From: Escherichia phage TL-2011b | Length of the DNA: 44,784 bases | Sequence record: JQ011317 | Direction: 5' to 3' (one strand) | In this document: positions 1 through 44,784 of the stretch, one piece after another | Layout of the letters: each line of letters opens with the position of its first letter | Position numbering within the stretch: position 1 is the stretch's first letter | Translations under genes and position numbers: made by a program | The notes under the pieces: generated by a model | Database searches by the model: none | Told to the model about the DNA's origin: nothing | What the model saw: only the letters and a program-made list of their open reading frames with translations

Positions 1-47
1 TAACAGCTAACTCATAGCAAGTCATTCCTATTCAGATACTAACTCAA

Positions 48-79
48 CCCTCTGTTTTTACAGAGGGTTTTTGTTTTTA
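48..79 (+). terminator. Rho-independent terminator at left prophage end (phage-borne analogue of the guaA terminator)
   Basis: Stem CCCTCTG / CAGAGGG with 6-nt loop followed by TTTTTGTTTTT; near-copy of the terminator at 41296-41321. Confidence 0.6.
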
Positions 80-134
80 TGTATTCATTTCTATTCACTC
101 TACACCATATTTTTCGGCGGTACAGGTGACGGTA

Positions 135-149
135 TTACCTTAAAGGTAT
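135..149. promoter_or_regulatory. TTACC-N5-GGTAT palindromic operator-like site upstream of the integrase gene
   Basis: TTACCTTAAAGGTAT, one mismatch to the TTACC-N5-GGTAA motif; 43 bp upstream of the int start. Confidence 0.45.
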
Positions 150-191
150 ACTCTCATACCGTCATGAAAATGGTTTCTATACGGGTGAATT

Positions 192-1439
192 GTGCTTACC
201 GATACAAAATTAAAAAACCTCAAGCCGCAGGACAAACTGTACAAGGTCTCCGATCGTGACGGGCTGTATGTAGCTGTGCTTACGTCAGGCACGGTCTCGT
301 TTCGCTATGACTACCGTATCAACGGTCGCCGCGAAACACTGGTAATCGGGCAGTATGGGCGTGACGGTATCAGCCTGGCAGAAGCGCGAGAAGAACTGAT
401 TGCTGCAAAGAAGCTGCTTAAAGCAGGCCAGTCACCGGCTGCGGCTAAACGTGACGGTATCAAAAAGATTCGTGGTGCCGAGACGTTTGCGGTACATACC
501 GACAGTTATATGAAACATGTCATCCTGGCTGACAGTACCCGCGCAATGAAGCAGGCGGTGATCGACCGTGACATACTTCCGGTTCTTGGCAACAAAATGA
601 TGACTGAAATTACCACATCGATGGTTCGTGATTTGTGTGACCGGATTGTCGAACGCGGTGGTCGGGCAACAGCAGTGCAGGCCAGGGAGATCATCAGCAG
701 CGTATACCGTCACGCCAATGACCGTGGTCATGGTTTGTTTAATCCTGCGGCTGACATTAAACCTTCGTCTATCGCCATATTTAAACCACGAGAGCGAACA
801 CTGACACCAGAAGAAATTGGCCTGTTCTTCCGCACGCTGGATGCCATTGGTGCTATGGGCACTATGAAAATGGCTTTAAAGCTGGTGCTTATCACTATGG
901 TTCGTAAAGGCGAATTCACCAATGCAACGTGGGACGAAATAGATTTTAAAAAATGGACATGGACAATTCCTTCAGACCGCATGAAGGGAAGCCGGGCGCA
1001 TGTTATTTACCTGCCTAAACAGGCACAGGATATATTGGTCGGGTTGCAGATGTACGCTGGTGGAAGTGAATATCTGGTTCCTGGTCGTTACAACTTCCGG
1101 AAGCCATTATCTAATGCCGCGCTGAACTCTCTGATCGACAGAACGGTGAAAATAATAAATGAAGATGGTGAGCATATTCAGGACTTCACCGTACATGATA
1201 TGCGCCGTACAGCCAGTACGTTGTTGCATGAGGCTGGTTATCCTTCAGACTGGATTGAAAAGGCTCTGGCACATGAGCAGAAAGGTGTGCGCGCCGTATA
1301 TAACAAAGCGGAATACGCCAGACAGCGCGCCTACATGTTGCAGCAGTGGGCCGATATGATTGATTCCTGGATTGACGGGGAGCATACGGATCTGATTCCG
1401 TTCTCCCCGTCGAAGTTTGAGAAGTGGATGGCGGGATAA
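192..1439 (+). CDS. int: Tyrosine recombinase / phage integrase (P4-type)
   Basis: 415-aa ORF, GTG start after in-frame stop; C-terminal catalytic signature (HDMRRT ... VRAVYNKAEY); N-terminal arm-binding-type domain. Confidence 0.9.
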   Translation: MLTDTKLKNLKPQDKLYKVSDRDGLYVAVLTSGTVSFRYDYRINGRRETLVIGQYGRDGISLAEAREELIAAKKLLKAGQSPAAAKRDGIKKIRGAETFAVHTDSYMKHVILADSTRAMKQAVIDRDILPVLGNKMMTEITTSMVRDLCDRIVERGGRATAVQAREIISSVYRHANDRGHGLFNPAADIKPSSIAIFKPRERTLTPEEIGLFFRTLDAIGAMGTMKMALKLVLITMVRKGEFTNATWDEIDFKKWTWTIPSDRMKGSRAHVIYLPKQAQDILVGLQMYAGGSEYLVPGRYNFRKPLSNAALNSLIDRTVKIINEDGEHIQDFTVHDMRRTASTLLHEAGYPSDWIEKALAHEQKGVRAVYNKAEYARQRAYMLQQWADMIDSWIDGEHTDLIPFSPSKFEKWMAG

Positions 1440-1445
1440 TAACGT

Positions 1446-1640
1446 TTAATAGTTCTGCTGATTTTCTTCCATCTCGGCTTCTGCTGCCAGTGATTCAATT
1501 TTGTCTGCGAATATTGCTGACAGCGTTGCAAATTCAGCATCAGTGACAGCGGGAATTGGAACAAACCTGATCCCGCTGTGTGCAAGCATGTTTGCAGTTT
1601 CAAGGCATTTCCTTAAATCTGCTGGTGATGCCCTGTTCAT
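1446..1640 (-). CDS. Hypothetical small acidic protein (64 aa)
   Basis: ATG at 1640 overlaps the methyltransferase stop (ATGA coupling); last gene of the leftward operon. No family recognised. Confidence 0.4.
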   Translation of the reverse strand: MNRASPADLRKCLETANMLAHSGIRFVPIPAVTDAEFATLSAIFADKIESLAAEAEMEENQQNY

Positions 1641-2287
1641 GCTGCACGCTCCCGCCCCTGGTTGTCTGTTGGTGACAGCGGAGCATTGCTGAATGCATTT
1701 GTTAATCCGGCAATATCCAACGCGTATCCAGGGTGTAGTTGCACTGCCGGGTCTTCGCACTGATTACCCCAAACATCGAAGCCATGAGACGTCTGGCGGG
1801 CGAATAGTTCAATGCGAGAAACATCGCCTAACAATTGCACAAGTTTTTCACGAACAATATCTGGTTTTCTTGAATGCTCAAGCCGCGGTGCGGTAAATGA
1901 CTGAACGATCCCTGCATTAATGCGCGTAGGTAGTTTTCCCTTTACTGCAAACAGGCAATCTTCACTATTGGCGCGAGTCATGTGACCCATACCCATAACC
2001 AGTTTATCTGGTTGTCGACTACCACATTTTATCCACGTGAATCCCTTCATGGTCATCAGACGGAATCCCCAGGCTTCAACAACTTTTAGTGCTTCGAGTG
2101 GTTGTGTTGGCACCCACCACATGGCCAACAGACAGTTTTCATCGGCCAAATCCCACACAGGAAGGCGGCAGATATCCAGCACACTCATAACTGGATATTT
2201 AAAACCGGCACCGCGATTACCATCTGCGGCTTTGTCCCGGTATGCCCAGGGTGGATCTGCATAGATTAGTGTGTATTTCTTAGTCAT
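1637..2287 (-). CDS. MT-A70-family DNA N6-adenine methyltransferase
   Basis: Translation contains DPPW catalytic motif (LIYADPPWAY); ATG at 2287 (MTKKYTLIYADPPW). Confidence 0.75.
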   Translation of the reverse strand: MTKKYTLIYADPPWAYRDKAADGNRGAGFKYPVMSVLDICRLPVWDLADENCLLAMWWVPTQPLEALKVVEAWGFRLMTMKGFTWIKCGSRQPDKLVMGMGHMTRANSEDCLFAVKGKLPTRINAGIVQSFTAPRLEHSRKPDIVREKLVQLLGDVSRIELFARQTSHGFDVWGNQCEDPAVQLHPGYALDIAGLTNAFSNAPLSPTDNQGRERAA

Positions 2288-2546
2288 AAACCACCCCACA
2301 ACATCCTATGCCGCTATAGTCGCCACGGCGAAGGCCGTTACCTTTTGTGATACATTGGTCCCTGCGAACCGCGATCCTTGCACGCTCAACATCACCAGAA
2401 GCAACATCCATACACTGAAGCCAAAGGTGAGCGGCAATGCGGAACTGCCCTTTTTTCTCTCTTTCAATCGCGCGTTTTTCGATCTCTATCGCCGCAGGAG
2501 TAACGGCGACAATCTTTGACGGACTGCGCATTGAAACCTTGTTCAT
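2280..2546 (-). CDS. Hypothetical protein (83-88 aa)
   Basis: ORF translationally coupled to the methyltransferase; alternative ATG at 2531 has an AAGG Shine-Dalgarno. Confidence 0.4.
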   Translation of the reverse strand: MNKVSMRSPSKIVAVTPAAIEIEKRAIEREKKGQFRIAAHLWLQCMDVASGDVERARIAVRRDQCITKGNGLRRGDYSGIGCCGVVYD

Positions 2547-2813
2547 GTGATATTTTTCAAGTCGGCTTAACTTTCTCACTTAATCCAACCCTCTCTGAAA
2601 ATTAATGCCAGCAGATAAAGCCATGCTGAAACAGAGGCCAGGAATAAGTACCATCCTGACCATTTGCTCCAGTGCCTTAGCAGCGCACTCATGCAGCGTT
2701 GCTCACAGGACGATATACACCTTGCAGAACAGCAGGTCGTTTACCCTAGAACACCCCCGGGCACCCTGCCTGACGTTCATCAAGCCAACGAAAAACTGCA
2801 ACACGGGAAACCC

Positions 2814-2894
2814 ATGGCAAGCAGCTGGATTAACGGTGAAGTTATAACACCGGATAAACCGGAAATTCCCCTGCGCGCTCCATACGGTCGATAG
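2814..2894 (+). pseudogene. Orphan 5' fragment of a replication O-like gene
   Basis: 2800-2867 is about 85% identical to 6603-6670 (RBS plus first 17 codons MASSWI..VITPDKPEI of the O-like gene), then diverges and stops after 26 codons. Confidence 0.6.
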
Positions 2895-2952
2895 TGCTCC
2901 ATGACAGTGGCACCACCGCCAGGAGTTCCTTCTTACCTAATGCACCTTTCAT
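2842..2952 (-). CDS. AlpA-family HTH protein, apparently C-terminally truncated (36 aa)
   Basis: MKGALGKKELLAVVPLSWSTIDRMERAGEFPVYPVL matches the AlpA/Xis-like motif (L..SRSTIYR....G.FP) but stops where the O-fragment homology begins; GAGAGG Shine-Dalgarno 6 nt upstream. Confidence 0.4.
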   Translation of the reverse strand: MKGALGKKELLAVVPLSWSTIDRMERAGEFPVYPVL

Positions 2953-3001
2953 AAATACCTCTCTTGGTTGCAGTGCGGCGCGCGTGGCGCCGCGGTGGTG
3001 G

Positions 3002-3883
3002 TTACATAGATGTTTCGTTTAATTCTTCCCGACGAACGCTGTAAACGTCGGTGGCTTTTGCCAGCAGTTCGTCATCATCTGAAAGTTTTTGTGCAATGTA
3101 TTTGTAAGCCTTATCCAGTTCGGAGACAGTGCTGTAATTCATCGCTGCGCTGGTAAAGGCCATCAGCATTTCTTCTGGCTCACGGCTATCCGCTTTACGC
3201 GTTTGCTCATCAGGCTTTTTCACTGATTTAGCGTTGATCAGACTGTTCATTCCCGCAGCCGTAGTCATTTGCGGAGTAATGTCTCGCTCAACGCGCGGTG
3301 CCGTTTCCTGTAATTCGTCAGGGGTGTAAACACCGAGAAGTACATCAGGAGCGTGCAGGCGAGCCCATCGTTTCGTGCAAAGATAGGCGAGCTGCTGGCG
3401 CGGATCCTGTTCCCACAATGGAGAGTTACGCACTCCGGCTTGCGCCATACTGATGGTAAGCTCACGTGGTTCTGCTTCTCCTTTAAGAACTGCTGACACA
3501 GTTACCGTCAGATTCGGTGATTTATCTGTTTTGCCGTTAACATTCGACCAGTCACCGCTCCAGCGATAATTCAGGCGTGTCGCCAGCAGGCTGGAAGAGG
3601 ATACGACCGCGTTTACCAACTGTGCTTCGTAGCCTAACGTTCCGTTTACCACATGCGTTTTCTGCGCCACGGCGAACGGGTTCATTCCCCACTGTGCCGC
3701 CTGCATGGTCACCGCCAGGCAATCGGCAGGTTTGCCTTCAAGATGTTTCGGTACAGTCGCTTTGCTTTGTGACATCAACTCCGCGAAACGCACCAGTTGA
3801 TTCATGCCCTCGGGGCTGAAGATTGCCGCAGCAGTGCCTACAGTTGCGCCTGGTTGTGATGTGATTGCGATATCATTGCTCAT
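3002..3883 (-). CDS. recT: RecT-family single-strand annealing protein
   Basis: 293-aa ORF recognised as RecT/Red-beta-like; ATGA-coupled to the upstream exonuclease gene. Confidence 0.8.
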   Translation of the reverse strand: MSNDIAITSQPGATVGTAAAIFSPEGMNQLVRFAELMSQSKATVPKHLEGKPADCLAVTMQAAQWGMNPFAVAQKTHVVNGTLGYEAQLVNAVVSSSSLLATRLNYRWSGDWSNVNGKTDKSPNLTVTVSAVLKGEAEPRELTISMAQAGVRNSPLWEQDPRQQLAYLCTKRWARLHAPDVLLGVYTPDELQETAPRVERDITPQMTTAAGMNSLINAKSVKKPDEQTRKADSREPEEMLMAFTSAAMNYSTVSELDKAYKYIAQKLSDDDELLAKATDVYSVRREELNETSM

Positions 3884-4701
3884 ACATACATATCCTGTTT
3901 ACGTGCCCAGTCAGGACGTTTAATAATTTCCACTCCGCCCCATTCATCGTTGATGCGGCATTCGTGATAGGTATTCAGATCCCGGCGGAACAGAGCGTGC
4001 CCGGCATCGACATCCGGCACATCCAGCTCGAACACGCGTACCGGATACCGACCACAATCAATGCTTTCGCTCACGGCAAGAAAGAAAAAACCATGCGGCT
4101 GACCAGTAACCCTCATTGCGCCTTCGCGGTACATTGCGTCCTGCACGTGGTAGCGGAATTCCTCGATGTGACGTGCAAAACGCTCCATATCTGCAACCTT
4201 TTTCACGTCGACGATCACGTTGTGCTCGTTCAGCCATTTGTCTGGACGAATTCGGCACAACTCACCAGTCTCTTCATCGTTCCAGTACATTGACGCTTCG
4301 CAGTAACCAGGTGCTTCCAGCATCCAGCGTGCCGCCGGGTGAGCCATTGCGCTATCACGCATCAGCTCCAGTTTCCGCCACTGCTCGGCATCAAGTACCG
4401 TAATCCCCATATCCGCCACATCACGAAGAAATGCCTCTTCGTCAGCTTTACCTTGTTTCGTCCGACGATCGAATTTCGGTGAAACAATGAAGCGTTTGTC
4501 GAACTCTCCAGGCTCCAGAAGCAGACAGTGCAATGCGGTTCCCATATCCAGTGCAGACTTTTTCTCTTCGTCTTCTGGTGCTGCCTGAACCCATTTAAGA
4601 AGCGCCGGATTCTTGGCAACCATGTCAAGTTGCGACTTACTCACGCCGTCACCGGCGTGGTAGTCTTCGTTGCTGATGTCGAAATAAATTCCCGGTTTCA
4701 T
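3880..4701 (-). CDS. PD-(D/E)xK exonuclease, RecE/YqaJ-like partner of RecT
   Basis: 273-aa ORF starting MKPGIYFDISNEDYHAGDG with IVDVKKV motif; immediately upstream of recT. Confidence 0.65.
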   Translation of the reverse strand: MKPGIYFDISNEDYHAGDGVSKSQLDMVAKNPALLKWVQAAPEDEEKKSALDMGTALHCLLLEPGEFDKRFIVSPKFDRRTKQGKADEEAFLRDVADMGITVLDAEQWRKLELMRDSAMAHPAARWMLEAPGYCEASMYWNDEETGELCRIRPDKWLNEHNVIVDVKKVADMERFARHIEEFRYHVQDAMYREGAMRVTGQPHGFFFLAVSESIDCGRYPVRVFELDVPDVDAGHALFRRDLNTYHECRINDEWGGVEIIKRPDWARKQDMYV

Positions 4702-4997
4702 GCCGCGTCCTTCTGTCCATCAAGCTGATCCGCCAGATCCCAGCGGGCGATAATTGCCATTGCCTCTCGCCGATAGGCATCCATCAGTTCTTCGAACTCA
4801 GGGCTGTCTTTAGCAGCCTCCAGTACTTCCTGACGAACGCCTTTGCCTGTTACAACGTCGAAAGTTGAGGACAGTTGATGAAGTCGGATGCTCTCAATCA
4901 GTTCAACTTGTCGGTCATATAGCTGTTCTGACAGGCGGTAGTCCTTGTCGAATGCCAGCATGATTTTTTGAAGATTTTTCTGCTGATTAACGTTCAT
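4698..4997 (-). CDS. Hypothetical early protein (99 aa)
   Basis: ATG at 4997 preceded by GGGAGG; overlaps the exonuclease start. Confidence 0.45.
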   Translation of the reverse strand: MNVNQQKNLQKIMLAFDKDYRLSEQLYDRQVELIESIRLHQLSSTFDVVTGKGVRQEVLEAAKDSPEFEELMDAYRREAMAIIARWDLADQLDGQKDAA

Positions 4998-4999
4998 TA

Positions 5000-5152
5000 T
5001 CAGCCCTCCCATATCTCGTTATCGTTGGCCACATCGCGAGCTTCTTTGCTGACGAAAGCCCACTTAATGCCTTCCTGTAAGGTGCGGAACTTCCAGCTCA
5101 TGAATCCGCATGCAGTAACGCAGTACCAACCGTTGATGATTTTCCACTGCAT
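5000..5152 (-). CDS. Small ORF (50 aa), first gene of the leftward early operon
   Basis: ATG at 5152 with GAGGT Shine-Dalgarno 8 nt upstream; below the 60-aa cutoff of the ORF track. Confidence 0.3.
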   Translation of the reverse strand: MQWKIINGWYCVTACGFMSWKFRTLQEGIKWAFVSKEARDVANDNEIWEG

Positions 5153-5171
5153 AACTTGTTACCTCGGCTTG

Positions 5172-5248
5172 TTACCGTTTAGGTAATGATTATGCGTATC
5201 TGGTTTGATGTCAATAGATATGAGTTAAAAAAATTACCTGTAAGGTAA
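5172..5248 (-). promoter_or_regulatory. Leftward early promoter (pL-like) with two TTACC-N5-GGTAA operator-like sites
   Basis: Minus-strand -35 TTGACA (5214-5209) and -10 TAATCA (5192-5187); palindromes at 5234-5248 (upstream of -35) and 5172-5186 (at the start site). Confidence 0.5.
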
Positions 5249-5260
5249 TTGTGCGGGCAA

Positions 5261-5284
5261 TAAAAAAGCCGCCATGAGGCGGCT
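5261..5284 (-). terminator. Terminator downstream of the repressor gene
   Basis: Stem AGCCGCC / GGCGGCT with 4-nt loop; A-run on plus strand gives a U-run on the minus-strand transcript. Confidence 0.6.
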
Positions 5285-5305
5285 TACTTACTGAAAACTA
5301 TAGTT

Positions 5306-5890
5306 TTATTGTTTGCTTTTTTCGTTCTGGCTGATGACAAATTCAATGTAACTTTCGATCTTTGCCTTCTCTGTTTCAGGTAACAATGCGTAGCGCGAGC
5401 GGTCATAGTTGATAGTTGCAGGGTCATGCGGGTGAATCAGTAGTTCATATCCGTGACGCCCGAATGCTGATGCAACATTCTCCAGGGTGGAAATGGAAAC
5501 GCTGACCTCATTGTTTAACAGGCGGCTAATTGTCACCTGGGCGACGCCGGATGCGCGGTGAAGTTTTCCCTGTGTTGAAAGGTCGCGGCTTTCGCTCATC
5601 CAGCGTTCCAGGTTGTGAGCCGCCAGCTGACCAATGTCGCTTGGTCCGACAGGCTGAACCCCCTCCTGAGAAAGCGAGCGATCGATATCAAGCCAGTTAC
5701 GGGGTTTATTGGCGGCAGCTTCAATTTTTCGCGCAACCTGGTCGCCGATAACCTTCTTGCCAAGAGCCCAGCGGTTTACCAGATTTGCCTGAGTTCCAAG
5801 TTTTTCTGCCATCCGCGTCTGAACACCATTGAATTCACGGTCGATCAAGTCGTTGAGATTTTGCCTGCGGACGTCCTGGATACTTTTCAT
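5306..5890 (-). CDS. Prophage repressor (CI-like), two HTH domains, no S24 peptidase domain
   Basis: 194 aa; divergent from the cro-like gene across a 154-bp operator region; two HTH-like segments; no Ser/Lys autocleavage module; no Shine-Dalgarno before ATG. Confidence 0.6.
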   Translation of the reverse strand: MKSIQDVRRQNLNDLIDREFNGVQTRMAEKLGTQANLVNRWALGKKVIGDQVARKIEAAANKPRNWLDIDRSLSQEGVQPVGPSDIGQLAAHNLERWMSESRDLSTQGKLHRASGVAQVTISRLLNNEVSVSISTLENVASAFGRHGYELLIHPHDPATINYDRSRYALLPETEKAKIESYIEFVISQNEKSKQ

Positions 5891-5945
5891 TTTCTGGAGA
5901 ATCGCCTCATATATGAATCAGTAGATGATTCAATTTAAAGCAATA

Positions 5946-6019
5946 TTACCCAACAGGTAAATGCACCCCATAGGTAACTATCCTTGATTTTTGTTACCTT
6001 ATGGGTGAATATTTATTAT
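5946..6019. promoter_or_regulatory. Immunity-region operator/promoter (pR-like)
   Basis: TTACCCAACAGGTAA at 5946-5960; inverted repeat CCCATAGGTAAC ... GTTACCTTATGGG (5966-6006) over -35 TTGTTA (5991-5996); -10 TATTAT (6014-6019). Confidence 0.5.
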
Positions 6020-6044
6020 CTGAAATAAATATCAGGCAATAGCT

Positions 6045-6275
6045 ATGAGCGATAACGGACATTTCGATTTCAAAAAGCACTGGCTTGCACTTACTCCGGA
6101 TGAGCGTGAAGCCTTCGCACAGGAAGCCGGAACGACGAGTCACTATATCCAGACTCACTTAACAGGTAAGCGCAAAATGCCAGGTAAAGTATTGATGAAT
6201 GGGCTTTTTAAAGCCTGTAAAACAAGACAATGGCTGCGCTCAAAAGCAGAACTGGCATACTTCTTCTACTCATGA
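6045..6275 (+). CDS. Cro-like HTH regulator
   Basis: 76-aa ORF divergent from the repressor gene; followed by terminator 6298-6319. Confidence 0.55.
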   Translation: MSDNGHFDFKKHWLALTPDEREAFAQEAGTTSHYIQTHLTGKRKMPGKVLMNGLFKACKTRQWLRSKAELAYFFYS

Positions 6276-6297
6276 TATCCAGCCACAAACCTCTGTA

Positions 6298-6319
6298 GAC
6301 CGCCATCCGGCGGTCTTTT
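6298..6319 (+). terminator. Rho-independent terminator after the cro-like gene (tR1-like)
   Basis: Stem GACCGCC / GGCGGTC, loop ATCC, then TTTT. Confidence 0.6.
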
Positions 6320-6423
6320 CATATCTATTCGCACCTTAAAGGTAATAAAAAACCAAATCTGGTTGATCAAATTTTCCAATTGTGCAAAATAGCCAATATC
6401 AATAACAAAAAGGGGCGGAAAAA

Positions 6424-6636
6424 TTGAAGATAGTAACCAGAATGGAGGCCGCAAAAGCCGGGTTAAATCGCTATTTCACAGGAAAGCGGTGCCGTCACGG
6501 CCATCTCTCTGAAAGGTATGTTCTGAACGGAACATGTGTTGAATGTGCAATGAATAGCGCCAACCGCCATCGTAATGAATTTGCTTGTGCACTAAAGAGT
6601 GCAAGAGGGGAAACCTATGGCAAGCAGCTGGATTAA
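6424..6636 (+). CDS. Small Cys/His-rich protein (about 64-70 aa)
   Basis: TTG start at 6424 with AAGGGG Shine-Dalgarno, or ATG at 6442; motif CRHGH...CVEC; overlaps the O-like gene start. Confidence 0.4.
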   Translation: MKIVTRMEAAKAGLNRYFTGKRCRHGHLSERYVLNGTCVECAMNSANRHRNEFACALKSARGETYGKQLD

Positions 6637-7441
6637 GGTTGAAGTTATCACTCCTGATAAACCTGAAATTTTTCAGATAGCAGAAATTCTGGGTATTGAT
6701 CCAGATGCTGTTCTTGGAAAGCTGGTTCGTATATGGGCATGGGCTGACCAGCAAACAATAGACGGTAACGCTGGCAGCGTTACAAAAGGAGTACTTGATA
6801 GACTCGCTTTTATTACAGGATTTGCTGACGCCCTCATTAGCGTCGGATGGCTTGCTTATCATGACGGCAAACTAATTCTTCCAAACTTTGAGCGACACAA
6901 TGGAGAATCATCGAAAAAACGTGCACTTACGAATAGAAGAGTGGCAGAGCATCGAAAACGAGTAACGCAAAAAGTAACGCCAACAGCGTTACAAAAGGAG
7001 TTACCAGAGGAAGAGGAAGATATATATAAAACCCCACACATAGCACACGCGCGCGAGAGTGATCCGACCAGTGAAGCGAACGGTACGCCGTTGCAGGTGG
7101 CAGAACCTGCATTTCTGGATGGCCTGAGTGAACCTATTGGGAAATTTCCGATGACCGATGGCTGGCATCCATCGCCGGATTTTCGACGGCGTGCTGCGCT
7201 GTGGGGAACGGCCCTGCCGGAACCGGAATTTACACCTGCTGAACTTGCTGCATTCCGGGATTACTGGATGGCTGAGGGCAAAGTGTTCACGCAGGTTCAG
7301 TGGGAACAAAAATTCGCCAGGCACGTAAATCATATCAGGGGAAAATCAAAAAACGTCGGGAAAAGCGATGAGCTTGACTGGAATAACACTGACTGGATAG
7401 AAGGGGTGTGGGATGAAATCAACTCCAGAACTTCTCAATGA
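6617..7441 (+). CDS. Replication initiator / replisome organiser (lambda O-like)
   Basis: ATG at 6617 with GAGGGG Shine-Dalgarno; contains iteron-like repeats and an AT-rich tract; followed by a P-like gene. Confidence 0.6.
   Translation: MASSWIKVEVITPDKPEIFQIAEILGIDPDAVLGKLVRIWAWADQQTIDGNAGSVTKGVLDRLAFITGFADALISVGWLAYHDGKLILPNFERHNGESSKKRALTNRRVAEHRKRVTQKVTPTALQKELPEEEEDIYKTPHIAHARESDPTSEANGTPLQVAEPAFLDGLSEPIGKFPMTDGWHPSPDFRRRAALWGTALPEPEFTPAELAAFRDYWMAEGKVFTQVQWEQKFARHVNHIRGKSKNVGKSDELDWNNTDWIEGVWDEINSRTSQ
6765..7031. repeat. Putative origin of replication: iterons plus AT-rich tract inside the O-like gene
   Basis: GTAACGC / GCGTTAC inverted pair at 6765-6783; AGTAACGC at 6961-6968 and 6973-6980; AGCGTTACAAAAGGAG at 6776-6791 and 6985-7000; GATATATATAAAA at 7019-7031. 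Confidence 0.45.
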
Positions 7442-8189
7442 GTACGATCGCTTACGTGAGCATGGTGTTGCTGTGCATGAAGAGCGGCGTGACAGCAATG
7501 GCAAAAAGGAGCAGGTCGCTAGAATTTTCAATGAACTATTTGTCCAGTTACAGGCTGCATTTCCTGCAAGCGTTTCGACCATAAGGGAGCAGAACAAACT
7601 TAATGAATTCCGTAAGCAATGGATGCTTGCGTTTCTGGAGAATGGGATCACTACAATGGAACAGGTTAACGCTGGTATGCGCCACGCCCGCGCCAGTGAA
7701 TCTCCGTTCTGGCCGTCGCCTGGGCAATTTATCAAGTGGTGCAAAGACAGCAAGATGGTTCTTGGTGTCACCATTGACGATGTGATGGCGGAGTTTCACC
7801 GGTACAGCAAGGAAAAAAGTTTATATCCTGGCGGTCCCGAAAGATTCCCGTGGCGGCATCCGGTTATGTACTGGGTTGTATGTGATACCCGCCGCGCAAT
7901 GTATCAGCGCCAGCTTAGCGAGATTGAGGTTGAGAAACACGCGCGCAGGTTGCTCGATGATTGGGCGAAAAAGGTGGCTTCCGGACAGCAGATACCCGAT
8001 CCGGTGATCAGCATACAGGCAAAGCCAGAACCCATGAGTACACCTCCGGACACAGGGAGAGACGTTTACCATCCACCAGGGCGAAGTTTCGGGTGCATGC
8101 CTAACGCCGCCACCCTGGGGGGAATAACACCGGCGCAGTGGCTGATGGAGGAATACAGGCGGGGAAAGGCGGCAGGATTTATCAAGTAA
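7413..8189 (+). CDS. Replication protein P-like (DnaB helicase loader)
   Basis: Block NGITTMEQVNAGMR and overall pattern match lambda P as recalled from memory. Confidence 0.8.
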   Translation: MKSTPELLNEYDRLREHGVAVHEERRDSNGKKEQVARIFNELFVQLQAAFPASVSTIREQNKLNEFRKQWMLAFLENGITTMEQVNAGMRHARASESPFWPSPGQFIKWCKDSKMVLGVTIDDVMAEFHRYSKEKSLYPGGPERFPWRHPVMYWVVCDTRRAMYQRQLSEIEVEKHARRLLDDWAKKVASGQQIPDPVISIQAKPEPMSTPPDTGRDVYHPPGRSFGCMPNAATLGGITPAQWLMEEYRRGKAAGFIK

Positions 8190-8226
8190 TACCAGCGCGA
8201 TAGCGCATTTTTTTACGCCTATATAA

Positions 8227-8303
8227 TTACCTGATGGGTAACAAAATATTCTTATATCTATTGATTTTGTGCCTTATGTGGTTTTTAATTACCTTAGAGG
8301 TAA
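8227..8303 (+). promoter_or_regulatory. Promoter with two TTACC-N5-GGTAA sites upstream of the DUF1064-like gene
   Basis: Sites at 8227-8241 and 8289-8303; -35 TTGATT (8261-8266), -10 TTTAAT (8284-8289); second site overlaps the start site and RBS. Confidence 0.45.
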
Positions 8304-8306
8304 ATC

Positions 8307-8652
8307 ATGAGAAAACAGATACAGGCTCTTGGTCGACTCAAAACAGGCCAGATGAACAAAACAGAATCATGCGTATTGCCAGTACCTTGAGCAGCGTAAA
8401 CGTGCAGGGGAAGTCGCCTGGTATCGGTTCGAGGGTATCAAGCTGCGGCTGGCTGACAACACGTTCTATACGCCCGATTTTGCTGTGATGCTCGCCACCG
8501 GCGAGATGGAACTGCACGAAGTGAAAGGTTTCTGGACCGACGACGCCAGGGTGAAAACCAAAGTCGCCGCAGATCAGTATCCGTTCCGAATCATCGGGGT
8601 AACGGTTAAGCCAAAGAAAGCAGGTGGTGGCTGGAACATCGAAGAGTTCTGA
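8307..8652 (+). pseudogene. DUF1064-family phage protein, frameshifted
   Basis: ATG at 8307 reads MRKQIQALGRLKTGQMNKTES then stops at 8388; the family-like remainder (QYLEQRKRAGEVAWYRFEGIKLRLADNTFYTPDF...) continues in the +1 frame to 8652; one extra nucleotide near 8370-8373. Confidence 0.55.
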
Positions 8653-8713
8653 ATCGACGATCTTTTTAGTTATCAATGTAATCAATAAGTTATGTGGATA
8701 AGCGAGGGTAAAG

Positions 8714-9220
8714 ATGGACGGTAATATCAAAGGGTTAGTTTCCGCCGGGCATGAGATGGCTTCGGAACTGAAAGCTGAATGTGGTGCCGTTGATATGCGC
8801 AGCGTGGCAAAGCTGATCAGCGATTTGGCAACGCAACTGGAAGTGCAACTGGCGCGTGCTAATGCGCTGGCCGAAGACCAGCAGAAAGCGATTGAGTCAA
8901 TTAAGCAGGCTGATGCGGCTGTTAAGTTGGCACACGAGAAGTTTTCAGCTCTGGCGGCGGAGAATGCGGGGCTGAATAAATTTATCGCACAGAGTTGCTA
9001 CGTGTTTGATGGCGAGCAGGATGAAATATCTGATGCGTATATCTGCGCAACAGATGGAGGGATGCCGCAAACACCAGCCACCGATGCTTTCCTGGCTGAA
9101 GTCCGGGCGCAGGGTGTGGAGATGTTCTCAGAAAAATTCGGAGGTGGCACTCCGCTATCCAATATGGTCAAAGAGGTTGCTGCTGATTTTGCGGCGAAGC
9201 TTCGCAAAGGAGGTGAGTAG
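8714..9220 (+). CDS. Hypothetical protein, Ead/Ea22-like
   Basis: 168-aa coiled-coil-rich ORF with GAGGG Shine-Dalgarno; weak recollection of Ea22-type proteins. Confidence 0.4.
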   Translation: MDGNIKGLVSAGHEMASELKAECGAVDMRSVAKLISDLATQLEVQLARANALAEDQQKAIESIKQADAAVKLAHEKFSALAAENAGLNKFIAQSCYVFDGEQDEISDAYICATDGGMPQTPATDAFLAEVRAQGVEMFSEKFGGGTPLSNMVKEVAADFAAKLRKGGE

Positions 9221-9392
9221 TGCGTGTGGCATGTATCGGCTTGTTACCGTACCCGACTCGTTTTTGGGCTTCTGCGCTAATTGCAAAGCCACATGTCCTG
9301 ATGGCTGACAACATCATCCCGGCACCAAAGCGCCGCCATACCGGTATTGCAGCGGCACGACGAGCAGCAAAGAAACGCAGGAGAACAAAACG

Positions 9393-9569
9393 ATGAAAAA
9401 CCGTAAAGCAAAACGACTTTTTTTACAGCGACCTGTGCGTGTGGTGGAGCTGGTTATCAGCAACCATAAGATAGCGGTACTCCATCCATTTGGTCAGGTG
9501 GCTTTTGCCGCAAAGCGTAAGCCTAGCGCGTCACAGAACAGGCGGAAGAAAGGGTACGCAGTAAGATGA
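9393..9569 (+). CDS. Small basic protein (58 aa), paralog 1
   Basis: Starts MKNRKAK; ATGA overlap with the next gene. Confidence 0.4.
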   Translation: MKNRKAKRLFLQRPVRVVELVISNHKIAVLHPFGQVAFAAKRKPSASQNRRKKGYAVR

Positions 9570-9757
9570 AAAACCGTAAAGCTAAGATGCTTATCTCCCG
9601 TGTATACAGACTTTGCTATCCCAGCCAGTGGTTGAGAGTTAGCAATCGCCGTGTGGTGTTGTTTTCATTTTCTGGAATTGCCAGAGAGGGAATCAAAGAT
9701 AAGCGCAGCGCGGCGCAAAACCGCTGGAAAAACCACTTGCGCACTAAAGGAGAGTGA
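9566..9757 (+). CDS. Small basic protein (63 aa), paralog 2
   Basis: Same MKNRKAK N-terminus and shared RVV / SAxQNR blocks with the upstream ORF. Confidence 0.45.
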   Translation: MKNRKAKMLISRVYRLCYPSQWLRVSNRRVVLFSFSGIAREGIKDKRSAAQNRWKNHLRTKGE

Positions 9758-9758
9758 T

Positions 9759-10274
9759 ATGGCGTTAACACACCGCGAACTCTGTCAGATTGCGTATAAG
9801 TTCCTTAAGCGCAACGGGTTCAAGGTTTGTTTTCATGACCGCTTTATAGCTGTAACCAGTACCGGAGAACAGCCAGATGCTATGGGATTCAGAAATTCAG
9901 CATCATGCCTGATAGAGGCGAAGTGTTCTCGTGCTGACTTGTTGGCAGATAGAAAAAAGCGTTTTCGTAAAAATCCATCTCTTGGAATGGGCGACTGGCG
10001 ATTCTTTATTAGTGAGCCGGGAATTATTTCAGTTGAGGATTTACCACCTGGCTGGGGATTACTTCACGTTGTTAACGGAAGAGTACGGAAAGTACATGGG
10101 TGGCCCAAGGGTAATTGCTGTTGGGGTAATCCTGACGATAAGCCATTTACTGGAAATAAGCAGGTTGAATGCGATTACATGTTATCTGCATTAAGGCGCA
10201 TGGAGTTGAGAGGGCACCTTAATGAAATATATGACGGTGTAATTGTTAATAAGAAAGAAGGAAACGCGGCATGA
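9759..10274 (+). CDS. Putative PD-(D/E)xK-type nuclease (171 aa)
   Basis: ATG at 9759 with AAAGGAGAG Shine-Dalgarno; motif QPD ... CLIEAKCS resembles a PD-(D/E)xK core. Confidence 0.4.
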   Translation: MALTHRELCQIAYKFLKRNGFKVCFHDRFIAVTSTGEQPDAMGFRNSASCLIEAKCSRADLLADRKKRFRKNPSLGMGDWRFFISEPGIISVEDLPPGWGLLHVVNGRVRKVHGWPKGNCCWGNPDDKPFTGNKQVECDYMLSALRRMELRGHLNEIYDGVIVNKKEGNAA

Positions 10275-10831
10275 TCACTATTACCAAAGAGCGACTGCTG
10301 ACAATCAAGCAGTGGCGCGAAACATACGGACCGGGTAGCAACGTTGTACTGCCAGCAGAAGAAGCGGAAGAACTGGCACGAATTGCTCTGGCATCGCTGG
10401 AAGCAGAGCCTGTAAACCAAACTTACAACTTACCAGAATTAATCGAAGGCATGGAAGTTTCCATTGATGTAAGCACTTGTGATGCTGATTTAGGTAATCG
10501 CTATTTCGGCACCGTCACCGAGGCGTTAGAACTTGATACGGCCAAGAATGGTTACATCCTCCTAGTTCAGGACGCAGAGCCAAACTTCGATGTAAATGGC
10601 AACTCTCCGGGAACTCCGGATAGTTGGATAAGCTGTAGTGAGCGAATGCCGAATACCAAAACAGCCGTTCTTGTTACCGTGGAGTTTGACAGGAAAGGTG
10701 ACTGGCGAATGAAATGGGCTACTTACATCCCCGGGCATCCTGACGCTAATGATGGGTGGATAATTCCTGGTGCGTCGTGGAAACCGTCACACTGGATGCC
10801 GCTACCAGAACCGCCGCAGGAGGTGAAGTGA
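10271..10831 (+). CDS. DUF551-domain phage protein
   Basis: C-terminal [10 protein letters not shown] ... WMPLPEPP pattern typical of DUF551 as recalled. Confidence 0.5.
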
Positions 10832-11172
10832 TGGACTATTCACAGTTAAGTGATTTTGAAATTAACAGAATGGTAGGAGACATAATTTTTAAAGGCCTTT
10901 GGGCATGTAAACCGGAAACATCAGGGAATAACACCAACAAATGGTATTACGGAAATGCTGATACAACTTTTGAGCCATTAACCCCTTTACCTGACTACTG
11001 CAATGATCCGATCGCTTCATGGCCGATTATTGAGAAATACAGGATTTCTATCTTAGACCAGTTAACTGAATGGTGTGTGGATGCAAAAGACGTAAGACCA
11101 ATATTTGATACCAGACCTCTCCGCGCCGCCATGATTGTATTTCTCATGATGCAGGAAAATCAGAATGGCTAA
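10831..11172 (+). CDS. Hypothetical phage protein (113 aa)
   Basis: ATG at 10831 overlapping the upstream stop (GTGATGG). Confidence 0.45.
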
Positions 11173-11503
11173 ATCAGCAGCAGAGCGCAAAGCCGCTCAG
11201 AGAGCCAGACAAGCTGCATCTGGTGTGCGTAAGATGGAGATTGTGCTTGATGCTCAGGAAATTGAAATGCTAGAGCGTAACTGTGCCACGCGTCGCCCCG
11301 GGCGTGCGCCTTACGAATTTGGTGAGTATATAGCGTCACTGATCCGCCAGGATGATGCACGCGTGCGCGGGCGTATAAAATCGATCAGCAGAAAACGTTG
11401 CGGTAAGTGCGGCGAGAGAGTTCCAGTTAATTCATGCCCGTGCAATGGTGACTCGCAATGCTGGGTGACTAAAGGCTGGCATGAAACGAAATTAATAGTG
11501 TGA
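11165..11503 (+). CDS. Basic protein with C-terminal zinc ribbon; candidate late-gene regulator
   Basis: 112 aa; Lys/Arg-rich N-terminus; C-terminal CGKCG...CPC; last gene before the terminator preceding terminase. Confidence 0.4.
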
Positions 11504-11511
11504 CATGTCAC
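11500..11511. repeat. Perfect 12-bp palindrome GTGACATGTCAC (copy 1)
   Basis: Overlaps the stop codon at 11501-11503; identical palindrome at 32282-32293. Confidence 0.6.
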
Positions 11512-11552
11512 GAGTAGATTATGCATGATGAATTTGATGTGTTTTGAATACT

Positions 11553-11578
11553 GCCGCCAACTATGGCGGCTTTATTTT
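11553..11578 (+). terminator. Rho-independent terminator upstream of the terminase genes
   Basis: Stem GCCGCC / GGCGGC, loop AACTAT, then TTTATTTT. Confidence 0.65.
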
Positions 11579-11589
11579 GCATGGTACTA

Positions 11590-11622
11590 TTACCACAATG
11601 GTAACTATTACCACGGTGGTTA
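11590..11622 (+). promoter_or_regulatory. Tandem TTACC-N5-GGTAA-type sites before the small terminase gene
   Basis: TTACCACAATGGTAA (11590-11604) and TTACCACGGTGGTTA (11608-11622); direct repeat ACTATTACCAC. Confidence 0.4.
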
Positions 11623-12218
11623 TGATGCCTGCTGAACCTAAAACCTATAAACGCAAATCAACGCAATTTAAGCCACTAACAGCAATGCAGGAGGCTTATT
11701 GCCAGTCATACATCAAAACGCCTGAAAACCAGACTCAGGCAGCGATTAACGCAGGATTCTCCCCAAATACAGCGGCAGTTAAAGCCAGTGTAATGATGCG
11801 CGATGAACGTATTCAAAAACGGATTGCCGAGTTGATGGAGGAGCGCAACAAACGAATGCGCGTCAGTGCTGATTACGTTCTCATGCGCCTGGTGGAGATC
11901 GACCAGATGGACGTGATCGACATCCTCAACGACGATGGGAGCCTTAAGCCAATCCGCGAGTGGCCGAAAATCTGGCGCACTACGCTTAGCGGCTTTGATC
12001 TGTCATCGACCATCATGAACATGAACGAGGATTCGATAGAGACAATCCTCAAAAAAATTAAATGGCCTGACAAGGTGAAGAACCTCGAACTGATTGGTAA
12101 GCACGTCGACGTCAACGCATTCAAAGAACGCTTGGATGTTAATGTGAATGTGACAATTGCTGATCGCATAGCAGCAGCCAGGAAGCGACTCAAAGAACGT
12201 CAGGATGGCAATCAGTGA
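11622..12218 (+). CDS. Terminase small subunit
   Basis: Block INAGFSPNTAAVKASVMMRDERIQKRIAEL typical of small terminase; directly upstream of the large subunit. Confidence 0.7.
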   Translation: MMPAEPKTYKRKSTQFKPLTAMQEAYCQSYIKTPENQTQAAINAGFSPNTAAVKASVMMRDERIQKRIAELMEERNKRMRVSADYVLMRLVEIDQMDVIDILNDDGSLKPIREWPKIWRTTLSGFDLSSTIMNMNEDSIETILKKIKWPDKVKNLELIGKHVDVNAFKERLDVNVNVTIADRIAAARKRLKERQDGNQ

Positions 12219-13690
12219 CAGATACAGCGTTATCTCCTGAAGAGCAGTTAATCGAGGATATTGCAGGGTTCACTCACGATCCGCTTGGCTATGCCCTCTA
12301 TGCGTTCCCTTGGGGGGAAGAGGGGACTGAACTGGCACATGCCACCGGTCCACGTAAGTGGCAGGCTGATGCGTTCCGAGAGATACGTGATCACCTGCAG
12401 AATCCAGAGACGCGCTATCAGCCGCTTATGCTGGCACGTGCTTCGGGTCACGGCATTGGTAAATCCGCATTCATCTCAATGCTGATCAACTGGGGCATGT
12501 CCACTTGCGAGGATTGTAAGGTCGTGGTGACCGCCAACACCGACAACCAGCTACGAACGAAGACCTGGCCGGAAATTATCAAGTGGTCAAACCTTGCTAT
12601 CACGAAAGACTGGTTTACCTGTACAGCTACCGCGATGTACAGCAATGACCCTGGGCACGACAAGCGGTGGCGAGCTGACGCAATCCCCTGGTCTGAGCAC
12701 AACACTGAGGCATTCGCCGGACTACACAACGAGCGCAAACGCATCATCGTGGTATTCGATGAAGCGTCGAACATTGCCGATCTGGTGTGGGAGGTAGCAG
12801 AGGGTGCGCTTACGGACGAAGACACTGAGATTATCTGGGTGGCGTTCGGAAACCCGACGCGTAACACCGGGCGTTTCCGCGAATGTTTCCGCAAATATAA
12901 ACACCGCTGGAAAACTGCGCAGATTGACAGCCGGACGGTGGAAGGCACTAACAAACAGCAGTTGCAGAAATGGGTTGATGACTACGGGGAAGACAGCGAC
13001 TTCGTTAAAATCCGTGTGCGCGGCATATTCCCTGATGCATCTGAATTGCAGTTTATCCCTACCGGCCTTACTGACGAGGCAATGAAACGGGTGGTCACCG
13101 CTGCGCAGGTTGCACATGCTCCGGTGATAATCGGTGTTGACCCAGCATATTCAGGCGTTGATGACGCGGTGATATACCTGCGGCAGGGGCTACACAGTAA
13201 GGTGCTGTGGACTGGCAACAAGACTACCGACGATCTGATTATGGCGAAGCGTATCGCTGACTTTGAAGACCAGTATCAGGCTGACGCGGTGTTCATCGAC
13301 TTCGGTTACGGAACCGGTTTGAAGTCAATCGGTGATGGCTGGGGACGTACATGGCAACTTGTTCCGTTCGGCGGTGCGTCCACTGACCCGCAGATGCTTA
13401 ACAAGCGCGGGGAGATGTTCAACTCATGTAAGACATGGCTGAGGCTGGGCGGCATGCTGGATGACCAGGAAACTGCAGACGACCTGTCGGCGGCAGAGTA
13501 CAAAGTTCGTGTGGACGGTAAAATCGTTATCGAACCGAAGGAAGATATCAAGGAGCGGCTTGGGCGTTCTCCGGGTAAAGGCGATGCGCTACTGCTGACG
13601 TTTGCTTTCCCGGTCTCGAAACGCATAAATATACCAGGACAGCAAAGCCAGCAGGGAAGGGCCATAACGGATTATGACCCTTATGCTTAA
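12215..13690 (+). CDS. Terminase large subunit
   Basis: 491 aa, GTG start overlapping terS stop; Walker A-like ARASGHGIGKS. Confidence 0.85.
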   Translation: MTDTALSPEEQLIEDIAGFTHDPLGYALYAFPWGEEGTELAHATGPRKWQADAFREIRDHLQNPETRYQPLMLARASGHGIGKSAFISMLINWGMSTCEDCKVVVTANTDNQLRTKTWPEIIKWSNLAITKDWFTCTATAMYSNDPGHDKRWRADAIPWSEHNTEAFAGLHNERKRIIVVFDEASNIADLVWEVAEGALTDEDTEIIWVAFGNPTRNTGRFRECFRKYKHRWKTAQIDSRTVEGTNKQQLQKWVDDYGEDSDFVKIRVRGIFPDASELQFIPTGLTDEAMKRVVTAAQVAHAPVIIGVDPAYSGVDDAVIYLRQGLHSKVLWTGNKTTDDLIMAKRIADFEDQYQADAVFIDFGYGTGLKSIGDGWGRTWQLVPFGGASTDPQMLNKRGEMFNSCKTWLRLGGMLDDQETADDLSAAEYKVRVDGKIVIEPKEDIKERLGRSPGKGDALLLTFAFPVSKRINIPGQQSQQGRAITDYDPYA

Positions 13691-13739
13691 TCCGCTGGTG
13701 GGGATAATGTCGTTGATATCCTCTGATGAGGATAAAATA

Positions 13740-13770
13740 AAGCCCGCGCATTTGGCGGGCTTTATTTTTA
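13740..13770. terminator. Bidirectional terminator between terminase and the antisense moron
   Basis: Stem AAGCCCGC / GCGGGCTT with 7-nt loop, A-run before and T-run after; preceded by palindrome TATCCTC-TGAT-GAGGATA at 13717-13734. Confidence 0.65.
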
Positions 13771-13775
13771 AATAA

Positions 13776-14123
13776 TTATTTCTTGATAATATTTCCAGAC
13801 ATTGTGCTGGCGTTTCCACCAACAGTTTCGCAGATTACATCTCCAGACATGGTGTTTACATTTCCCAATACATTGGAACAATGGACATCACCAGACATAG
13901 TTTTCACATAATGTGCATCACCGCTTACAGTCACTGATCCATTTTCAATCTCAACACCTTCCACGCTTCCATTAATTGTTACGTTAATCTGTCCGTCAAG
14001 ATTGCTATTTTTTTCGACACCATCAACGATCACTTTTCCATTGTTAATCGTAATATGATGACCAGTGAAGTCTTCTCCGTTGACGCTAACGCTAGCACCA
14101 CGTACGTTATTGATTTTAATCAT
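13776..14123 (-). CDS. Bactofilin-like beta-helix repeat protein (115 aa), moron
   Basis: Repeats of the TMSGDV / G-x-V-x-G type; strong AGAGGA Shine-Dalgarno; antisense to the late operon. Confidence 0.45.
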   Translation of the reverse strand: MIKINNVRGASVSVNGEDFTGHHITINNGKVIVDGVEKNSNLDGQINVTINGSVEGVEIENGSVTVSGDAHYVKTMSGDVHCSNVLGNVNTMSGDVICETVGGNASTMSGNIIKK

Positions 14124-14231
14124 TATAAATCATCCTCTTTTTGAATCGAGATTAACCTCAGGAGATACTATGACATGTTTTTCATGTATGTCGTAATCTG
14201 CATCGATATCATAATTGTGACGTATCACGCC

Positions 14232-14256
14232 AAAAAAAATGCCCGGCGAACCGGGC
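14232..14256 (-). terminator. Terminator downstream of the tRNA on the minus strand
   Basis: A8 run on plus strand followed by stem GCCCGG / CCGGGC, loop CGAA. Confidence 0.6.
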
Positions 14257-14419
14257 GAACTGGAAGCAATGAGTTATGCCTTCCGTGGCTGTACTGGTTT
14301 ACAGCATGAAGTCATCGCAATGGCGTCCTGCTGTAAAAAGGGCGGTGATAGTCCTTCAAGGGAAACCATCACCGCCAAGCCCCTGGAACTTCTGGCATCA
14401 CGGTCCTTAGGCGTGATTC

Positions 14420-14496
14420 TGGCGTGGCATGCAGGATTCGAACCTGCGACCAACCGCTTAGAAGGCGGTTGCTCTGTCCAACTGAGCTAATGCCAC
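14420..14496 (-). tRNA. tRNA-Arg (anticodon UCU)
   Basis: 77-nt cloverleaf folded by hand: acceptor GTGGCAT/ATGCCAC, D-stem GCTC/GAGC, anticodon stem ACCGC/GCGGT with loop CTTCTAA, T-arm GCAGG-TTCGAATC-CCTGC, encoded CCA. Confidence 0.85.
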
Positions 14497-14818
14497 AACG
14501 CTGAGAGCACTTAGCCTGTTAAGGCGCCACACTTTGTCGCGGCTCCATAAATGCTCTCATCGTTGTACCCTCGTCTCTTCCGAGGCGTCACACCGAATCG
14601 CCGGGATGGTGAATCCCCGTGCGCGGAATAAAACCGCTCGACTTGCACATTCCGGCTACCTGGTTCGTTTGCCCGAGCAAGGGAGGGTGCCCCTTAAACG
14701 TATCCAGACCGCTATCGGCGCATGTGCCATACGCCGTACTGCTCAAAATAAAAGCTCACTCCACCTGTTCAATTTAACGACAAGCCAGTCAGGTTAATAA
14801 CCGGAATGAACCCTTTGC

Positions 14819-14833
14819 TTACCTGAAAGGTAA
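14819..14833. promoter_or_regulatory. TTACC-N5-GGTAA site in the tRNA-portal intergenic region
   Basis: TTACCTGAAAGGTAA, 91 bp upstream of the 14924 ORF. Confidence 0.4.
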
Positions 14834-14923
14834 TAATTTGTGCGTTAAATGTCAACTATCTACGATAAATAAATCATATGTGGTTAAATTGGTAATAATT
14901 TAATTGCGTACGGAGTCATTGAT

Positions 14924-15130
14924 ATGTGCATGGGTAGCTCACCATCAGTGCCTGCAACACCAGAAGTTCAGGCAGCACCACAGGAGCAGGATGCCGCCGT
15001 TGTTGATGCCCGCGACGAAGAAACACGTCGCCGTCGCGCTGCTGCTGGTCGTAGTTCTACGCTGCTTACCGGTTCTCAGGGTGACACATCAACCGCTAAT
15101 ACCAGCGGTAAAACGCTGCTTGGTCAGTAA
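14924..15130 (+). CDS. Hypothetical small protein (68 aa) upstream of the portal gene
   Basis: ATG preceded by CGGAGTCATTGA, the same initiation context as the portal gene; low-complexity product. Confidence 0.35.
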   Translation: MCMGSSPSVPATPEVQAAPQEQDAAVVDARDEETRRRRAAAGRSSTLLTGSQGDTSTANTSGKTLLGQ

Positions 15131-15144
15131 CCGGAGTCATTGAA

Positions 15145-16824
15145 ATGGCGGAAACAACTAAAGAGCGATTGAACAAACAGTTCGCACAACTTGAAAGCGA
15201 GCGTCAGTCGTTCGAGCCGCACTGGCGCGAGTTGAGTGATTACATCAACCCGCGTGGTTCCCGCTTTCTGACTTCTGAGGTCAACCGTAACGATCGACGC
15301 AATACACGCATTATTGATTCGACCGGGACTATGGCGGCGCGCACTCTCGCCAGCGGCATGATGTCAGGCATCACAAGCCCCGCGCGTCCGTGGTTTCGCC
15401 TGGCTACGCCAGATCCTGAAATGATGGATTATGGCCCTGTTAAGTTGTGGCTTGAGGCGGTGCAGAACCGCATGAATGATATGTTCAATAAGTCGAATCT
15501 CTACCAGTCTCTTCCGCAGTTATACGGAAGCCTCGGCACATACAGCACTGGTGCAATGGCGGTGCTGGAGGATGACGAGGACATCATTCGCACAATGCCA
15601 TTCCCGATAGGTAGTTACTACTTGGCTAACTCACCTCGTGGCAGTGTGGACATCTGTTTTCGCAAGTTCTCTATGACTGTTCGTCAGCTTGTTCAGGAGT
15701 TCGGGCTAAATAACGTCAGCGAATCCGTAAAAAGCATGTGGGAAAGTGGCACCTACGAGAAGTGGATTGAGGTGATGCATTCGGTTTACCCGAACATTGA
15801 CCGCGATACATCGAAGCTGGATAGCAAGAACAAGCCATTCAAATCGGTTTATTACGAGGTTGGCGGCGATAACGACAAGTTGTTGCGTGAGTCCGGATTC
15901 GATGAGTTTCCAATTATGGCTCCGCGCTGGGAAGTTAACGGCGAAGATGTTTATGGATCATCATGCCCGGGTATGCTGGCGCTTGGACCTGTTAAGGCAT
16001 TGCAGCTTCTTCAGAAGCGCAAGTCGCAGTTGATTGATAAAGCCACCAATCCGCCGATGGTTGCTCCGACTTCCCTCAAGAATCAGCGCGCCTCCCTTCT
16101 TCCTGGCGACATCACGTATATCGATCAGATTACTGGTCAGGATGGTTTCAGGCCTGCTTATCTGGTTAACCCCAGTACAGCAGATCTGGTAGCAGACATT
16201 CAGGACACTCGTCAAATCATTAACAGCGCCTACTTTGTCGATCTGTTCATGATGTTGCAGAACATCAATACCCGCTCGATGCCTGTTGAAGCGGTGATCG
16301 AAATGAAAGAAGAAAAACTTCTGATGTTGGGGCCGGTTCTGGAGCGTCTGAACGACGAATGTCTTAATCCTCTCATTGACCGCGCTTTCTCGATGATGGT
16401 GCGTAAAAACATGCTGCCGCCACCGCCTGACGCGATGGAAGGCATGCCCCTGAAGGTCGAATACATTTCCGTCATGGCTCAGGCGCAGAAGTCTATCGGC
16501 CTGTCCAGTCTGGCGTCCACGGTTAACTTCATTGGTCAACTTGCGCAAGCGAAACCAGAAGCTCTCGACAAACTCAACGTTGATCAGGCGATCGATGCAT
16601 TCGCTGATATGTCCGGAGTGTCTCCAACCGTCATTGTTCCGCAGGAACAGGTTGATCAGGCTCGCCAGCAACGGGCACAGCAGCAACAGCAGCAACAAAT
16701 GATGGCGATGGGGATGGCGGCGGCACAGGGTGCCAAGACGCTAAGCGAAGCTAAAACTTCGGATCCGAGTGTTTTGTCAGCTATGGCGAATGCAGTTAGT
16801 GGTCAGGGTGGGCAATCACAATGA
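15145..16824 (+). CDS. Portal protein (T7 gp8-like)
   Basis: 559 aa; Q/A/M-rich C-terminus (QQRAQQQQQQQMMAMGMAAAQG) resembles the T7 portal C-terminus as recalled. Confidence 0.8.
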   Translation: MAETTKERLNKQFAQLESERQSFEPHWRELSDYINPRGSRFLTSEVNRNDRRNTRIIDSTGTMAARTLASGMMSGITSPARPWFRLATPDPEMMDYGPVKLWLEAVQNRMNDMFNKSNLYQSLPQLYGSLGTYSTGAMAVLEDDEDIIRTMPFPIGSYYLANSPRGSVDICFRKFSMTVRQLVQEFGLNNVSESVKSMWESGTYEKWIEVMHSVYPNIDRDTSKLDSKNKPFKSVYYEVGGDNDKLLRESGFDEFPIMAPRWEVNGEDVYGSSCPGMLALGPVKALQLLQKRKSQLIDKATNPPMVAPTSLKNQRASLLPGDITYIDQITGQDGFRPAYLVNPSTADLVADIQDTRQIINSAYFVDLFMMLQNINTRSMPVEAVIEMKEEKLLMLGPVLERLNDECLNPLIDRAFSMMVRKNMLPPPPDAMEGMPLKVEYISVMAQAQKSIGLSSLASTVNFIGQLAQAKPEALDKLNVDQAIDAFADMSGVSPTVIVPQEQVDQARQQRAQQQQQQQMMAMGMAAAQGAKTLSEAKTSDPSVLSAMANAVSGQGGQSQ

Positions 16825-17117
16825 CAGATTACGAAGACGATCAACTGAAAGAAGAAAACGCCCGTAAGCAACGTGACATGGCACAGCGTGAAATTGATGA
16901 CATTCGCTTTGTCATGAGCAGTGAACAGGGGCGTCGCGTTGTCTGGTCTGTGCTGGAGAAAGGCCGGGTGTTTTCCGCTATCTCTCCGATGGATGCTATG
17001 GCAATGGCATTTAATGAGGGGCAACGCAATCTGGCGCTGGAACTGTTTCAGCGCGTTATGGCTCATTGCCCTGAACAGTATTTGAAGATGGCCAAAGAGG
17101 CCAGTGAACAGGAGTGA
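16821..17117 (+). CDS. Hypothetical head-module protein (98 aa)
   Basis: ATGA-coupled to the portal gene. Confidence 0.45.
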   Translation: MTDYEDDQLKEENARKQRDMAQREIDDIRFVMSSEQGRRVVWSVLEKGRVFSAISPMDAMAMAFNEGQRNLALELFQRVMAHCPEQYLKMAKEASEQE

Positions 17118-17119
17118 TC

Positions 17120-17815
17120 ATGAATTTATTTGAGCGTTTGCTGTATCGCCGTCTTTGCAATGAGCAACCAGTCGATGGTGGAGCAGCTCCGGCTGCGTCA
17201 GAACCGTCAGCGCCTGCAGGTGATAACCCTGCTCCAGTTGGTGATCCATCACAACAGGAAGGTGATAAGCCACAACCTGTTGCTGATGGCGATAAACCTG
17301 CTGATGACAAAAAGCCTGAAAACGATAAGCAGGATGAAAAAAAGGACGGCGATAAACCAGAGGGTGCGCCTGAGAAGTACGAGTTTCAGGCTGCCGAAGG
17401 CGTAGAGCTGGATACAGAAGCGTTGAAGGAGTTCGAGCCGGTGGCGCGAGAACTTAACCTGACCAACGAGCAAGCGCAAAAGCTGGTTGATGCTTATCCG
17501 AAGATTCTGGCAGGTGTGCAGCAGCGCCAGGCAGAAGCCTGGCAGAAAACAACCGAGCAGTGGGCTGCTGATGTAAAAGCTGACAAAGAAATCGGTGGCG
17601 ACAAGTTGATTTCTAACCTTAGCGCCGCACAGCGTGCGCTTGACCAGTTCGGGACACCTGAGCTCAAAGAATATCTGAACACCACCGGACTGGGTAATCA
17701 CCCTGATCTGGTCAAGACGTTCGTGAAAATCGGAAAGGCGATGTCTGAAGATGGCATGGTCACCGGTGGTAATGAAGGCCAGCGTAGTGCGGCCGAAGTG
17801 CTCTATGGCAAATAA
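17120..17815 (+). CDS. Putative scaffolding protein
   Basis: Acidic, Pro/Asp/Lys-rich N-terminal half, coiled-coil C-terminal half; between portal and capsid genes. Confidence 0.5.
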   Translation: MNLFERLLYRRLCNEQPVDGGAAPAASEPSAPAGDNPAPVGDPSQQEGDKPQPVADGDKPADDKKPENDKQDEKKDGDKPEGAPEKYEFQAAEGVELDTEALKEFEPVARELNLTNEQAQKLVDAYPKILAGVQQRQAEAWQKTTEQWAADVKADKEIGGDKLISNLSAAQRALDQFGTPELKEYLNTTGLGNHPDLVKTFVKIGKAMSEDGMVTGGNEGQRSAAEVLYGK

Positions 17816-17823
17816 GAGAGGAA

Positions 17824-18816
17824 ATGACAATGGCTGTTAAAGGCTTAACTGCGCTAACGCTGGCTGACTGGGGTAAGCGCGTCGATCCAAACGGGAAAGT
17901 CGATAAGATTATCGAGCTTCTCGGTCAAACTAACCCGATCCTTCAGGATATGCCTTTTGTCGAAGGGAACCTTCCTACCGGACACCGAACCACCATTCGT
18001 TCTGGTTTACCTTCAGCTACCTGGCGTTTGCTGAACTATGGCGTACAGCCAAGCAAATCAACCACAGTGCAGGTGACCGATTCCGTTGGCATGCTGGAAA
18101 CCTATGCTGAAGTCGATAAGTCACTGGCTGATCTGAACGGCAATACCGCCGAATTCCGCCTGTCTGAAGACCGCGCATTTATTGAAGCGATGAATCAGCA
18201 GATGGCGCAGACGCTGTTTTATGGTGATTCCAGCGTTAACCCTCAGCAGTTTATGGGACTGTCCTCCCGCTATTCCAGCCTGTCTGCGGGTAATGCTCAG
18301 AACATCATTGATGCTGGTGGCACGGGTACAGATAACACCTCTATCTGGTTAGTGGTGTGGGGCGAAAACACCGTGCATGGCATCTTCCCGAAAGGGCAGA
18401 AGGCTGGCATCCAGATGGAAGATAAAGGCCAGGTGACACTGGAAGATGCGAATGGCGGCAAGTACGAAGGCTACCGTACCCATTACAAATGGGACAACGG
18501 GCTTGCTCTGCGTGACTGGCGTTATGTTGTTCGCATTGCAAACATCGATGTCAGCAATCTTTCAGAACCTTCCTCTGCAGCAAATATTGCGAAGTTGATG
18601 GTTAAAGCACTGCATCGCATTCCAAACCGTGGCATGGGCCGCCCGGTGTTCTACATGAACCGCACTGTAGGCCAGGCTCTTGATCTGCAATCTCTGGAGA
18701 AAACATCTCTGGCGATCAGCGTAAAAGAGACAGAAGGCGAGTGGTGGACTTCATTCCGTGGTGTACCAATCCGTGAGACTGATGCGCTTCTGGAAACAGA
18801 AGCCCGTGTGGTGTAA
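17824..18816 (+). CDS. Major capsid protein
   Basis: 330-aa ORF in the T7 gp10 position after the scaffold gene. Confidence 0.65.
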   Translation: MTMAVKGLTALTLADWGKRVDPNGKVDKIIELLGQTNPILQDMPFVEGNLPTGHRTTIRSGLPSATWRLLNYGVQPSKSTTVQVTDSVGMLETYAEVDKSLADLNGNTAEFRLSEDRAFIEAMNQQMAQTLFYGDSSVNPQQFMGLSSRYSSLSAGNAQNIIDAGGTGTDNTSIWLVVWGENTVHGIFPKGQKAGIQMEDKGQVTLEDANGGKYEGYRTHYKWDNGLALRDWRYVVRIANIDVSNLSEPSSAANIAKLMVKALHRIPNRGMGRPVFYMNRTVGQALDLQSLEKTSLAISVKETEGEWWTSFRGVPIRETDALLETEARVV

Positions 18817-18867
18817 CGCCTGTTATTAACCTGTGGGTCGTAACAGACCCACTAATGGAGAAAGAAG

Positions 18868-19305
18868 ATGATCACCGACAAACTGTTGATGTTCTCCGAA
18901 GCTCAGGCGGTTACGAATACCGCGGCTTCTACTGACGTAATCGATCTCGGTCCAATTGACGGAAAACGTCGTGATATCGGCGTGGGTTACCCGCTTGAGT
19001 TTTGGGCGCTGGTTAACACAGCCGCCGCGGCAAGCGGTGATGCAACTGTAAACATCCAGTTGCAGACGAGTGAGAATAACAGCTCATGGACCACTATTTA
19101 TGATAGTGGCGCACTGGCAAAGACCGCCCTGACAGCAGGTAAACGAGTTGTTTCTGCAAAGGTGCCTGCCGGTGTTCAGCGATATCTGCGTGTTAACTAC
19201 TCCGTCGCAACTGGCCCACTAACGGCTGGCGAATTCACTGCTGGTATCAGTCTTGATGTTGATGCCAATACGCCGTATCCGATCCGCTCAAAAGTAACTG
19301 GTTAA
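18868..19305 (+). CDS. Hypothetical virion protein (145 aa)
   Basis: GGAGAAAG Shine-Dalgarno; position after the capsid gene. Confidence 0.45.
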   Translation: MITDKLLMFSEAQAVTNTAASTDVIDLGPIDGKRRDIGVGYPLEFWALVNTAAAASGDATVNIQLQTSENNSSWTTIYDSGALAKTALTAGKRVVSAKVPAGVQRYLRVNYSVATGPLTAGEFTAGISLDVDANTPYPIRSKVTG

Positions 19306-19315
19306 GGTGATATCG

Positions 19316-19651
19316 ATGTCAGGTGAGAAACCAAGATACCGCGTTCTGCGCCTCTCTCATATCCATAACACTCTGTGGCCGGAGGGGGCAGAAATCGAAT
19401 ACGAAGGTGAGCCTGGTAGCGCACTGGAACCTGTTAACGATGCAGCCAGACAGGCAAAAGCAAAAGTTGCAGGAAAGGTGTCAATGGCAGCAACCAGCAC
19501 CAAAATCATCAACGATGTGTCAGATGATGGTGAACTGGATAAGCTCCGTGAAGAGTACGAATTGCTCTTTAACGAGAAGCCACACCATAACGCCAAAGCT
19601 GAAACGCTCCGCGAGAAGATCGCAGATAAGCGTAAAGAACTGGGCGTGTAA
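19316..19651 (+). CDS. Hypothetical virion-associated protein (112 aa)
   Basis: ATG at 19316 with AAGGTGA Shine-Dalgarno. Confidence 0.4.
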   Translation: MSGEKPRYRVLRLSHIHNTLWPEGAEIEYEGEPGSALEPVNDAARQAKAKVAGKVSMAATSTKIINDVSDDGELDKLREEYELLFNEKPHHNAKAETLREKIADKRKELGV

Positions 19652-19667
19652 GCCTCGCGAATCAGAC

Positions 19668-19689
19668 AAGGGGCTTCGGCCCCTTTATT
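19668..19689 (+). terminator. Intra-operon terminator/attenuator after the capsid gene block
   Basis: Stem GGGGC / GCCCC, loop TTCG, then TTTATT. Confidence 0.5.
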
Positions 19690-19701
19690 GCAGGAGTGTA
19701 T

Positions 19702-20025
19702 ATGGAACTCGTAAACCTCAAAACCGGCACTGACAGCTACCAGGATGAGAGCGGAGAAACCAGAACTCGCGATGAATACCCATGGGGGCTGTGCATCACT
19801 CTTAATAACGACACATTGAATAAGCTGAAGGCGCAACCTAAGGGCGTCGGAACGGAAGTGATGATAACTGCAAAGGCTGTTATTCGAGGCCTGTCTGCCA
19901 GAGAAACTGACGATGGTGTCAATCGCAGCGCCGATCTGCAGATCACTGATATGGCGATCGCTCCTGTTTCCGGGGGTGTAGAAAAATCAGCGGCTGAAAC
20001 TCTGTACGGTAACGGAGGTGAGTGA
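19702..20025 (+). CDS. Hypothetical virion protein (107 aa)
   Basis: ATG at 19702 with AGGAG Shine-Dalgarno; coupled to the next gene. Confidence 0.4.
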   Translation: MELVNLKTGTDSYQDESGETRTRDEYPWGLCITLNNDTLNKLKAQPKGVGTEVMITAKAVIRGLSARETDDGVNRSADLQITDMAIAPVSGGVEKSAAETLYGNGGE

Positions 20026-20630
20026 TGGCCTCTGTAGTAGAGATCTGTAATCGTGCGCTGTCCAATATTGGCAACAGTCGCAGCATTAACAGCCTGACGG
20101 AAGCCAGCAAGGAAGCGGGGGAATGTTCGCTGCACTTTGAGGCCTGCCGTGATGCTGTTCTTTCTGATTTTGACTGGAACTTTGCTACCAAACGCGTGGC
20201 GCTTGCAGATACGAGCAATCCACCGCCTGACTGGGAATATGCGTACCAGTACCCGTCCGATTGTCTGCGCATTACTGAAATTATGCTTCCTGGTGTACGC
20301 AATCCAACAGCAGCAATGCGCGTTCAGTACGAAGTTGGTGCAGACACCAACGGAACAGGAAAGTTGATCTACACAGACCAGCCGCAGGCATGGCTCAAGT
20401 ATGTATCTCGCGTTTCAGATGTGAACATGTTTGATGCCATTTTTATGGAGGCGTTGGCCTGGCGTCTTGCGGCAGCTATTAACATGGCGCTGACTGGGAA
20501 TGCAGACCTCGGTACGTTTGCCCTCAATATGTACAATCGCGTGATTCTTAGTGCTGGCTCGCATAGCCAGAATGAATCACAGGAACCACAGCCACCGGTT
20601 GACGAGTTTACCATTGCGAGGTTGTCCTGA
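20025..20630 (+). CDS. Tail tubular protein A-like (T7 gp11 position)
   Basis: About 200 aa, directly before an 823-aa gene, mirroring T7 gp11/gp12; GGAGG Shine-Dalgarno. Confidence 0.45.
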   Translation: MASVVEICNRALSNIGNSRSINSLTEASKEAGECSLHFEACRDAVLSDFDWNFATKRVALADTSNPPPDWEYAYQYPSDCLRITEIMLPGVRNPTAAMRVQYEVGADTNGTGKLIYTDQPQAWLKYVSRVSDVNMFDAIFMEALAWRLAAAINMALTGNADLGTFALNMYNRVILSAGSHSQNESQEPQPPVDEFTIARLS

Positions 20631-23101
20631 TGGCTATCAGTTGGATCCAGCCCAGCTTTGCCGGTGGTGAGATTGGACCGTCGTTGTACGGTCGTATCGA
20701 CATGGCGAAGTACCAGGTGGCATTGCGCAAGTGCGATAACTTTATCGTGCGGCAGTATGGCGGCGTTGAGAATCGACCTGGTACGCGTTTTGTCGGTGCC
20801 GCCAAATACCCAAATCGGAAATGCCGCCTGATCCCGTTCCAGTTCTCGACGGTTCAGACTTATGCTCTGGAGTTCGGACACCAGTACATGCGCGTTATCA
20901 AAGATGGTGCGTTGGTGCTGAACAGCAGCAATGTTATTTATGAAATTGCCACGCCATATACTGAAGCCGATCTGTTCCGAATTAAATTCACGCAAAGCGC
21001 TGACGTGCTTACGCTGGTTCACCCGGCATACCCGCCGAAAGAGTTGCGGCGCTATGCGCATGACAACTGGCAACTTGTTGATGTGGTAACGAAGAACGGG
21101 CCATTTGAAGATATCAATATTGACGAGTCAGTGACGGTTTATGCCAGCGCCAGCACCGGGACAATTACGTTAACGGCAAACGCCTCTATTTTTGGCGCGG
21201 AACAGGTAGGCAAATTGTTCTATCTGGAACAGCCAGCAGTGGATTCAGTACCGGTATGGGAAACCAGTAAGAGTACGTCGATTGGCGATATTCGCCGTGC
21301 AGACAGTAACTACTATCGCGCTGTTACGGCAGGTAAAACAGGCACTTTGCGCCCTTCGCATACAGAAGGCACATCATGGGATGGCTGGGGCGGATCCGGA
21401 GATGATGATACTGGCATTGAGTGGGAATATCTGCACAGTGGTTTTGGCATTGCCCGTATCACTGCTGCAAATGGAACTACTGCAACTGCCGAGGTGATTT
21501 CCTATATCCCTTCTCAGGTAGTTGGCGAGGATAATGCTAGCTATAAATGGGCTAAATATGCCTGGAACAGTGTTAATGGTTATCCTGGCACTGTTGTTTA
21601 TTATCAACAACGTCTTTACTTCGCCGCATCTACTGCGTTCCCTCAGACTATCTGGGCCAGCCGTACTGGGGATTATAAGGATTTTGGCAAAAGCAATCCT
21701 ACGCAGGATGACGACAGAATTATCTACACCTATGCCGGGCGTCAGGTTAATGAGATCCGCCACCTGATTGATGTCGGTTCGCTGGTGGCACTGACTTCCG
21801 GAGGTGAGTACGTCATCACCGGCGACCAGAACAAAGTGTTAACCCCATCATCATTTGCATTCAGCTCTCAAGGATCAAATGGCTCGAGCAATGTCCCACC
21901 AATTGCCGTGGCGAATATTGCTCTGTTCGTCCAGGAGAAAGGCAGTGTTGTCCGTGATCTGGCCTACTCATTCGATGTTGACGGCTATCAGGGGAACGAC
22001 CTGACCATCCTTGCCAATCATCTTTTTCAGAAGCACAGCATTGTTGACTGGTGCTTCTCTATTGTCCCTTACTCCAGCGCCTTCTGCATTCGTGATGACG
22101 GTAAATTACTGGTGATGACCTATTTGCGTGATCAGCAGGTTTTTGCATGGGCACCACAATCCAGTACCGGAAAATATGAAAGCACATGCAGTATCAGCGA
22201 AGGCAATGAAGATGCGGTGTATTTCGTCGTTAACCGAACCGTTAACGGGCAAACAGTGAGATACATCGAGCGACTGTCCAGCCGTTTATTTACCAGCGAT
22301 GAAGATGCTTTCTTTGTTGATTCTGGCCTTAGTTATGATGGAAGAAATACGTCTGACAGAACGATGACCATCACTGGTGGTTCTGGTGAATGGGATTACC
22401 GTGCGGAATATACAATCAGTGTTTCTGGTGGTGCGTACTTCACCAGTAGTGATGTCGGCGCGCAACTACAGTTCCCTTATACCGGAACTGATCCTGATAC
22501 TGGCGATGAAGTGTCAAAAGAATTACGTTGCGACATTATTTCTGTAACCAGCAATACCGCAGTAGTGGTTCGTGCTAACAGGAACGTCCCGTCATCCCTC
22601 AGGAATGTGGCCACCACGAACTGGCAGATGGCGCGCCGGACATTTGGAGGCCTGTCTCATCTTGAAGGCCAGACCGTAAACATTCTCTCTGATGCGAACG
22701 TGGAACCACAGAAAGTAGTTTCCGGAGGTACCGTCACGCTGGAATCTCCGGGGGCTGTAGTGCACATCGGCCTGCCAATAACTGCTGAATTCGAAACACT
22801 GGATATCAACATTAGCGGACAGGAAACGCTGCTGGACAAAAAACAGGTGATCCCGTCAGTTACTCTGGTTGTGAATGCCAGTCGCGGCATCTGGGCGACT
22901 ACGCCCGGCGGTAAATGGTACGAATATCCACAGCGAGAATTCGAGTTCTACGATGATCCTGTTGATGATGCTACCGGAAAAGTAGAAGTGAAACTGGACA
23001 GTAACTGGGGCAAAAACGGACGTGTAAAAATCCGTCAGCTTGACCCGTTGCCGCTGTCTGTTCTTGCCGTTATTCCTCGCCTTACTGTTGGGGGATTCTG
23101 A
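20630..23101 (+). CDS. Tail tubular protein B-like (T7 gp12 position)
   Basis: 823-aa ORF, size and position as T7 gp12. Confidence 0.5.
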   Translation: MAISWIQPSFAGGEIGPSLYGRIDMAKYQVALRKCDNFIVRQYGGVENRPGTRFVGAAKYPNRKCRLIPFQFSTVQTYALEFGHQYMRVIKDGALVLNSSNVIYEIATPYTEADLFRIKFTQSADVLTLVHPAYPPKELRRYAHDNWQLVDVVTKNGPFEDINIDESVTVYASASTGTITLTANASIFGAEQVGKLFYLEQPAVDSVPVWETSKSTSIGDIRRADSNYYRAVTAGKTGTLRPSHTEGTSWDGWGGSGDDDTGIEWEYLHSGFGIARITAANGTTATAEVISYIPSQVVGEDNASYKWAKYAWNSVNGYPGTVVYYQQRLYFAASTAFPQTIWASRTGDYKDFGKSNPTQDDDRIIYTYAGRQVNEIRHLIDVGSLVALTSGGEYVITGDQNKVLTPSSFAFSSQGSNGSSNVPPIAVANIALFVQEKGSVVRDLAYSFDVDGYQGNDLTILANHLFQKHSIVDWCFSIVPYSSAFCIRDDGKLLVMTYLRDQQVFAWAPQSSTGKYESTCSISEGNEDAVYFVVNRTVNGQTVRYIERLSSRLFTSDEDAFFVDSGLSYDGRNTSDRTMTITGGSGEWDYRAEYTISVSGGAYFTSSDVGAQLQFPYTGTDPDTGDEVSKELRCDIISVTSNTAVVVRANRNVPSSLRNVATTNWQMARRTFGGLSHLEGQTVNILSDANVEPQKVVSGGTVTLESPGAVVHIGLPITAEFETLDINISGQETLLDKKQVIPSVTLVVNASRGIWATTPGGKWYEYPQREFEFYDDPVDDATGKVEVKLDSNWGKNGRVKIRQLDPLPLSVLAVIPRLTVGGF

Positions 23102-23565
23102 TGATCGATGTTCAAATTATTCCCGCTACCGAAGAGCATCTTCAGATGATTTTGCCGGATGTTCGTCAGGCTGATATTGACGAACTGTATGCGGTATCGC
23201 TGATGACTACCGAAGATGCGCTGCGTGTTGGTCTGCGCACTGCGACTATGGCCTGGTCAGGGTTCGCGAACGGAGAACTGGTAACCATGTTTGGCGTATC
23301 TCCGGCGTCAATGATCGGTGGCAATGGTACGCCCTGGCTTGTCGGGACCAGCCGTATTGAAAAATATCAGAAGACATTTCTTCGCCACTGCCGACCTGTA
23401 TTGCAGCAGATGCTGGCAGTTTATCCGCGCCTGGAAAACTACGTCGACGAGCGAAACCATGTTGCCAAAGCATGGTTGCACTGGCTTGGATTCAGGCTTG
23501 AAGAAGCCGCGCCTTATGGTGCTCTTGGTCTTAATTTCCACAGATTTCACATGGAGAGAAAATAA
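23101..23565 (+). CDS. Internal virion protein (gp13 position)
   Basis: 154-aa ORF coupled to tail genes. Confidence 0.4.
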   Translation: MIDVQIIPATEEHLQMILPDVRQADIDELYAVSLMTTEDALRVGLRTATMAWSGFANGELVTMFGVSPASMIGGNGTPWLVGTSRIEKYQKTFLRHCRPVLQQMLAVYPRLENYVDERNHVAKAWLHWLGFRLEEAAPYGALGLNFHRFHMERK

Positions 23566-24110
23566 TGTGCGATCCGGTTATTGCTGGTGGCGCAATGCTC
23601 GCCATGAGTGGCATTCAGGCATACACCCAGTACCAACAGGGAAAATATGCCTCGAAGGTTGCAGAAGCGAACGCAGATATAGCCACTGCTCAGGCAAATG
23701 ATGCAATAAACAGGGGTAACGCTGAAGCTGAGCAACGGCGCAGAGAGACCCGACAGCGGCTTGGTACACAGGCGGCGACAATGGGGGCGACCGGCGCTGA
23801 TTTATCTACCGGTAATGCGCTGGATATATTTGGCGACGCTGCCCAGTTTGGCGCTCTTGATTCTCTGACGACGGTGAATAACGCGCAACGCGAGGCTTAC
23901 GGTTATCAGGTTCAGGCTGCCAACTATAAAGCAGAAGCCAGTTCAGCCCGTAAACAGGGGAATGTGGGAGCAGCAACAACATTGCTCACTGCGCCTCTGA
24001 AGGCATACGGTGCGTACCAGATGTTTGGTGGGACGTGGAGTCCGTTTACTCAAAGCACCCCTGCGCCAATCGGGGCAGCAGCAGGAACCAGATTACCCGG
24101 AGGATTATAA
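23565..24110 (+). CDS. Internal virion protein (gp14 position)
   Basis: 181-aa Ala/Gly/Gln-rich ORF. Confidence 0.4.
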   Translation: MCDPVIAGGAMLAMSGIQAYTQYQQGKYASKVAEANADIATAQANDAINRGNAEAEQRRRETRQRLGTQAATMGATGADLSTGNALDIFGDAAQFGALDSLTTVNNAQREAYGYQVQAANYKAEASSARKQGNVGAATTLLTAPLKAYGAYQMFGGTWSPFTQSTPAPIGAAAGTRLPGGL

Positions 24111-26827
24111 TGCCAGTCGTACCAACAGTATCAGGACGTCAGGTTGAGAGTCGTGGTGTACAAACCGGTGGTTTTCAGACCTTCGATGTTCCTCAAGCAG
24201 GTCAGGTGCTGGCGAATGTCGCAGATCAGTATGCGGTGGCATATGGTGAAGCCAGGCAGAAAGCGAATGTTGCATTGTCTCAGGATGCCATCCTTCAGCT
24301 TAATCAGCGCAGCAATGAACGTCTTTATAACCCTCAAACCGGTTTTTATGCACAACAAGGCAAAAATGCGATTGGTAAGGGGCAAGAGTACATATCTGGA
24401 TTTGATCAGGATGTGGAAGAAATAGCTGCTTCATTGACTGATGAAGCAGCAAGAAATATGTTTTTGCAACAAGCCAGAACACAGAAAATTCAGTTCAGTA
24501 CTGGAGTTCTCAGACATGAGATAGGGCAGACAAATGCCTATGAAGATGAGCAATATCAGGCAACGAGAAAATTATGGATACAAAATGAAGCGGATGCCTG
24601 GAATGACCCGCAAACTGCCACTTTAGCCAGAAATTCCAGAATGGTAGCCATTGCCAGATATGGAGCTGCCAGGGGATGGTCACAAGAACGCATTCTGGAA
24701 GAAATAGAAAGTGATGATCGCAGTGCCACAGAAATGCGGGCGAAGAATTATGCCGCTGCCAATCCAGAAGGATGGCTAAATGGTCTGTTTCAGAAAAATG
24801 ATTCTGGAGGCATGGACATGCGTGCCATACGCCTTGTTGAATCAGGTGATCGACATTTTAATCCTGATGGTAGTCTTCTTGAGGGACCGATAACATCTTC
24901 TGGAGAGAGAGCGCAGGGGAAATACCAGTTAATGCCGGGCACAGGAAAAGAACTGGCGGCCAAGCGTGGCGTTGAATACAACCCTACTGACGAACAACAG
25001 CATGAAATGCTCGCCAGTGACTATGTAAATCAACTGTATGGTAAGTACGGTTCCGAAATATTGACCGGAGCAGCATATAACTGGGGGATGGGTAACGTGG
25101 ATAAACTGATCGCCAAAGTCGGTGATCCACGTAAAGGTGAAATATCAGAAGAAGAATTTATCCGAAATCTTCCATCAGAAACACAAGGGTGGCTTTCCCG
25201 ATATAGAAAAAATAAAACTGGAATGGATCCGCTGACTATTTATCAAATAGATAACCTTGCTAATAGTCAGATAGAAAAGCAAAGGAAGTTAATATTAGAA
25301 CAGCTTGAGCCAGCTATTAATAACACCATGGCACAGCTATATAACGGTGAGGTTCCAGATTATATACCGGCTCAGGAGACCATCATCAGGGGGTATGGAA
25401 AAAACGCAGATAAAATAATCAATCAACTGGATATAGCGATTGATAACGCGAGAATATTCCAGGCAATTCAGTATTTGCCTCCTTCTCAGCAGCAAGAAGA
25501 AATGCAGAAAGTGAAGCCTGAGGTTAACGATCCTCACTATGCGTTAAAACTCGATGCTTACGGAAAATTGTCTGCATTGCTTCAGAGATCAAATGAAGCA
25601 ATTCAGGCGCAACGGGATTCACGCAGATTCAATGAGGCGCTGACAATAGGTGAAAAATTAGACCCAAGCAACAAGTCAATGCAGAAAGCTGCTGATTACA
25701 CAGAAATGGCGCAGAACTTTCGTATTAATGATGCCTCCACTCATGATGGGGTTGTTCGGCTTGTGGCTCAGACTGGCATAATGCCTTCGCAGGTCATCAC
25801 GCAGCTTTCAGCAGTATCCCGATCCAGCAATCAGGAAGTGGTTAAAAATGCGGCGGAACTGTTTAGTCGGTTATATGAAACAGACAATGCATCTATTGGA
25901 AATATGCCGAAGGATATGCAGGGTTTTTATCTGACTGTTAAGCAACTAACTGATTCTGGCATGTCTGCTGATGCGGCTATCGAGCAGGCGCAGAACCTTA
26001 CGTACAACCAGACCGATGCTCTTAAAGCTCAATTGGCATCAACGCAGAGTTCAAAAGAGTACAAAAATGATCGCAGCAAGGCGATGAATTCTGCTGTCAG
26101 CAATATGGCGCAGTGGTTCCGTTGGGATCCGTCTGCGGATGACCAGACGCCGGAAGCAGCTAGATTCCGTAATGACTATCAGACGCTGTATGACATTAAC
26201 TACCGCGTTGCTGGTGGTAACGCTGACGTAGCGAAGCAAATGACCAACCAGCAGATAGCCCGCACCTGGAGTATCAGCGAGGTTAACGGAGAAGCGCAGT
26301 TTATGAAATATGCACCGGAGGCGCTTTATCAATATGGGCCGTCAGGCTGGCAGGCGGCGCAGTGGAAAGCTGAAAAAGAACGGCTGATGTACGGTGAGCG
26401 CAAAGAGATTATAACAACCAGTCCGACGTTGCTTGGGATCACGTCAGGTAATGCTCCTGTAGTTGAGACAAAAACCCCTGAGAGTCGTATTAATGGAGAA
26501 TTATTCATAACCCCTGACGTGTTAACACCTCGTAATGGTGATTACGCCATTATGGTAAGAACTAAGGATGAAAATGGCATCGATCGGGTCCAGCCGTTTT
26601 ATAACAAACATGGGCGTCCTATGCGTTGGGAACCATCACTAGAAGATTGGGAACCTTATAAGAAAATGCAGCAGGAATGGGAGCAGTACGAGCAGGAAGA
26701 AATTATGCGTGGACAGGCTATACGAAACTTCAAAGACAAGCATCGCGCTCTGGATGAGCAGTATCAGCGCCTGCATAACGAACGTATGGACAAATTTAAA
26801 GATTACTTTTCGTGGGGATCTAAATAA
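24110..26827 (+). CDS. Internal virion/ejection protein with lytic transglycosylase (SLT) domain
   Basis: ATG at 24110 with GGAGGA Shine-Dalgarno (TAATG overlap); SLT-like motif RLVESG ... GKYQLMPGTG ... AAYNWGMGN. Confidence 0.7.
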   Translation: MPVVPTVSGRQVESRGVQTGGFQTFDVPQAGQVLANVADQYAVAYGEARQKANVALSQDAILQLNQRSNERLYNPQTGFYAQQGKNAIGKGQEYISGFDQDVEEIAASLTDEAARNMFLQQARTQKIQFSTGVLRHEIGQTNAYEDEQYQATRKLWIQNEADAWNDPQTATLARNSRMVAIARYGAARGWSQERILEEIESDDRSATEMRAKNYAAANPEGWLNGLFQKNDSGGMDMRAIRLVESGDRHFNPDGSLLEGPITSSGERAQGKYQLMPGTGKELAAKRGVEYNPTDEQQHEMLASDYVNQLYGKYGSEILTGAAYNWGMGNVDKLIAKVGDPRKGEISEEEFIRNLPSETQGWLSRYRKNKTGMDPLTIYQIDNLANSQIEKQRKLILEQLEPAINNTMAQLYNGEVPDYIPAQETIIRGYGKNADKIINQLDIAIDNARIFQAIQYLPPSQQQEEMQKVKPEVNDPHYALKLDAYGKLSALLQRSNEAIQAQRDSRRFNEALTIGEKLDPSNKSMQKAADYTEMAQNFRINDASTHDGVVRLVAQTGIMPSQVITQLSAVSRSSNQEVVKNAAELFSRLYETDNASIGNMPKDMQGFYLTVKQLTDSGMSADAAIEQAQNLTYNQTDALKAQLASTQSSKEYKNDRSKAMNSAVSNMAQWFRWDPSADDQTPEAARFRNDYQTLYDINYRVAGGNADVAKQMTNQQIARTWSISEVNGEAQFMKYAPEALYQYGPSGWQAAQWKAEKERLMYGERKEIITTSPTLLGITSGNAPVVETKTPESRINGELFITPDVLTPRNGDYAIMVRTKDENGIDRVQPFYNKHGRPMRWEPSLEDWEPYKKMQQEWEQYEQEEIMRGQAIRNFKDKHRALDEQYQRLHNERMDKFKDYFSWGSK

Positions 26828-29800
26828 TGCCAGTTTATGCACAAGCTGAAGATCTTAATAACGGACTGATCCCGTCAGGTAATGTTTTGCCGGAACAAAC
26901 TGGGTTTGATGTTGCCCTTCCGGAAGGGGCTAATCCTGAGCCATTGCCACCGGAGCCTTCCGTATGGGGGGCTGCAATGCGACAGAACAATATTCTGGCT
27001 GGTTTTTTCCGACCAGCCAGACAGTTTGAACCGGTCGAAGGTTATAACCCATATGCTGATAAAAATGAGTTGCACGGTTATGAATACTGGGGGGCGAAAT
27101 TTGCAGATTCCCGATCGCCAGAGGAAACGGCGTGGATTAAGCAGCAGATAGATGATGAAAATGAAGACAGACGTTTATTGTCTGATGCTGGCGTAGTTGG
27201 AACTCTTGCCAGTATTGCTGCGGGAATGGATCCGGTTACTGTTGCGTCAATGTTTATCCCCGGTGCTCAAGGAGGGGCACTGGCGCGTATTGGCTCACAG
27301 ATTGCGATTGGTGCTGCCGGTACAGCATTAAGCGAGGTTGTGCTGAATAATCAGCAAATAACACGCTCATGGGGTGAAAGTGCCGCTCACGTTGCAGCGG
27401 GTGCGATGATGAGCGGCGTGTTTGCCAGTGCTGGTGTTGCGCTTTCGCCATCCGTCCGGGCTGCAGCCACGCGTGAGGTTGCTGATGCTCTTGATAATAT
27501 GAGCATTACATCAGCGACTGACAGGGCTGCCGCTTCGCTTTCTGATGGTGGTAGTGTTGGTGCTATGAAAATTGATACAGCGACTCTGGATGATTTAACC
27601 CCTGTTTCCGGTGGGTGGGTTGGAAAGGCTGCATGGAAAGCAGGGAGCTATCTTACTCCTTTGACAAGGTTAATGGAGTCTCCGTCCAAGACAGTGCGAA
27701 AAACAACGCTGGAGTTAGCCGAAAATAATTTCACCCTTAAAGGAAATGAAAGGGGGATTGAAACACCGGTAGCTGTAGAAACCCGTACACGTGGATGGCG
27801 GCGTGAAGAAGCTGCTGTTGTTGTCGGAAATAAACAGGCATACGCAAAGTATAAAGCTGATGGTGGTGACATGAGTTTTGATTCATTTCGTCAGCAGGTT
27901 GGGAATGCTATGCGAAGCGGTGATGTGCATGCTAATCCTGTTGTTCAGGAAACGGCGCAGGCGATGCGAACTGTATTAAATCGGGTGAAGGTTGAAATGC
28001 AAAAGCTTGGTTTATTACCGCCAGATGAAGAACTGAAAGCATTAGGCCAGGCAAGCTATTTTCCACGTATATATAAAGTTGGAAAAATAATCAGTGAACG
28101 CGATAAATTTCGACGTATTTTGGTTGACTGGTGGTCGAGAGGAAATAAAACACTGGATCCTGAGGATGCTGAAATTGCAGCGGATATCGTAATTAATAAA
28201 ATTACTGGTGCTAAGGTTCCACAGGATTTTGTCAGCGTATTTTCTGTAAAAGCCGCAGGTAGTACGAAAGAAAGAACATTAAATGTGCCTGATAGTCTTA
28301 TCAGGGATTATCTTGAAAGTGATGTGAATTACGTGCTGCAACGTCATATCCGTGAAGCGGCAGCAGAAATTGAGTTGACGAGAACATTTGGCAAACGAAC
28401 TATGACTGAGCGTCTGCAATTAATTGAGGACGAATATGACAGTCTGTTACGGGAAGTGCCTGAAAAAATAAAGGCGAAATATGACGAAAGTGTGGCAAAT
28501 CTGAAAGCACGTTATGAGAGCAATGGTGAAGTTGTTCCTCAGGGTAAACTCGATTCATTAATGCGAAAGTACGAAAAGGAATTACGGAAAGAACAGTCCA
28601 GACTTTCAAAATCAAGAGCAAATGATCTCAGAGACATAACAGCATTACGCGATCGTCTTGTTGGTACATATGGTATGCCTGATGATCCGTCTTCGTTTTT
28701 TGTTCGTGCTGGCGCTTTTCTGCGGGATGTGAACTTCACGACCAAACTCGGTGGAATGACAGTATCAGCTATTCCAGATCTGGCCAGAGGGGTTATGGTT
28801 AATGGTTTCCGTAACACCATGAAAGGCTATGCTTCTCAGATATCCCAATCACCGGCATTTAAGGCCAGCAAAGAAGAGATGTTGAAGATGGGGATTGGAT
28901 TGGAAGCTGTACTACATTCACGTTCTCGTGCAATTGGTGATCTTGTTGACAGTTCTTCCAGGACAACAGCAGTCGAAGCAGGAATGGAGCGAATTACTGA
29001 TGCCTTCGGCAAGCTGACACTCATGGATCGATTTAATGACATAAACAAATCCATGAACGGAATGCTCACGTCAGACGGTATTTTGTCTGGTGCGTTTTCT
29101 GCACGTCGCATGGCAAAACTCGGTATCAACGACAATATGGCTGCGCGTATTCGCAGTGAGTTCGAGAAACATGGTGAGGTAATTGATGGATGGCACATTG
29201 GTAACTTTGATAAATGGGACGATCAGTACGTTGCCGGAGTATTCCAGTCAGCGGTTCTGAAAGACGTTAATAACACTATCATCACCCCCGGTATTGGTGA
29301 CACACCTTTATGGGCGAGTACTCCAATGGGGCGAACGATATTTCAGTTTAAATCATTCACAACGGCTTCATACAACCGTGTGCTACTTGGTGGGTTACAG
29401 GAAGGAACTGCGCAATTTTATTATGGCACTGCATTTCAGATTGCTCTTGGCTCACTGGTCTATGCGCTAAAAGAAGCATCGAAAGGGAAAAATGTTGACT
29501 GGTCACCAGAGAAGCTGGTGCTTGAGGGTATAGATAGATCCGGTATTCTTGGGCCATTGATGGAATATAACAACATGGCTGAAAAGGCTACTGGTGGTGC
29601 TGTTGGGCTGGGGGCTTTATTTGGCACTGGCACACAGTCTAGGTATGCCAGTCGTGGATTCGTAGGATCTCTATTCGGACCGTCATTTGGTCTTGCGGAT
29701 AGCATCATTGATGTGACCGCAGGAGTGTTGAATGGTGATGCCGGTGATCGTATTGTGCATAATGTCCGAACCCTGATACCCGGCAATAACCTGTTCTGGA

Positions 29801-29841
29801 TTGCGCCACTAATAAACCAGGTGGATCCGGTGATGCGGTGA
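26827..29841 (+). CDS. Large internal virion/ejection protein (gp16 position)
   Basis: 1004-aa ORF coupled to the SLT protein gene. Confidence 0.5.
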   Translation: MPVYAQAEDLNNGLIPSGNVLPEQTGFDVALPEGANPEPLPPEPSVWGAAMRQNNILAGFFRPARQFEPVEGYNPYADKNELHGYEYWGAKFADSRSPEETAWIKQQIDDENEDRRLLSDAGVVGTLASIAAGMDPVTVASMFIPGAQGGALARIGSQIAIGAAGTALSEVVLNNQQITRSWGESAAHVAAGAMMSGVFASAGVALSPSVRAAATREVADALDNMSITSATDRAAASLSDGGSVGAMKIDTATLDDLTPVSGGWVGKAAWKAGSYLTPLTRLMESPSKTVRKTTLELAENNFTLKGNERGIETPVAVETRTRGWRREEAAVVVGNKQAYAKYKADGGDMSFDSFRQQVGNAMRSGDVHANPVVQETAQAMRTVLNRVKVEMQKLGLLPPDEELKALGQASYFPRIYKVGKIISERDKFRRILVDWWSRGNKTLDPEDAEIAADIVINKITGAKVPQDFVSVFSVKAAGSTKERTLNVPDSLIRDYLESDVNYVLQRHIREAAAEIELTRTFGKRTMTERLQLIEDEYDSLLREVPEKIKAKYDESVANLKARYESNGEVVPQGKLDSLMRKYEKELRKEQSRLSKSRANDLRDITALRDRLVGTYGMPDDPSSFFVRAGAFLRDVNFTTKLGGMTVSAIPDLARGVMVNGFRNTMKGYASQISQSPAFKASKEEMLKMGIGLEAVLHSRSRAIGDLVDSSSRTTAVEAGMERITDAFGKLTLMDRFNDINKSMNGMLTSDGILSGAFSARRMAKLGINDNMAARIRSEFEKHGEVIDGWHIGNFDKWDDQYVAGVFQSAVLKDVNNTIITPGIGDTPLWASTPMGRTIFQFKSFTTASYNRVLLGGLQEGTAQFYYGTAFQIALGSLVYALKEASKGKNVDWSPEKLVLEGIDRSGILGPLMEYNNMAEKATGGAVGLGALFGTGTQSRYASRGFVGSLFGPSFGLADSIIDVTAGVLNGDAGDRIVHNVRTLIPGNNLFWIAPLINQVDPVMR

Positions 29842-29852
29842 GTTAAACACCT

Positions 29853-30416
29853 TTAGCATGATTCAGGGGAAACCCCAATATTAAATATGAGTGACTCCCC
29901 TGAATCAGCATAATAATGTAATATTATTGACTTACGTTGTTTTCTTGCTTCGTAGAATAAACGCTCTTGCGGCGATAATTTGTGAAAACTGCCGGATGCA
30001 CAATATATGTTTTTTAACTTTTCGCGGGTTTCTTTTATTGTATCTTCTGATATGTATTTTAGGTATTTATCCGTATAGATGTTGCTACTATAAGAAATTA
30101 ATGTTTTGCTGTTGTTGTGATGTATTGTATTTTTATCGTTGAAGTCTGTATTTTTATTTACTGTCATTAGGTTTTTAATGATTACATGTAATACAATAGT
30201 CTCCCCATCATCAATTCCATATTTGATGTCATAGTCAGTATATTTATTTGTTATACCGCTTCCTGATAGCGGCACTATGTACTCTGAGAAAAATGAGTTT
30301 GCCGCGTGACCATCAAGAGCAATAGCAGTTTTTTTGTGGTAAAAATAAAACAATATTGAGAGAGTCAAAATAATAGCGACGCCTAATGCAACCTTTAATA
30401 TAGATATGGTTTTCAA
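29853..30416 (-). CDS. Membrane-anchored protein, low GC; candidate superinfection-exclusion protein
   Basis: TTG start at 30416 with AAGGAG Shine-Dalgarno (alternative ATG 30443); N-terminal TM helix; same strand and position as sieA next to mnt in P22. Confidence 0.45.
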   Translation of the reverse strand: MKTISILKVALGVAIILTLSILFYFYHKKTAIALDGHAANSFFSEYIVPLSGSGITNKYTDYDIKYGIDDGETIVLHVIIKNLMTVNKNTDFNDKNTIHHNNSKTLISYSSNIYTDKYLKYISEDTIKETREKLKNIYCASGSFHKLSPQERLFYEARKQRKSIILHYYADSGESLIFNIGVSPESC

Positions 30417-30506
30417 AATATCGCTCCTTGTTGTAACATACATCAGTAATGTGGCGTTTTTCAATTGTATTAAAGACGTGTAATATGTACACGCCTTTTG
30501 TTCTTC

Positions 30507-30939
30507 CTATTCAGGTATTTCAATTCCAAAACCATCTGCATCCCATGAGTTTTCACAGATGATGTAACCTAGTTCATTGAGCTTATTAAATGTTTTTTCA
30601 AAGATGATCTGGTAATCATTATCTGCAAGTGATTCCAGTTCAAGGTCATTAAGGTTTATATAAAAACTTGTATGTCCAAGTGTTATTTTCTTATTAATTT
30701 CATTAAAGGTTCTTTTGAAAATAATATTTGATATTTCATGTCGTGCATTGTTTGCAATAATTTTTGCTTCATAAGCAGAAATTACGTCATCTTCATGAAT
30801 ATCTTTCAGAAAGCTGGTGTCAAGACGTTGTACTATTTCAGCGTTCATTGATCGCTTATTGGCTTTTGCAGAAATTTCTATTTTTTCTTTTACTTCAACG
30901 GGAAGTCTGATCCCTTAGTTGTGGATCTTCTCTGCTCAT
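30507..30939 (-). pseudogene. Mnt-like ribbon-helix-helix repressor gene with apparent +1 frameshift
   Basis: ATG at 30939 encodes MSREDPQL then stops; the downstream frame continues GIRLPVEVKEKIEISAKANKRSMNAEIVQRL, matching P22 Mnt (MARDDPHFNFRMPMEVREKLKFRAEANGRSMNSELLQIV); one extra base near 30915. Confidence 0.55.
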
Positions 30940-30995
30940 GTTCTTCACCAAATATTGAGTTACTTGCAATGATTGAAGTATGCCTCACCGTGTGC

Positions 30996-31044
30996 TTGAC
31001 ATCAATGACGCACGGTGTGACAATTATTTTGCCCCACGGTGGGG
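30996..31044 (+). promoter_or_regulatory. Pant-like promoter with Omnt-like palindrome
   Basis: -35 TTGACA (30996-31001), 17-bp spacer, -10 GACAAT (31019-31024); palindrome CCCCACGGTGGGG at 31032-31044 (core CCACGGTGG as in P22 Omnt). Confidence 0.55.
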
Positions 31045-31059
31045 CTAAGGAGATATGAA

Positions 31060-31227
31060 ATGCAAAAAGCAAAAGAGATGTGTCAACGACGAGTTCGTTT
31101 TCCGGACGATGTGAAGTTAGCTATTGAAAGAAATGGCGAAAAAGAATGCCGAAAGTTCAATACAGAGATTATCTATCAGCTGAGGAAAGTGTATGGACTC
31201 ACTGGTGAGAAGAATAGCGTGGCATAA
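31060..31227 (+). CDS. Arc-like ribbon-helix-helix repressor (55 aa)
   Basis: ATG at 31060 with AAGGAG Shine-Dalgarno; RVRFPDDVKLAIERNGE ... NTEIIYQL resembles P22 Arc. Confidence 0.55.
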   Translation: MQKAKEMCQRRVRFPDDVKLAIERNGEKECRKFNTEIIYQLRKVYGLTGEKNSVA

Positions 31228-31237
31228 AACAGCGAAG

Positions 31238-31250
31238 CCCCACGGTGGCC
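31238..31250. promoter_or_regulatory. Second Omnt-like palindrome between the arc-like and ant genes
   Basis: CCCCACGGTGGCC with core CCACGGTGG; flanked by inverted repeat GAAGCCC / GGGCTTC. Confidence 0.45.
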
Positions 31251-31299
31251 AGACCGTCAGGGCTTCAGTATCGTAAAACTACGTATAGGAATTAACGAC

Positions 31300-32244
31300 A
31301 TGACGAGTATAGCAACAGCGGTATCTACTATCAACGTGCCATTCCACGGCGCAGAGCTTTATGTTGTCAATCATAACGGCGAACCATACACCCCAATGAA
31401 ACCAGTCGTTGAAGGTATGGGGCTGGACTGGAAAACGCAGTTCCGCAAGTTGCAACAACGCTTTAAGAGCTGCATGGTCGAAATGACCATTCAGCTCCCC
31501 GGTGATACTCAGCGTCGTCTGGTTATCTGTCTTGCTTTACGCAAACTTGCAGGTTGGCTGCAAACCATCAGCCCTAACAAAGTCCGCCCTGAAATCCGCG
31601 ACAAGGTAATCCAGTATCAGGAAGAGTGTGACGATGTGCTCTACGAGTACTGGACTAAAGGCCATGTGGTTAACCCACGCAAAGCTAAAAAGGCGTTGCC
31701 GGGTAAAATAACAACTGAACAGCAGGAAGCCATTAAACAACTCGTCATGAGTCGCGGTCAGTCTCTGCCAAAAGAAAAACAGGCTAAGGCGATGATCACC
31801 ATGTGGTCGTCACTGAAATCTCATTTTGGCTGTTCGTACAAAGAAATTGGTGAAGATCAATTTGCCGAAGCGTTGTCTCTTGTTGCTCGGGTTCCGCTTG
31901 AAGGGGAGTATCTCCCTGCTGGATCTGCATCAGAGAATGATGAAGTGGCAGTCAAGATGTTAGATGCGCTTCGTGAGGCAATTAAAACACAGACAAAATG
32001 TTATGGTTATCCATTGAAGCCCGGCTACCGCAGTCTGATTCATTCTCCGTCTGGTGTTCTCGGTCTGACGGAGAACTCACTGCTGATGAATCTGCTGAAC
32101 CAGTTACAGGAAGACGGGCACGATGTATCGGGCGCGGCGGCGGAGCTGACCACCATGTTCTGTTACATCGTTGGTGTGAGCAAATGCCTGCGTGATATCC
32201 AGACGCACGCGGAGTACATCAACGACAAGGCAGGGTTCTTCTGA
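31300..32244 (+). CDS. Anti-repressor (Ant) family protein 1
   Basis: 314 aa; N-terminal antirepressor-type domain (INVPFHGAELYVVNHNGEPY); C-terminal 77 aa identical to the second Ant protein. Confidence 0.65.
   Translation: MTSIATAVSTINVPFHGAELYVVNHNGEPYTPMKPVVEGMGLDWKTQFRKLQQRFKSCMVEMTIQLPGDTQRRLVICLALRKLAGWLQTISPNKVRPEIRDKVIQYQEECDDVLYEYWTKGHVVNPRKAKKALPGKITTEQQEAIKQLVMSRGQSLPKEKQAKAMITMWSSLKSHFGCSYKEIGEDQFAEALSLVARVPLEGEYLPAGSASENDEVAVKMLDALREAIKTQTKCYGYPLKPGYRSLIHSPSGVLGLTENSLLMNLLNQLQEDGHDVSGAAAELTTMFCYIVGVSKCLRDIQTHAEYINDKAGFF
32008..32244. repeat. Inverted repeat arm A (3' end of ant1)
   Basis: Reverse complement is about 97% identical to 33420-33656 (3 mismatches in the first 84 bp compared by hand). 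Confidence 0.7.
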
Positions 32245-32281
32245 CGGGCGGCGGCACAGGGATGTGCAAAACGAAACTATC

Positions 32282-32293
32282 GTGACATGTCAC
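32282..32293. repeat. Perfect 12-bp palindrome GTGACATGTCAC (copy 2)
   Basis: Identical to 11500-11511; 14-bp extended versions are reverse complements of each other. Confidence 0.6.
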
Positions 32294-32294
32294 A

Positions 32295-32320
32295 GGCCGC
32301 TTTCGCGGCCTTGTTCTTTT
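32295..32320 (+). terminator. Rho-independent terminator after ant1
   Basis: Stem GGCCGC / GCGGCC, loop TTTC, then TTGTTCTTTT. Confidence 0.65.
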
Positions 32321-32480
32321 AACGAATGCCACCGCCGCCCGGGCGGGAATCCGCAGAACGCCCACCGCAGCGGGAGCCGTCAGCGGCAGTATCGCTGTCG
32401 TGCTGACAACGACCGGCAAAGGCCTGAGTTGAAGCTACCAGAGACAACAAAACGAACAGTGCAGCAAATGCTTTTTTCAT
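32319..32480 (-). CDS. Small secreted peptide (53-aa precursor), Gly/Cys-rich
   Basis: Textbook Sec signal peptide MKKAFAALFVLLSLVASTQAFA; predicted mature 31-aa peptide with two Cys. Confidence 0.45.
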   Translation of the reverse strand: MKKAFAALFVLLSLVASTQAFAGRCQHDSDTAADGSRCGGRSADSRPGGGGIR

Positions 32481-32550
32481 TGTGAAATTTCCATCTATAA
32501 GCCACCTCAATGTGGCGTCAATGAGTGTAGCACTGACTTTTGTTTCGTCC

Positions 32551-32574
32551 ACAAAAAAGCCCGCGCTGCGGGCT
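32551..32574 (-). terminator. Terminator of the minus-strand two-gene operon
   Basis: Stem AGCCCGC / GCGGGCT with plus-strand A-run (U-run on the minus transcript); overlaps the stop codon. Confidence 0.55.
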
Positions 32575-33118
32575 ATTCCTTCCATTTATCAGAAAAAAGA
32601 TCTTCTTCTAAAGGCATTGGTTCTGTTTTTGTTTTCTCAAAGAATTGATAACTGATAGTGATTGCTTCCTCTTTAAACTCTTCTTGCTCAGTTATGTTGT
32701 GAGCATCTGCGTCAACAAAAAACATAACCAGCGCATCACGATTGTGATTTACCGAATAAACTAAAAAGCAATCACTTGTTGGTATGCATTTTACTTGTAC
32801 AGACGCTATATTTTTCCATGCATCCCAAGATGATTTTTTACCAGTGTGTTTTTTATCACTATCTTCTGGAATATAGTCTTGGTTATCGACATGAGTATGC
32901 CTGACATTTAGTTTAAGCATTTCTGTCGGACGAGCAAATGCAGCATCTTTACCAAGAGATGGATGGTATCCCGTTTTCCAATACTGGGTAAAGGCATCAG
33001 ATACTTTCTTCAGCTCAAGATCAGATGCACAAAGGGCCGAGAAATTTTGCGTATGCAACACTCGACCCTTATATCTGACAACTTGATTTTTATCATTCTG
33101 CGACGCAGACGAACTCAT
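32573..33118 (-). CDS. Putative toxin, YafO-like (181 aa)
   Basis: ATG at 33118; blocks LGKDAAF, LNVRHTHVDN, CFLVYSVNH resemble YafO toxins as recalled; overlaps a small upstream ORF by 26 nt. Confidence 0.4.
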   Translation of the reverse strand: MSSSASQNDKNQVVRYKGRVLHTQNFSALCASDLELKKVSDAFTQYWKTGYHPSLGKDAAFARPTEMLKLNVRHTHVDNQDYIPEDSDKKHTGKKSSWDAWKNIASVQVKCIPTSDCFLVYSVNHNRDALVMFFVDADAHNITEQEEFKEEAITISYQFFEKTKTEPMPLEEDLFSDKWKE

Positions 33119-33272
33119 AATTTTCCTTATTGTTACGAGAATCAAAGAAAGCGCGGGATACGCGACTTGCGTGATCTTTTGTCATAGTAACTTTTACGTA
33201 CTCTACGCTTCCATTGAAAGAACGTCTTGCGGCAGCTTGCGCTCTACGCATCTGCAATTTTTCGTTTCGCAT
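33093..33272 (-). CDS. Small basic protein (59 aa), putative antitoxin/regulator
   Basis: ATG at 33272 with GAGGT Shine-Dalgarno 6 nt upstream; below the ORF-track cutoff; TTACC-N5-GGTAA site 61 bp upstream. Confidence 0.4.
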   Translation of the reverse strand: MRNEKLQMRRAQAAARRSFNGSVEYVKVTMTKDHASRVSRAFFDSRNNKENYEFVCVAE

Positions 33273-33332
33273 GACATTACCTCATATCTCATAAGTTCAT
33301 TACACGGATTAATAAAAATGAAACCAATCCGT

Positions 33333-33347
33333 TTACCCTTGAGGTAA
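33333..33347. promoter_or_regulatory. TTACC-N5-GGTAA site in the promoter of the toxin-antitoxin-like operon
   Basis: TTACCCTTGAGGTAA. Confidence 0.45.
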
Positions 33348-33419
33348 TAGTACGCTATTCACCCACAGTCTGCAATCTGTACAGAATTATTTAAAGGCAC
33401 ATCCCTGTGCCGCCGCCCG

Positions 33420-33656
33420 TCAGAAGAACCCTGCTTTGTCGTTGATGTACTCCGCGTGCGTCTGGATATCACGCAGGCATTTGCTCACACCGACGATGTA
33501 GCAGAACATGGTGGTCAGCTCCGCCGCCGCGCCCGATACGTCGTGCCCGTCTTCCTGTAACTGGTTCAGCAGATTCATCAGCAGTGAGTTCTCCGTCAGG
33601 CCGAGAACACCAGACGGCGAGTGAATCAGGCTGCGGTAGCCTGGCTTCAGCGGGGC
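33420..33656. repeat. Inverted repeat arm B (3' end of ant2)
   Basis: See arm A at 32008-32244. Confidence 0.7.
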
Positions 33657-34115
33657 GCTGTAGGTTTTGTTCTCTATCTTCATCGCCTGCATCACTGCTG
33701 ACGCCGTGGCGTTGGCTACCTGGTCGGCAACCATCTTTATGCGTTCTTCCTGCGGGAGCGAGTTTTTAATGTAACTTCCGGTGCGGCGGATCTGAGGAAG
33801 AACCTCACCTGTAACCCATTTACGAAAGCGGTAGGGGATAGTGCCTGGTGTCACCGCATCGCGGCAGCGGAGGATCAGTGTGTAGAGGCCTGACTCGGAG
33901 ATGATGATCGATTCTTGCTCACCGCCAGGGGTGTCGGTTGAAGCGACGCCCTTCTCATCATCATCAAGTTTTCGAACAGCATCTCGATGGTTTGCTATGC
34001 CTATAGCCCGACAAACATCTGAAGCGATAAACCATGGCTCACCATTAATGACGATTACCCGTATATCGGCTTGGGATTCGAAAGAAAAAATGGACGTGCT
34101 TTTTGTAGCTGTCAT
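33420..34115 (-). CDS. Anti-repressor (Ant/Bro-N) family protein 2
   Basis: 231 aa; Bro-N-like N-terminus (VIVINGEPWFIASDVCRAIGI); C-terminal 77 aa identical to ant1. Confidence 0.7.
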   Translation of the reverse strand: MTATKSTSIFSFESQADIRVIVINGEPWFIASDVCRAIGIANHRDAVRKLDDDEKGVASTDTPGGEQESIIISESGLYTLILRCRDAVTPGTIPYRFRKWVTGEVLPQIRRTGSYIKNSLPQEERIKMVADQVANATASAVMQAMKIENKTYSAPLKPGYRSLIHSPSGVLGLTENSLLMNLLNQLQEDGHDVSGAAAELTTMFCYIVGVSKCLRDIQTHAEYINDKAGFF

Positions 34116-34384
34116 AGTGGTTACCTTTTAGTCTGGTTAATCACCACTACCGACGCCAATCGGTTGGTGGTGAACTGTGCAGGGTTGGCGTAACCGGCTA
34201 AAAGGACCCGGCGCACCTTTCGGTGCCCCCACACAGCCCACCATAATACGAATGTGGCCGTGCTATACGCATAAAAAAACCGCTTGCGCGGTGAATGCGC
34301 CTTTTAGTAATCCGGGACGCCAATCCCGGCACTGGATTTTTCCAGTGCCCGATTACTATGGCACAAGAGGAGTGCGATGTAAAT

Positions 34385-34492
34385 TTACCGCAAAGGTAAT
34401 GATAAGCGCGGGGATATATAAAAATCAACCGTATTTGGTTGGTGGCGTTTAACGCTTGATCACCTGAAAGCAAGATATTACCTTTAAGGTAA
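34385..34492. promoter_or_regulatory. Two TTACC-N5-GGTAA sites in the 400-bp noncoding region upstream of ant2 and the zinc-ribbon membrane protein gene
   Basis: TTACCGCAAAGGTAA (34385-34399) and TTACCTTTAAGGTAA (34478-34492). Confidence 0.45.
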
Positions 34493-34512
34493 TGTTATTG
34501 TGAGGAAAAGCA

Positions 34513-35241
34513 ATGGAAGTTTTCTGGATAGTTGTTGGTGTGGTTGCGGTGATTATTTACGTTATCAACCAGAACAAGACTAAGATCTCTGATCGTACGG
34601 TCGTTAATCATAACAAAACGATAAAGACCGAAGATGGGGAGATAACGATTAATCGTACACAGGTGATAGAACACACCTCTACTCAGTTTCAAAAAACTGG
34701 AGGTAATGCGCCTAATATTTCCGCACCTCCTGCTTATGATAGTGCGGTAATCCAGACATATTATAAACAGCAGGAGTTAGCAAAAGAGAGGCAACTGATT
34801 CAGCCAAAGCCATTTACAGCAGAGCTTCCACCTGGAGTGTCAACGCGTCCGGCATATCATGGAAGATTCCCTGGTGATGACGTATCGTCTCAGTCACCTA
34901 AAAAAGCACCTCAGGCAGTATCAGAGCCAGCAAGAATACCTTCTGTATCGCCGTCAAAAGAAGAATCAGCTAACGAAGTTTCAAGTGCCCGCAAGCAGTG
35001 TTTGCGATGCAGAATAAACCTTCCATATGAAAAATTCAGGAAATCGTCAAAAAATCCAGATGGATTGACTAAGTGGTGTGCAAGGTGTCTCGATGGCCCA
35101 AAGAATACACGTCATATGAAGTGGTGCCCAATTTGTAATGTCCGCAGAAAACGAACCAGCTTTTACCCTAATAATCAAAATGCGGATGGCTTAATGGCAT
35201 GGTGCAAAACGTGCTGGGACGAGCACAAAGCGAAACGATAG
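34513..35241 (+). CDS. Membrane-anchored protein with two C-terminal Cys4 zinc-ribbon repeats
   Basis: N-terminal TM helix, Pro/Ser-rich linker, two repeats of C-x2-C ... DGL-x3-WC-x2-C. Confidence 0.5.
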   Translation: MEVFWIVVGVVAVIIYVINQNKTKISDRTVVNHNKTIKTEDGEITINRTQVIEHTSTQFQKTGGNAPNISAPPAYDSAVIQTYYKQQELAKERQLIQPKPFTAELPPGVSTRPAYHGRFPGDDVSSQSPKKAPQAVSEPARIPSVSPSKEESANEVSSARKQCLRCRINLPYEKFRKSSKNPDGLTKWCARCLDGPKNTRHMKWCPICNVRRKRTSFYPNNQNADGLMAWCKTCWDEHKAKR

Positions 35242-35264
35242 GCCGCTCTTGCGGCCTTTTCTTT
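35241..35264. terminator. Terminator shared by convergent genes
   Basis: Stem GGCCGC / GCGGCC, loop TCTT, then TTTTCTTT. Confidence 0.55.
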
Positions 35265-35520
35265 ATGTGGTTTGTTTTCGTAGTTGTTCGGCACAATAGT
35301 CGAGATGTGTTTGCAGATCCTGCATAGACATCTGTGAGCTGGTGACGTAGTTAATCAGTGCAGTCAGTTCGGCAAGTGGGCCATCGACATTAAATCCATC
35401 CTTATCGAGATCCCGGAGTAATTTCATCAAGTGCGATCCCTCCACCAGTGATCTGACGCCTCCCGGCGTGTGAATCCTTTCGGTAAATCCGTCTTCCAGT
35501 GGATAGTGATACTGCTGCAT
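35263..35520 (-). CDS. Stand-alone Ant C-terminal-domain protein (85 aa); candidate LexA-controlled antirepressor (Tum-like)
   Basis: ATG at 35520 with GGAGAAG Shine-Dalgarno; diverged homologue of the C-terminal domain shared by both Ant proteins; LexA box 20 bp upstream. Confidence 0.55.
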   Translation of the reverse strand: MQQYHYPLEDGFTERIHTPGGVRSLVEGSHLMKLLRDLDKDGFNVDGPLAELTALINYVTSSQMSMQDLQTHLDYCAEQLRKQTT

Positions 35521-35538
35521 CTTATCTTCTCCATGCAA

Positions 35539-35560
35539 TAACTGTATAAATATACAGTAG
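35539..35560. promoter_or_regulatory. LexA (SOS) box
   Basis: AACTGTATAAATATACAGTA: CTGT-N8-ACAG with AT-rich spacer, close to the LexA consensus. Confidence 0.75.
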
Positions 35561-35596
35561 CAAATAATTTGTTTGCTATCCAGCACGTTTTGCGAA

Positions 35597-35611
35597 TCAC
35601 CTGAAAGGTAA
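35597..35611. promoter_or_regulatory. TCACC-N5-GGTAA site upstream of the tailspike gene
   Basis: TCACCTGAAAGGTAA, one mismatch to the recurring palindrome. Confidence 0.35.
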
Positions 35612-35715
35612 TATCTGTTCGTATTTATGGGTTATCTATCCATATGTGGTTTTTCAGGTAATAGAATAACCGGATATGCGGCGCAACGGGTGCTGCGACT
35701 ATCTGGAGATTTAAC

Positions 35716-37809
35716 ATGACGGTCTCAACCGAAGTTGACCACAACGAATACACCGGTAACGGTGTTACAACGACATTCCCTTATACCTTCAGGATTTTCC
35801 AGAAATCTGATTTAGTAGTGCAGGTTGTTGACCTGAACGAGAACATCACAGAGCTGATTCTTGACACTGATTACATAGTTACTGGGGCTGGAGGATACAA
35901 TGGTGGCAATATAATTCTGTCGAAGGCATTGGTTAGCGGTTATCTGATTTCTATATCACGAGAGCTCCCGGTTACGCAGGAAACTGATTTGCGTAATCAG
36001 GGTAAGTTCTTTGCAGAAGTGCATGAGGATGCTTTTGATAAGCTAACGATGCTGATCCAGCAGGTTCGAAGTTGGTTTAGCTTGGCGCTGCGTAAGCCGT
36101 CATTCGTGGCAAATTATTATGATGCGCTTAACAATTACATCAGAAACTTACGCGATCCTTCAACCCCCCAAGATGCAGCCACTAAAAATTATGTTGATAC
36201 ACAGCTCAGTTCTAACCTGGGGTGTACTTTGCGCGTTCAGGAGCAGATACCGCAACTTCCTGATGCTGCCTCCCGCGCAAACAAGATGCCTGCTTTCGAT
36301 AACGATGGTAACCCTATTGTTGTGCTTCCTCCATCAGGGTCTGCGTCTGACGTATTGATCGAGCTAGCCAAGCCAACTGGATCTGACTTGGTTGGTTATG
36401 GGTCACAGACGGTTAAAGCAACCCTTGATAGCCTGAATAGCATGCGGGAGGAGCTTCTTGATAAAACAGGATTTAATGCGCTGGGGCGCTTCCTTAATCT
36501 TTCAGAGCTTCGCTCCTGTGTTCCGGAGGAGGCAGGGCAGATTGTATACGTAGCATCAGCAGCTAGCACTACACATGCTGAAAACCACCTTGGTGGCGGC
36601 TTTTTCGAGTCTGTTGATAACATTCAGGCGTGGGCTGATGATGGTGGAATTGTAATCAAGCCAGAAACTGGAACGATGGTATGGAGACGAATTAATTTTA
36701 CCACTTACGACATGCAATTTTGGGGGGTGAAACCTGACGGAGTCACAGATAACGCAACAGCTATAACTCTTGCAACTAACTTTGCTCGCTCAAACAAATG
36801 CATTCTAGAGGCTCCTGCTGGAAACATAAATACATCAAAAACAATCCCAATTTATGACAATATGGGAATTAGAGGACAGGGAAAGGCTGAAGCGACAGTT
36901 TTTTATAAAACAACAAATGACAAAATAGATCTCACAAAAAATGGAGAAGTAATTCTTCAGGTGGATGCATTATGTGCTTTTATACCAAAGCAATGGGATC
37001 TAACAGATAACTCAATTAGTTCATTTTGTGTTAACGGTAGAGTTGAAAACTGCATGTTTAGAAGGCTTGGCTTAACACAAGAAAATGTAGATTCTTATAG
37101 AAATTATTACGGACTGTTTTTAGGAAAATCAGCAGCACCAGTTATCAGACAGTCAATTTTTGAATGTGCTTATATCGGATGCTTCTCTTATGTGCCGTTC
37201 TCTGGCGTAATGGAAATGGTCGGTTTCCCACAATATCCAGGGAAAGGATATGCTGGAGTTTTGTTTGAAGATTTTAGGGATGGTCAAATAAAAGTAATTG
37301 GCACTTCTATGGATATGCGCCTTGTTCAAGTTAATGGTTACCAGTTGTCATTTAGAATGTCCGGGATGCAATATACTACCATGACCAATTGTACAGCTGA
37401 AAACTGCACGCCAATGGATGGGGAATCAACTTGCTACGCATTTGATTTTGTAAATCCGTATTGCATTGTCATGAATACTTGTGCAACAGAATTTGTTAAA
37501 GGGGGGCAATTGCGTGTTAGCGTTCAGGGAAACCCATCATTCCGCCCATCTATTATTGTCAATGGCTTTCTACCAATTGACCAACAAAGTCCAGTAGTGC
37601 AAACACCTATAATTGATATTGACAATGGTGGTGTTGTTGAAATGAGTGTCATATTGAATGGTGGTGATTGGGCAATAAATCCATCGGCTGTAAATTTAAC
37701 TTCTCCAAAAGCAAGTGGTAATGGGTTGAAGGTAAGATTGATCGGTGTAAATGGCTCTCCTTCTTCGGTGTGGAGTGCGTCTTCTGGTGCAGAAGTAAGG
37801 GAGTTCTAA
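35716..37809 (+). CDS. Tailspike / tail fiber protein
   Basis: 697 aa; N-terminal virion-attachment-type domain followed by a long beta-rich C-terminal region; GGAGA Shine-Dalgarno. Confidence 0.65.
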   Translation: MTVSTEVDHNEYTGNGVTTTFPYTFRIFQKSDLVVQVVDLNENITELILDTDYIVTGAGGYNGGNIILSKALVSGYLISISRELPVTQETDLRNQGKFFAEVHEDAFDKLTMLIQQVRSWFSLALRKPSFVANYYDALNNYIRNLRDPSTPQDAATKNYVDTQLSSNLGCTLRVQEQIPQLPDAASRANKMPAFDNDGNPIVVLPPSGSASDVLIELAKPTGSDLVGYGSQTVKATLDSLNSMREELLDKTGFNALGRFLNLSELRSCVPEEAGQIVYVASAASTTHAENHLGGGFFESVDNIQAWADDGGIVIKPETGTMVWRRINFTTYDMQFWGVKPDGVTDNATAITLATNFARSNKCILEAPAGNINTSKTIPIYDNMGIRGQGKAEATVFYKTTNDKIDLTKNGEVILQVDALCAFIPKQWDLTDNSISSFCVNGRVENCMFRRLGLTQENVDSYRNYYGLFLGKSAAPVIRQSIFECAYIGCFSYVPFSGVMEMVGFPQYPGKGYAGVLFEDFRDGQIKVIGTSMDMRLVQVNGYQLSFRMSGMQYTTMTNCTAENCTPMDGESTCYAFDFVNPYCIVMNTCATEFVKGGQLRVSVQGNPSFRPSIIVNGFLPIDQQSPVVQTPIIDIDNGGVVEMSVILNGGDWAINPSAVNLTSPKASGNGLKVRLIGVNGSPSSVWSASSGAEVREF

Positions 37810-37820
37810 CTATACAAACA

Positions 37821-37875
37821 TTGACATAATTAATATGTTAATCTAATCTGCCGGAAATTTCAACCATTCCGGCAG
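37821..37875 (+). promoter_or_regulatory. Promoter-like element and 5' hairpin upstream of the acyltransferase gene
   Basis: TTGACA at 37821-37826; inverted repeat CTGCCGGAA / TTCCGGCAG (37848-37875) ends 4 nt before the ATG. Confidence 0.35.
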
Positions 37876-37879
37876 AGTT

Positions 37880-38986
37880 ATGAATAATAAAGGTAATATA
37901 ATTCAAAGTCTTACATCGTTGAGAATGTTTGCCGCTCTTGGTGTTTTTGTTAGTCACCTTGGGCTATTGTCTCAATCATCAATTGGTGTGTTTAATGCTG
38001 CGGCAAAGTATTTTTTTAATGGTTACATAGGTGTGACATTTTTCTACATTCTTTCTGGTTTTATTATAAACTATAGTTTCATAAATCATGTAGAAAAAGA
38101 AGCATTCAGCAATAAAGATTTTATTGTGTACAGAATAGCAAGAATATTTCCTGTGCATATTGTAGCTCTTCTTTGCTTTATTTTAATATTTATGCATGGT
38201 AAGATGGGTGATGGTATTAGTAAGGAAATGCTTATTTCAAATGTGTTTCTGGTGCAGTCATTCATCCCAATTCAGGATTATTATTTTTCTTTTAACTCCG
38301 TTTCATGGAGTATCTCATGTGAGATGTTTTTCTACGTTTCATTCTGCTTCTTAACAAGGCTAAAAACAAAATATTTAGTCTGTGTTCTGTTATTTGTTCT
38401 TGTGATTAATTTCTATTTCTTAATTAACCCGCCCATAACAATATCACAGCACTGGTTGTTTTATATAAACCCAGCATTTAGAATTGGTGATTTTATTATA
38501 GGGATGATGCTCTGTAGAGTATTTATTAATACTAGTGCAAGACCTAACAATACTGTTTGCAGTATCATTGAAATTGCATCAATATTGTCATTGCTTTTGA
38601 CAGTATATATAGCAACAAACTATATTACATATATGAATATAAAGTATGATGTTCTATATATTCCTTGCATGGCATTTATAGTTATTGCCTTTGCTTTTAA
38701 TGGTGGGATATTATCTAAAATTCTTAAAAATAGATTTATGGTTTTGCTTGGCGAGGCTTCTTTTTCATTTTATATGTTTCACTGGATGATTATTCAAATA
38801 GTAACAAAAATATTGAGCGTAGAAAAAGACAACTTTATCGATATGTTGGTGTATGTTGTTTTATCTTTGTTTGTTTCTATTATTGCATCAATACTATCAT
38901 TCAAGTTGATAGAAATGCCAATAAATAAAACAATAAGAAGATGTTGGAAAAAATATAGGGGGATGCAGTCTGTCAGGAGTGCATGA
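37880..38986 (+). CDS. Acyltransferase family 3 membrane protein (O-antigen O-acetyltransferase, serotype conversion)
   Basis: 368 aa, about 10 predicted TM helices, AT-rich; N-terminal R..AALGVFVSH pattern typical of acyltransferase-3 proteins. Confidence 0.75.
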   Translation: MNNKGNIIQSLTSLRMFAALGVFVSHLGLLSQSSIGVFNAAAKYFFNGYIGVTFFYILSGFIINYSFINHVEKEAFSNKDFIVYRIARIFPVHIVALLCFILIFMHGKMGDGISKEMLISNVFLVQSFIPIQDYYFSFNSVSWSISCEMFFYVSFCFLTRLKTKYLVCVLLFVLVINFYFLINPPITISQHWLFYINPAFRIGDFIIGMMLCRVFINTSARPNNTVCSIIEIASILSLLLTVYIATNYITYMNIKYDVLYIPCMAFIVIAFAFNGGILSKILKNRFMVLLGEASFSFYMFHWMIIQIVTKILSVEKDNFIDMLVYVVLSLFVSIIASILSFKLIEMPINKTIRRCWKKYRGMQSVRSA

Positions 38987-39024
38987 GTATTTTTTCTTTT
39001 GTTCGTTTTAGGTGTACAAAGATT

Positions 39025-39066
39025 GAAACAGGCAACCCCACATTGATGGGGTTGCCTGTTTTCAAT
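39025..39066 (+). terminator. Strong terminator after the acyltransferase gene
   Basis: Long stem GAAACAGGCAACCCCA / TGGGGTTGCCTGTTTC around a 6-nt loop, then TTTT. Confidence 0.7.
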
Positions 39067-39342
39067 GCGTTATAAAAATAAGTTTTTTTGTTATTTAAAC
39101 TTTCTTTATTACTGATGAATCCTCACCAAATAAATTCAAGGTATAAGTCAATATATGGCATATAATAAATATATCTAAACTCACCTAATTATATATAATG
39201 TAATTTTGAACACTTAATAGATAATTGCTCCTGTTCTTTCTTCCATTCATAAAATTAAATTATGTTTATCCATATATGGTTTGTTGTGTATGATATACCC
39301 ACTCAACTAAGGGGGTGTCATGAACAGTAAACGGTGGTTGCA

Positions 39343-39747
39343 ATGTCTGCTGGTCTAACAAGTGAATCATTAAATCAGTGGCTTAGTGTGAGTTCTCTTG
39401 CTGCGGTGATAGCGGGAGTTCCTCCAGAGGTCGCTTTGGGATCTTTGGCTGGTGCGGTAATTTTTGTTACCTCTGCAGTAGAATACCCAATCCGTCGTCG
39501 TGTTCTTCTGTCGATGCTCAGCTTTCTCTGCGGCCTTCTTTTCTACAAACCGGCAGCATCAATTCTTATCGGCATAGCTAGCCTGATTCCAACCATCACG
39601 CAGGACTCATTCGAGAAAGGGATTGTATTTTCTGCAGGTGCGTTCGTGTCGGCAATTGTCGCTGTTCGTATTGGTATATGGCTCTATCACCGTTCCGATA
39701 ATCCACGCGAGTTAATTCCGGGGAGAAAAGACGATGGTAACGCATGA
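39343..39747 (+). CDS. Holin (three predicted TM helices)
   Basis: 134-aa hydrophobic protein at the head of the lysis cassette; alternative TTG start at 39334. Confidence 0.5.
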   Translation: MSAGLTSESLNQWLSVSSLAAVIAGVPPEVALGSLAGAVIFVTSAVEYPIRRRVLLSMLSFLCGLLFYKPAASILIGIASLIPTITQDSFEKGIVFSAGAFVSAIVAVRIGIWLYHRSDNPRELIPGRKDDGNA

Positions 39748-40042
39748 CCTTTTTTTACTTATCACCAATGCAGTTATTTGTACTGGCATAGCAATTCGCG
39801 TTGTCACTTTCCAGCGTAACGGATCTCAACACCGAAGATGGGGTGGGTGGATTGCTTATTTCCTGATTGTTGCTGCGGCCAGTATTCCTGTTCGTGTCGT
39901 TTATGCAATCTGGTTACGCACGCCAATGGCTGTGGATTTATCTGAGGTCATTATCAACGCTGTCATGCTTGCTGCGGTTATTAAAACGCGCGGTAACGTT
40001 GTGCAGATTTTTAAAATAACGAGGTCTAAACATGGAGATTAA
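39734..40042 (+). CDS. Second small membrane protein (holin/antiholin-like)
   Basis: 102 aa, two predicted TM helices, overlaps neighbours by ATGA-type coupling. Confidence 0.45.
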
Positions 40043-40661
40043 ACAATTCCAGCGAGCTGCTGGTATTAGCGAGGCGTTGGCCGCACGCTGGTTCTCGCAT
40101 ATAACTTCTGCGATGAAAGAGTTTGGTATCAGCAAAACCGAAGATCAGGCAATGTTTATTGCTCAGGTCGGGCATGAGTCTGGTGGTTTCACCCGGTTGC
40201 AGGAGAATTTCAACTACAGTGTCAGCGGTCTAGCTAACTTCGTTCGGGCTGGGCGTCTCACTCAGGGGCAGGCTAATGCACTGGGTCGCCGTGCTGGTGA
40301 ACCACCATTGCCACTTGAGCGCCAGCGCGCGATCGCAAATCTGGTATACAGCAAACGCATGGGTAACAATGCTCCCGGCGATGGCTGGAATTACCGTGGG
40401 CGCGGGCTTATCCAGATTACCGGTTTGAATAACTATCGTGACTGTGGAAACGGTCTGAAAGTTGACCTGCTGGAGAATCCTGAACTGCTGGCGCAGGACG
40501 AATACGCGGCTCGTAGCGCGGCGTGGTTCTTCTCCGGCAAAGGCTGCATGAAGTATACCGGCGATATTGCTCGTGTAACTCTGATTATCAATGGTGGCAG
40601 GAACGGCATAGACGACCGGCGAGCGCGATACATCACTGCCAGTAAGGTGCTGACGGTATGA
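40032..40661 (+). CDS. Endolysin, glycoside hydrolase family 19-like
   Basis: Motifs [12 protein letters not shown] and [12 protein letters not shown] typical of GH19 lysozyme-like endolysins. Confidence 0.75.
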
Positions 40662-41140
40662 TCCTGACATTCGTAAAATCATATTGGAAACAGCTGCTTA
40701 TCGTGTTGATGCTTGCTGCTCTGTTCATCGTCGGAGTGGTTGCCTGGAATATACACGGCAGCCGCCAGTACGATGCCGGGTATGCGCAGGCGGAAGAAGA
40801 CCGCAAAGCCGAAGAAGACAAAGTTCGTCAGTACTACGAACAGGAGAAAGTGACCAATGAACGTGAAGCGCAGCAGAGAATCGATCAGGCGCGCAGTGAT
40901 GCTCTTGATGCTGCCGCTCGCGCTGGCAGGTTGCAGCGACAGCTCGTTGCCATCCGTGAGCAGCTCAGGCAATATAACGCCATTGTCGGCGCTGGGGCGT
41001 CAGCCGCAGATACCGGAGTTTTGCTTGCCGACGTGTTCAGCAAATCTCTCGAGAGAAATAGACAACTGGCAGAGTATGCTGACCGGGCAGCCGAAGCCGG
41101 AAGAGTCTGCGAAAAACAGTATGACACCCTGACCAGATAG
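40658..41140 (+). CDS. i-spanin (Rz-like)
   Basis: N-terminal TM helix then coiled-coil periplasmic domain; last gene of the lysis cassette. Confidence 0.6.
40857..41132 (+). CDS. o-spanin (Rz1-like lipoprotein) embedded in the +1 frame of the i-spanin gene
   Basis: Lipobox LALAGC after a positively charged N-region; Pro/Ser-rich mature part; AGGAGA Shine-Dalgarno. Confidence 0.5.
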   Translation: MNVKRSRESIRRAVMLLMLPLALAGCSDSSLPSVSSSGNITPLSALGRQPQIPEFCLPTCSANLSREIDNWQSMLTGQPKPEESAKNSMTP

Positions 41141-41250
41141 CATGGTATTTTTCATGGTACTGATTTCCGGTGACGGTATATAAAACGGTACGGGAAAAAT
41201 TGAGCTTTGGAAAAATGTTACCACTCAATTGGTTATGGTATCCGTAAATA

Positions 41251-41265
41251 ATTGAGTGGGAATGA
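41251..41265 (+). other. guaA: Orphan 3' terminus of guaA (IEWE-stop) at the right prophage junction
   Basis: ATTGAGTGGGAATGA encodes IEWE-stop, the GMP synthase C-terminus, with an in-frame stop just upstream; inverted copy CCACTCAATT at 41221-41230. Confidence 0.5.
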
Positions 41266-41295
41266 TTTTAATCCCTGCACTATGAATGAACAAAA

Positions 41296-41321
41296 CCCTC
41301 TGTTACTACAGAGGGTTTTTT
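41296..41321. terminator. Native guaA/yfgI bidirectional terminator
   Basis: Stem CCCTCTG / CAGAGGG, loop TTACTA, then TTTTTT; second hairpin CTTCAAG / CTTGAAG at 41325-41347. Confidence 0.6.
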
Positions 41322-41359
41322 ATCTTCAAGAATCATAGGCTTGAAGTTACTAACATCGA

Positions 41360-41899
41360 TTAATTAAACCAGCTGTCCGATTTGTTCTCTTCTGCTTTGC
41401 CCACGCTTTTCATCAGATCGCGACCGCCTTCAGTCATATTTCTGTTGGCGTCAGCTTCAGATTGCACCACATCGGTTTGCGCAGCTTTGTGCTTCAGTTC
41501 CTGATCGATAAATTCGTTTTCTCGCTTAACGCGGGCTTCTTCTTTCGCCAGCGCCAGTTTTTGTTTCTGAATCTCTAAGCTGCGTAGCTCATCTTCATAA
41601 CTTTGATCGCGTTTTTTGTCCGCAGAGGCTTCGGCGTCCAGTTTATCCTGACGAGCTTTCTTATTTGCTGCTGCCGTTGCCGCTCTTTTGTTAGCGGCGG
41701 CCTGGGCATTTGCGCGACGTTGCTTCTCTTGCTGGATTTCCCTGTTGCGCTCCGCGACCCATTCGTCATGCTGCCTTTGCTCTTCATTTTTACCTTGCTG
41801 TTCAGCTTCTGCTACAGCAGAGAGTTGATCCTGCAATGATGAGGCGATAGCCGGATAGCTTAAGGAGGCCAAGATGGCGCAAAGAAAAACTTTCTTCAT
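41360..41899 (-). CDS. yfgI: Host periplasmic coiled-coil protein, YfgI-like
   Basis: 179-aa ORF with signal peptide; size and gene order match yfgI-yfgH-yfgG-yfgF next to guaA as recalled for E. coli. Confidence 0.5.
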   Translation of the reverse strand: MKKVFLCAILASLSYPAIASSLQDQLSAVAEAEQQGKNEEQRQHDEWVAERNREIQQEKQRRANAQAAANKRAATAAANKKARQDKLDAEASADKKRDQSYEDELRSLEIQKQKLALAKEEARVKRENEFIDQELKHKAAQTDVVQSEADANRNMTEGGRDLMKSVGKAEENKSDSWFN

Positions 41900-41914
41900 G
41901 ACTCCTCCTGATTA

Positions 41915-42433
41915 TTAGCTCTTTTCAGGACATTTAGTATTTGGCTGAATACGCGTTTCGTTATACGTTGTGGTAATAACAACGGCTAAACCTGTCGTAA
42001 ACTGGCACTCTTTACCCACCTGGGTAGAGGTATACACTTTGGTGCCTTCCTTATATGTTAAAGAAACACCTTCCACTAAGGTTTTATCATTCACCATAGA
42101 ACCCGCTGCCGCGCCTACAGCTCCGCCGCCAACTGCCCCTGCCGTCGTTCCGGAATTGCTGCCAGAACCGACGTTGTGGCCGATAACACCGCCAGCGACT
42201 GCGCCAATAAGCGCGCCGAAGGCTTGTGCGTTCCGTTTATTTTGGGAGTTGTCTACGGCAACTTTTGCGGGAAGAATGGAAATAATATTAACGGTTTTAG
42301 TTTCTTGTTTGGTATTCAGTTGATCGGTTTGATAAACATCGGCGGCATGATCGTCAGCATTTGACTGGCATCCTGCCAGAGTGAATGACGCTAACATTGC
42401 CACAGGCAGAAGACATTTTTTAAATTTCATCAC
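41915..42433 (-). CDS. yfgH: Host lipoprotein with glycine-zipper region, YfgH-like
   Basis: 172 aa; lipobox LAGC; Gly-rich segment. Confidence 0.5.
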   Translation of the reverse strand: MMKFKKCLLPVAMLASFTLAGCQSNADDHAADVYQTDQLNTKQETKTVNIISILPAKVAVDNSQNKRNAQAFGALIGAVAGGVIGHNVGSGSNSGTTAGAVGGGAVGAAAGSMVNDKTLVEGVSLTYKEGTKVYTSTQVGKECQFTTGLAVVITTTYNETRIQPNTKCPEKS

Positions 42434-42743
42434 TATTCCTTGTTATACACATTACGAAAAATAAGACATTTAAGATCATCAAAAGAGGAAAGTAAATGTA
42501 TTGCGTATAAAGGGATAGATTAAATTTATTAAAATTCACGCAGGGAATAATTTATAAAAATATATCATTACAACATATATATTAATTTTATATTTATTTC
42601 GCAGCCAAACAGGATAAACATCAGTCAGGACAAAGACGTAAAATTTAAGATGAAAGAATATCTGCCGCTTTGATAATTCCAAAGAGCAAAAGCATCCGAC
42701 AGCGAAGTGCCGTTATGTTCTGTGAAAGTGGAGAAGGTAACCG

Positions 42744-42935
42744 CTAACGTTGTACCGGTGATTCGACGGAGAGTGTGGATTGCTGAGCTTCTTTTTTGCT
42801 CTGATGGTGCTGCCAGGCACCGACGGACGAGTAGATAAAACGGCCAAAGAAGAAGATAAAGCTGATGAGCAGTACGATACGGGTCATGCGACTGTTAAAT
42901 CGGTGTCGTTTTCGCATACTGGTTGCCTGACTCAC
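42744..42935 (-). CDS. yfgG: Host small membrane protein, YfgG-like
   Basis: 63-aa ORF with one TM helix. Confidence 0.45.
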   Translation of the reverse strand: MSQATSMRKRHRFNSRMTRIVLLISFIFFFGRFIYSSVGAWQHHQSKKEAQQSTLSVESPVQR

Positions 42936-43286
42936 AAAAGGTTCCTTGAAGTATGTCCCAAGCTGTGGACGGTACTTGCATTAAGGCACAACAGGACAAA
43001 ATGGTCAATTCTTCGTTATGTAAAAAAGCGTCAGTGGATACATATTTTAATGTTATGGAAGTTAATTTAATTATTTACAATGATGATGTAATAATGATGA
43101 ATTAACATGATAAACGTAATAATTCATTAATCAGGGTTATTTTGTTTGATATATATCAATTGGAACTTTCATATGACACTTAGAATCAATGCTCTCTATA
43201 GTGATGAATAATCATCATTCGAAGTCAGGTGGGATGCCTGTCTGAATACACCTCCTTCAGGATGTGGGGGATTCTGCTGAGCATCT

Positions 43287-44784
43287 ATGAAACTGAATGC
43301 AACTTATATAAAAATACGTGATAAATGGTGGGGGCTTCCGCTGTTCTTGCCTTCTTTAATCTTGCCCATTTTCGCCCACATTAATACTTTCGCGCATATT
43401 TCTTCCGGTGAGGTTTTTCTCTTTTATCTGCCTCTGGCACTGATGATCAGCATGATGATGTTTTTCAGCTGGGCGGCATTGCCAGGGATCGCCTTAGGGA
43501 TTTTTGTCCGCAAATATGCAGAGCTGGGTTTTTACGAAACGCTATCATTAACGGCTAATTTTATTATCATTCTCTGTTGGGGCGGTTACAGGGTCTTTAC
43601 TCCCCGGCGTAACAACGTTTCACATGGTGATACCCGTTTAATTTCCCAGCGTATATTCTGGCAGATTGTGTTTCCTGCAACGCTGTTTCTGATACTTTTC
43701 CAGTTTGCTGCATTTGTAGGATTACTGGCGAGCAGAGAAAATCTGGTCGGTGTCATGCCTTTTAACCTCGGGACTTTAATCAATTATCAGGCCTTACTGG
43801 TGGGTAATCTGATCGGTGTCCCGCTGTGCTACTTCATCATTCGGGTAGTGCGAAATCCATTTTATTTACGTAGCTATTATTCGCAATTAAAACAGCAGGT
43901 TGATGCCAAAGTCACCAAAAAAGAGTTCGCGCTCTGGCTACTGGCATTAGGTGCTTTATTGTTGCTGTTATGCATGCCGTTAAATGAAAAAAGCACAATT
44001 TTTAGCACCAATTATACCTTGTCATTATTGCTGCCCCTGATGATGTGGGGAGCGATGCGCTATGGTTATAAGCTGATTTCTCTGCTCTGGGCGGTCGTGT
44101 TGATGATCAGCATCCACAGCTATCAAAATTACATTCCCATTTATCCTGGCTATACCACGCAGCTGACCATAACCTCCTCCAGTTATCTGGTATTCTCTTT
44201 TATTGTCAATTATATGGCTGTACTGGCAACCCGTCAGAGAGCGGTAGTCAGACGCATTCAGCGGCTTGCGTATGTGGACCCGGTGGTTCATCTGCCAAAT
44301 GTTCGCGCCCTGAATCGCGCGTTGCGTGATGCCCTCTGGTCTGCGCTTTGTTATTTACGCATCCCTGGCATGGAAATGCTGGTTAAGAACTATGGCATCA
44401 TGCTGCGGATTCAATACAAGCAAAAACTTTCTCACTGGCTGTCACCCTTGCTGGAACCGGGTGAAGATGTTTATCAGCTTTCGGGTAACGATCTCGCGCT
44501 GCGACTGAATACAGAATCGCACCAGGAGCGCATTACCGCACTGGATAGCCATCTCAAGCAATTTCGTTTCTTTTGGGATGGCATGCCGATGCAACCGCAG
44601 ATTGGCGTCAGTTACTGCTATGTGCGCTCGCCAGTGAATCATATCTACCTGCTGCTGGGAGAGCTAAATACGGTCGCCGAACTTTCCATCGTGACCAACG
44701 CCCCGGAAAATATGCAGCGTCGCGGGGCAATGTATTTGCAACGCGAATTGAAAGATAAAGTCGCGATGATGAATCGACTACAGC
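43287..44784 (+). CDS. pdeF: Host membrane sensor protein, partial (5' part; PdeF/YfgF-like)
   Basis: ATG at 43287, open to the window end; multi-TM N-terminal domain then cytoplasmic region; not in the ORF track because it has no stop in the window. Confidence 0.5.
   Translation, partial: MKLNATYIKIRDKWWGLPLFLPSLILPIFAHINTFAHISSGEVFLFYLPLALMISMMMFFSWAALPGIALGIFVRKYAELGFYETLSLTANFIIILCWGGYRVFTPRRNNVSHGDTRLISQRIFWQIVFPATLFLILFQFAAFVGLLASRENLVGVMPFNLGTLINYQALLVGNLIGVPLCYFIIRVVRNPFYLRSYYSQLKQQVDAKVTKKEFALWLLALGALLLLLCMPLNEKSTIFSTNYTLSLLLPLMMWGAMRYGYKLISLLWAVVLMISIHSYQNYIPIYPGYTTQLTITSSSYLVFSFIVNYMAVLATRQRAVVRRIQRLAYVDPVVHLPNVRALNRALRDALWSALCYLRIPGMEMLVKNYGIMLRIQYKQKLSHWLSPLLEPGEDVYQLSGNDLALRLNTESHQERITALDSHLKQFRFFWDGMPMQPQIGVSYCYVRSPVNHIYLLLGELNTVAELSIVTNAPENMQRRGAMYLQRELKDKVAMMNRLQ

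Follow-up and report, generated by a model that had tools for sequence, protein, structure and literature searches.

The stretch of DNA analysed here, hereafter the window, is 44,784 nt long with 47.05% G+C and comprises an entire PhiV10/epsilon15-like prophage, located between guaA and yfgI, within which lies what reads, from its sequence, as a complete P22-type immI module: an mnt-like gene, a region resembling the promoter Pant and the mnt operator (O-mnt), an arc-like gene, the antisense RNA sar, and the antirepressor gene ant. The mnt-like repressor gene (30507..30939, minus strand) is interrupted, spanning 433 nt in the window compared to 432 nt, or 143 residues, in all relatives. It is transcribed divergently from the arc-ant operon, in which sar is situated between arc and ant, and the position of sieA in P22 is taken by a gene for a 187-residue protein (29853..30416, minus strand) matching phrog_8033, a family labelled as of unknown function. 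Elsewhere, the prophage carries genes for an integrase, RecT, replication proteins, terminase, portal, capsid, the gp10 'staple', T7-gp14-like internal proteins, a tailspike, and lysis functions, while the right-hand 3.4 kb of the window is host DNA (yfgI-pdeF). A 45-kb, 47% G+C, PhiV10-like, guaA-associated, and mitomycin-inducible phage has been described from the EHEC O103:H25 strain NVH-734, where it was discovered by cloning phage DNA out of culture supernatants; its release of particles after mitomycin C is reported as about 10 times that of the Stx2 phage (PMC3293862). The reported size, G+C content, guaA site, and PhiV10-likeness of that phage all fit the window.

The preliminary description of this DNA had proposed that a +1 frameshift separates the start codon of the mnt-like gene from the body of its reading frame, and translation of the window confirms this. 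The ATG at 30939-30937 (minus strand) opens a frame of 14 codons, MSREDPQLRDQTSR, which ends at the TGA at 30897-30895 and thus leaves a 5' remnant ORF at 30895..30939 (minus strand). The Mnt-like body lies in the +1 frame, where TAA (30917-15) is followed by GGG ATC AGA CTT, giving GIRLPVEVKEKIEISAKANKRSMNAEI..., also GIRLPVEVKEKIEISAKANKRSMNAEIVQRLD..., and runs on to a stop codon at 30509-30507 (minus strand). Aligned against the window, three E. coli orthologues show CTAAGGATC in place of its CTAAGGGATC, which places the extra base within the G-run at 30912..30914 (minus strand; CCC on the plus strand). This run is GGG in the window and GG in every relative, according to both the alignments and the allele census presented below. 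The position originally suggested for the skipped base, near 30915, was accurate to within 1-3 nt. The break falls between codons R9 (AGG, 30915-30913) and I10. Deleting one G yields a 143-residue ORF of 432 nt, the product of which is identical to WP_000085730.1, the annotated CDS of the relatives. Because the insertion is a deterministic sequence difference and not a statistical pattern, chance is not at issue in its recognition.

As a consequence of the extra base, the DNA-binding N-terminus lacks an intact ORF in the window, being broken after codon 9, whereas it is encoded by an uninterrupted frame in every relative. The longest ORF remaining in the Mnt frame encodes 113 residues from the internal Met31 (ATG 30848; 30507..30848, minus strand), and there is no alternative ATG, GTG, or TTG start in that frame from the TAA at 30917-15 to the ATG at 30848. 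The 113-residue ORF is without residues 1-30, the part aligned to the N-terminal portion of the Arc-type domain of P22 Mnt, and gives no Pfam match.

The repaired protein, with the additional G removed, matches the Pfam family Arc (PF03869) over residues 2-46 with an E-value of 1.1e-14, and its best match in the PDB is P22 Mnt itself (1mnt_A, E 3.5e-07), with which residues 3-45 align without gaps to residues 2-44 (19/43 identical), in line with the earlier claim of an equal-length alignment with the Mnt N-terminus after removal of one base. In a BLASTP comparison with the P22 mnt product, residues 1-86 cover all 83 residues of Mnt at 32% identity (pairwise E 3e-14). The repaired ORF thus encodes an N-terminal Arc/MetJ-type ribbon-helix-helix domain homologous to Mnt, and the break between R9 and I10 falls, as had been supposed, in the stretch that the alignment matches to the DNA-contacting N-terminal portion of P22 Mnt. 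Among the PHROGs, the full-length protein matches phrog_1388 (function label: unknown; E 5e-72), and residues 1-84 match phrog_795, which is labelled 'partition protein ATPase', the product name given to mnt in the P22 RefSeq record. WP_000085730.1 and phrog_1388 represent the same protein as that of the window once one G is taken out, the extra base being found only in the window copy.

The repaired protein is considerably longer than P22 Mnt (143 versus 83 residues), and its extra C-terminal α/β unit of about 57 residues gave no fold match in the PDB. It has 262 homologues of about 142-150 residues, spread over the Enterobacterales. A set of 21 of these, from many Enterobacterales species, all begin with M-S-R-E-D-P-Q-x-R-I-R-x-P, although their overall identity is only 59-67%. 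No other part of the protein is as well conserved, and it is exactly this N-terminus that the frameshift severs; its invariance in such divergent homologues implies that the intact frame is strongly selected. A 122-residue variant of the Mnt-like protein, ending in ...IIFEKHLISSMN, was also observed on a 939-nt contig in the Logan assemblies (P0002), and would fit an independent frameshift close to the C-terminus in other read sets.

The remaining parts of the module were assigned by reference to the annotated record of P22. Phage L was considered as a template for the operator and dropped in favor of P22, because phage L has no arc-ant adjoining its mnt. The Pant-like promoter (30996..31024, plus strand) has the form TTGACA-17-GACAAT with a TG, matches in 10/12 positions, and is predicted to read into the arc-like gene and ant; its position relative to the operator is that of the annotated P22 Pant, and its -35 hexamer is kept in an orthologous module from Enterobacter. 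An O-mnt-like palindrome, GCCCCAC-G-GTGGGGC (31031..31045), has its midpoint at 31038, 14 nt beyond the predicted -10 hexamer. In P22, the annotated mnt operator, AGGTCCAC-G-GTGGACCT, has its center 15 nt after the -10 hexamer of Pant and contains the same core, CCACGGTGG. Judged by these positions, the palindrome would overlap the predicted start of the Pant transcript. Two further CAC(C/G)GTG cores, at 30986-30992 and 31011-31017, flank the -35 hexamer, and neighboring centers in the resulting array are 25 and 24 bp apart. All three palindromes are kept, together with the -35 hexamer, in the module of a siphovirus-type Enterobacter prophage in which the spacers have diverged. The 'perfect' palindrome is located at opposite ends of the three-site array in E. 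coli and Enterobacter.

Downstream of the operator region, a gene in the position of arc (31060..31227, plus strand) is preceded by the ribosome-binding site AAGGAG (31047-31052) and encodes 55 residues; a CDS of the same 168 nt is annotated in relatives. Its product matches phrog_228, 'Arc-like repressor' (E 3.4e-05), and is 33% identical to P22 Arc over 40 residues (pairwise E 4e-05), while it has no Pfam match and a search of the PDB gave only spurious matches to TALE repeats. The PHROGs match and the weak pairwise alignment with P22 Arc tentatively suggest that this protein is Arc-like. The sar RNA (31231..31298, minus strand) is recognized by the full Rfam model RF00262 with a score of 44.8 bits, above the gathering threshold of 43 (E 2.4e-07). 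It is antisense to the arc-ant junction, its 5' end abutting the start codon of ant at 31300, and a Psar-like promoter (31334-31306, minus strand) lies inside the start of ant. The ant gene itself (31300..32244, plus strand) is intact, encodes 314 residues with a P22_AR_N domain (PF10547, E 2.9e-45) and matches to phrog_524/245 (anti-repressor Ant), and is identical to that of the nearest relatives.

The module therefore shares with the immI region of P22 its gene order and orientation, including the gene in the sieA position that follows the DNA-injection genes, the operator core CCAC-G-GTGG (14 nt after the -10 hexamer here versus 15 nt in P22), sar, and the P22_AR_N domain of ant. It differs in having a longer intergenic region, with 56 nt from the mnt ATG to the -35 hexamer compared to 22 nt in P22, and three related palindromes in place of the one O-mnt plus a distinct O-arc of P22. 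It also differs in residing in a PhiV10/epsilon15-type podovirus, unlike P22-like phages, and in the frameshift that the mnt-like gene carries in the window. It is, in other words, a well-understood kind of system in a different type of phage, and its Mnt homologue is longer. The arc and ant genes of P22 are repressed by Mnt, the loss of which results in synthesis of the antirepressor and in lytic growth (PMC12922286, PMC11016777, PMC7380047); sar is antisense to the ant mRNA, and overexpressed Ant complexes and inhibits the C2 repressor (PMC11016777, PMC7380047, PMC12922286). By analogy, an intact Mnt-like protein would act as a repressor that binds the palindrome centered on CCAC-G-GTGG just downstream of the -10 hexamer of Pant, and probably also the two related upstream sites, and its binding would prevent expression of the arc-like gene and of ant during lysogeny. 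Of modest interest are the portability of the immI cassette between unrelated prophage types, its three conserved operator-like palindromes, and the uncharacterized C-terminal domain of its Mnt homologue.

The preliminary description had called for a comparison with orthologous prophages and had itself named one base fewer in these as an outcome contrary to its claim. Indeed, the extra base is missing from every orthologue examined, and the ORF is intact in all of them, which weakens the readings of the extra base as a disruption of the repressor or as a recoding site. The GG allele, together with an intact gene annotated as 'Arc family DNA-binding protein', is present in 36/36 of the complete E. 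coli genomes in which the locus occurs, and GG is likewise found in all fetched loci (L001-L020, L056, L059, and L062) and in 17/17 IMG/VR contigs. A search of metagenomes found the GGG allele on no contig. The GGG allele is private to the window and absent from about 70 other copies of the locus. Neither allele was found among contigs of species-representative genomes, because those genomes lack the prophage, and the 'phages' collection held no near match to the locus. The products of ORFs specific to the window alleles (8338-8730, minus strand; 8234-8488, plus strand; and 30890-31072, minus strand) are not on record.

The 113-residue product starting at Met31 is on record in 260 index blocks and was considered as possible evidence of the frameshifted allele. 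It was rejected, since 10/10 inspected loci have an intact GG, from which it follows that these records are start-codon miscalls by the gene caller. The miscall at Met31 is systematic (L007-L016 and L018): the 143-residue ORF is open at these loci, yet the 30 N-terminal residues belonging to the Arc-type domain are lost from the annotation.

The nearest relatives place the extra G in a wider context. Among independent assemblies, and leaving aside the two insertions described below, GCA_012047665.1 (L051 and L056) equals the window base for base over 6213-11720 and 10630-33102, and GCA_000234605.2 (AGSG01, strain NVH-734; L053 and L059) does so over 6213-10724 and 25715-44784, while GCA_000937275.1, GCA_000752595.1, GCA_012831595.1, and Logan ERR10936119 are identical to the window over shorter spans. 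In total, at least 7 assemblies with 100% identical flanks have GG. Over the 38.6 kb from 6213 to 44784, there are 0 substitutions between the window and its nearest relatives and exactly 2 differences, both of which are 1-nt insertions in the window and both of which break conserved genes. The second is an A at 8369 (plus strand), in the context GAATC[A]TGCG, which splits a DUF1064 gene (8307-8652). This gene is intact in every relative examined, even in assemblies that elsewhere match the window at 100% identity over 4.5-5.5 kb. The two insertions are about 22.5 kb apart and neither lies in a long homopolymer, the A at 8369 not being in any run and the other lengthening GG to GGG.

A generally noisy assembly was considered and rejected, since isolated, coding, private insertions occur only at 8369 and 30912-14. 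Nearly all remaining gaps relative to three relatives belong to compensated clusters within divergent stretches, have lengths that are multiples of 3, fall outside coding sequence, or disappear when other relatives are compared. The AGSG01 contigs, which derive from whole-genome sequencing of NVH-734, carry the intact GG allele. The window may be the deposited record of the NVH-734 phage (JQ011317), in which case the contigs of the same strain contradict both insertions.

Of the three readings offered in the preliminary description, namely an assembly error, a recoding site, and a real disruption of the repressor, the first is the most likely, the second is unsupported, no orthologue having the two-frame arrangement, and the third is weakened and less probable than the first. 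Most likely, the prophage itself lacks the insertion. We favor the view, with a probability of roughly 0.6, that the extra G is an error of sequence determination, whether in the consensus, in the assembly, or in a cloned fragment, and that the true gene is the intact 143-residue ORF. In mutation-accumulation data from E. coli, substitutions outnumber indels about ten to one, and 2 insertions accompanied by 0 substitutions are therefore improbable as real divergence and resemble residual sequence error. Furthermore, ant, sar, and the arc-like gene are undamaged and do not differ from those of relatives, so that a lysogen with a true mnt null would, under the P22 model, be expected to be unstable. 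What speaks against an error is that neither insertion is in a long homopolymer, so that the classic signature of 454, Ion, or nanopore sequencing is missing. In annotation, both the mnt-like gene and the DUF1064 gene (8307-8652) are best treated as probably intact genes with sequence errors, and the frameshift should not be taken as evidence of the loss of a maintenance repressor or of recoding in this prophage.

The principal alternative is that the extra G is a genuine and very recent loss-of-function mutation, either in the lysogen or in the population of virions or clones that was sequenced, which we regard as possible, if rather unlikely. At most, the 113-residue fragment from Met31 would then be made, which would be unable to bind the operator. 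Pant would be derepressed, with the arc-like protein and sar as the sole brakes on Ant, and by analogy with P22 one would expect either more frequent spontaneous induction or a phage that fails to maintain lysogeny. The extra base is, after all, present in the sequence as given, and frameshift decay of prophage genes is known; relatives of this same prophage also carry genes annotated as frameshifted or interrupted or as pseudogenes, indicating that real decay does occur in the family. If the DNA was obtained from free phage particles, lysogeny-defective mutants would presumably be over-represented in it. Moreover, a null allele might be tolerated, since in Kapi1, an E. coli temperate phage that by its description shares a P22-like immI locus (mnt-arc-ant) and has an intact mnt, expression of mnt was not detectable in lysogens (PMC12922286).

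Against such a mutation weigh the privacy of the allele with respect to both the about 70 other copies and the metagenomes, the GG in the assemblies with identical flanks, and the second private frameshifting insertion 22.5 kb away, which in the absence of substitutions over 38.6 kb makes for an unlikely natural spectrum. The intactness of ant adds to this by the P22 model, in which a null lysogen should not be stable. Were the GGG allele nevertheless confirmed, derepression of ant would be a reasonable expectation from the biology of P22, and the window would hold a naturally occurring mnt-null allele, carried alongside an intact ant by a PhiV10-like phage that is inducible. Such an allele would test the need for a P22-style immI circuit in lysogeny outside the P22-like phages, a result that would be useful and unsurprising.

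That the site is one of recoding, at which ribosomes shift by +1 at CUA-AGG-G to produce full-length repressor at a low, regulated level, appears very improbable. Two routes are conceivable: tRNA-Arg(CCU) might re-pair from AGG to GGG, giving the exact wild-type sequence ...QLR-IRLP..., or GGG might be decoded out of frame, giving ...QL-G-IRLP... The rare codon AGG would occupy the A site at CUA-AGG-G, and a tRNA that moved from AGG to GGG would still form two G:C pairs plus a G:U, leaving the product wild type. AGG is the rarest codon of E. coli and provokes +1 shifts, for example at tandem AGG codons in E. coli and at CUU-AGG-C in Ty1. The site is indeed similar to the programmed +1 sites of prfB (CUU-UGA-C) and Ty1 (CUU-AGG-C) in having a Leu codon followed by the rare AGG, with the frame restored by a +1 shift.

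It differs from those sites in being unconserved and apparently without a stimulatory element, and in that the CUA peptidyl-tRNA, judged against prfB and Ty1, re-pairs poorly on UAA. The two-frame arrangement is found in none of the about 70 other copies, and the 21 diverse homologues (59-67% identical) are all single-frame; a recoding signal confined to a single sequence cannot be an evolved one. In addition, the sequence of the window has no Shine-Dalgarno-like stimulator upstream of the site and no hungry or stop codon after AGG, the next codon in the 0 frame being the common GAU. The prophage also encodes its own tRNA-Arg(UCU), as a gene for tRNA-Arg(TCT) at 14420-14496 (minus strand) that is annotated in relatives too, which would ease the decoding of AGA and AGG, including the codon at the shift site. 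The chances are equally slim that the extra G is real and that low expression by +1 slippage makes this a hypomorphic, translation-limited mnt allele; if it were so, a higher rate of spontaneous induction would be set for an active PhiV10-like phage. Finally, a phase-variable G tract switching the repressor on and off by slipped-strand mispairing has next to nothing in its favor beyond the occurrence of the indel within a mononucleotide run, as contingency tracts are typically 7 nt or longer while this run is only 2-3 nt, shows no length variation among the about 70 other copies, and is accompanied by a second private insertion (8369) in no run.

A further observation concerns the region beyond ant. 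A 253-nt inverted repeat of about 96% identity (32015-32267 versus 33397-33649) arises from duplication of the 3' end of ant in the 3' end of a convergent Bro-N gene (33420-34115, minus strand), and a YafO-family toxin-like gene sits between the ant and Bro-N copies. It is possible that this repeat serves as a substrate for inversion or domain exchange.

Follow-up and report, generated by a model that had tools for sequence, protein, structure and literature searches.

Inverted copies of an antirepressor domain flank a variable accessory-gene slot in an epsilon15-like Escherichia coli prophage

We analyzed a stretch of 44,784 nt (the window; Escherichia phage TL-2011b, sequence record JQ011317) which represents an E. 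coli prophage of the phiV10/epsilon15 kind (Uetakevirus). Two convergent antirepressor genes, ant1 and ant2, are located between the injection-protein genes and the tailspike gene. ant1 (31300..32244, plus strand) encodes a chimeric antirepressor with a P22_AR_N N-terminus (Pfam PF10547, E=2.9e-45) and an epsilon15-type Ant C-terminus; P22_AR_N was its only hit in a Pfam scan, in which P22_AR_C was absent. The P22_AR_N and middle parts resemble the Ant proteins of CUS-3 and of Stx phages up to about position 31909, and DNA matches of ant1 to these phages end at query position 910 (window position 31909). Residues 233-309 align with residues 3-79 of 86 of PDB 5D50_E (E=7.5e-14). ant2 (33420..34115, minus strand) fuses a Bro-N domain (Pfam PF02498) to an epsilon15-type Ant domain, and its residues 150-226 align with the same 5D50_E residues (3-79 of 86, E=1e-13). 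The locus is 99% identical in DNA to that of phage ZX5, where the counterpart of ant2 is ORF4. Overexpression of ZX5 ORF4 leads to less lysogeny (PMC9782041).

The arrangement around ant1 is reminiscent of P22 immI (mnt - arc - ant). Shared features are the P22_AR_N domain, the place between injection-protein and tailspike genes, and the genes before ant1, namely a small co-oriented ORF and a divergent Arc-family (Mnt-like) gene. ant1 differs by carrying the epsilon15-type Ant domain instead of P22_AR_C, and it sits in an epsilon15-like rather than a P22-like phage.

The initial annotation had described a third, diverged copy of the shared domain at 35263-35520, and the divergence is confirmed (42% amino-acid identity, E=4e-21). 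This copy (minus strand) is a stand-alone Ant of 85 aa that matches PDB 5D50_E with E=1.3e-47 and is 88% identical to SPC32H ant, the characterised antirepressor. A LexA box of perfect consensus, CTGTATAAATATACAG (35542..35557, plus strand), lies upstream of its gene, and we take the diverged copy to be the predicted LexA-controlled Ant itself. No good LexA box was found upstream of ant1 or ant2, the sole candidate being a 1-mismatch site at 34221. Antirepression by the SPC32H/epsilon15 Rep-Ant pair, in which the Ant domain binds the phage repressor Rep, was described by Kim and Ryu (2013, J Virol 87:11775) as related in PMC7380047, and the structure is available as PDB 5D50. The window encodes a Rep at 5306..5890 (minus strand) that matches SPC32H Rep (PDB 5D50_A) over its full length with E=6.6e-42 and is the expected target of the Ant domains. 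The fused Ant domains of ant1 and ant2 would, by homology, bind Rep as well.

The DNA encoding the fused Ant domains forms an inverted repeat. Self-comparison of the window with a repeat finder returned a single inverted pair (31976-32267 / 33397-33688, 292 nt, 91%), and this antirepressor-arm pair was the only inverted repeat of at least 35 nt in the 44.8 kb. Its high-identity core spans 32015-32267 and 33397-33649 and aligns without gaps over 253 bp with 9 mismatches (96.4%). The repeat reported initially is thus real. Compared over the limits given then, 32008-32244 / 33420-33656, the arms show 14 mismatches in 237 bp (94%), since these limits take in 7 bp before the start of the repeat and miss its other end, which lies 23 bp past the stop codons of both genes, at 32267 and 33397. 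The left arm (32015..32267, plus strand) covers the final 227 coding nt of ant1, its stop codon and a further 23 nt, and it specifies the SPC32H-type Ant domain; at the 3' end of ant2, the right arm (33397..33649, minus strand) repeats this module. As the last 77 residues of the ant1 and ant2 proteins are identical, all 9 of the 9 differences between the arms are synonymous. From the alignments to 5D50, each arm is predicted to encode a complete SPC32H/epsilon15-type Ant (repressor-binding) domain.

In comparison, the SPC32H and epsilon15 records gave one match apiece to the Ant protein. The window resembles the Rep-Ant system of these phages in its full-length Rep homologue (E about 7e-42), in the 85-aa Ant (88%) with a perfect LexA box at the same place before the tailspike gene, and in the Ant fold encoded by the arms (E about 1e-13). 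It differs in that the Ant domain occurs twice more, joined to P22_AR_N in one case and to Bro-N in the other, and that these convergent copies form an inverted repeat on either side of a cargo slot. Epsilon15/phiV10-like E. coli prophages can therefore carry as many as three proteins with a Rep-binding Ant domain, apparently under separate controls, with the stand-alone Ant under LexA, ant1 under a P22-like Mnt/Arc module and ant2 under another control. This suggests a multi-input lysis-lysogeny switch.

We wondered how the near identity of the arms might be explained. The initial annotation took it as a sign of recent gene conversion, a reading in which exchange between ant1 and ant2 within this genome homogenised the arms. 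Across 26 related prophages carrying both arms, of which 227 nt were compared, the mean distance between left and right arms was 8.6 within genomes vs 8.9 between genomes (permutation p=0.22), with values of 8.0 for left-left and 8.7 for right-right comparisons. The arms of the window, which differ at 9 sites, sit at the population median and are no closer to each other than arms of different genomes. There are unusually similar arms in some genomes (3 differences in L015 and in L051), and L031 has rare alleles common to both of its arms, so that conversion probably happens sometimes. Synonymous-only differences, however, point to divergence under selection and not to fresh homogenisation, and we regard recent conversion in this genome as an unlikely origin of the similarity. 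Neither left-specific nor right-specific alleles occurred in the set. Among 108 arms, 91 DNA haplotypes vs 5 protein variants were counted and 43 of the 51 variable sites fell on third codon positions; the IMG/VR sample was selected on one arm by a 100% protein match, so that this arm, though not its partner, looks more conserved than it is. At least 15 recombination events (Hudson-Kaplan minimum) were detected within the 227 nt. These data show that both arm copies are under strong purifying selection, and that, in the phage population, a single heavily recombined pool of alleles is shared by left and right arms. We attribute the near identity to these two factors, selection on the protein domain and a shared recombining pool, given that all differences are synonymous.

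The arms enclose a cassette of 1129 bp (32268..33396), a variable accessory-gene slot whose genes all lie on the minus strand, downstream of ant2. Its contents agree with those listed initially, i.e. a secreted-peptide gene, a toxin-like gene with an overlapping ORF, and termination signals. The secreted-peptide gene (32319..32480, minus strand) encodes 53 aa with a signal peptide (WP_000708858.1) and is retained at the distal end of most cassettes. The YafO-family toxin-like gene (32573..33118, minus strand) encodes 181 aa and matches Pfam PF13957 with 26.1 bits, just above the cut-off of 25; copies of this protein in relatives are labelled YafO family by PGAP. A 59-aa ORF (33093..33272, minus strand), which is called as a gene in L090, overlaps the start of the toxin-like gene and may encode the upstream antitoxin expected in a type II YafO-YafN system; it matched no protein family. 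Intrinsic terminators are found directly downstream of ant1 (32294..32311, plus strand) and after the toxin-like gene (32558..32574, minus strand). Next to the right arm lies a cassette leader of 66 bp (33331..33396, minus strand) that is kept across different cargo types: positions 186-251 of the CASR probe match at 94% in L086 and L087, and in strain MS 196-1 the leader is also present between two tandem cassettes. At least 12 different types of cargo were found among 31 two-arm loci, including YafO-like toxins, DUF4760, DUF2335 and a serum-resistance-linked gene. A PADLOC scan of nine cargo proteins plus the secreted peptide gave zero matches. The serum-resistance-linked gene among the cargo is phiv142-3 orf10, for which expression in lysogens and an effect on serum resistance have been described (PMC7724020).

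The arms were initially proposed to mediate inversion of the segment between them. Comparison with related prophages indeed revealed cassettes in both orientations, with the change-over within the arm. The complete genome of MS 196-1 aligned with APEC E18055 over 1505 bp in inverted orientation (98.3%), while the arm and the Bro-N flank aligned directly (97.5%). Against 2015C-4498, 1441 bp of MS 196-1 were inverted (97.9%), and the EC100 type, represented by 35 complete genomes, was inverted relative to L091 over 1621 bp (98.0%) with the right flank direct. In these three independent comparisons with complete genomes the transition from inverted to direct homology maps inside the 253-bp arm, one breakpoint per pair being resolvable. 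No two complete genomes differed solely by an inter-arm inversion; one flank was also replaced in each comparison, which therefore reflects multi-step histories in which exchange between phages could have played a part in place of a simple intramolecular flip. Taken together, these alignments support the view that the inter-arm segment has been inverted in nature, on an evolutionary scale.

Within the prophage type of the window itself, the draft L024/L094 has flanks and a cassette 100% identical to those of this prophage, but with the cassette flipped. Its arm has the sequence of arm 1 at every SNP but the last, where it carries the arm-2 allele; this hybrid arm places the crossover within 32173-32228. 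L024/L094 may be the predicted inversion isomer of this prophage, or possibly an assembly artefact: it is a short-read draft contig that stops 34 bp into the second arm, and an assembler path error across the repeat could give the same picture. An ant2-side contig of the isomer assembly, GCA_000752855.1, was not among the matches listed.

Several further searches were made. An artificially inverted ant1-cassette-ant2 query gave no match of at least 80% coverage in 5,426 complete E. coli genomes, and its top matches were not flips but strains with two Bro-N genes. Matches in which CASL adjoins the ant2 arm were mostly native left-hand Bro-N genes, with a true flip in MS 196-1 alone. Between L015 and L025 the entire ant-cassette-ant unit is inverted, the breakpoints lying in upstream (MID) repeats, and this pair is not a case of inter-arm inversion. 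A search of the plasmid collection added two records resembling excised phage, both without ant1. In the literature, we found no relevant account of such an inversion or slot in Uetakevirus prophages.

The arms could be merely two copies of a conserved domain that have no role in recombination, in which case the orientation differences would stem from unrelated illegitimate events or from assembly artefacts. Inverted repeats can be mis-threaded in draft assemblies, and a clean isomer pair with two breakpoints is absent among the complete genomes. The change-over, however, falls within the same 253 bp in three independent comparisons, the flipped EC100 configuration recurs in complete genomes, and recombination within the arms is intense, with the minimum of 15 events given above. 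We consider this explanation very improbable. Instead, the repeat has probably served on occasion as a crossover site at which the cassette was flipped or swapped, as a rare by-product of the shared Rep-binding domain and not as a programmed switch.

A plausible route starts from the need of both antirepressors for the same Rep-binding domain, which would account for the existence of the repeat. As a by-product, the repeat would offer a substrate for general homologous recombination, via host RecA, as proposed initially, or via the phage RecT and PDDEXK exonuclease (3002..4701, minus strand; Pfam PF03837 and PF12684), which provide a possible RecA-independent route. Reportedly, efficient pairing requires a minimal length of about 25-30 bp (Shen and Huang 1986), and the longest identical tracts between the arms (59, 56, 38 and 38 bp) exceed this length. 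Recombination between the arms would occasionally invert or exchange the cassette. Such an inversion would keep both Ant proteins unchanged; the cassette, which now follows ant2, would come to follow ant1 instead. Inversion of this kind would be rare and not programmed.

How often the segment flips is indicated by its orientation within lineages. All 35 of the EC100-type complete genomes have the same (flipped) orientation, about 12 of 13 assemblies of the prophage type studied here have the native one, and orientation was uniform in every cargo cluster but one. The initial proposal of inversion stands insofar as homologous recombination could plausibly act on the arms; frequent or regulated flipping is not supported. 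A programmed, high-frequency switch would toggle the cassette between the ant2 unit and the arc-ant1 unit (P22 immI type) and create heterogeneity among lysogens. The geometry would suit such a switch, since the cassette genes point the same way as ant2 and, once inverted, would point the same way as ant1, and the plus-strand terminator would move along; in addition, the flipped state was seen in one assembly of the same prophage type with the crossover inside the arm. Against this, no serine or tyrosine invertase gene was found among the ORFs at 29.5-37.5 kb or among ten early-region ORFs scanned, where tyrosine integrase and RecT were the only recombinases, and none in the PGAP annotation of relatives. 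Moreover, the arms are 253 bp of coding sequence and not short recombination sites, and under a fast neutral switch the two states should be about equally common, whereas lineages are uniform. A programmed switch is accordingly hard to credit. We give little more weight to a related speculation, that the repeat is an active flip-flop in which RecT or RecA constantly generates a minority of lysogens that read the toxin/peptide cassette from the arc-ant1 promoter, controlled by Mnt/Arc, and not from the ant2 side. If this were true, L024/L094 would represent a real sub-population and cargo expression would be coupled to different induction signals.

Among known inversion systems, Hin, Gin, Cin, Pin and the shufflons are similar in that a small phage segment between inverted repeats is found in both orientations. 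The window differs from them in lacking an invertase gene among the ORFs scanned and short crossover sites, in its lineage-stable orientation and in that the flanking coding sequences are not altered. Occasional crossover between the arms has more in common with inversions by homologous recombination between rrn operons, IS copies or paired prophages, where repeats are long (here 253 bp, ~96%), breakpoints lie inside the repeats, no dedicated recombinase takes part and rare events are fixed in lineages. For this class the repeat is very short; it lies inside one prophage and inverts ~1.1 kb of accessory genes while the flanking proteins remain unchanged. The locus is a conventional recombination mechanism in a new, tidy example.

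The duplicated Ant domain doubles as a pair of homology arms flanking a compact accessory-gene slot. Short-read assembly is easily misled by the repeat, which is at the same time a natural landing pad for the exchange of cargo in either orientation. Conserved flanks around highly variable cargo are also typical of phage moron hot spots and of mosaic 'boundary sequences', such as the bsq features annotated in CUS-3. The flanks in the window differ from these in being inverted copies of one coding module, so that cargo is exchangeable in both directions.

The window is an E. coli prophage of phiV10/epsilon15-like (Uetakevirus) type; its ant1, cassette and ant2 have the large injection-protein genes on one side and the tailspike gene on the other. 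ant1 (31300-32244) encodes a P22_AR_N domain and the facing ant2 (33420-34115, minus strand) a Bro-N domain. The initial annotation described a near-identical inverted repeat in the ends of both genes, and self-alignment of the window confirmed it with corrected limits. A repeat finder reported a single inverted pair (31976-32267 versus 33397-33688), the only inverted repeat of at least 35 nt in the 44,784-bp window. Alignment and ungapped base-by-base comparison delimited a high-identity core of 253 bp (left arm 32015-32267, right arm 33397-33649) with nine mismatches (96.4% identity), including identical tracts of 59, 56, 38 and 38 bp. The limits first proposed give 94% identity, with 14 mismatches over 237 bp, because seven bases there fall outside the repeat. 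The repeat runs on 23 bp beyond the stop codons of both genes. The C-terminal 77 residues of the two ORFs are the same, and all nine differences are therefore synonymous. About three quarters of random substitutions are non-synonymous; nine out of nine synonymous changes would be very unlikely unless purifying selection had acted on both arms. Besides this pair, the window has just one long repeat, a direct one of 80 nt (85% identity) in the early region, at 2788-2867 and 6591-6670, 3.8 kb apart.

Residues 233-309 of Ant1 and 150-226 of Ant2 match residues 3-79 of the 86 residues of a solved Ant chain (PDB 5D50_E, E ~1e-13). The third copy of the domain, a stand-alone Ant (35263-35520, minus strand), shares 88% identity with the ant gene annotated in Salmonella phage SPC32H and matches 5D50_E with E=1.3e-47. 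It is diverged, as had been claimed, with 42% identity to the Ant1 and Ant2 C-termini. The repressor Rep of SPC32H also has a full-length homologue in the window, encoded at 5306-5890 on the minus strand (PDB 5D50_A, E=6.6e-42). Since the C-termini match the solved Ant and the window encodes a Rep homologue, each arm is, judged by homology, a complete Rep-binding-type Ant domain whose N-terminal fusion partner differs between ant1 and ant2. A perfect LexA box (CTGTATAAATATACAG) lies at 35542-35557, just upstream of the stand-alone Ant gene, as would be expected for SOS control of the SPC32H type; for the role of SPC32H Ant we follow Kim and Ryu, 2013, as cited in PMC7380047. ant1 is visibly chimeric: at the DNA level it resembles ant of CUS-3 and of Stx phages only as far as 31909. 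Overexpression of ORF4 of ZX5, the counterpart of ant2, lowers lysogeny (PMC9782041).

Scanning IMG/VR with the 77-aa domain yielded 79 loci. From these, probed with window segments, and from complete genomes came 31 loci in which two arms converge. On the right they usually carry an ant2-like gene; the left position is taken by ant1 (P22_AR_N), by a further Bro-N gene, or by a gene of ORF6N or AntA type. The 108 arms extracted, a sample in which one arm per IMG/VR locus was chosen for a 100% protein match and the partner arms were not, comprised 91 DNA haplotypes over 227 coding nt and only 5 protein variants. Third codon positions made up 43 of the 51 variable sites, and the Hudson-Kaplan minimum was at least 15 recombination events. 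No left-specific or right-specific alleles were found among these arms. Mean differences per 227 nt were 8.6 between left and right arms within a genome, 8.9 between left and right arms of different genomes, 8.0 for left-left and 8.7 for right-right comparisons. Within-genome pairs were not significantly closer than between-genome pairs (permutation p=0.22) and the window arms, with 9 differences, lie at the median. Their near identity, previously ascribed to recent gene conversion, is therefore no sign of such an event here. On these comparisons it reflects strong constraint on the protein domain and a single well-mixed allele pool common to left and right arms; such mixing implies left-right exchange over evolutionary time. 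Three loci (L015, L051 and L031) have unusually similar arms or rare alleles common to both, so that occasional arm conversion is likely.

ORF, Pfam and terminator scans of the segment between the arms (32268-33396) agreed with the content originally described. The minus strand carries a 59-aa ORF, a toxin-like gene of the YafO family (26.1 bits in Pfam versus a cut-off of 25) and a 53-aa signal-peptide gene, and the segment has two intrinsic terminators. The 31 two-arm loci hold at least 12 cargo types unrelated to each other, including two kinds of YafO-like toxins, DUF4760, DUF2335 and several proteins without a family match; none of the nine cargo proteins scanned, nor the peptide, matched a PADLOC model. 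Most cassettes have two conserved ends in common: at the right arm a 66-bp leader, at the left arm the 53-aa peptide gene with a terminator. One cargo gene of this slot, orf10 of phiv142-3, is reported to be up-regulated in serum and to contribute to serum resistance (PMC7724020). The peptide GPFLTDDEIKIIQSFLEDVA, encoded by the published orf10 knock-out primers (PMC7724020), was found within the larger L054-type cargo protein. The annotated 52-aa Orf10 (2943-3101 of the phiv142-3 locus L106) is apparently a truncated call of the 193-aa cargo protein seen in L054. E. coli MS 196-1 (L087, 6102-8480) carries two tandem cassettes within one arm pair, in the order DUF2335 and peptide gene, 66-bp leader, YafO and peptide gene; both lie opposite to the usual direction.

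When complete E. coli genomes were searched with ant1-cassette-ant2, the native query matched 10 of them, and an artificially inverted version matched none at a coverage of at least 80%. Other cassette types were found in both orientations. The DUF2335 and YafO cassettes are on the plus strand in the complete genome of MS 196-1; the identical accessions WP_001609225.1, WP_000163643.1 and WP_000708858.1 are plus there and minus in the complete genomes of 2015C-4498 and APEC E18055. By BLAST, MS 196-1 7234-8736 matches APEC E18055 8210-6706 in inverted orientation (98.3%) and MS 196-1 8481-9483 matches 8188-9191 directly (97.5%), so the orientation change falls within an arm. The EC100 type (35 complete genomes) has ant2, cargo and peptide on the plus strand with a facing AntA-type gene; its arm-cargo-arm block is inverted relative to L091 at 98.0%, with the right flank direct. 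Only one breakpoint is resolvable per pair of complete genomes, since a different gene occupies the other flank, and their histories thus run over several steps.

The draft contig L024/L094 (GCA_000752855.1) matches the window at 100% identity over the stretch that begins in the injection gene and includes ant1, and over the whole cassette, but has the cassette flipped. Its arm equals the left arm save for the last SNP (32229), which has the right-arm allele and places the crossover within the 56-bp identical tract 32173-32228. As the contig ends 34 bp into the second arm, its flipped cassette may be an assembler error. The draft genomes L015 and L025 were rejected as a case of inter-arm inversion: what is inverted there is all of ant-cassette-ant (3.27 kb, 94% identical), with breakpoints in repeated regions upstream of both ant genes that form a second, outer inverted-repeat pair. 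In prophages that have two Bro-N genes, a truncated, inverted P22_AR_N (ant1-like) pseudogene fragment lies next to the left one (L004 7516-7782, L005 8829-9095, L085 8471-8674, L086 8410-8847, L026 6728-7124). These are relics of further rearrangements for which inter-arm inversion does not account.

The proposed inversion of the inter-arm segment thus holds as an occasional event across related genomes, with a breakpoint inside the arm, but not as frequent flipping. A fast neutral switch would give about equal numbers of both states, whereas orientation was uniform in all cargo clusters save one and in 35 of 35 EC100-type genomes, and native in about 12 of 13 assemblies in which the Ant1 protein and the YafO cargo are identical. 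Neither the neighbourhood, the ten early-region ORFs scanned nor the PGAP annotations of relatives showed an invertase gene. The window encodes a tyrosine integrase and, at 3002-4701 on the minus strand, a RecT and PDDEXK exonuclease pair, the prophage's own recombination system. RecA-dependent recombination in E. coli needs at least about 25-30 bp of pairing, as Shen and Huang reportedly established in 1986. The arms' identical tracts of 59, 56, 38 and 38 bp all exceed this length, which makes recombination through RecA or the phage single-strand-annealing system plausible. Inversion would leave both Ant proteins unchanged since the arms encode identical peptides. The cassette, which lies downstream of ant2, would come to lie downstream of ant1, and the plus-strand terminator would shift too; the effect would hinge on whether transcription of the cassette starts in its 66-bp leader.

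In repeat length and breakpoint position the arms conform to general recombination between inverted repeats. Hin/Gin-type invertible segments, in contrast, have an invertase and clonal heterogeneity, neither of which was found among the ORFs scanned and the genomes compared here, and the cassette is therefore not of that type. The SPC32H Rep-Ant antirepression module is matched in Ant domain membership, but in LexA control by the stand-alone copy only; of the P22 immI region, ant1 has P22_AR_N but lacks P22_AR_C. Literature searches found no published description of a facing Ant-domain inverted repeat around a cargo slot. We conclude that a domain-duplication inverted repeat brackets an accessory-gene slot and has at times mediated cargo inversion and exchange. 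The mechanism is ordinary; the anatomy, with three Ant-domain proteins, arms that serve as landing pads whichever way the cargo points, and a slot for diverse cargo, is tidy and testable.

Several observations concern the flanks of the locus. Upstream of ant1, the divergent Mnt-like, Arc-family repressor gene (30507-30938, minus strand) has an extra C at 30905-30920 (CCC versus CC) relative to L003 and the otherwise identical L090. It frameshifts the first ~10 codons, so that the intact ORF begins only at 30848, without a Pfam Arc match; the extra C is either a homopolymer sequencing error or the loss of a repressor expected to silence arc-ant1. Both ant2 and the stand-alone Ant gene are preceded by recurring operator-like palindromes ATTACC-N5-GGTAAT (34380-34400, 34473-34497 and 35596-35616; repeats I3, I6 and D2), which may be binding sites of a shared regulator. 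On the minus strand ahead of the ant2 start, an intrinsic terminator (34292-34279) comes after two promoter-like sites (34428-34399 and 34383-34355), which suggests a short leader or small RNA, or attenuation control; an 'ash family protein' is annotated at the equivalent place in ZX5. A 242-aa cysteine-rich protein with a weak Stc1-like match is encoded at 34513-35241 (plus strand) and is present in some relatives and missing from others. N21 and NR363 carry a different YafO-family toxin pair there, and this position between ant2 and the stand-alone Ant gene looks like a second accessory-gene slot.

Follow-up and report, generated by a model that had tools for sequence, protein, structure and literature searches.

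A frame of 53 codons on the minus strand of the DNA of Escherichia phage TL-2011b (sequence record JQ011317) is, judged by its pattern of nucleotide conservation, a real protein-coding prophage gene under strong purifying selection. The best explanation of the locus is probably that a phiV10-like (Uetakevirus) prophage carries this gene as a self-contained moron cassette and that its product is exported. The open reading frame (ORF) lies within the window, which denotes here the whole stretch of 44,784 nucleotides that was analyzed, and it was found exactly where a preliminary description of this DNA had placed a 53-aa ORF: both the sequence and the ORF list give an ATG at position 32480 and a TAA stop codon at positions 32321-32319. 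Translation of the minus strand from 32480 to 32319 yields the 53 residues MKKAFAALFVLLSLVASTQAFAGRCQHDSDTAADGSRCGGRSADSRPGGGGIR. The small gene itself is already in the databases (as a hypothetical protein and as part of a PHROG family) and is thus not novel; the breadth, the architectures, and the extreme conservation of the domain family to which its product belongs appear to be undescribed, with no curated model or structure. The features of the gene, its cassette, and the surrounding prophage are collected in Table 1.

Table 1. Coordinates of the small gene, of its predicted expression signals, and of the prophage genes around it (positions refer to the window)
Feature	Position	Strand	Basis
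Integrase	192-1439		
T7-type portal	15145-16824		
Tail and internal virion proteins	up to 29841		
P22-type ant gene, convergent with the small gene	31300-32244		
Whole mosaic cassette, ~294 bp (terminator, promoter, hairpin, ORF, terminator)	32281..32574	-	homology break-points, GC step
Perfect 12-bp palindrome GTGACATGTCAC, downstream edge of the cassette	32282..32293	.	sequence reading
GC-rich hairpin GGCCGC-GAAA-GCGGCC between the convergent ant and small gene	about 32294..32311	.	terminator scan, + strand
Coding sequence (CDS) of the 53-aa pre-protein, stop codon included	32319..32480	-	ORF list, RefSeq, PHROG 14503, dN/dS, open frame
Predicted mature 31-aa peptide GRCQHDSDTAADGSRCGGRSADSRPGGGGIR	32322..32414	-	predicted cleavage site
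Conserved domain core, residues 25-49, C-x4-D-x-A-x-D-G-S-R-C-G-x-R-x4-R-P-G-G	32334..32408	-	family alignments
Signal peptide, residues 1-22, MKK / AFAALFVLLSLVA / STQAFA	32415..32480	-	rule-based test, conserved site
Weak Shine-Dalgarno-like GGAAA, 7 nt 5' of the ATG	32488..32492	-	sequence reading; putative only
5'UTR stem-loop GCCAC-ATTGAG-GTGGC	32501..32516	-	covariation between genera
Predicted sigma-70 -10 hexamer TACACT	32524..32529	-	invariant alignment columns
Weak -35-like TGGACG, 16-nt spacer	32546..32551	-	sequence reading; putative only
Intrinsic terminator that ends the YafO-like gene and marks the upstream edge of the cassette	32558..32574	-	terminator scan
Low-GC YafO-like toxin gene, upstream of the small gene	32573-33145		
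Tailspike	35716-37809		
O-antigen acyltransferase	37880-38986		

Conservation of the reading frame in homologous regions had been named beforehand as the point on which the preliminary description could be refuted, and the frame turned out to be kept in every case. It is uninterrupted in 23 of 23 orthologues, which range from E. coli to the Rhizobiales, and it is the sole such frame of the six, each of the other five being broken by stops in 13-23 of the 23 orthologues. The codon positions and the dN/dS ratios were compared across 12 enterobacterial orthologues. Here, the variable positions in the mature part comprise 27 of 27 third codon positions, 11 first positions, and 9 second positions, and the Nei-Gojobori method, at almost saturated synonymous sites, gives a dN/dS of 0.068 in the mature part and of 0.127 in the signal peptide. 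The frame and the third-position pattern therefore indicate conservation at the level of the protein and not a constraint on the DNA or RNA.

The preliminary description had also considered a GC-rich antisense artefact, which is excluded because the conservation acts on the protein level. More generally, an untranslated frame that is open by chance in GC-rich DNA, as an antisense or terminator-associated artefact, might be suspected for an ORF that is short and GC-rich (58%), lies between two terminators, and is overlapped by a 97-aa ORF on the opposite strand. The probability of such a frame is nevertheless negligible, given that the sense frame alone is open in all 23 orthologues, that dN/dS stays at 0.07-0.13 despite saturated synonymous change, and that the protein is conserved across phyla at only 40-60% identity and in unrelated genomic contexts. 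An 88-aa ORF that starts from an ATG at 32585 and is favored by some gene callers was rejected, as its upstream extension lacks conservation; in Klebsiella, Tolumonas, and Methylobacterium, in-frame stops occur 2-6 codons 5' of the MKK start.

The same coding sequence is already annotated. RefSeq/PGAP lists the identical CDS as WP_000708858.1 ("hypothetical protein"), close variants of which are named "transmembrane anchored protein" in RefSeq, and the small protein matches PHROG 14503 ("membrane associated protein", moron category) over 53 of 53 positions with an E value of 2.3e-40 as well as PHROG 3117. Together with WP_332258524.1, these entries represent one protein family whose RefSeq CDSs are identical or near-identical to the small gene, and they carry no function, domain definition, or literature. 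Literature searches with the accession, with DGSRCG as a motif, and with the name of the product returned nothing relevant, and the small ORF is not discussed in the paper on vB_EcoP_ZX5.

The N-terminus of the small protein has the appearance of a classical signal peptide, as the preliminary description had claimed: residues 1-22 show all three regions and pass a rule-based test. The features expected of a substrate of Sec and signal peptidase I (SPase I) are present in the sequence, namely a charged n-region, an h-region, and small residues at -3 and -1. The hydrophobic core comprises ~13 uncharged residues (best 11-residue Kyte-Doolittle mean 2.9), and SPase I is predicted to cut after AFA22, where the c-region AFA followed by G obeys the -3/-1 rule. 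When a strict version of the rule-based test was applied to all ATG-started ORFs in the six frames of the 44.8-kb window, only two matches were obtained, the small ORF and a 179-aa DUF5384 protein, compared with a mean of 0.17 matches in mononucleotide-shuffled windows. Among 80 family members, M1, A22, and G23 are at least 90% conserved, and the sequence of the hydrophobic core drifts but stays hydrophobic across genera. A lipoprotein, which would be a substrate of SPase II, was considered and rejected: the cysteine is at +3 and not at +1 (...QAFAGRC...), and the -3 residue is not L, V, or I. An AG-x-C sequence is found at the predicted cleavage site in most relatives.

Cleavage at this site would release a mature peptide of 31 residues and ~3.0 kDa with 2 Cys and 8 Gly, in agreement with the earlier prediction. 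This part of the protein is hydrophilic, has a net charge of about +1, and contains no segment like the transmembrane anchor that the database name implies; the predicted signal peptide is the only hydrophobic segment of the protein. AlphaFold2 (AF2) models built from the 80-sequence alignment are of moderate confidence only (mean pLDDT 77, pTM 0.34-0.37). In the mature part, a beta-bridged turn around TAADGSR is followed by a short helical turn, and residues 2-20 are modeled as a single helix.

The conservation of the mature part is concentrated in a core of 25 residues. In family alignments of 43 and 80 members, C25, A32, D34, G35, S36, C38, G39, R41, G48, and G49 are invariant, and conservation reaches at least 90% at D30, R37, R46, and P47. 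Past G49, the tail takes various forms (GGGIR, Q, K, N, D, and others). A conserved core preceded by a drifting hydrophobic stretch fits what one expects of a cleaved signal peptide plus a small folded domain. A scan with a degenerate pattern, using one genome per species, recovered 57 loci, all of them in diderm lineages. These include Enterobacterales, Tolumonas, Vibrio, and Rhodoferax, the Rhizobiales genera Mesorhizobium, Devosia, Rhizobium, Agrobacterium, Bradyrhizobium, Methylobacterium, and Microvirga, cyanobacteria (Dolichospermum, Anabaena, Nostoc, and others), as well as Bacteriovorax and a Polyangiaceae MAG. Homologues named by their source come from Escherichia, Shigella, Citrobacter, Klebsiella, Cronobacter, Franconibacter, Pectobacterium, Dickeya, and Salmonella. 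A family profile search gathered 626 clusters at 90% identity, and an exhaustive HMM search of 1.84 billion representatives gave 602 matches at E<=1e-3 (representatives at 50% identity).

The domain occurs in several architectures. Relatives of 220-300 aa consist of a signal peptide, the domain, the sequence RNPDTDW, a transmembrane (TM) helix, and a cytoplasmic region; in these membrane-anchored proteins the ectodomain is nearly invariant, and the cytoplasmic part is poorly conserved. In other long relatives the domain is C-terminal and preceded by Gly/Ser-rich linkers, further ones contain it in 2-3 tandem copies, and many family members are chromosomal and have no phage context. Scans of the small protein (Pfam E<=1), of 43 members (Pfam E<=10), and of the long and tandem relatives against Pfam, NCBIfam, and PADLOC gave no significant family. 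Weak matches to MarB, HxsA3, T4 Spackle, DUF6719, and KTSC were dismissed, as they are far below the cut-off and fall mostly in the signal peptide. Likewise, a profile search of the PDB gave no match at E<=10, and a Foldseek comparison of the full and mature AF2 models with the PDB gave no meaningful match (best E 6.3, a pectin methylesterase fragment). No conserved neighbor gene (modifying enzyme, immunity, receptor, or transporter) was found across the 57 loci, and nothing about neighbor genes could be learned from the loci in Mesorhizobium, Rhizobium, a marine metagenome, or a phage contig.

From these data, a sequence of events can be proposed. A sigma-70 promoter belonging to the small gene would drive its transcription, including in the lysogen; Sec would export the pre-protein, and signal peptidase I would cleave it behind AFA22. 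In the periplasm, the invariant pair C25-C38 would then be oxidized, closing a 12-residue loop around the tight TAADGS turn. Export, cleavage, and disulfide formation are proposed here by reference to known Sec export, the specificity of LepB, and DsbA. We infer that the product may be a periplasmic effector, which is what the preliminary description had suggested as one option. It is possible, though doubtful, that the soluble product of 31 residues is a module that binds some conserved partner or ligand outside the cytoplasm of diderm bacteria. This reading is put forward because single-pass membrane proteins use the near-invariant module as their ectodomain and other relatives carry tandem copies of it, because the product is too small and too hydrophilic for an enzyme, a pore-former, or a membrane-active toxin, and because ten invariant positions persist across phyla. 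As no partner gene travels with the small gene, the target must already be present in diderm envelopes. Architecture and conservation thus suggest, with low confidence, a function as a binding module or decoy, in which the free phage copy would occupy or titrate the partner and would provide an accessory function of the lysogenic-conversion or exclusion type.

As a tentative proposal, the ORF may represent the free, phage-borne form of an undescribed domain of ~25 residues with a single disulfide, the soluble copy of which occupies a conserved periplasmic partner and thereby alters the envelope of the lysogen. On this view, the near-invariance of the domain would point to one such partner or ligand. 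If this is true, the occupied partner may change superinfection exclusion or envelope signaling in the lysogen. A domain of 25 residues that keeps ten invariant positions from enterobacterial phages to rhizobia and cyanobacteria very likely recognizes something universal in the periplasm, and finding the partner could uncover a novel interaction in the envelope as well as a new route by which prophages alter their hosts.

Other readings of the product have to be weighed against this proposal. The signal peptide could remain uncleaved and act as a signal-anchor, which would make the product a type II inner-membrane protein with its 31-residue domain displayed in the periplasm. The database names, "transmembrane anchored protein" at NCBI and "membrane associated protein" in PHROG, point in this direction, as does the single helix modeled for residues 2-20, and in the long relatives the domain is indeed membrane-tethered, albeit through a C-terminal TM helix. 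We consider this reading unlikely, since A22 and G23 of the canonical A-x-A|G site are each retained in at least 90% of the 80 members while the rest of the N-terminus drifts, and since a hydrophobic core of ~13 residues is short for a stable TM anchor. The database name is most simply explained as a transfer from the long, truly anchored relatives, which is probably how it arose. A further reading is that of a periplasmic inhibitor of a cell-wall-degrading enzyme, similar in action to T4 Spackle or to the Ivy/MliC/PliC lysozyme inhibitors, which would block the muralytic ejection proteins of superinfecting phages. The gene lies near, and on the strand opposite to, an internal virion operon with endolysin-type domains (PHROG 342, 1044), in a region where P22-like phages keep exclusion and immunity genes. 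The ejection proteins of this prophage are encoded at 24035-26827 and 26827-29841. Like the lysozyme inhibitors Ivy, MliC/PliC, and PliG, the product would be periplasmic, and its family is confined to diderm bacteria among the 57 loci. Moreover, Ivy acts via a short disulfide-closed loop, and such a loop is predicted in the periplasmic product, whose enterobacterial version starts with C-Q-H-D, presumably reminiscent of the CKPHDC loop of Ivy. However, the known inhibitors are folded proteins of 100-150 aa, and neither sequence, profile, nor fold comparison relates the small protein to them or to any other inhibitor family. Conservation of the H-D residues is limited to the Enterobacterales, and many members are chromosomal without phage context or form ectodomains of membrane proteins, all of which makes an inhibitor a decidedly unlikely reading.

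Very unlikely, too, is a small metal (Ca2+) binding module comparable to Excalibur or to EF-hand-like DxDxDG loops, with a structural or ion-sensing role in the envelope. Excalibur (PF05901), the motif of which is DxDxDGxxCE, is likewise a small extracytoplasmic module with a Cys-bracketed loop of the form D-x-x-x-D-G-x-x-C, and the small protein has a D30...D34-G35-S36 turn bracketed by two Cys as well as, in enterobacterial members, an extra Asp (D28). On the other hand, the small protein reads D-T-A-A-D-G-S-R-C-G and lacks both the DxDxDG ligand pattern and the terminal Glu of Excalibur: the equivalent of the third ligand is an invariant Ala, the Glu is replaced by Gly, and a Pfam search of 43 members, relaxed to E<=10, yields neither Excalibur nor another Ca-binding model. 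It is thus not a member of that family. Finally, small size, a secretion signal, a phage-borne gene, and the proximity of antirepressor modules would be compatible with an exported toxin, a bacteriocin, a RiPP precursor, or an arbitrium-like phage communication peptide, and the C-terminus ...RPGG(x) loosely resembles AimP-type peptides. Such a peptide is highly improbable in view of the absence of a conserved immunity, modification, transporter, or receptor gene across the 57 loci and of the hydrophilic character of the mature part with its net charge of about +1. Furthermore, the whole 25-residue core and both Cys are conserved, and not merely a C-terminal hexapeptide, and the same domain is fused to membrane proteins.

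Within the window, the small gene is an ordinary accessory (moron) gene of a temperate phage, and its wider interest lies in the undescribed domain family. The window corresponds to a phiV10/epsilon15-like (Uetakevirus) prophage, in which the gene belongs to the accessory/immunity region that separates the tailspike from the end of the virion operon. The phages phiv142-3, HEMP4, EC.W1-9, and Klebsiella BUCT711 carry it at the same position, as do a Klebsiella ST512 prophage (ST512-KPC3phi13.3) and, as locus ETEC_RS14280, ETEC H10407, and its neighbors differ among phiv142-3, BUCT711, ST512-KPC3phi13.3, and H10407. At 80% or more of its length, the gene is present in 427 of 5426 complete E. coli genomes (about 8%), and 304 IMG/VR viral contigs carry it. 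Like the known prophage morons (lambda Bor and Lom, T5 Llp, phi80 Cor, and T4 Spackle), it is a short accessory gene between conserved modules, and it shares with them the general outline of an own promoter and terminator, an export signal, and an envelope role, all of which are predicted here. Unlike those exported morons, to which it has no sequence or fold relationship, its product is not a lipoprotein and is much smaller (31 aa when mature), and its family is also common outside phages.

The borders of the cassette are defined by comparison with other prophages. In 86 related prophage and phage loci, homology break-points cluster at 32272-32292 and 32557-32599, and the GC content, 59-63% across the ORF, drops to 34-39% in the YafO-like gene next to it; the clustered break-points and the GC step thus mark a discrete mosaic cassette. 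Flanking terminators, a predicted promoter, a discrete block between conserved genes, and a deviating GC content are all features of morons found here. The terminator at 32558-32574 consists of a 7-bp stem with 6 GC pairs followed by TTTTTT.

Expression of the small gene is predicted to start from the -10 hexamer TACACT, which is preceded by TGC and is thus extended -10-like. Its positions T1, A2, and T6 (TAnnnT) are invariant in 15 upstream regions from different genera. A consensus promoter scan did not call this promoter, because the -35 element is weak; in the Klebsiella loci, the -35-like sequence is TGGATG with a 17-nt spacer. Another candidate promoter, TTGACG-16-TATAGA, overlaps the hairpin and was rejected, since the T at -7 is missing and other genera do not conserve it. 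The 5'UTR stem-loop (32516-32501) begins seven bases after the -10 hexamer, and in 13 loci from different genera a GC-rich hairpin of 4-7 bp lies 3-7 nt past this hexamer. At least six distinct complementary stems were observed (CCAC/GTGG, CCGC/GCGG, CGTC/GATG, CGCC/GGCG, CTGC/GCAG, and TGCC/GGCA). Based on the position of the hairpin after the -10 hexamer and its covariation, the mRNA is therefore predicted to begin, at about position 32516-32517, with a 5'-terminal stem-loop, a type of structure that stabilizes bacterial mRNAs. An Rfam scan of positions 31000-34500 gave no RNA family over the small ORF or its leader. At the Shine-Dalgarno site, the orthologues carry GGTAAG, GGAAAG, or AAGGA.

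At the other end of the cassette, the preliminary description had let the ORF overlap the ant1 terminator. This holds for the stop codon, which lies within the T-tail, and not for the stem (32294-32311), which is clear of the ORF; the T-tail extends to about 32321, so that the stop codon is the only contact of the terminator with the small ORF. The hairpin is likely to serve as the terminator of both ant and the small gene. In the orthologues of Enterobacter, Franconibacter, and Tolumonas, a T-run follows the hairpin on the small gene's own strand, and the terminator is therefore regarded as a part of the cassette that is merely shared with ant in this prophage. The 12-bp palindrome next to it is conserved in Kluyvera, Klebsiella, and Buttiauxella loci and in the phages phiv142-3 and BUCT711.

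The mini-domain, the 25-residue core of the small gene's product (the 53-aa signal-peptide ORF), also occurs in metagenomic single-pass membrane proteins of 220-300 aa (P0159, P0165, P0166, P0181, P0189, P0195, P0196, P0199, P0202, P0214, and P0262; locus L066). In this set, the ectodomain, which hardly varies, consists of the mini-domain followed by RNPDTDW, and a GGNxYDAA motif is found in the cytoplasmic part. The cytoplasmic part has no Pfam match and thus represents a second uncharacterised family, which these anchored relatives link to the mini-domain family.

Two short elements in the cassette, the mosaic unit that carries the small gene, are conserved outside the window. The stem-loop in the 5'UTR of the small gene is preserved by compensatory stem changes in 13 loci from different genera, and the sequence on its 3' side (CUACACAUGGUAAG-like) is likewise conserved; the hairpin could be an mRNA stabiliser or a regulatory site. 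The palindrome at the cassette edge is kept in Kluyvera, Klebsiella, and Buttiauxella loci as well as in phages phiv142-3 and BUCT711; a protein might bind there, or it might be a site of recombination.

Features in and around the cassette and other genes of the window
Feature	Coordinates	Strand	Remarks
Accessory ORF	29853-30464	-	PHROG 8033; just past the virion operon
Accessory ORF	30507-30848	-	PHROG 1388; just past the virion operon
sar antisense RNA, P22-type	31231-31298	-	RF00262, 44.8 bits (Rfam scan)
ant gene, P22_AR_N domain	31300-32244	+	Adjoins sar RNA
Perfect 12-bp palindrome GTGACATGTCAC	32282-32293		Exactly on the cassette's downstream homology boundary
5'UTR stem-loop	32501-32516	-	Immediately 3' of the small gene's predicted -10
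190-aa ORF, YafO-toxin domain	32573-33145	-	PF13957, E 9e-6; PHROG 1651
Bro-N antirepressor	33420-34115	-	C4/isrK/a1/b1 module upstream of gene
C4 antisense RNA, P1/P7-type	34163-34361	-	RF01695, 77.7 bits; with isrK (RF01394) and a1/b1 target
242-aa ORF	34513-35241	+	PHROG 6762; between C4/Bro-N module and tailspike
179-aa DUF5384 protein	41360-41899	-	E 7.5e-62; downstream of O-antigen acyltransferase (37880-38986)

The small gene is flanked by two antirepressor control modules of different type, and the C-terminal ~85 aa of the P22_AR_N and Bro-N antirepressor proteins are nearly identical. Upstream of the small gene lies the YafO-like ORF, which has a low GC content (34-39%) and is named type II toxin-antitoxin YafO family toxin by RefSeq in related prophages. 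No antitoxin gene was recognised among the genes adjacent to it, and related phages carry other genes in its place.

Further ORFs are found elsewhere in the window. The PHROG 8033 ORF has a weak match to the TIR-like ThsB (E 0.006, PADLOC), a possible hint of a prophage-borne defence gene. Over its last ~45 residues, the 242-aa ORF resembles endonuclease VII, HNH, and Lar-like proteins in their zinc-finger region. Finally, when all ATG-started ORFs in the six frames of the window were scanned with the strict signal-peptide rule, the DUF5384 protein was the one ORF besides the small gene that passed.

Follow-up and report, generated by a model that had tools for sequence, protein, structure and literature searches.

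YafO of Escherichia coli K-12 is an mRNA endoribonuclease (PMC8546651), and whether its activity depends on the ribosome is disputed (PMC8546651, PMC11980606). Its family, PF13957, is one of 13 families of monodomain toxins with the BECR fold and has an antitoxin-then-toxin gene order (PMC11980606). In K-12, yafNO is part of the chromosomal dinB-yafNOP operon, and YafO (132 aa) is paired with YafN, an acidic protein of 97 aa from the Phd/YefM family. Autoregulation is common among type II antitoxins (PMC11869752). In HigB systems, the toxin gene comes first and the antitoxin, HigA, is of the HTH type. Accessory genes of prophages may also take the form of morons, autonomous promoter-to-terminator units that lie between conserved phage genes, vary in presence and cargo, and in the classic case are expressed in the lysogen. 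Among the epsilon15/phiV10-like podoviruses (Uetakevirus), phage ZX5 has a repressor that is reported to be identical in sequence to that of phiV10; when it was overexpressed, the endolysin and holin genes lost more than 99.9% of their transcription and no free phage was left (PMC9782041).

Here, we describe a pair of genes in Escherichia phage TL-2011b (sequence record JQ011317), whose whole 44,784-nt stretch is referred to as the window. A sequence-only reading had proposed that the pair is a toxin-antitoxin-like bicistron with its own terminator and a TTACC-N5-GGTAA site ahead of it. Like K-12 yafNO, it combines a product assigned to PF13957 with an antitoxin-then-toxin order and with reading frames that are adjacent or overlapping, an order unlike that of the HigB systems. 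Unlike the K-12 pair, it is phage-borne and lies behind a phage operator, and its small partner is 59 aa long, basic, and unrelated to YafN. In our judgment, these two genes probably form a module with the architecture of a type II toxin-antitoxin system, in a slot of a Uetakevirus prophage gated by the phage repressor.

Layout of the gene pair

All of the features of the pair are on the minus strand. Its upstream neighbor is the BRO-N antirepressor gene (34115..33420), which ends in a terminator-like hairpin (GGCACA-GGGA-TGTGCC, 33411..33396) followed by a T/A-rich tail; this hairpin forms the left border of the slot. Direct reading then places a sigma-70-type promoter, with a -35 element TTGCAG at 33375..33370, a spacer of 17 nt, and a -10 element TACTAT at 33352..33347. 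The palindrome TTACC-N5-GGTAA (TTACCTCAAGGGTAA on the minus strand) occupies 33347..33333, and its last base is 61 nt upstream of the first start codon, where the sequence-only reading had put it.

The small open reading frame (ORF) runs from an ATG at 33272 to a TGA at 33095..33093 and encodes a protein of 59 aa with a pI of 10.0. Its Shine-Dalgarno sequence, GAGG (33283..33280), lies 7 nt ahead of the ATG; the position (33093-33272) and the Shine-Dalgarno site described for this basic protein are both confirmed. The large ORF, for a putative mRNA endoribonuclease toxin of the YafO family, extends from an ATG at 33118 to a TAG at 32575..32573, with AAGGA (33128..33124) 5 nt ahead of its start; the product has 181 aa and is acidic (pI 5.8). 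The overlap of 26 nt between the two frames (33118..33093) is also as had been described. An alternative start at TTG 33145, which would give 190 aa, was rejected because the homologues all begin with MSSSAS and PGAP calls the 181-aa form. An intrinsic terminator (AGCCCGCAGCGCGGGCT, then TTTTTT; 32574..32558) overlaps the TAG stop codon. It forms the right border of the slot and is the terminator that had been ascribed to the operon.

Two other elements were considered and set aside. The 5' UTR contains a 7-bp inverted repeat (ACGGATT-N15-AATCCGT), but its RNA fold does not surpass that of shuffled sequences (z -0.52) and the repeat is not conserved among other cassettes. A 292-nt inverted repeat raised the idea that the cassette is an invertible segment, but there was no inversion among 44 loci. 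The upstream arm of this repeat is retained in 38 of the 44, always in one and the same orientation relative to the cassette, and is absent in 6, while the second arm is found in only 7. In the public annotation, the 59-aa gene is uncalled in some RefSeq records, e.g., NZ_CP020106.

Conservation of the pair

Among the Enterobacterales, 27 proteins are close relatives of the large protein, with identities from 45 to 98%. We compared approximately 48 loci drawn from genomes, metagenomes, and viral contigs, and in all of them an upstream ORF of 55-63 aa is found whose frame runs 8-26 nt into that of the large gene. Sequence identity declines in step for the two products, from 83% (small) and 80% (large) to 37% and 44%, respectively. 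A profile search with the small protein returned 34 clusters of 50-86 aa (mostly 59-60), none of them named. Many of these share contigs with toxin clusters, and the two families have similar cluster counts; in one example, the small and large proteins are the neighboring locus tags R9X49_20450 and R9X49_20455. Within E. coli, 60 of 5,426 complete genomes carry at least 80% of the region 32250-33420, which includes the cassette.

Both genes are under purifying selection by the Nei-Gojobori method. For the small gene, dN/dS is 0.13-0.33 over its 50 non-overlapping codons, and we therefore regard this ORF as a real gene; for the large gene, selection is stronger, with a dN/dS of 0.05-0.14.

We found the pair in no fewer than three unrelated phage settings. 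In the epsilon15/phiV10-like podoviruses it lies 3' of the BRO-N antirepressor gene; in a siphovirus-like contig (L004) it lies among tail genes; and in a Kosakonia myovirus-type prophage (L005/L099) it occupies the interval from the lysis genes to the HNH/terminase genes. Because it is found in several unrelated settings, the pair behaves as a mobile two-gene cassette. Its genes are adjacent, co-directional, and conserved together, as expected for the single operon of a type II module. Together with the 26-nt overlap and a promoter and terminator of its own, the conservation across the approximately 48 loci agrees with the bicistron that the sequence-only reading had proposed, and we hold the toxin-antitoxin-type identity of the pair to be quite probable.

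The small protein

The two products carry opposite charges, the small one basic and the large one acidic, and the small family is strongly basic throughout, with a pI of approximately 9-10 in all orthologues. Searches of Pfam, NCBIfam, PADLOC, and PDB gave no match for the 59-aa protein. Its sole family is PHROG 6685, to which no function is assigned there. It is not a member of a recognized antitoxin family, which for YafO would be that of YafN (Phd/YefM), and a comparison of the 59-aa family with YafN by hhalign revealed no similarity (E 0.31). The gene order, the overlap, the strict co-inheritance and co-variation of the two genes, and the complementary charge of their products lead us to consider the 59-aa protein the probable cognate antitoxin or partner.

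Upstream partners are found in the wider YafO family too, and they are of varying family. For example, a YafO homologue of canonical length (131 aa) is preceded by a 95-aa partner with a faint match to the Phd/YefM family (PF02604), and other long YafO forms are preceded by unclassified proteins of 63, 73, 98, 113, and 139 aa. Close to the C-terminus of the small protein is the motif V.(M/L)(S/T)...A..(V/I)SR..F, which recurs in several such partners and may hint at relatedness. When the small-protein family was compared with the partners of long YafO homologues by hhalign, E values were 0.02-0.4, which is not significant.

Promoter and operator

The cassette promoter was passed over by a generic scan because its -35 element matches at only three of six positions. 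Homologous cassettes have TTGACG-17-NANNAT in an identical register. The operator at 33333..33347 shares the last T of the -10 element and spans about -7 to +8. The same motif, TTACC-N5-GGTAA, occurs 10 times exactly in the window and 14 times with no more than one mismatch, where 0.6 would be expected. The gene for a 194-aa HTH regulator (5306..5890, minus strand) is flanked on either side by paired sites, placed like OL and OR, and further sites are found ahead of the integrase, replication, terminase, head, and tail-spike genes and the antirepressor operon. Fusion of the site to a -10 element is seen elsewhere as well, at 8227 (TATAAT-TACC), 8289 (TTTAAT-TACC), 11590 (TACTAT-TACC), and 34399 (TATCAT-TACC).

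The sequence-only reading had listed the palindrome as a part of the operon, and on this point our analysis departs from it. Phage phiV10, which has no YafO-type cassette, carries the motif at 14 corresponding places, and its repressor, p40, is identical to that of the window at 191 of 194 residues (98%). In epsilon15 (NC_004775.2), which also has no cassette, ATTACC-N5-GGTAAT sites are annotated as "protein_bind: repressor, lysogeny". The half-sites and spacing of the epsilon15 and phiV10 repressor sites are the same as at 33333-33347, and each of these genomes has 14-15 sites. When operator and repressor were compared for co-variation, the epsilon15 repressor was only 43% identical to that of the window and the motif was unchanged. 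The site at the cassette is a palindrome at a promoter in a genome that encodes a cognate repressor, which is what defines a Uetakevirus repressor operator. As far as sequence comparison can tell, TTACC-N5-GGTAA is a genome-wide Uetakevirus operator that marks nearly every transcription unit of the phage genus and is not private to the toxin-antitoxin pair. No other operator-like site is present at the cassette promoter. What distinguishes the window from epsilon15 and phiV10 is that here a predicted operator adjoins an accessory toxin-type cassette.

Most economically, the prophage repressor would act on the cassette promoter to repress it, a reading that we hold to be somewhat probable. Because a repressor operator sits on the promoter, expression is predicted on derepression and not constitutively. 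The cassette resembles a prophage moron in being an autonomous promoter-to-terminator unit between conserved phage genes with varying presence and cargo, but the expression in the lysogen that is typical of a classic moron is not expected from a promoter that carries the operator of the lysogeny repressor.

Two diverged copies of the cassette bear on a different account, in which the module is self-contained, constitutive, and autoregulated, the palindrome is its own operator and is bound by the 59-aa protein or by the complex, and the role is prophage addiction or abortive-infection defense in the lysogen. In the Kosakonia prophage L099 and the unrelated viral contig L095, the cassette is accompanied by the promoter and by an operator with perfect half-sites, although toxin identity is only 57-65%. 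Within the compared 10 kb on either side, these two loci have nothing else in common with the window phage, and over 20 kb of each, no intergenic site other than the cassette operator is present. From these copies, the cassette itself could supply the operator-binding protein; the strong basicity of the small protein and the common autoregulation of type II antitoxins would fit. However, searches of Pfam and NCBIfam detected no DNA-binding domain in the 59-aa protein, and both copies still have the antirepressor terminator's tail. On this evidence, the cassettes of L099 and L095 may be recent exports from a Uetakevirus slot, their promoter copied along with them. The same account must also accommodate the cassette-less phages, where the motif includes the pairs that flank the repressor gene and sites annotated as those of the repressor, and the sister phages, where an identical promoter and operator stand ahead of at least five unrelated cargos, none with a homologue of the 59-aa protein. 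Searches of defense-system models are relevant too, as the sequence-only reading had raised a role in phage defense. No PADLOC-DB v2.0.0 model matched either protein, or the downstream 54-aa protein, at E values up to 1. Overall, we consider a self-contained, autoregulated module unlikely.

The slot and its cargos

Regulation by the prophage repressor, the reading that we prefer, accords with what is found at the same position in related phages. In phiv142-3, the upstream terminator, the promoter, and the operator are base-for-base identical to those of the window and the downstream terminator is the same, but the cargo is different and consists of a 55-aa ORF and an unannotated ORF of approximately 146 aa. 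In phiV10, the slot is empty. The hairpin at the end of the antirepressor gene is kept in diverged loci with compensatory changes (GGCGCA...TGCGCC).

A 22-mer over the -10 element and the operator was found at 69 loci among IMG/VR viral contigs. From this anchor to the shared terminator, which also closes the alternative cargos, there are at least six cargo types. The YafO-type pair is present at 16 loci, a pair of 55 and 146 aa at 13, a 210-aa protein at 11, a related 211-aa protein at 5, a pair of 69 and 288 aa (the latter a membrane protein) at 3, and a pair of 72 and 125 aa at 1. The alternative cargos had no match in PADLOC or Pfam. The 146-aa cargo is only faintly similar to the YafO profile (E 0.014). 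In one copy of the YafO-type pair, the toxin gene is frameshifted and the small gene is intact; this is a single metagenomic case and could be a sequencing error. Taken together, the comparisons indicate that in this epsilon15/phiV10-like (Uetakevirus) prophage the regulatory slot is fixed and the cassette is a cargo that can be exchanged.

The large protein

The sole Pfam match of the 181-aa protein is YafO_toxin (PF13957; E 8e-6), over residues 46-152 and model positions 3-92 of 101. The match is marginal: it scores 26.3 bits, 1.3 bits over the gathering cut-off of 25. The resemblance to YafO-type toxins that had been noticed in its conserved blocks is borne out by this narrow pass. Of the two products, then, the Pfam search that had been suggested as a check succeeded for the large one and gave no family for the small one. 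The family is also matched by 39 of 58 relatives in our alignment (A3), and the name given by PGAP to the corresponding RefSeq protein, WP_001544814.1, is "type II toxin-antitoxin system YafO family toxin". A search of NCBIfam with both proteins returned only noise.

Direct comparison with K-12 YafO is weak, with an hhalign E value of 0.006 over 51 columns and no significant BLASTP match. Homology to canonical YafO was instead found by profile search. The HMM of the long subfamily collects 70 representative clusters that grade down to proteins of 130 aa, and a second profile search with the long subfamily reached proteins of 131-134 aa that are named YafO by their sources, at E values of 1e-12 to 1e-20. 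The motifs F..Y...G..P.FG(K/R)D...P, ..H.H, and TSD..L.Y......AH are common to the 181-aa protein and K-12 YafO. Across long and canonical YafO, F43 and Y121 are invariant, and R19, G50, P53, G56, D58, H76, T114, L119, and H140 are at least 90% conserved. The 181-aa protein differs from canonical YafO in an insertion of approximately 36 residues at 78-113, in a conserved acidic C-terminal tail of 18 residues (MPLEEDLFSDKW), and in being net acidic. From these profiles and motifs, it is an extended, divergent member of the YafO family. The acidic pI of the large protein is unusual for a ribosome- or RNA-binding toxin and counts against a toxin reading.

An AlphaFold model built on a 57-sequence alignment that included canonical YafO had a pLDDT of 90.2 and a pTM of 0.85; an earlier run with only 23 close homologues had a pLDDT of 58 and was unusable. 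The predicted model has the RelE-like alpha/beta fold of the RelE/ParE (BECR) superfamily, that is, the fold of the RelE, HigB, and YoeB mRNA endoribonucleases. Compared with HigB2 of Vibrio cholerae (5mje), HigB1 of M. tuberculosis (7nbu), and RelE/YoeB, identity is 3-17% and approximately 75 extra residues are present here. Foldseek searches with the 181-aa model against PDB and the BFVD viral models gave nothing significant. In PDB, sequence searches that started from either protein or from the family profile, canonical YafO included, found no solved relative; matches to a designed repeat protein were spurious. We infer that the large protein cleaves mRNA and arrests growth.

A fold of this kind need not belong to a toxin. 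RegB of phage T4 is a phage-encoded RNase that is structurally related to RelE/YoeB. The large protein could, in the same way, be a developmental RNase with a RelE fold that is made after derepression and remodels mRNAs of the host or the phage. The small protein would then serve it as an accessory or specificity subunit and not as an inhibitor. The predicted fold, being that of ribosome-associated mRNases, is consistent with such a role, as is a promoter wired to the lysis-lysogeny repressor like those of other lytic units. However, the gene order, overlap, and strict co-inheritance of the pair are the signature of a toxin-antitoxin system, and the cassette is dispensable and swapped among sister phages. 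Its presence in late-gene regions, among tail genes or between lysis and terminase genes, is moron-like and not developmental, and the frameshifted large gene beside an intact small gene looks as if the toxin decays first. We regard a developmental role as quite unlikely. That the large protein is a dead RelE-fold relic or a non-nuclease, in a pair with no toxic activity, is very improbable: its overall acidity, the 36-residue insertion and 18-residue tail absent from canonical YafO, and an active site of YafO that the literature consulted does not define speak for it, but a dN/dS of 0.05-0.14, the residues Arg19, Asp58, His76, Tyr121, and His140 common to the long subfamily and canonical YafO, and a tightly coupled partner gene that is always kept speak against it.

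Discussion

If the pair is a toxin-antitoxin module under the control of the prophage repressor, as we favor, its parts would work as follows. The large protein would be an mRNA endoribonuclease that arrests growth, and the small protein would bind and neutralize it, so that the pair would operate in the manner of yafNO and the higBA and relBE modules. We assign neutralization to the small protein because the putative antitoxin comes first, as in yafNO, because the two proteins are of opposite charge, and because their translation is probably coupled. Transcription would be controlled by the 194-aa HTH prophage repressor, instead of or besides autoregulation by the antitoxin. The module would be silent or weakly expressed in a stable lysogen and would be turned on once the repressor is missing or has been inactivated, namely in a fresh infection, on induction, or under attack by an antirepressor. 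Several roles could follow from this, including the shut-off of the host or of a competitor during lytic growth, a guard on the loss of the repressor, or defense or addiction through leaky expression. Since repression is predicted in the lysogen, a simple constitutive role in addiction or defense is less likely.

A more speculative idea, to which we give little credence, concerns the slot as a whole. The position 3' of the antirepressor gene could be a repressor-gated "trigger" locus, a fixed frame in which toxin-like cargos are swapped, among them the YafO-type pair, the pair of 55 and 146 aa with its faint YafO-like motifs, and at least four more. Transcription of the toxin-antitoxin module would then be outsourced to the lysis-lysogeny repressor, and only loss of the repressor, or an attack on it such as that by the antirepressor of a superinfecting phage, would set off the toxin, so that the integrity of the repressor is guarded. 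In a sharper version of this idea, the 59-aa protein may itself recognize ATTACC-N5-GGTAAT and couple the status of the toxin-antitoxin module to the phage regulon.

The basic identification of the large protein is not new, since the family name of the toxin is already in RefSeq. The extended subfamily, the family of 59-aa partners, the wiring to the repressor operator, and the slot with multiple cargos appear to be undescribed; our literature searches on the long subfamily, its WP accession, and toxin-antitoxin modules of Uetakevirus found nothing specific. For annotation, the gain is the 59-aa gene and the 146-aa cargo gene of phiv142-3, and the cargos of the slot provide a short list of uncharacterized candidate genes. 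YafO is among the less well-characterized RNase toxins of E. coli, and the long, phage-borne subfamily represents a second, divergent lineage. Its pairing with a minimal partner of 59 aa could help to show what regions of the toxin are required for its activity and for its neutralization. With its promoter wiring and shared frame, this locus offers toxin-type genes whose link to the lysis-lysogeny switch can be tested directly.

Operator sites across the genome

The palindrome (A)TTACC-N5-GGTAA(T) occurs 14 times in the whole window when at most one mismatch is allowed, against 0.6 occurrences expected. The 15-mers start at 135, 5172, 5234, 5946, 5994, 8227, and 8289 in the first half of the set and at 11590, 11608, 14819, 33333, 34385, 34478, and 35597 in the second. 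Palindrome pairs lie on either side of the gene for a 194-aa helix-turn-helix (HTH) repressor (5306..5890), in a layout like that of OL and OR, and almost all remaining transcription units have one or two palindromes each, many of them fused to the -10 hexamer. The same set was found in the related phages phiV10 and epsilon15, and the epsilon15 record annotates these palindromes as repressor sites. Near the operator at 14819, a tRNA-Arg gene with anticodon TCT (14420-14496, minus strand) lies within the prophage, in the terminase/portal interval.

A slot with variable cargo

The YafO-type pair, on the minus strand, consists of a 59-aa ORF (33272..33093), the probable antitoxin, and a 181-aa ORF (33118..32573), the putative toxin. 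It occupies a slot 3' of the BRO-N antirepressor gene that, in related loci (phiv142-3 and IMG/VR loci L105-L171), keeps an identical promoter, operator, and terminator around at least six different cargos. These cargos encode products of 55 and 146 aa, 210 aa, 211 aa, 72 and 125 aa, and 69 and 288 aa (the last a membrane protein), or the YafO-type pair itself; Pfam and PADLOC gave no match for any of the other five. In phiv142-3 (MN187550; slot at 1690-2520), the 146-aa ORF is unannotated; a YafO-like motif is faintly recognizable in its product (hhalign E 0.014). A gene 3' of the cassette terminator encodes a 54-aa protein (32319-32483, minus strand) that belongs to PHROG 14503, "membrane associated protein", has a signal-peptide-like N-terminus, and is kept in sister phages irrespective of the slot cargo. 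This gene ends at a hairpin that resembles a terminator (32294-32311; plus-strand call) and separates it from the Ant gene, which is transcribed toward it.

Copies of the cassette elsewhere

Two 41,027-bp records from E. coli of ducks, NZ_CP079771.1 and NZ_CP079768.1, carry the cassette at 97.8% identity. They were deposited as non-mobilizable plasmids, but their size is that of a Uetakevirus genome, and they are probably circular phage genomes. Annotation of the small gene also varies: in NZ_CP020106.1 (6867-7169), RefSeq has no call for the 59-aa gene and the gap between the toxin and BRO-N genes is featureless, whereas other records call it a hypothetical protein. In one metagenomic copy (IMGVR_UViG_3300045988_122777), the large gene is split by a frameshift and the 59-aa gene is intact, as would be expected of a toxin that decays first, although this is a single case and may reflect an assembly error. 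Three cassette lineages (L040, L005, and L046) have a second palindrome 5' of the small ORF, TGACGG-N2-CCGTCA, which encloses the -35 hexamer; the L046 version has one mismatch. The window's copy of the cassette lacks this palindrome, which might be an extra operator in these lineages.

Two antirepressor modules

Immediately 5' of the BRO-N antirepressor gene (34115..33420), Rfam matches to isrK (34348..34273; 76.7 bits) and C4 antisense RNA (34248..34163; 77.7 bits), both on the minus strand, exceed their gathering scores. An operator-fused promoter, TTGATT-18-TATCAT (34428..34399), lies ahead of them, and the arrangement resembles an immI leader of P1/P7 type, here in a podovirus. Divergent from this operon, with the operator at 34478 just 5' of its start, is a gene for a 242-aa protein (34513-35241, plus strand; PHROG 6762), the C-terminal 45 residues of which have weak matches to endonuclease VII/HNH and Lar-like restriction-alleviation families.

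Region 31231-32244 holds another antirepressor module, this one of P22 type. Its parts are a sar antisense RNA (31298..31231; 44.8 bits, with the gathering score at 43), an Ant gene with a P22_AR_N domain (31300..32244, plus strand), and an upstream gene placed where a near-identical E. coli prophage has an annotated Arc-family gene. The two modules converge on the cassette, which is flanked by a 292-nt inverted repeat (31976-32267 and 33397-33688; 91% complementary). No sign of inversion of the cassette segment was seen among the related loci compared: the upstream arm is kept in 38 of 44, with identical orientation relative to the cassette in all 38, and the second arm was found in only seven. 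The repeat exists because both antirepressor genes have a common C-terminal domain of about 80 aa, and it looks like a product of antirepressor domain shuffling, in which BRO-N, ORF6N, and P22_AR_N heads would share a tail. With the BRO-N and P22-type modules both present, the prophage has two antirepressors under different regulation.

Follow-up and report, generated by a model that had tools for sequence, protein, structure and literature searches.

Genes and predicted elements at the ant2 leader

The window, i.e., the whole 44,784-nucleotide stretch of Escherichia phage TL-2011b DNA that was analyzed (sequence record JQ011317), contains at positions 34116 to 34512 a region flanked by two divergent genes, namely ant2 on the minus strand (34115→33420) and a gene on the plus strand (34513..35241) which encodes a 242-residue protein. 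The latter gene has no assigned function and represents an insertion relative to phages ZX5 and phiV10. The ant2 product was found to contain a Bro-N domain (Pfam, E = 2e-21), to belong to the PHROG anti-repressor Ant group, and to be 100% identical to the ORF4 anti-repressor of phage vB_EcoP_ZX5, overexpression of which has been reported to lower lysogeny and repressor transcription and to cause a shift to the lytic cycle (PMC9782041). The elements identified at the locus are listed below.

33420..34115, minus strand: ant2, encoding a 231-residue antirepressor with a Bro-N domain; the regulated gene
34124..34131, minus strand: b2 target box CUAAAAGG, over the ant2 Shine-Dalgarno sequence (AAGG), 8 nt before the ATG at 34115; complementary to b'
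34136..34147, minus strand: invariant GGUGGUGAUUAA, complementary to CACCACC in the closing stem of C4 (3' strand)
34153..34159, minus strand: a2 target box UUGGCGU, on the ant2 mRNA, 4 nt past C4; complementary to a'
34163..34248, minus strand: C4-type antisense RNA (Rfam C4, RF01695; 77.7 bits, gathering threshold 45)
34191→34185, minus strand: a' box ACGCCAA, in the single-stranded C4 segment after hairpin 2
34205→34198, minus strand: b' box CCUUUUAG, in the loop of C4 hairpin 2
34273..34348, minus strand: IsrK-like small RNA (a1b1 leader; Rfam isrK, RF01394; 76.7 bits, gathering threshold 50)
34292→34279, minus strand: intrinsic terminator with stem ACCGC-GCAA-GCGGT, followed by U7 (34279→34273); terminator scan
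34307→34300, minus strand: b1 box CUAAAAGG, in the IsrK linker
34323→34317, minus strand: a1 box UUGGCGU, in the loop of IsrK hairpin 2
34328→34313, minus strand: IsrK hairpin 2, with a1 in its loop
34348→34329, minus strand: IsrK hairpin 1
34355..34383, minus strand: predicted sigma-70-type promoter, with -35 TTTACA (34383→34378), a 17-nt spacer, and TG plus -10 CATAGT (34360→34355)
34385..34399, unstranded: (A)TTACC-N5-GGTAA palindrome, spanning roughly -51 to -37 relative to the RNA start (centre near -44), touching the -35 hexamer
34426..34441, minus strand: terminator-like hairpin (terminator scan, consensus match), just upstream of the predicted RNA promoter and outside the conserved module
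34478..34492, unstranded: ATTACC-N5-GGTAAT palindrome, 21 nt upstream of the plus-strand gene at 34513..35241 and outside the RNA module
34177..34452, plus strand: 91-residue ORF (ORF list)
34198..34473, minus strand: 91-residue ORF (ORF list)

An Rfam scan of the whole window at curated thresholds returned two matches in the region, isrK and C4, both on the minus strand and with E-values of 1e-13 to 1e-15. Read on this strand, the elements follow one another in the order promoter, a1, b1, terminator, C4 (with b' and then a'), a2, b2 (which is the ant2 Shine-Dalgarno sequence) and ATG, the start of ant2 being located 47 nt past C4 on the same strand. This order is collinear with that of the phage P1 immI operon and of the Gifsy-1 isrK-orf45-anrP locus. 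We interpret positions 34116 to 34407, with a probability of approximately 0.8, as the minus-strand leader of the ant2 operon, constituting an RNA switch of the P1 immI type.

The C4 match is full-length, with model positions 1–87 of RF01695 aligned to 34248→34163, and comprises a 17-bp closing stem around two internal hairpins, in agreement with the single-sequence fold; an invariant AUG is located at the 5' end of the stem. The characteristics of the C4 family, i.e., its score, stem and hairpins, the a'/b' targets, the a1/b1 copies and a position in an antirepressor leader, were all found here; an icd-like ORF, as present in the P1 operon, was not. By homology with the 77-nt C4 RNA of P1, the mature RNA is predicted to extend from 34242 to 34166 and thus to be 77 nt in length. 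The IsrK-like RNA possesses three hairpins, the third of which is a Rho-independent terminator, as is characteristic of the isrK family. Furthermore, a permissive scan returned the c4-a1b1 family (RF03163, "a1, b1 targets of C4") at 41.7 bits, below its gathering threshold of 46.7, in a match that overlaps the 5' half of the isrK match.

The 236-nt minus-strand leader folds with an energy of -103.8 kcal/mol, compared to -76.7 +/- 4.6 for shuffled sequences (z = -5.95; 0 of 200 shuffles as good), while C4 and IsrK folded separately yield z-scores of -4.7 and -2.9, respectively. The hairpins, terminator and palindromes noted in a preliminary description of the region are all present, although two of them are displaced by approximately 10 nt from the positions at which they had been placed. 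The CCGGGA/TCCCGG hairpin (34312–34317 and 34324–34329) is IsrK hairpin 2 and CACTGGA-TTTTT-TCCAGTG (34330–34348) is IsrK hairpin 1, as positioned originally, whereas the GCACC-TTTC-GGTGC hairpin lies at 34213–34226, i.e., to the left of the 34221–34240 first given, where it represents internal hairpin 1 of C4 (GCACC/GGUGC). Similarly, the minus-strand terminator was recovered by the terminator scan, yet its stem and U-tract occupy 34292→34273 as opposed to 34264–34282. Both TTACC-N5-GGTAA sites mentioned there were located, at 34385–34399 and 34478–34492.

The RNA start is predicted at approximately 34348, and the -10 element lies as far from the RNA as it does in P1c4/P51b, the annotated promoter of P1. 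The promoter sequence is almost invariant among 55 unique homologous leaders. The conserved module has its boundary near 34407, beyond which positions 34408 to 34512 constitute a different and variable neighbour; the minus-strand hairpin at 34426..34441, which lies in this neighbour, may insulate the predicted RNA promoter.

The palindrome that touches the -35 hexamer belongs to a larger set, as TTACC-N5-GGTAA (often in the form ATTACC...GGTAAT) occurs at 14 sites in the window compared to an expected 0.6, and all 14 sites lie between listed ORFs. Four of them bracket a candidate repressor of 194 residues with a double helix-turn-helix (HTH) at 5306..5890, another is found at 33333, approximately 70 nt beyond the ant2 stop codon, and the one at 34478 goes with the neighbouring gene on the plus strand. 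In nearly all of 79 related loci the promoter-side palindrome occupies the same position; its half-sites are conserved and its spacer varies. The P1, lambdoid, APSE and Gifsy-1 loci bear the same RNA module but lack the motif, which is therefore considered to be part of the epsilon15/phiV10-type backbone. Nothing relevant on TTACC-N5-GGTAA as a known operator was found in the literature searched; these palindromes are probably operators of the prophage repressor. In P1, a C1 operator (Oc4/Op51) is similarly placed at the promoter.

The region was also assessed for its protein-coding potential. The two 91-residue ORFs, which had been judged noncoding in the preliminary description, were rejected as genes, as a 91-codon stretch is open in just 2 of 55 homologous leaders, single-base indels are tolerated, and both ORFs span the recombination boundary near 34407. 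Leader ORFs of 35 and 37 residues were likewise rejected, being neither conserved nor matched to any protein family. Searches of Pfam and NCBIfam with the four leader peptides returned no significant match, the sole match (E = 0.023) being far below threshold. It is true that such ORFs exist, and that one GenBank record, that of ZX5, annotates a 37-residue 'ash family protein' whose coding sequence sits on the C4 RNA. However, in addition to the above findings, the substitution pattern of the region is compensatory for RNA helices, and a conserved protein-coding signal in homologous regions, which had been named at the outset as evidence that would speak against a regulatory RNA, was looked for and is absent. 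That a protein product of either the 91-residue or the 37-residue ORF is functional is thus a reading to which we assign next to no weight.

Conservation of the leader and covariation of its boxes

The approximately 300-nt leader was found at 80–100% identity in all 79 IMG/VR loci with a gene for an Ant2 relative, with similarity ending at approximately 34407. The leader of vB_EcoP_ZX5, a phage carried by E. coli YO1, is 98% identical to that of the window. It is also present in approximately 950 of 5426 complete E. coli genomes, in which none of the 12 matches listed has an annotated feature under the region, and in phages phiV10, vB_EcoP_ZX5, Tyrion and other members of Uetakevirus; among these phage matches it is either unannotated or doubtfully labelled, as in the ZX5 record mentioned above, which calls part of it an 'ash family protein'. 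Outside this group, an isrK and C4 tandem above threshold precedes antirepressor-type genes in APSE-7, VT2-Sakai, PA28, PhiR12_2, SfV, cdtI, Klebsiella phage Kp4865-1 and Gifsy-1. The APSE-7 record annotates both RNAs, and an isrK/C4 tandem beside a Bro-N gene has already been noted in APSE phages (PMC7313666).

Covariation was assessed by column-wise pair counts in 24 aligned homologous leaders. Across the 44 intramolecular pairs of the leader, 95.8% of cells are paired and 21 of the 44 pairs are compensatory, a result matched by 0 of 500 shuffles; slid controls reached no more than 44.6% paired. For example, the 17-bp C4 closing stem is paired in 99.8% of cells with six compensatory pairs, all five pairs of C4 internal hairpin 1 are compensatory, and so are 6 of 7 pairs in IsrK hairpin 1. 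The degree of structure exceeds chance expectation. Several conserved G-U pairs of the minus-strand reading would read as C-A on the plus strand; being feasible on the minus strand only, they fix this as the strand of the RNA.

On the minus-strand RNA, UUGGCGU occurs twice (a1 and a2), as does CUAAAAGG (b1 and b2), and C4 bears the complements of both, so that ACGCCAA (a') can pair with UUGGCGU over 7 bp and CCUUUUAG (b') with CUAAAAGG over 8 bp. No other C4 targets were found in the window, in which the 8-mer core of the b box is present at b1 and b2 only. The box helices covary among the 24 leaders: in the a'-a2 helix, 96.4% of cells are paired and compensatory changes are seen in 5 of the 7 pairs. 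For the a1-a' and b1-b' helices taken jointly, the figures are 91.9% of cells and 12 of 15 pairs, a result that 0 of 500 shuffles matched. The b'-b2 columns are paired in 82–86% of cells, a value that is lowered in part by misalignment of distant sequences. Six a-cores (UUGGCGU, UUUGCAC, UUGGUCU, UUGAGAC, UUCGCAU and UUGACAG) and about ten b-cores were tabulated, each of which is matched in triplicate inside its own leader. This triplicate matching constitutes a natural counterpart of a compensatory-mutation experiment and, at the level of sequence comparison, provides strong evidence, indeed the strongest obtained, that the boxes pair. The comparison was made with box-level tables of the longest complement and with the pair counts, as whole-segment RNAduplex energies of cognate and non-cognate C4/target pairs were rejected as uninformative because common CCGG and GGUGGUG stretches dominate them.

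One further helix may form in the leader, in which the invariant GGUGGUGAUUAA pairs with the 3' strand of the C4 closing stem and which would place a2 in a hairpin loop. This alternative CACCACC/GGUGGUG helix is paired in 98.8% of cells, yet its columns are invariant and without covariation, and therefore offer no covariation evidence for or against it.

The proposal that the region encodes a small antisense or regulatory RNA, as made in the preliminary description, is upheld by the isrK and C4 matches, by the box covariation and by the adjoining antirepressor gene. The analogy that had been drawn with sar of the P22 immI region (RF00262) is another matter. As is proposed for the RNAs found here, sar is a small RNA that limits antirepressor synthesis, but it acts as a cis-antisense RNA, its template being the strand opposite ant and its transcript covering the ribosome-binding site of that gene, whereas the present RNAs are co-directional with ant2, lie in its leader and would act through short boxes. 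Within 33900–34700, no sar match was found even at E <= 1. Elsewhere in the window, a sar-like element is located at 31298→31231, adjoining the other ant gene, 3 kb away.

That element beside the window's other ant gene, together with one weak terminator-like hairpin on the plus strand (34286–34300), could be taken to favour a sar-like arrangement here too, in which a plus-strand cis-antisense RNA would pair over its full length with the ant2 leader. However, no promoter-like site was found on the plus strand of the region, every Rfam match in the region is on the minus strand, and the conserved G-U pairs exist in the minus-strand reading only. Moreover, a fully complementary antisense RNA has no need of repeated short boxes (a1/a2 and b1/b2). 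We consider a sar-like RNA at this position to be very improbable.

Comparison with phage P1 and Gifsy-1

The closest parallel to the TL-2011b leader as an RNA switch is provided by the immI region of phages P1 and P7, with which it shares RNA family (RF01695) and fold. In the P1 record the order of elements is promoter P1c4, a1, b1, c4 RNA (77 nt), a2, b2, icd and ant1/ant2, and in the P1 sequence, as in the window, a' is a single-stranded segment and b' a loop. Both loci display a terminator-like hairpin before c4, a b2 box over the Shine-Dalgarno sequence of the next gene and a mature C4 length of 77 nt, which for the window is a prediction. Furthermore, in both cases the regulated product is an antirepressor, and repressor-type sites are scattered over the genome. 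The c4 RNA of P1 represses Ant synthesis (PMC8546580), and the C4 precursor is among listed RNase P substrates (PMC11143913). When the P1 leader was scanned, it matched c4-a1b1 at 51 bits and, more weakly, isrK at 35 bits, with the terminator hairpin included in the match, which suggests that IsrK corresponds to the a1b1 portion of leaders of the P1 type.

The two loci also differ in several respects. P1 possesses icd between C4 and ant, with repression being exerted via translational coupling and polarity, while no icd-like ORF is present between b2 and ant2 in the window, where b2 is the antirepressor gene's own Shine-Dalgarno sequence; icd is a feature of the P1 operon and not of the RNA family. 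The antirepressor domain is Bro-N in the window, as opposed to a KilAC/ANT match in P1 Ant1, and the boxes are UUGGCGU and CUAAAAGG in the window compared to UUGACAG and GUUAGUG in P1. Finally, the window derives from an epsilon15/phiV10-like podovirus prophage whereas P1 is a plasmid prophage, and the operator palindromes of the two are different.

The second parallel is the Salmonella prophage Gifsy-1, where a three-hairpin IsrK (RF01394) whose terminator is leaky precedes a C4-family element, with an antirepressor gene next, the order isrK, C4, antirepressor gene being that of the window. The C4-family RNA corresponds to the orf45/STnc1160 region (69 bits). The Gifsy-1 a-box is identical to that of the window (UUGGCGU), and a1 and a' occupy the same nucleotide positions (28/31 and 159/162); its b-box, AUCACCG, is unlike that of the window. 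The downstream gene of Gifsy-1 encodes an ORF6N-type protein, compared to Bro-N in the window, this assignment having been made via VT2-Sakai H0107, to which the N-terminus of the Gifsy-1 protein is near-identical.

Provision of IsrK in trans raised anrP translation approximately 100-fold in Gifsy-1, and the compensatory mutants G28A/C162U and G31A/C159U were verified (PMC4825925, Hershko-Shalev et al. 2016). The authors interpreted these data as activation by IsrK and not as C4-like repression (PMC4825925), and their published model invokes activation via translation of orf45. Their paper does not mention P1 c4 (PMC4825925). In the Gifsy-1 sequence, positions 28/31 and 159/162 fall exactly in a1 and a', and the double mutants in which a1:a' pairing is restored are still 60–80 times above wild type (PMC4825925, Table 1D). 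In our reinterpretation, this derepression persists because a':a2 pairing is still broken in these mutants, and we infer that the Gifsy-1 data are compatible with the P1 model, with IsrK (a1b1) titrating C4 (a'b').

The main rival to a P1-type switch is accordingly the Gifsy-1 model as sole mechanism, in which the leader would be self-inhibited, IsrK would act as a trans-activator, translation of an orf45-like ORF would be needed and the C4 part would not be a repressor. The minimum-energy fold of the full leader, in which a1b1 pairs with a'b' in cis, the Shine-Dalgarno sequence is unpaired and no separate IsrK and C4 folds are formed, does reproduce the 'structure A' of that model, with the middle of IsrK paired downstream (PMC4825925). 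Moreover, the invariant AUG opens in the window an ORF of 35 codons, the positional equivalent of Gifsy-1 orf45, which ends 21 nt before the ant2 ATG, and both IsrK activation and orf45 coupling have been measured in Gifsy-1 (PMC4825925). However, an orf45-like ORF is not conserved in the window and its relatives: among homologues, the ORF opened by this AUG ranges from 14 to >45 codons, shifts frame and mostly stops 76–90 nt before the gene, and coupling is therefore not a general requirement. This model would also leave unexplained why, in each lineage, the a2 and b2 boxes beside the Shine-Dalgarno sequence change in step with a' and b', and the high expression of the a1:a'-restored double mutants is what is expected if a':a2 is broken (PMC4825925). 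Because the ORF is not conserved and a2/b2 covary, the Gifsy-1 model as sole mechanism is weakened and appears unlikely for this leader.

The CI RNA of satellite phage P4, with seqA/seqC, offers a further comparison. As summarized by the authors of the Gifsy-1 study (PMC4825925), it is a processed leader RNA that pairs with complementary repeats on either side of itself, upstream and downstream. In P4, transcription of replication genes is thereby ended prematurely, in contrast to the occlusion of an antirepressor Shine-Dalgarno sequence proposed for the window.

A proposed circuit for antirepressor control

The IsrK-like and C4 RNAs most likely serve to keep the antirepressor silent in the prophage. 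For this P1-type switch, transcription, processing, translational repression and the decoy role of the upstream boxes are inferred from the work on P1 and Gifsy-1. Several observations speak against it, namely the lack of an icd-like ORF, the minimum-energy fold in which a1b1 and a'b' pair in cis, the sub-threshold c4-a1b1 score, the lower pairing of the b'-b2 columns, and the activation by IsrK favoured by the Gifsy-1 authors. The following sequence of events is proposed. The sigma-70 promoter, whose -35 element touches a repressor-type palindrome, would fire near 34348. Many transcripts would probably end at the intrinsic terminator, yielding an IsrK-like RNA of approximately 76 nt that carries a1 and b1, while read-through transcripts would run on through the C4-type RNA into ant2. 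From the latter, C4 would probably be excised as a stable 77-nt RNA, the 5' end of its P1 counterpart being made by RNase P. The b' loop and the a' single strand of C4 would then pair with b2 and a2, respectively, on the ant2 mRNA.

Since b2 is the Shine-Dalgarno sequence, such pairing is expected to block translation of the antirepressor. Ant2 synthesis would thus be off in the lysogen, the prophage repressor would remain in force, and a phage that arrives with the same RNA specificity would be blocked. The upstream a1 and b1 boxes may bind the same C4 boxes, either in cis on read-through transcripts or in trans as part of the short RNA, and, as they are able to pair in this way, they could act as a decoy that sets the level of free C4.

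Both RNA families are already represented in Rfam, and the leader switch involves no new principle; the copy in the window is an unannotated member of these families and represents P1-type RNA immunity in an epsilon15/phiV10-like prophage. The box comparison nevertheless suggests that the IsrK model of Gifsy-1 and the C4 model of P1 describe one circuit. A broader view, which we advance tentatively and hold to be somewhat short of even odds, is that IsrK-like RNA and C4 make up a sponge/antisense pair which comes in many specificities, interchangeable and combined modularly (at least six a-boxes and about ten b-boxes), is common to unrelated temperate phages (epsilon15-like, lambdoid Stx, P1, APSE and Gifsy-1) and is apparently wired in each case to the phage's own repressor operators, with Gifsy-1 activation and P1 repression being the two halves of the circuit.

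The a-box UUGGCGU is common to the window, the Stx phages, SfV, cdtI and Gifsy-1. If the broader view is correct, prophages that reside in the same cell and have a box in common could cross-regulate each other's antirepressors, and the natural box variants would represent ready specificity classes for RNA-based heteroimmunity or prophage cross-talk. For the TL-2011b prophage itself, the leader probably explains how its second antirepressor is held in check.

Pairing segments and natural box variants of the leader RNAs

The segment GGUGGUGAUUAA (window 34136-34147, minus strand), located between boxes a2 and b2 of the ant2 mRNA, is invariant, and two of its frames contain stop codons. Since it complements the 3' strand of the closing stem in the C4 antisense RNA, an unprocessed transcript could adopt either this pairing or the C4 fold, but not both. 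The P1 counterpart of this helix is seemingly compensated, i.e., CCUGCCACC / GGUAGCAGG.

Natural variation in the boxes was observed in one viral contig (L063), where the leader and ant gene are present as two divergent copies, at 272-504 (minus strand) and 1271-1503 (plus strand). One of these leader copies is a natural chimera, whose a1 box (UUGGCGU) no longer fits its own C4, since the a' and a2 boxes are of the UUGGUCU type. The a2 box of SfV is likewise degenerate.

In Gifsy-1, the so-called 'orf45/STnc1160' region (L090 34131-34316, minus strand) matches the C4 family with 69 bits, and the compensatory mutations published for this locus, G28/C162 and G31/C159, are positioned exactly within boxes a1 and a'. 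P1 c4 is not mentioned in the Gifsy-1 paper.

Surroundings and annotation of the RNA module

The gene upstream of the RNA promoter and the tRNA gene of the prophage are as follows:

34513-35241, plus strand: 242-aa ORF, phrog_6762, of unknown function
14420-14496, minus strand: tRNA-Arg (TCT) gene, inside the prophage

As judged by eye, the 242-aa ORF has a hydrophobic N-terminus and a Cys-rich C-terminus that recalls the zinc-binding motifs of endonuclease VII and Lar. Relative to phages vB_EcoP_ZX5 and phiV10, in which a short epsilon15p19-like gene lies directly 5' of the RNA promoter, it represents an insertion. The IsrK-like and C4 RNAs are both unannotated in the records of these two phages; the vB_EcoP_ZX5 record has a 37-aa 'ash family protein' CDS overlying the C4 RNA (L088 1779-1892), and that of phiV10 a bare 'terminator' feature at the IsrK terminator (L089 2664-2685).

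TTACC-N5-GGTAA(T) palindromes occur fourteen times in the window, compared to 0.6 expected by chance, and are located between the listed ORFs:

135, 5172, 5234, 5946, 5994, 8227, 8289, 11590, 11608, 14819, 33333, 34385, 34478, 35597: TTACC-N5-GGTAA(T) sites

Four of these flank a candidate repressor of 194 aa with a double HTH (5306..5890, minus strand), and the family is arranged much like the C1 operators dispersed over P1. Non-Uetakevirus loci possessing the same isrK and C4 RNA module lack the motif.

Two antirepressor units in one prophage

The region on either side of ant2 contains the following features:

31231-31298, minus strand: sar-like RNA, scoring 44.8 bits with Rfam RF00262 (gathering score 43)
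31300-32244, plus strand: P22-type ant gene, encoding a P22_AR_N domain and adjoining the sar-like RNA
32573-33145, minus strand: 190-aa ORF between the convergent ant and ant2; its YafO-toxin-like domain has an E-value of 9e-6, just above the Pfam cut-off
35263-35586, minus strand: 107-aa ORF adjoining the tail fibre gene, a third, stand-alone copy of the phrog_450 domain

An inverted repeat of 292 nt with 91% complementarity (31976-32267 and 33397-33688) shows that the C-terminal phrog_450 domain is common to ant and ant2. With the sar-like RNA beside the P22-type ant, the prophage therefore possesses two RNA-controlled antirepressor units, one of P22 type and the other of P1 type, separated by approximately 2 kb.

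Follow-up and report, generated by a model that had tools for sequence, protein, structure and literature searches.

Classical superinfection exclusion (sie) genes are expressed from the prophage. Sim of phage P1 is a secreted, processed protein. A membrane-bound phage protein of another kind is p16.7 of Bacillus phage phi29, in which a spacer joins a membrane anchor at the N-terminus to a nucleic-acid-binding module at the C-terminus and which is expressed early. In phage P22 the exclusion gene sieA is found in the arrangement gene 16 -> / <- sieA <- orf59a <- mnt / arc -> ant -> gene 9, and its product is polytopic, with a cytoplasmic FxRYPxEAxxFNK motif and without zinc ribbons (PMC10883804). 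The genomic logic of the locus described here, a moron in an immI/sie slot, is familiar. The PHROG 6762 family to which its product belongs, together with the membrane-tethered and nuclease-free use of a zinc ribbon, is undescribed.

The DNA analyzed (hereafter, the window) is the whole 44,784-nucleotide stretch of Escherichia phage TL-2011b (JQ011317) and is an epsilon15/phiV10-like (Uetakevirus) E. coli prophage with guaA as the integration site. The features are listed in Table 1. Past the Cro-like gene, the order is replication, terminase, portal, capsid and three large ejection/internal proteins, which end at 29841. The gene under study lies within an accessory stretch with the ejection genes on one side and the tailspike gene on the other, and its 242-aa open reading frame was recovered exactly as it had been delimited in the original prediction. 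RefSeq E. coli genomes annotate the product of 34513-35241 as a hypothetical protein. PHROG annotation of the neighbouring genes gave 'unknown function' only, and a weak TIR-like match was seen in one ORF among the neighbouring morons.

Table 1. Positions of the gene, its signals, its protein modules and the surrounding prophage features in the window
Feature	Position	Strand	Evidence or remark
Integrase gene	192-1439
Repressor gene	5306-5890	-	two HTH domains, without S24 peptidase domain
Cro-like gene	6045
P22_AR_N antirepressor	31300-32244	+	accessory stretch
YafO-like ORF	32573-33145	-	accessory stretch
Bro-N antirepressor	33420-34115	-	accessory stretch
C4 antisense RNA	34163-34248	-	Rfam, 77.7 bits (cut-off 45)
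isrK-type RNA	34273-34348	-	Rfam, 76.7 bits (cut-off 50)
a1/b1 target element	34309-34361	-	Rfam, slightly under cut-off
Predicted Bro-N antirepressor promoter	-35 34428-34423, -10 34404-34399	-	abuts operator 34385-34399
Putative sigma-70 promoter	34456-34484	+	inferred; -35 TTGATC 34456-34461, 17-nt spacer, -10 TACCTT 34479-34484
Predicted epsilon15-type operator, perfect 17-bp palindrome ATTACCTTTAAGGTAAT	34477-34493	.	TTACC-N5-GGTAA core 34478-34492; over putative -10
Shine-Dalgarno GAGG, 5′ of ATG	34502-34505	+	read from sequence
CDS, 242 aa, PHROG 6762 family	34513-35241, including stop codon	+	ORF list
Predicted N-terminal TM anchor, about residues 3-20, VFWIVVGVVAVIIYVINQ	34519-34572	+	kept in all full-length homologues
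Juxtamembrane segment, residues 21-58, predicted beta-hairpin	34573-34686	+	conserved
Pro/Ser/Ala/Gln-rich tether, residues 59-158	34687-34986	+	length and sequence differ among homologues
Predicted zinc ribbon 1, residues 161-195, Cys163/166/189/192	34993-35097	+	also K161, D183, G184 and W188 invariant
Predicted zinc ribbon 2, residues 203-237, Cys205/208/231/234	35119-35223	+	best-conserved stretch of protein
Intrinsic terminator AGGCCGC-TCTT-GCGGCCT and T run	35240-35267 (stem-loop 35240-35257)	+	terminator scan
gp19-like gene, 85 aa	35263-35520	-	accessory stretch
Tailspike	35716-37809		followed by O-antigen acyltransferase and lysis genes

The gene is a self-contained moron with its own putative promoter and its own terminator. 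The promoter was not called in a consensus scan because its -10 fits the consensus at three of six positions (T1, A2 and T6). The palindrome over this hexamer starts 16 nt 3′ of TTGATC, and for this reason the left half-site of the operator is the only plausible -10. The presence of a TTACC-N5-GGTAA site at the promoter had been pointed out in the original prediction, and the site turned out to be one of a series: allowing up to one mismatch, 14 such sites are found in the window, 10 of them exact, against 0.6 expected. Operator pairs flank the repressor gene (5172/5234 and 5946/5994) in an O_L/O_R-like manner, a single operator (135) precedes the integrase gene, and others precede a second early unit (8227/8289), the terminase gene (11590/11608) and the portal gene (14819). 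The remaining ones are in the accessory region, at 33333, 34385 (34385-34399), 34478 and 35597. The epsilon15 record NC_004775 labels ATTACC-N5-GGTAAT sites as 'protein_bind: repressor, lysogeny', and phiV10 has 14 ATTACC-N5-GGTAAT sites. From this annotated epsilon15 motif, we predict that TTACC-N5-GGTAA is the operator at which the repressor of this phage acts. Overexpression data without operator mapping are available for the repressor of the related ZX5 (PMC9782041). The location of the operator over the -10 suggests that the gene is probably repressed in lysogens of epsilon15-like phages and turned on after infection or induction. Whatever the function, the locus shows how accessory genes of epsilon15-like phages are wired into the repressor regulon, by an operator built into the -10 of its promoter.

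The same layout, TTGAnn-N16-operator, is also present 5′ of the homologues from Serratia, Superficieibacter, the Citrobacter/Enterobacter/Salmonella group and two further IMG/VR contigs. For the Citrobacter/Enterobacter/Salmonella and Superficieibacter homologues, which are 60-63% identical, it comes after an upstream terminator, and in Providencia another palindrome, TTAACC-N5-GGTTAA, a candidate operator of a heteroimmune repressor, is found at the identical placement. We argue from this recurring layout that the gene is a unit of its own, put under the control of the resident repressor by design. When IMG/VR was scanned for TTAACC-N5-GGTTAA, most of the matches listed were on unrelated contigs, and the lone triple cluster among them (L172) was located before an XRE/ImmA-like pair, in a phage that is not known to carry the gene. 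Two more distant homologues directly follow lysogeny genes: the gene begins 19 bp past cI in phiARM81mr and 12 bp past mnt in a P22-like contig (L013), and expression in lysogens is therefore implied for these two. Because the wiring is mixed, the family is without a single expression regime.

The 400 bp located 5′ of the gene are mostly the leader of a divergent antirepressor operon. The C4 RNA, the isrK-type RNA and the a1/b1 element constitute a P1-type immI leader of the Bro-N antirepressor, and the promoters of the Bro-N antirepressor and of the gene under study are back to back. This divergent leader, the second operator at 34385-34399 and the conserved juxtamembrane segment of the protein were points on which the original prediction was silent.

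In the family assignment, PHROG 6762 (unknown function) matched residues 1-242 with profile positions 1-242 of 242 (E = 1.1e-148). The homologues made up 33 clusters at 90% identity and came from Escherichia, Superficieibacter, Citrobacter, Enterobacter, Salmonella, Serratia, Providencia, Pectobacterium and Buttiauxella, with more members in Yersinia phages YeP4-6 and Aeromonas phage phiARM81mr. The family is a sparse one of Enterobacterales/Aeromonas phages, and the whole locus was present in 129 of 5426 complete E. coli genomes. The product had no match in NCBIfam, none of the defence-protein models of PADLOC-DB 2.0 matched it at E <= 0.01, and literature searches (Stc1 domain and phage; prophage zinc-ribbon exclusion proteins) returned nothing on the PHROG 6762 family. 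A match to a well-characterised family with a housekeeping role in phages was also looked for, and none claims the protein.

To place the gene in other phages, a synteny census was built on IMG/VR and Logan contigs, since a genome-contig scan yielded two loci only. Of 27 diverse loci inspected, the gene was placeable on the ORF map in 24. Examination of the neighbourhood had been proposed together with the original prediction. In 13 of the 24 placed loci, the gene and the last ejection-protein gene point towards each other, separated by no more than one short ORF. The usual setting of the homologues is downstream of or beside Bro-N, KilA-N/ANT, pRha or P22_AR_N antirepressor genes, and in the window and most homologous loci the gene belongs to a short-tailed temperate phage and has the ejection genes on one side and the tailspike gene on the other. 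At the same junction in phiV10 and epsilon15 the gene is absent, and therefore it is an insertion. In L013, the P22-type immI map is reproduced with the gene in place of orf59a/sieA downstream of mnt. A myovirus-like prophage also carried a member of the family, as did a small island that has a CI-like repressor and resolvases, in keeping with a mobile moron. No partner gene was conserved across the homologous loci.

Alignment of the homologues resolved four modules, namely a hydrophobic N-terminus, a segment of about residues 21-58, a variable linker and two ribbons. An N-terminal TM helix and a long Pro/Ser-rich linker had both been proposed, and both agree with the present data. AlphaFold2 (AF2) gave a helix at residues 3-22 with a pLDDT of about 90. 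Pro, Ser and Ala make up 14%, 13% and 11% of the tether, which has a pLDDT below 50. Within the juxtamembrane segment, N21, T39 and G42 are invariant and many further positions are at least 90% conserved; the strands 29-39 and 42-52 were modelled by AF2 with low confidence. The model was confident for the TM helix and residues 160-242 (pLDDT > 90) and not elsewhere, and the ribbon-only model had a mean pLDDT of 88.8. The two Cys4 repeats at the C-terminus were confirmed, and only the spacing within the repeat motif needs correction, from DGL-x3-WC to DGL-x2-WC, which makes the motif C-x2-C...F...DGL-x2-WC-x2-C. Ribbons 1 and 2 are identical at 12 of 35 positions, the eight Cys residues are invariant across 29-30 homologues of several genera, and the ribbon domain as a whole is almost invariant between genera.

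The TM helix is preceded by Met-Glu, with no basic n-region, and followed by a charge of +2 to +4, and the net charge of the C-terminal 88 residues is +9 to +17 in all 29 homologues. Because of these flanking charges and the very basic C-terminal domain, the positive-inside rule points to an N-out/C-in topology, which we favour and which would suit zinc-bound cysteines. The geometry of the CxxC pairs, together with homology to cytoplasmic ribbons of nucleases, favours zinc binding by the Cys4 sites. The anatomy given in the original prediction, a membrane-anchored cytoplasmic zinc ribbon in a prophage accessory region, is thus upheld with this predicted topology. The opposite orientation (N-in/C-out) would put the C-terminal domain in the periplasm, with the eight Cys as disulfides and with an action of the Sim/Cor type. 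Many exclusion proteins do act in the envelope, and in two phages (L013 and L091) the next downstream gene encodes a product with an N-terminal signal-peptide-like sequence, which is probably secreted. The lack of a positive n-region, the charges after the helix and in the C-terminal domain, and the CxxC geometry and homology just mentioned make a periplasmic domain extremely improbable.

The family had not been recognised in the original prediction, and indeed there is no Pfam, NCBIfam or PADLOC assignment; the type of the ribbon, however, is recognisable as the HNH/endonuclease VII accessory, Stc1-like one. The Pfam Stc1 profile (PF12898) matched residues 159-193 with 21.2 bits against a cut-off of 24.8 (E = 4.5e-4), over profile positions 50-83 only, and similar sub-threshold matches were obtained for 24 of the 29 homologues. 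The eight-Cys pattern of Stc1, two CxxC...CxxC units, is present in the product. An exhaustive profile search collected 1836 representative proteins at E <= 1e-3, of which about 50 share the plan of TM helix, linker and two ribbons. The others are soluble and have 3-12 ribbons in an array; in some of them the array is joined to an SF1/SF2 helicase, HEAT repeats or winged helices, and restriction-type ATPases were also among the fusion partners. Multi-repeat bacterial relatives exceed the Stc1 threshold, with 56-61 bits.

In PHROGs 1035, 2633 and 2255 (phage endonuclease VII/HNH), the ribbon is an N-terminal appendage, and zinc ribbon 2 is the one that matches it. Consistent with this, tblastn with the ribbon found 274 phage records, and many of the matches listed are annotated as HNH or endonuclease VII; in the BFVD structure comparison, many of the 38 viral matches at E <= 1e-3 are annotated as nuclease, 'Stc1 domain' or Zn-finger. 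In gp1 of Arthrobacter phage MargaretKali, the ribbon KTCSKCGVAKPLSDFYKHKSNADGRFGSCKAC is followed by a helical spacer and then by a separate catalytic CAVC...DHDH...CWNCN unit. The profile search also gave a weak match of ribbon 1 to the N-terminal Zn motif of PacI (E = 0.077). A phmmer search of PDB sequences with the ribbon domain returned RING-finger noise only, and Foldseek found no significant match of the full-length model in the PDB (best E 1.5). From their sequence relatives, the ribbons are assigned to the Stc1-like accessory type that precedes the catalytic domain in phage HNH/endonuclease VII nucleases.

A reading of the ribbons as degenerate HNH active sites was rejected, since the homologous ribbon of MargaretKali gp1 adjoins a separate catalytic unit and the expected general-base and metal-ligand residues are not conserved. 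The product itself had no Pfam HNH or Endonuclease_7 match even at E <= 10, and the catalytic motif is absent.

A phage HNH nickase deprived of such a ribbon showed weaker activity and relaxed site recognition (PMC3592412). On the basis of this deletion and of the high net charge, we infer that the twin ribbon is a nucleic-acid-binding module. Such a module on a membrane anchor could also hold phage or host DNA at the inner membrane during the early lytic phase, either to organise replication or packaging as with phi29 p16.7 or to displace the host nucleoid as with T4 Ndd. The architecture of p16.7 (TM helix, spacer and C-terminal nucleic-acid-binding module) matches this idea, as do the very basic, nuclease-associated ribbons, their near-invariance, which suits a generic DNA ligand, and the operator over the -10, which implies early lytic expression when the repressor is absent. 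We nevertheless consider a DNA tether for phage or host takeover unlikely. The gene is dispensable, being absent from phiV10, epsilon15 and most relatives and complete in only the 129 E. coli genomes mentioned above; it is co-transcribed with the lysogeny genes cI and mnt in two phages, which misfits a purely lytic role; and its neighbours are morons of the immunity/exclusion type, not replication genes.

The repeated association with antirepressor genes could instead suggest that the anchored ribbons capture a soluble regulator (repressor, antirepressor, sigma factor or protease adaptor) and tune the lysis-lysogeny switch in the style of an anti-sigma or anti-antirepressor protein. This co-location is also accounted for if the interval from the ejection genes to the tailspike gene is simply a hot spot for morons, and the exclusion genes of P22 and P1 are located there too. 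An anti-sigma-like regulator had been one of the two functions offered in the original prediction, and here nothing specific was obtained in its favour: a beta zinc ribbon is predicted, not a helical anti-sigma domain, and no anti-sigma Pfam family matched at E <= 10. A ZAS-like string, H-x3-C-x2-C, is present (H201-C205-C208) and lies in predicted zinc-ribbon beta strands. In addition, the extreme positive charge favours a nucleic acid ligand, and sequestration of a regulator is distinctly unlikely.

The fusion of relatives to SF1/SF2 helicases, restriction-type ATPases and nucleases raises the question of whether the ribbons sense foreign DNA and activate killing, recruit a nuclease, or simply make the protein toxic in a Kil-like manner. 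Prophage early genes under repressor control are frequently toxic to the host, and the nearby morons include the YafO-like toxin ORF and the weakly TIR-like ORF. Against an abortive-infection or toxic function, the protein has no catalytic or effector domain, no partner gene is conserved across the loci, and PADLOC gave no match, so that we regard such a function as very doubtful.

[quoted passage not shown] The protein would be a bitopic inner-membrane protein with a two-residue N-terminus in the periplasm and one TM helix; in the cytoplasm, the juxtamembrane hairpin would come next, then 60-100 residues of flexible tether and the two Cys4 ribbons, both strongly basic. When the repressor is absent, either just after infection or after induction, it would be made alongside the divergent antirepressor operon, and the tethered ribbons would bind the incoming DNA end of a competing phage or the cytoplasmic side of its ejection-protein conduit, and entry of the competing genome would stall. 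In a more specific form, the protein would represent a new exclusion class, in which repressor-controlled, tethered ribbons of the nuclease type grab the DNA or the mouth of the conduit and protect the establishing or lytic cell and not the resting lysogen; in this form the proposal is rather unlikely. The original prediction had named an exclusion or defence factor as the other possible function, of which exclusion agrees with the occurrence in the slots of P22 sieA, P1 sim and lambda rex, while constitutive defence by the prophage is improbable in epsilon15-like phages, given the operator over the -10.

Several observations speak against exclusion. There is no similarity to SieA and no PADLOC match, and in epsilon15-like phages the operator over the -10 implies that the gene is off in the lysogen. 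Stc1, the eukaryotic relative, binds protein through its ribbons. The near-invariance of the ribbons is easier to reconcile with a target that stays constant, for example DNA or a host protein, than with the fast-evolving ejection proteins. In mosaic phage genomes, moreover, an analogy of position carries little weight, and the slot argument is void for the myovirus-like prophage and the island. What the exclusion model chiefly explains poorly is how little the ribbons vary and how the expression regimes differ within the family.

Comparison with the described systems shows which elements are shared and which are not. Stc1, a eukaryotic adaptor, is soluble and binds Argonaute; the present protein has the same eight Cys in two CxxC...CxxC units and scores under the Pfam cut-off. 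With the accessory ribbons of HNH/endonuclease VII nucleases (MargaretKali gp1 and PacI) it shares the pattern C-x2-C-x8-10-F/Y-x5-8-DG-x4-C-x2-C and the same predicted fold, but here the ribbon is duplicated, tethered to the membrane and without the catalytic beta-beta-alpha-Me domain. If the proposed function is true, it would be the first function outside nucleases for a widespread bacterial and viral Stc1-like ribbon, a module present in about 1,800 protein clusters. The outline plan is the same as that of phi29 p16.7, although there is no homology, and p16.7 has a helical dimeric DNA-binding domain and belongs to the replication programme of a lytic phage.

As for the exclusion systems, the homologue of phiARM81mr behind cI is in a rex-like slot as in lambda. 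P1 sim is divergent from and adjoins the C1-controlled c4-icd-ant operon, and the gene described here stands in the same relation to the C4/isrK-Bro-N operon; the two proteins are not homologous, and the large domain of the present product, unlike Sim, is predicted to be cytoplasmic. The slot corresponds exactly to that of P22 sieA, which has the last ejection-protein gene on one side and the tailspike gene on the other, is convergent with the ejection genes and lies beside the immI module. Both products are small inner-membrane proteins from independent transcription units. SieA is, however, polytopic and prophage-expressed, whereas the present protein has a single predicted TM helix and an operator over its -10, and BLASTP found no similarity between them (E = 0.23 over 7 residues). 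If the protein is an exclusion factor, it would be a second, unrelated solution in the sieA slot of short-tailed temperate phages, and with its cytoplasmic-side, DNA-binding-type module and lytic-phase timing it would widen the range of known blocks to genome entry between phages.

Nearly all transcription units of the window are preceded by a TTACC-N5-GGTAA palindrome, a motif annotated as repressor operator in the epsilon15 record; they include int, a second early unit, the terminase and portal genes and those of the accessory region. The window holds 14 copies against 0.6 expected; the spacing within pairs is often 62 bp, and the repressor gene is flanked by pairs resembling O_L and O_R. 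The presence of a palindrome before almost every unit suggests that each would be silenced directly by the two-HTH repressor, and not via a cascade.

Features of the window and of the compared loci
Feature	Position	Strand	Remark
TTACC-N5-GGTAA palindromes	135, 5172, 5234, 5946, 5994, 8227, 8289, 11590, 11608, 14819, 33333, 34385, 34478, 35597		15 nt each
Prophage repressor gene	5306-5890	-	two HTH domains
tRNA-Arg gene	14420-14496	-	anticodon TCT; between terminase and portal genes
Two morons	29853-30464 and 30507-30848	both -	PHROGs 8033 and 1388
P22_AR_N antirepressor	31300-32244	+	
Inverted repeat	31976-32267 and 33397-33688		292 nt, 91% complementary
YafO-toxin-like ORF and overlapping 59-aa ORF	32573-33272	-	59-aa ORF at 33093-33272
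Bro-N antirepressor	33420-34115	-	
P1-type immI leader	34163-34361	-	upstream of Bro-N antirepressor
85-aa gene	35263-35520	-	homologous to epsilon15 gp19 and phiV10 p24
LexA box	35542-35557		perfect; before 85-aa gene
Perfect palindrome TGTGACATGTCACA	about 60-75 nt 5′ of homologue's start codon		loci L066-L072
PHROG 8772 gene, L013 (P22-like contig)	3330-4193	+	directly 3′ of zinc-ribbon homologue
PHROG 8772 gene, L091	6645-7073	+	directly 3′ of zinc-ribbon homologue

Some loci carrying homologues of the membrane-anchored zinc-ribbon protein have a further upstream element. In the Superficieibacter locus (L066), and likewise in the Citrobacter/Enterobacter/Salmonella-group loci, whose homologues are 60-63% identical, the palindrome TGTGACATGTCACA lies just 5′ of the -35 element; its version in L069 is TGTGACGTGTCACG, and it was not found in the window. 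The half-sites resemble those of a CRP site, but the spacer is 4 nt instead of 6 nt. On the 3′ side, the neighboring PHROG 8772 protein of two phages begins with a signal-peptide-like sequence and is therefore probably secreted, and that of the P22-like contig also has a hydrophobic segment at the C-terminus. This protein may be an envelope-acting partner, or may be just another moron in the same slot. In the Superficieibacter locus, the gene directly 3′ of the homologue corresponds to one of the two morons (both PHROGs "unknown function") that adjoin the last ejection-protein gene of the window, namely 29853-30464. The product of this moron contains a single hydrophobic segment, and its PADLOC match, to a TIR-like protein (ThsB), is very weak (E = 0.006).

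The YafO-toxin-like ORF encodes 190 aa (Pfam, 26.2 bits). Since the equivalent region of a related E. coli prophage (L001) is annotated as a single 210-aa CDS, a frameshift in the window copy is one possibility, a difference between the two loci another.

The immI leader contains an a1/b1 target element in addition to a C4 antisense RNA (RF01695, 77.7 bits) and an isrK-type RNA (RF01394, 76.7 bits), and comparable leaders occur in approximately 300 phage records, many of them from Stx phages. The P22_AR_N and Bro-N antirepressors have C-terminal domains that are nearly identical, and these form the inverted repeat; with the 85-aa gene, whose product is similar to the last ~80 residues of both, this domain is present in three copies within 4 kb. 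The 85-aa product also matches an anti-repressor PHROG weakly, and the LexA box before its gene, CTGTATAAATATACAG, is kept in phiV10 and epsilon15. Judged from these sequence features, the gene is likely to be a small antirepressor under SOS control, an arrangement that would suit a repressor without a self-cleavage domain. The S24 peptidase domain is absent from the prophage repressor, which has a YdaS-like HTH at 20-60 and an HTH_3 at 105-146; equipped with two such domains, a single chain might recognize one palindrome in monomeric form. In type it matches the ORF21 repressor of phage vB_EcoP_ZX5, which has been tested experimentally (PMC9782041).

Follow-up and report, generated by a model that had tools for sequence, protein, structure and literature searches.

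The region between the tailspike gene of Escherichia phage TL-2011b and a small open reading frame that diverges from it raises the question of how this prophage would sense DNA damage. In lambda and P22, induction is also coupled to the SOS response, and the coupling there is made by RecA-stimulated autocleavage of the repressor (CI or C2). The original prediction for the locus proposed another route, in which a LexA box controls a small antirepressor and induction follows from LexA derepression of that gene rather than from repressor cleavage. We followed up this proposal in the window, by which we mean the whole stretch of 44,784 nucleotides that was analyzed (sequence record JQ011317). The system as such is already known: the mechanism has been shown genetically, biochemically, and structurally for Salmonella phage SPC32H, in work published in 2013 and 2016. 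From sequence comparison and by analogy with that phage, the locus is very probably the SOS-sensing arm of an epsilon15/phiV10-like lysis-lysogeny switch, orthologous to the Rep-Ant-LexA module of SPC32H.

RESULTS

Identity of the window

The window contains a tyrosine integrase gene and a single copy (41251 to 41267) of the attP core described in phiV10, epsilon15, and ZX5. From 35263 rightwards, its DNA is 94 to 98% identical to Escherichia phage phiV10 and relatives and 77 to 78% identical to the epsilon15-type Salmonella phages. Given the integrase gene, the lone attP core, and this similarity, the window is essentially one epsilon15/phiV10-like (genus Uetakevirus) E. coli prophage. The small antirepressor gene, ant, lies on the minus strand and diverges from the tailspike gene across a 195-bp intergenic region (Table 1). 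The window, SPC32H, and phiV10 share the same gene order, in which the tail genes are followed by a gene for a small membrane protein, the opposite-strand ant, and the divergent tailspike gene; ant thus occupies the site of an SPC32H-type module in an epsilon15-like podovirus, with tail genes on one side and the divergent tailspike gene on the other.

Table 1. Features of the window that bear on the proposed switch (positions are those of the window; PWM, position weight matrix; A1, alignment of nine genomes described in the text)
Feature	Position	Strand	Basis or remark
Tyrosine integrase gene	192-1439		
rep, 194-aa prophage repressor, ortholog of SPC32H Rep	5306-5890	-	PDB 5D50_A match
Operator-like palindrome in intergenic region upstream of rep	5945-5961		Motif search
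Mnt/Arc-family gene, frameshifted; divergent from P22-type ant	30507-30939	-	Comparison with intact relatives
Arc-like ribbon-helix-helix gene upstream of P22-type ant	31039-31227	+	phrog_228 "Arc-like repressor," E = 2e-5
sar antisense RNA across arc-ant junction	31231-31298	-	Rfam RF00262, 44.8 bits (gathering score 43)
314-aa large antirepressor, P22_AR_N plus the same C-terminal Ant-like domain as the 231-aa protein	31300-32244	+	Pfam P22_AR_N, E = 3e-45
231-aa large antirepressor, Bro-N plus C-terminal SPC32H-Ant-like domain	33420-34115	-	Pfam Bro-N
C4 antisense RNA	34163-34248	-	Rfam RF01695, 77.7 bits (gathering score 45)
isrK-like RNA	34273-34348	-	Rfam RF01394, 76.7 bits (gathering score 50)
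Two operator-like palindromes upstream of the isrK/C4/ant leader	34384-34400; 34477-34493		Copy at 34477-34493 is perfect
GC-rich hairpin separating ant from the convergent 242-aa gene	35240-35257		Terminator scan; RNA fold -16.1 kcal/mol, z = -3.5
ant, 85-aa stand-alone antirepressor, ortholog of SPC32H Ant	35263-35520	-	PDB 5D50_E and phrog_450 matches
Ribosome-binding site GGAGAAG of ant	35526-35532	-	Read from sequence
LexA (SOS) box AACTGTATAAATATACAGTA, predicted	35540-35559	Sequence given on +	Consensus, PWM, conservation
Predicted ant promoter: -35 TGGATA (35582-35577), 17-nt spacer, TG-extended -10 TGcTACTGT (35562-35554)	35554-35582	-	Invariant columns of A1
Palindrome ATCACCTGAAAGGTAAT (ATTACC-N5-GGTAAT type), putative Rep operator	35596-35612		14 bp upstream of inferred ant -35
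Tailspike gene	35716-37809	+	Neighbor of box region
Acyltransferase gene	37880-38986		Neighbor region

A LexA box upstream of ant

The box AACTGTATAAATATACAGTA agrees with the palindromic LexA consensus TACTGTATATATATACAGTA at 18 of 20 positions; its two mismatches compare with three in the box of SPC32H. When the 44.8 kb were searched with up to three mismatches to the consensus allowed, this was the sole match, and none of 100 dinucleotide shuffles gave one. Scoring by information content had been put forward as a check in the original prediction, and we did this with a position weight matrix (PWM) trained on 24 E. coli SOS boxes. At 27.2 bits, the box outscored all sites used for training (maximum, 26.5); the second-best site in the window reached 10.6 bits and the best of 200 shuffles 18.8. 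Two matches to CTGT-N8-ACAG elsewhere in the window, at 14289 and 18831, were dismissed as LexA sites (PWM scores of 9.4 bits or less).

The box is separated from the ant ATG by 19 to 20 nucleotides. To follow it across relatives, we used an alignment of the tailspike-ant intergenic region from nine Uetakevirus genomes (the window, phiV10, SPC32H, epsilon15, Tyrion, BUCT554, and three Klebsiella phages). The LexA box is conserved in this alignment, with ATGT instead of CTGT in the distal half-site of the three Klebsiella phages. The SPC32H genome holds exactly one LexA-like site, 20 nucleotides upstream of ant, so that the spacing is as in the window. When we compared the records of SPC32H and SPC32N, exactly two positions differed. 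One, a G-to-T change at position 19960, turns the CTGT of the orthologous LexA box into CTTT, and the other falls in the tailspike gene. SPC32N is said to be a spontaneously lytic sibling of SPC32H, a phenotype that Kim and Ryu in 2013 reportedly traced to a single changed base in the LexA site that controls ant.

The small antirepressor gene and its signals

PDB entry 5D50 is the Rep-Ant complex of SPC32H, a phage whose GenBank record names both ant and rep. Residues 2 to 85 of the 85-aa product aligned with chain E of this entry ("Anti-repressor protein"; E = 1.3e-47), and the protein was 87 to 88% identical to SPC32H Ant (annotated "ant: anti-repressor protein"), making it a small stand-alone Ant of the SPC32H kind (about 86 aa). 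It also matches phrog_450, which PHROGs labels "unknown function." Searches of Pfam and NCBIfam assigned it no family; a Pfam match to DUF724 was spurious, at 17.6 bits against a cut-off of 38.4.

The ATG at 35520 lines up with the annotated start of SPC32H ant and is preceded by the ribosome-binding site GGAGAAG, and the GGAG and the ATG are invariant across the nine aligned genomes. Both the near-consensus box and its position 20 bp upstream of this minus-strand start were as originally predicted. A longer frame of 107 aa that begins at a GTG (35586) was rejected as the start of ant, being an artefact of taking the longest open reading frame.

A scan of 35150 to 35800 with a strict sigma-70 consensus returned no promoter site. 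The invariant columns of the alignment include CTGGA-A about 17 nucleotides before TGnTA, and from these we propose a weaker ant promoter with a conserved -35 and an extended -10 element. The LexA box just upstream of ant would overlap this promoter, covering about -12 to +8. At the other end of the gene, the GC-rich hairpin between ant and the convergent 242-aa gene is likely a bidirectional terminator.

A repressor of the SPC32H type

The original prediction had described the 194-aa repressor as having two helix-turn-helix segments and no S24 autocleavage module, and this description proved accurate. Pfam placed HTH_3 at residues 106 to 147 and a weaker HTH-type match at residues 21 to 61; Peptidase_S24 gave no match at E values up to 0.01, so the protein does not qualify as an autocleavable repressor of the CI/LexA type. 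Over its full length it matched chain A of 5D50 ("Repressor"; E = 6.6e-42) and showed 42% identity to SPC32H Rep; the two agree in their two-domain layout, and their C-terminal domains align without gaps. The repressors of phiV10 and vB_EcoP_ZX5 are much closer to it, at 98.5% identity. We accordingly regard it as a two-domain homolog of SPC32H Rep that carries no autocleavage (S24) domain, and induction through repressor autocleavage was dismissed on this ground.

A palindrome of the form ATTACC-N5-GGTAAT is a likely operator of Rep, judging from its number and placement. With up to two mismatches allowed, the window has 17 copies against 1.5 expected, and SPC32H has 18 against 1.0. In both, copies flank rep on either side and lie in many intergenic sites, and some occur as pairs 62 bp apart (5171/5233 and 8226/8288 in the window; 33603/33665 and 35971/36033 in SPC32H). 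The copy next to ant, ATCACCTGAAAGGTAAT, is kept in all nine aligned genomes, SPC32H having a perfect copy at the same place, and the epsilon15 record annotates the orthologous palindrome next to ant as a "repressor" binding site. If the palindrome is the Rep operator, the ant or the tailspike promoter may be under additional control by Rep.

Two large proteins that carry the Ant domain

The small Ant had been predicted to be a diverged copy of a C-terminal domain shared by two large antirepressors, and the comparisons bear this out. Its identity to the 231-aa Bro-N protein is 42% (E = 8e-16) over the C-terminal part of the latter, a domain that itself matches 5D50 chain E (E = 1e-13). The 314-aa protein matches phrog_450 (E = 2e-35), and no P22_AR_C domain was found in it with Pfam. 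Both large proteins have an identical C-terminal stretch, whose two coding segments form a 292-nucleotide inverted repeat (91% matched). The domain is thus joined to two different N-terminal domains, Bro-N and P22_AR_N, and with Arc-family genes, sar, and C4 close by, the surroundings are immI-like, again as had been proposed.

The Bro-N gene lies within a stretch that is 98.6% identical to ZX5 DNA and includes the annotated anti-repressor of ZX5; in phiV10, the corresponding gene is truncated inside the Ant domain. The C4 and isrK-like RNAs form the leader of the Bro-N gene, directly upstream of it, and the a1b1 motif, a target of C4, scored 41.7 bits, just under its gathering score of 46.7. 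This is the layout of a P1-type immI region, in which the C4 antisense RNA and its targets precede ant. At the P22-type gene, P22_AR_N, arc, and sar are all present as in P22 immI, and an intact maintenance repressor of the Mnt type is missing: compared with the intact 143-aa gene of ETEC1749, the Mnt-like gene has one additional G at about codon 9 to 10, although a sequencing error in a run of G is possible. The 5.4-kb mosaic accessory region that holds both large genes (29.85 to 35.26 kb) is absent from SPC32H and only partly present in phiV10. Its full arrangement occurs in 15 of 5,426 complete E. coli genomes.

DISCUSSION

A proposed route from DNA damage to induction

By analogy with SPC32H, whose orthologous module works in this way, our results support the proposal that induction proceeds through a LexA-derepressed small antirepressor and not through cleavage of the repressor. 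In a lysogen, host LexA would occupy its box over the -10 element and start site of ant, and the monocistronic gene would be silent. Upon DNA damage, active RecA would lead LexA to cleave itself, and ant would then be transcribed as far as the hairpin downstream of it. The 85-aa Ant would bind the prophage repressor, and the noncleavable Rep would leave its operators, probably the ATTACC-N5-GGTAAT palindromes, so that lytic genes would be switched on with the repressor uncut. For the E. coli phage, we infer LexA binding, the contact between Ant and Rep, the precise promoter, and which sequence serves as the operator from what holds for SPC32H.

Published work on the Salmonella phage gives this analogy its content. 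A review credits Kim and Ryu (2013) with showing that LexA self-cleavage is followed by synthesis of Ant, which inhibits the SPC32H repressor by protein-protein interaction. Secondary papers add that SPC32H Rep binds DNA as a tetramer, that Ant, itself tetrameric, engages two Rep dimers and takes the Rep tetramer apart, and that the C-terminal domain of Rep carries both the tetramerization and the Ant contact. Because Rep is only 42% identical to its SPC32H counterpart and Ant 88%, the contact in our phage rests on orthology and on co-occurrence: of 34 phage records with Rep, 33 also have Ant.

Phage ZX5, whose Ant is 100% identical to that of the window over 84 aa, behaves in keeping with such a switch. 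In the ZX5 paper, mitomycin C raised the titer of free phage from 1e7 to 1e9 (about 100-fold), and overexpression of the repressor blocked lytic growth. That study, from 2022, examined only the large Bro-N antirepressor, and the small ant gene goes unmentioned in it. Overexpression of the Bro-N anti-repressor (ORF4) lowered lysogeny, with the prophage titer falling from 1e9 to 1e6. Given two more proteins with the Ant domain in the window, one of them of this ORF4 type, the small Ant may not be the sole route to induction.

Other readings of the locus

The ZX5 overexpression result also speaks for the large antirepressors as the operative inducers, with the LexA-controlled small Ant as a redundant or minor trigger. 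Both large proteins contain the Ant domain, and the P22-type gene could be expressed more strongly because its Mnt-like regulator is frameshifted. We nevertheless consider this reading improbable. With the PWM, no LexA-like site was found in the window near either large gene, and both genes lie behind RNA circuits that maintain lysogeny, C4/isrK in one case and sar in the other. A second place for the Ant domain, and with it any large protein of this kind, was found in none of 12 Salmonella phage records, including that of SPC32H, which switches through the small Ant alone, and the Bro-N gene of phiV10 is cut short within the domain.

The partner of the small Ant could also be sought elsewhere, in the repressors of co-resident prophages, on which it would mainly act in trans, or in superinfection, where it would serve as an anti-immunity factor, its own Rep not being the target. 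Trans-acting antirepressors under LexA control are documented for the Gifsy prophages, according to a review, and Ant is far more conserved across the genus than Rep, as the respective identities to SPC32H show. We consider this very unlikely all the same, since Ant and Rep co-occur almost without exception, the crystallized complex pairs Ant with its own Rep, and the Rep domain said to carry the Ant contact aligns without gaps. That the palindrome is a chance match, or serves to control the tailspike gene while the small reading frame is not SOS regulated, hardly deserves credence. The box does lie inside an intergenic region shared with the tailspike gene; its distance to the ant ATG, however, is fixed at 20 nucleotides in all relatives, whereas the tailspike ATG is 157 bp away. 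Moreover, no shuffled sequence matched the consensus as it does, its score exceeds those of the known SOS boxes used for training, and one of just two differences between SPC32H and SPC32N falls within it. Control of the small Ant by LexA, with Rep of the same phage as its target, is the reading that we favor.

Comparison with known systems

The switch of SPC32H (Kim and Ryu 2013, J Virol 87:11775; Kim et al. 2016, PNAS 113:E2480; PDB 5D50 and 5D4Z) resembles the one proposed here in its genus, its gene order, the spacing of its LexA box, and the neighboring palindrome. It differs in host (Salmonella rather than E. coli), in the modest identity of Rep, and in lacking an accessory region that encodes two more proteins with the Ant domain. 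The same logic, as a review sets out, governs Tum of coliphage 186 and the GfoA/GfhA-type antirepressors of Gifsy and Fels-2: a small gene is repressed by LexA, and its product inactivates a noncleavable repressor by binding it. They belong to other types of phage, and their likeness to the Ant of the window is one of logic. Lambda CI and P22 C2 share with our phage the coupling of induction to SOS; in the window, the signal would instead pass through LexA and Ant, as Rep has no Peptidase_S24 domain. SPC32H Ant was reportedly described by Kim and Ryu as structurally distinct from Tum and from the GfoA/GfhA-type antirepressors.

The immI regions of P22 and of P1 and P7 invite comparison with the large genes. 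As in P22, P22_AR_N (in the 314-aa protein) is preceded by an Arc-like gene and sar, and a Mnt/Arc-family gene diverges from it. The differences from P22 are that the C-terminal domain in the window is SPC32H-Ant-like, that the Mnt-like gene is frameshifted, and that this region has no role in the LexA-controlled unit. In P1 and P7, C4 controls icd-ant, and C4 likewise stands, with isrK, directly upstream of the Bro-N ant gene of the window; the order of small RNA, short leader, and antirepressor is also that of isrK-orf45-anrP in Gifsy-1. Unlike P1, the window has a repressor of the SPC32H type in place of C1, and its antirepressor ends in the SPC32H-Ant module.

Distribution of the Ant domain and its annotation

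When 1.84 billion representative proteins were searched exhaustively with a profile, the Ant domain turned up in only 59 clusters. Most of these are stand-alone proteins of 80 to 95 aa. The longer proteins number about eight, and each of them has the domain at its C-terminal end, preceded by an AntA, Bro-N, Rha, or ORF6N head; the P22_AR_N of the window is a fifth type of head joined to it. A word-indexed protein search gave stand-alone relatives only, the fused forms appearing just in the exhaustive profile search.

We tentatively suggest, as a speculation with less in its favor than against it, that the SPC32H-type Ant is a portable repressor-binding module, put to three uses in this prophage and linked into a feed-forward latch, with the C-terminal domain setting which repressor is targeted. 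The three inputs would be LexA for the domain alone, the C4/isrK leader, itself flanked by palindromes like the putative Rep operator, for its fusion to Bro-N, and Arc/sar together with the broken Mnt-like gene for its fusion to P22_AR_N. In such a latch, the small Ant triggered by SOS would start induction; Rep would then also come off the palindromes upstream of the Bro-N operon, and more Ant domain would be made. For large antirepressors generally, the head (Bro-N, AntA, Rha, ORF6N, or P22_AR_N) would have some task other than targeting the repressor. To see Ant as a C-terminal module of large antirepressors under Arc/sar or C4/isrK control would be a modest gain, useful for reading antirepressor architectures.

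Among complete E. coli genomes, 529 of 5,426 (about 10%) have the ant locus, and its product is named "hypothetical protein" in every E. coli record among the matches listed. Correct naming would account for the way in which prophages of the phiV10 type, which are common in O157 and other pathogenic E. coli, react to antibiotics that damage DNA. Kim and Ryu are said to have noted, in 2013, many Ant homologues in prophages and temperate podoviruses.

A probable operator sequence for Rep

The palindrome ATTACC-N5-GGTAAT occurs 17 times in the window when up to two mismatches are allowed, compared to 1.5 copies expected. Its enrichment in Salmonella phage SPC32H is equal to that in the window, with copies grouped around rep, the prophage repressor gene, and in the epsilon15 record the copy that adjoins ant is labelled as a repressor site. 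ATTACC-N5-GGTAAT is probably the operator bound by Rep. In both the window and SPC32H, pairs of palindromes recur at a spacing of exactly 62 bp, an arrangement that would suit a tetrameric repressor occupying two sites on the same face of the helix.

Features of the window and of SPC32H, with coordinates
Feature	Position	Strand	Basis or remark
Palindrome copies (17 bp each)	134, 5171, 5233, 5945, 8226, 8288, 11589, 11607, 14818, 33332, 34384, 34477, 35596
62-bp palindrome pairs, window	5171/5233 and 8226/8288
62-bp palindrome pairs, SPC32H (L009)	33603/33665 and 35971/36033
tRNA gene	14423-14496	minus	Rfam 73.3 bits
Mnt/Arc-family gene	30507-30939	minus	Extra G near 30912
sar antisense RNA	31231-31298	minus	Rfam 44.8 bits (gathering score 43)
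Inverted repeat (292 nt, 91% matched)	31976-32267 and 33397-33688
YafO-family type II toxin homolog	32573-33145	minus	Pfam 26.1 bits (cut-off 25)
Small ORF, candidate toxin partner	33093-33272
C4 antisense RNA	34163-34248	minus	Rfam, well above gathering score
isrK-like RNA	34273-34348	minus	Rfam, well above gathering score
242-aa gene	34513-35241	plus	phrog_6762 (unknown function)
attP/attB core	41251-41267		Single copy

RNA elements and neighbors of the antirepressor genes

Two RNAs, one a C4 antisense RNA and the other isrK-like, are located in the leader of the gene for the Bro-N antirepressor, and the layout of leader and gene is similar to those of P1 immI and of Gifsy-1 isrK-orf45-anrP. 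The corresponding gene of phiV10 (p23; L002, 6571-7250 region) is truncated inside its Ant-like C-terminal domain and is followed by a tiny ORF, p22; phiV10, the type phage, is therefore probably without a functional large Ant. In phiV10 the small ant gene and the Bro-N ant operon are adjacent, while in the window they are separated by the insertion of a 242-aa gene, whose product carries repeated, Cys-rich C-terminal segments similar to the zinc motifs of Stc1, HNH and endonuclease VII proteins.

At the P22-type antirepressor gene, a sar RNA spans the boundary where the Arc-like gene meets the gene for the P22_AR_N antirepressor. The Mnt/Arc-family gene is intact in E. coli strain ETEC1749, where it encodes 143 aa, whereas the window's copy has a one-base insertion (GGG for GG) at approximately codon 9 to 10 that truncates the ribbon-helix-helix domain; either the gene is genuinely inactivated or the extra base comes from an error in sequencing.

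With their 3' ends, the two large ant genes form a 292-nt inverted repeat that could promote inversion or the exchange of cassettes. Between its arms, and hence between the two genes, is a 1.1-kb segment that carries the gene for a YafO-family type II toxin homolog. A small ORF upstream of this toxin homolog may encode its partner.

Among the Klebsiella Uetakeviruses, the LexA box upstream of ant has the distal half-site ATGT rather than CTGT in all three phages (L006, L007 and L008). The motif DGHDVSGAAAEL is common to their small Ants and to the C-terminal domains of the window's large Ants.

tRNA gene and attachment site

SPC32H carries a tRNA-Arg at the place equivalent to that of the window's tRNA gene. 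The core ATTGAGTGGGAATGATT has been reported for phiV10, epsilon15 and the near-identical E. coli phage ZX5, with the 3' end of guaA as the integration site. Its single copy in the window marks one prophage end, and a second copy would be expected at or beyond the window's left edge.
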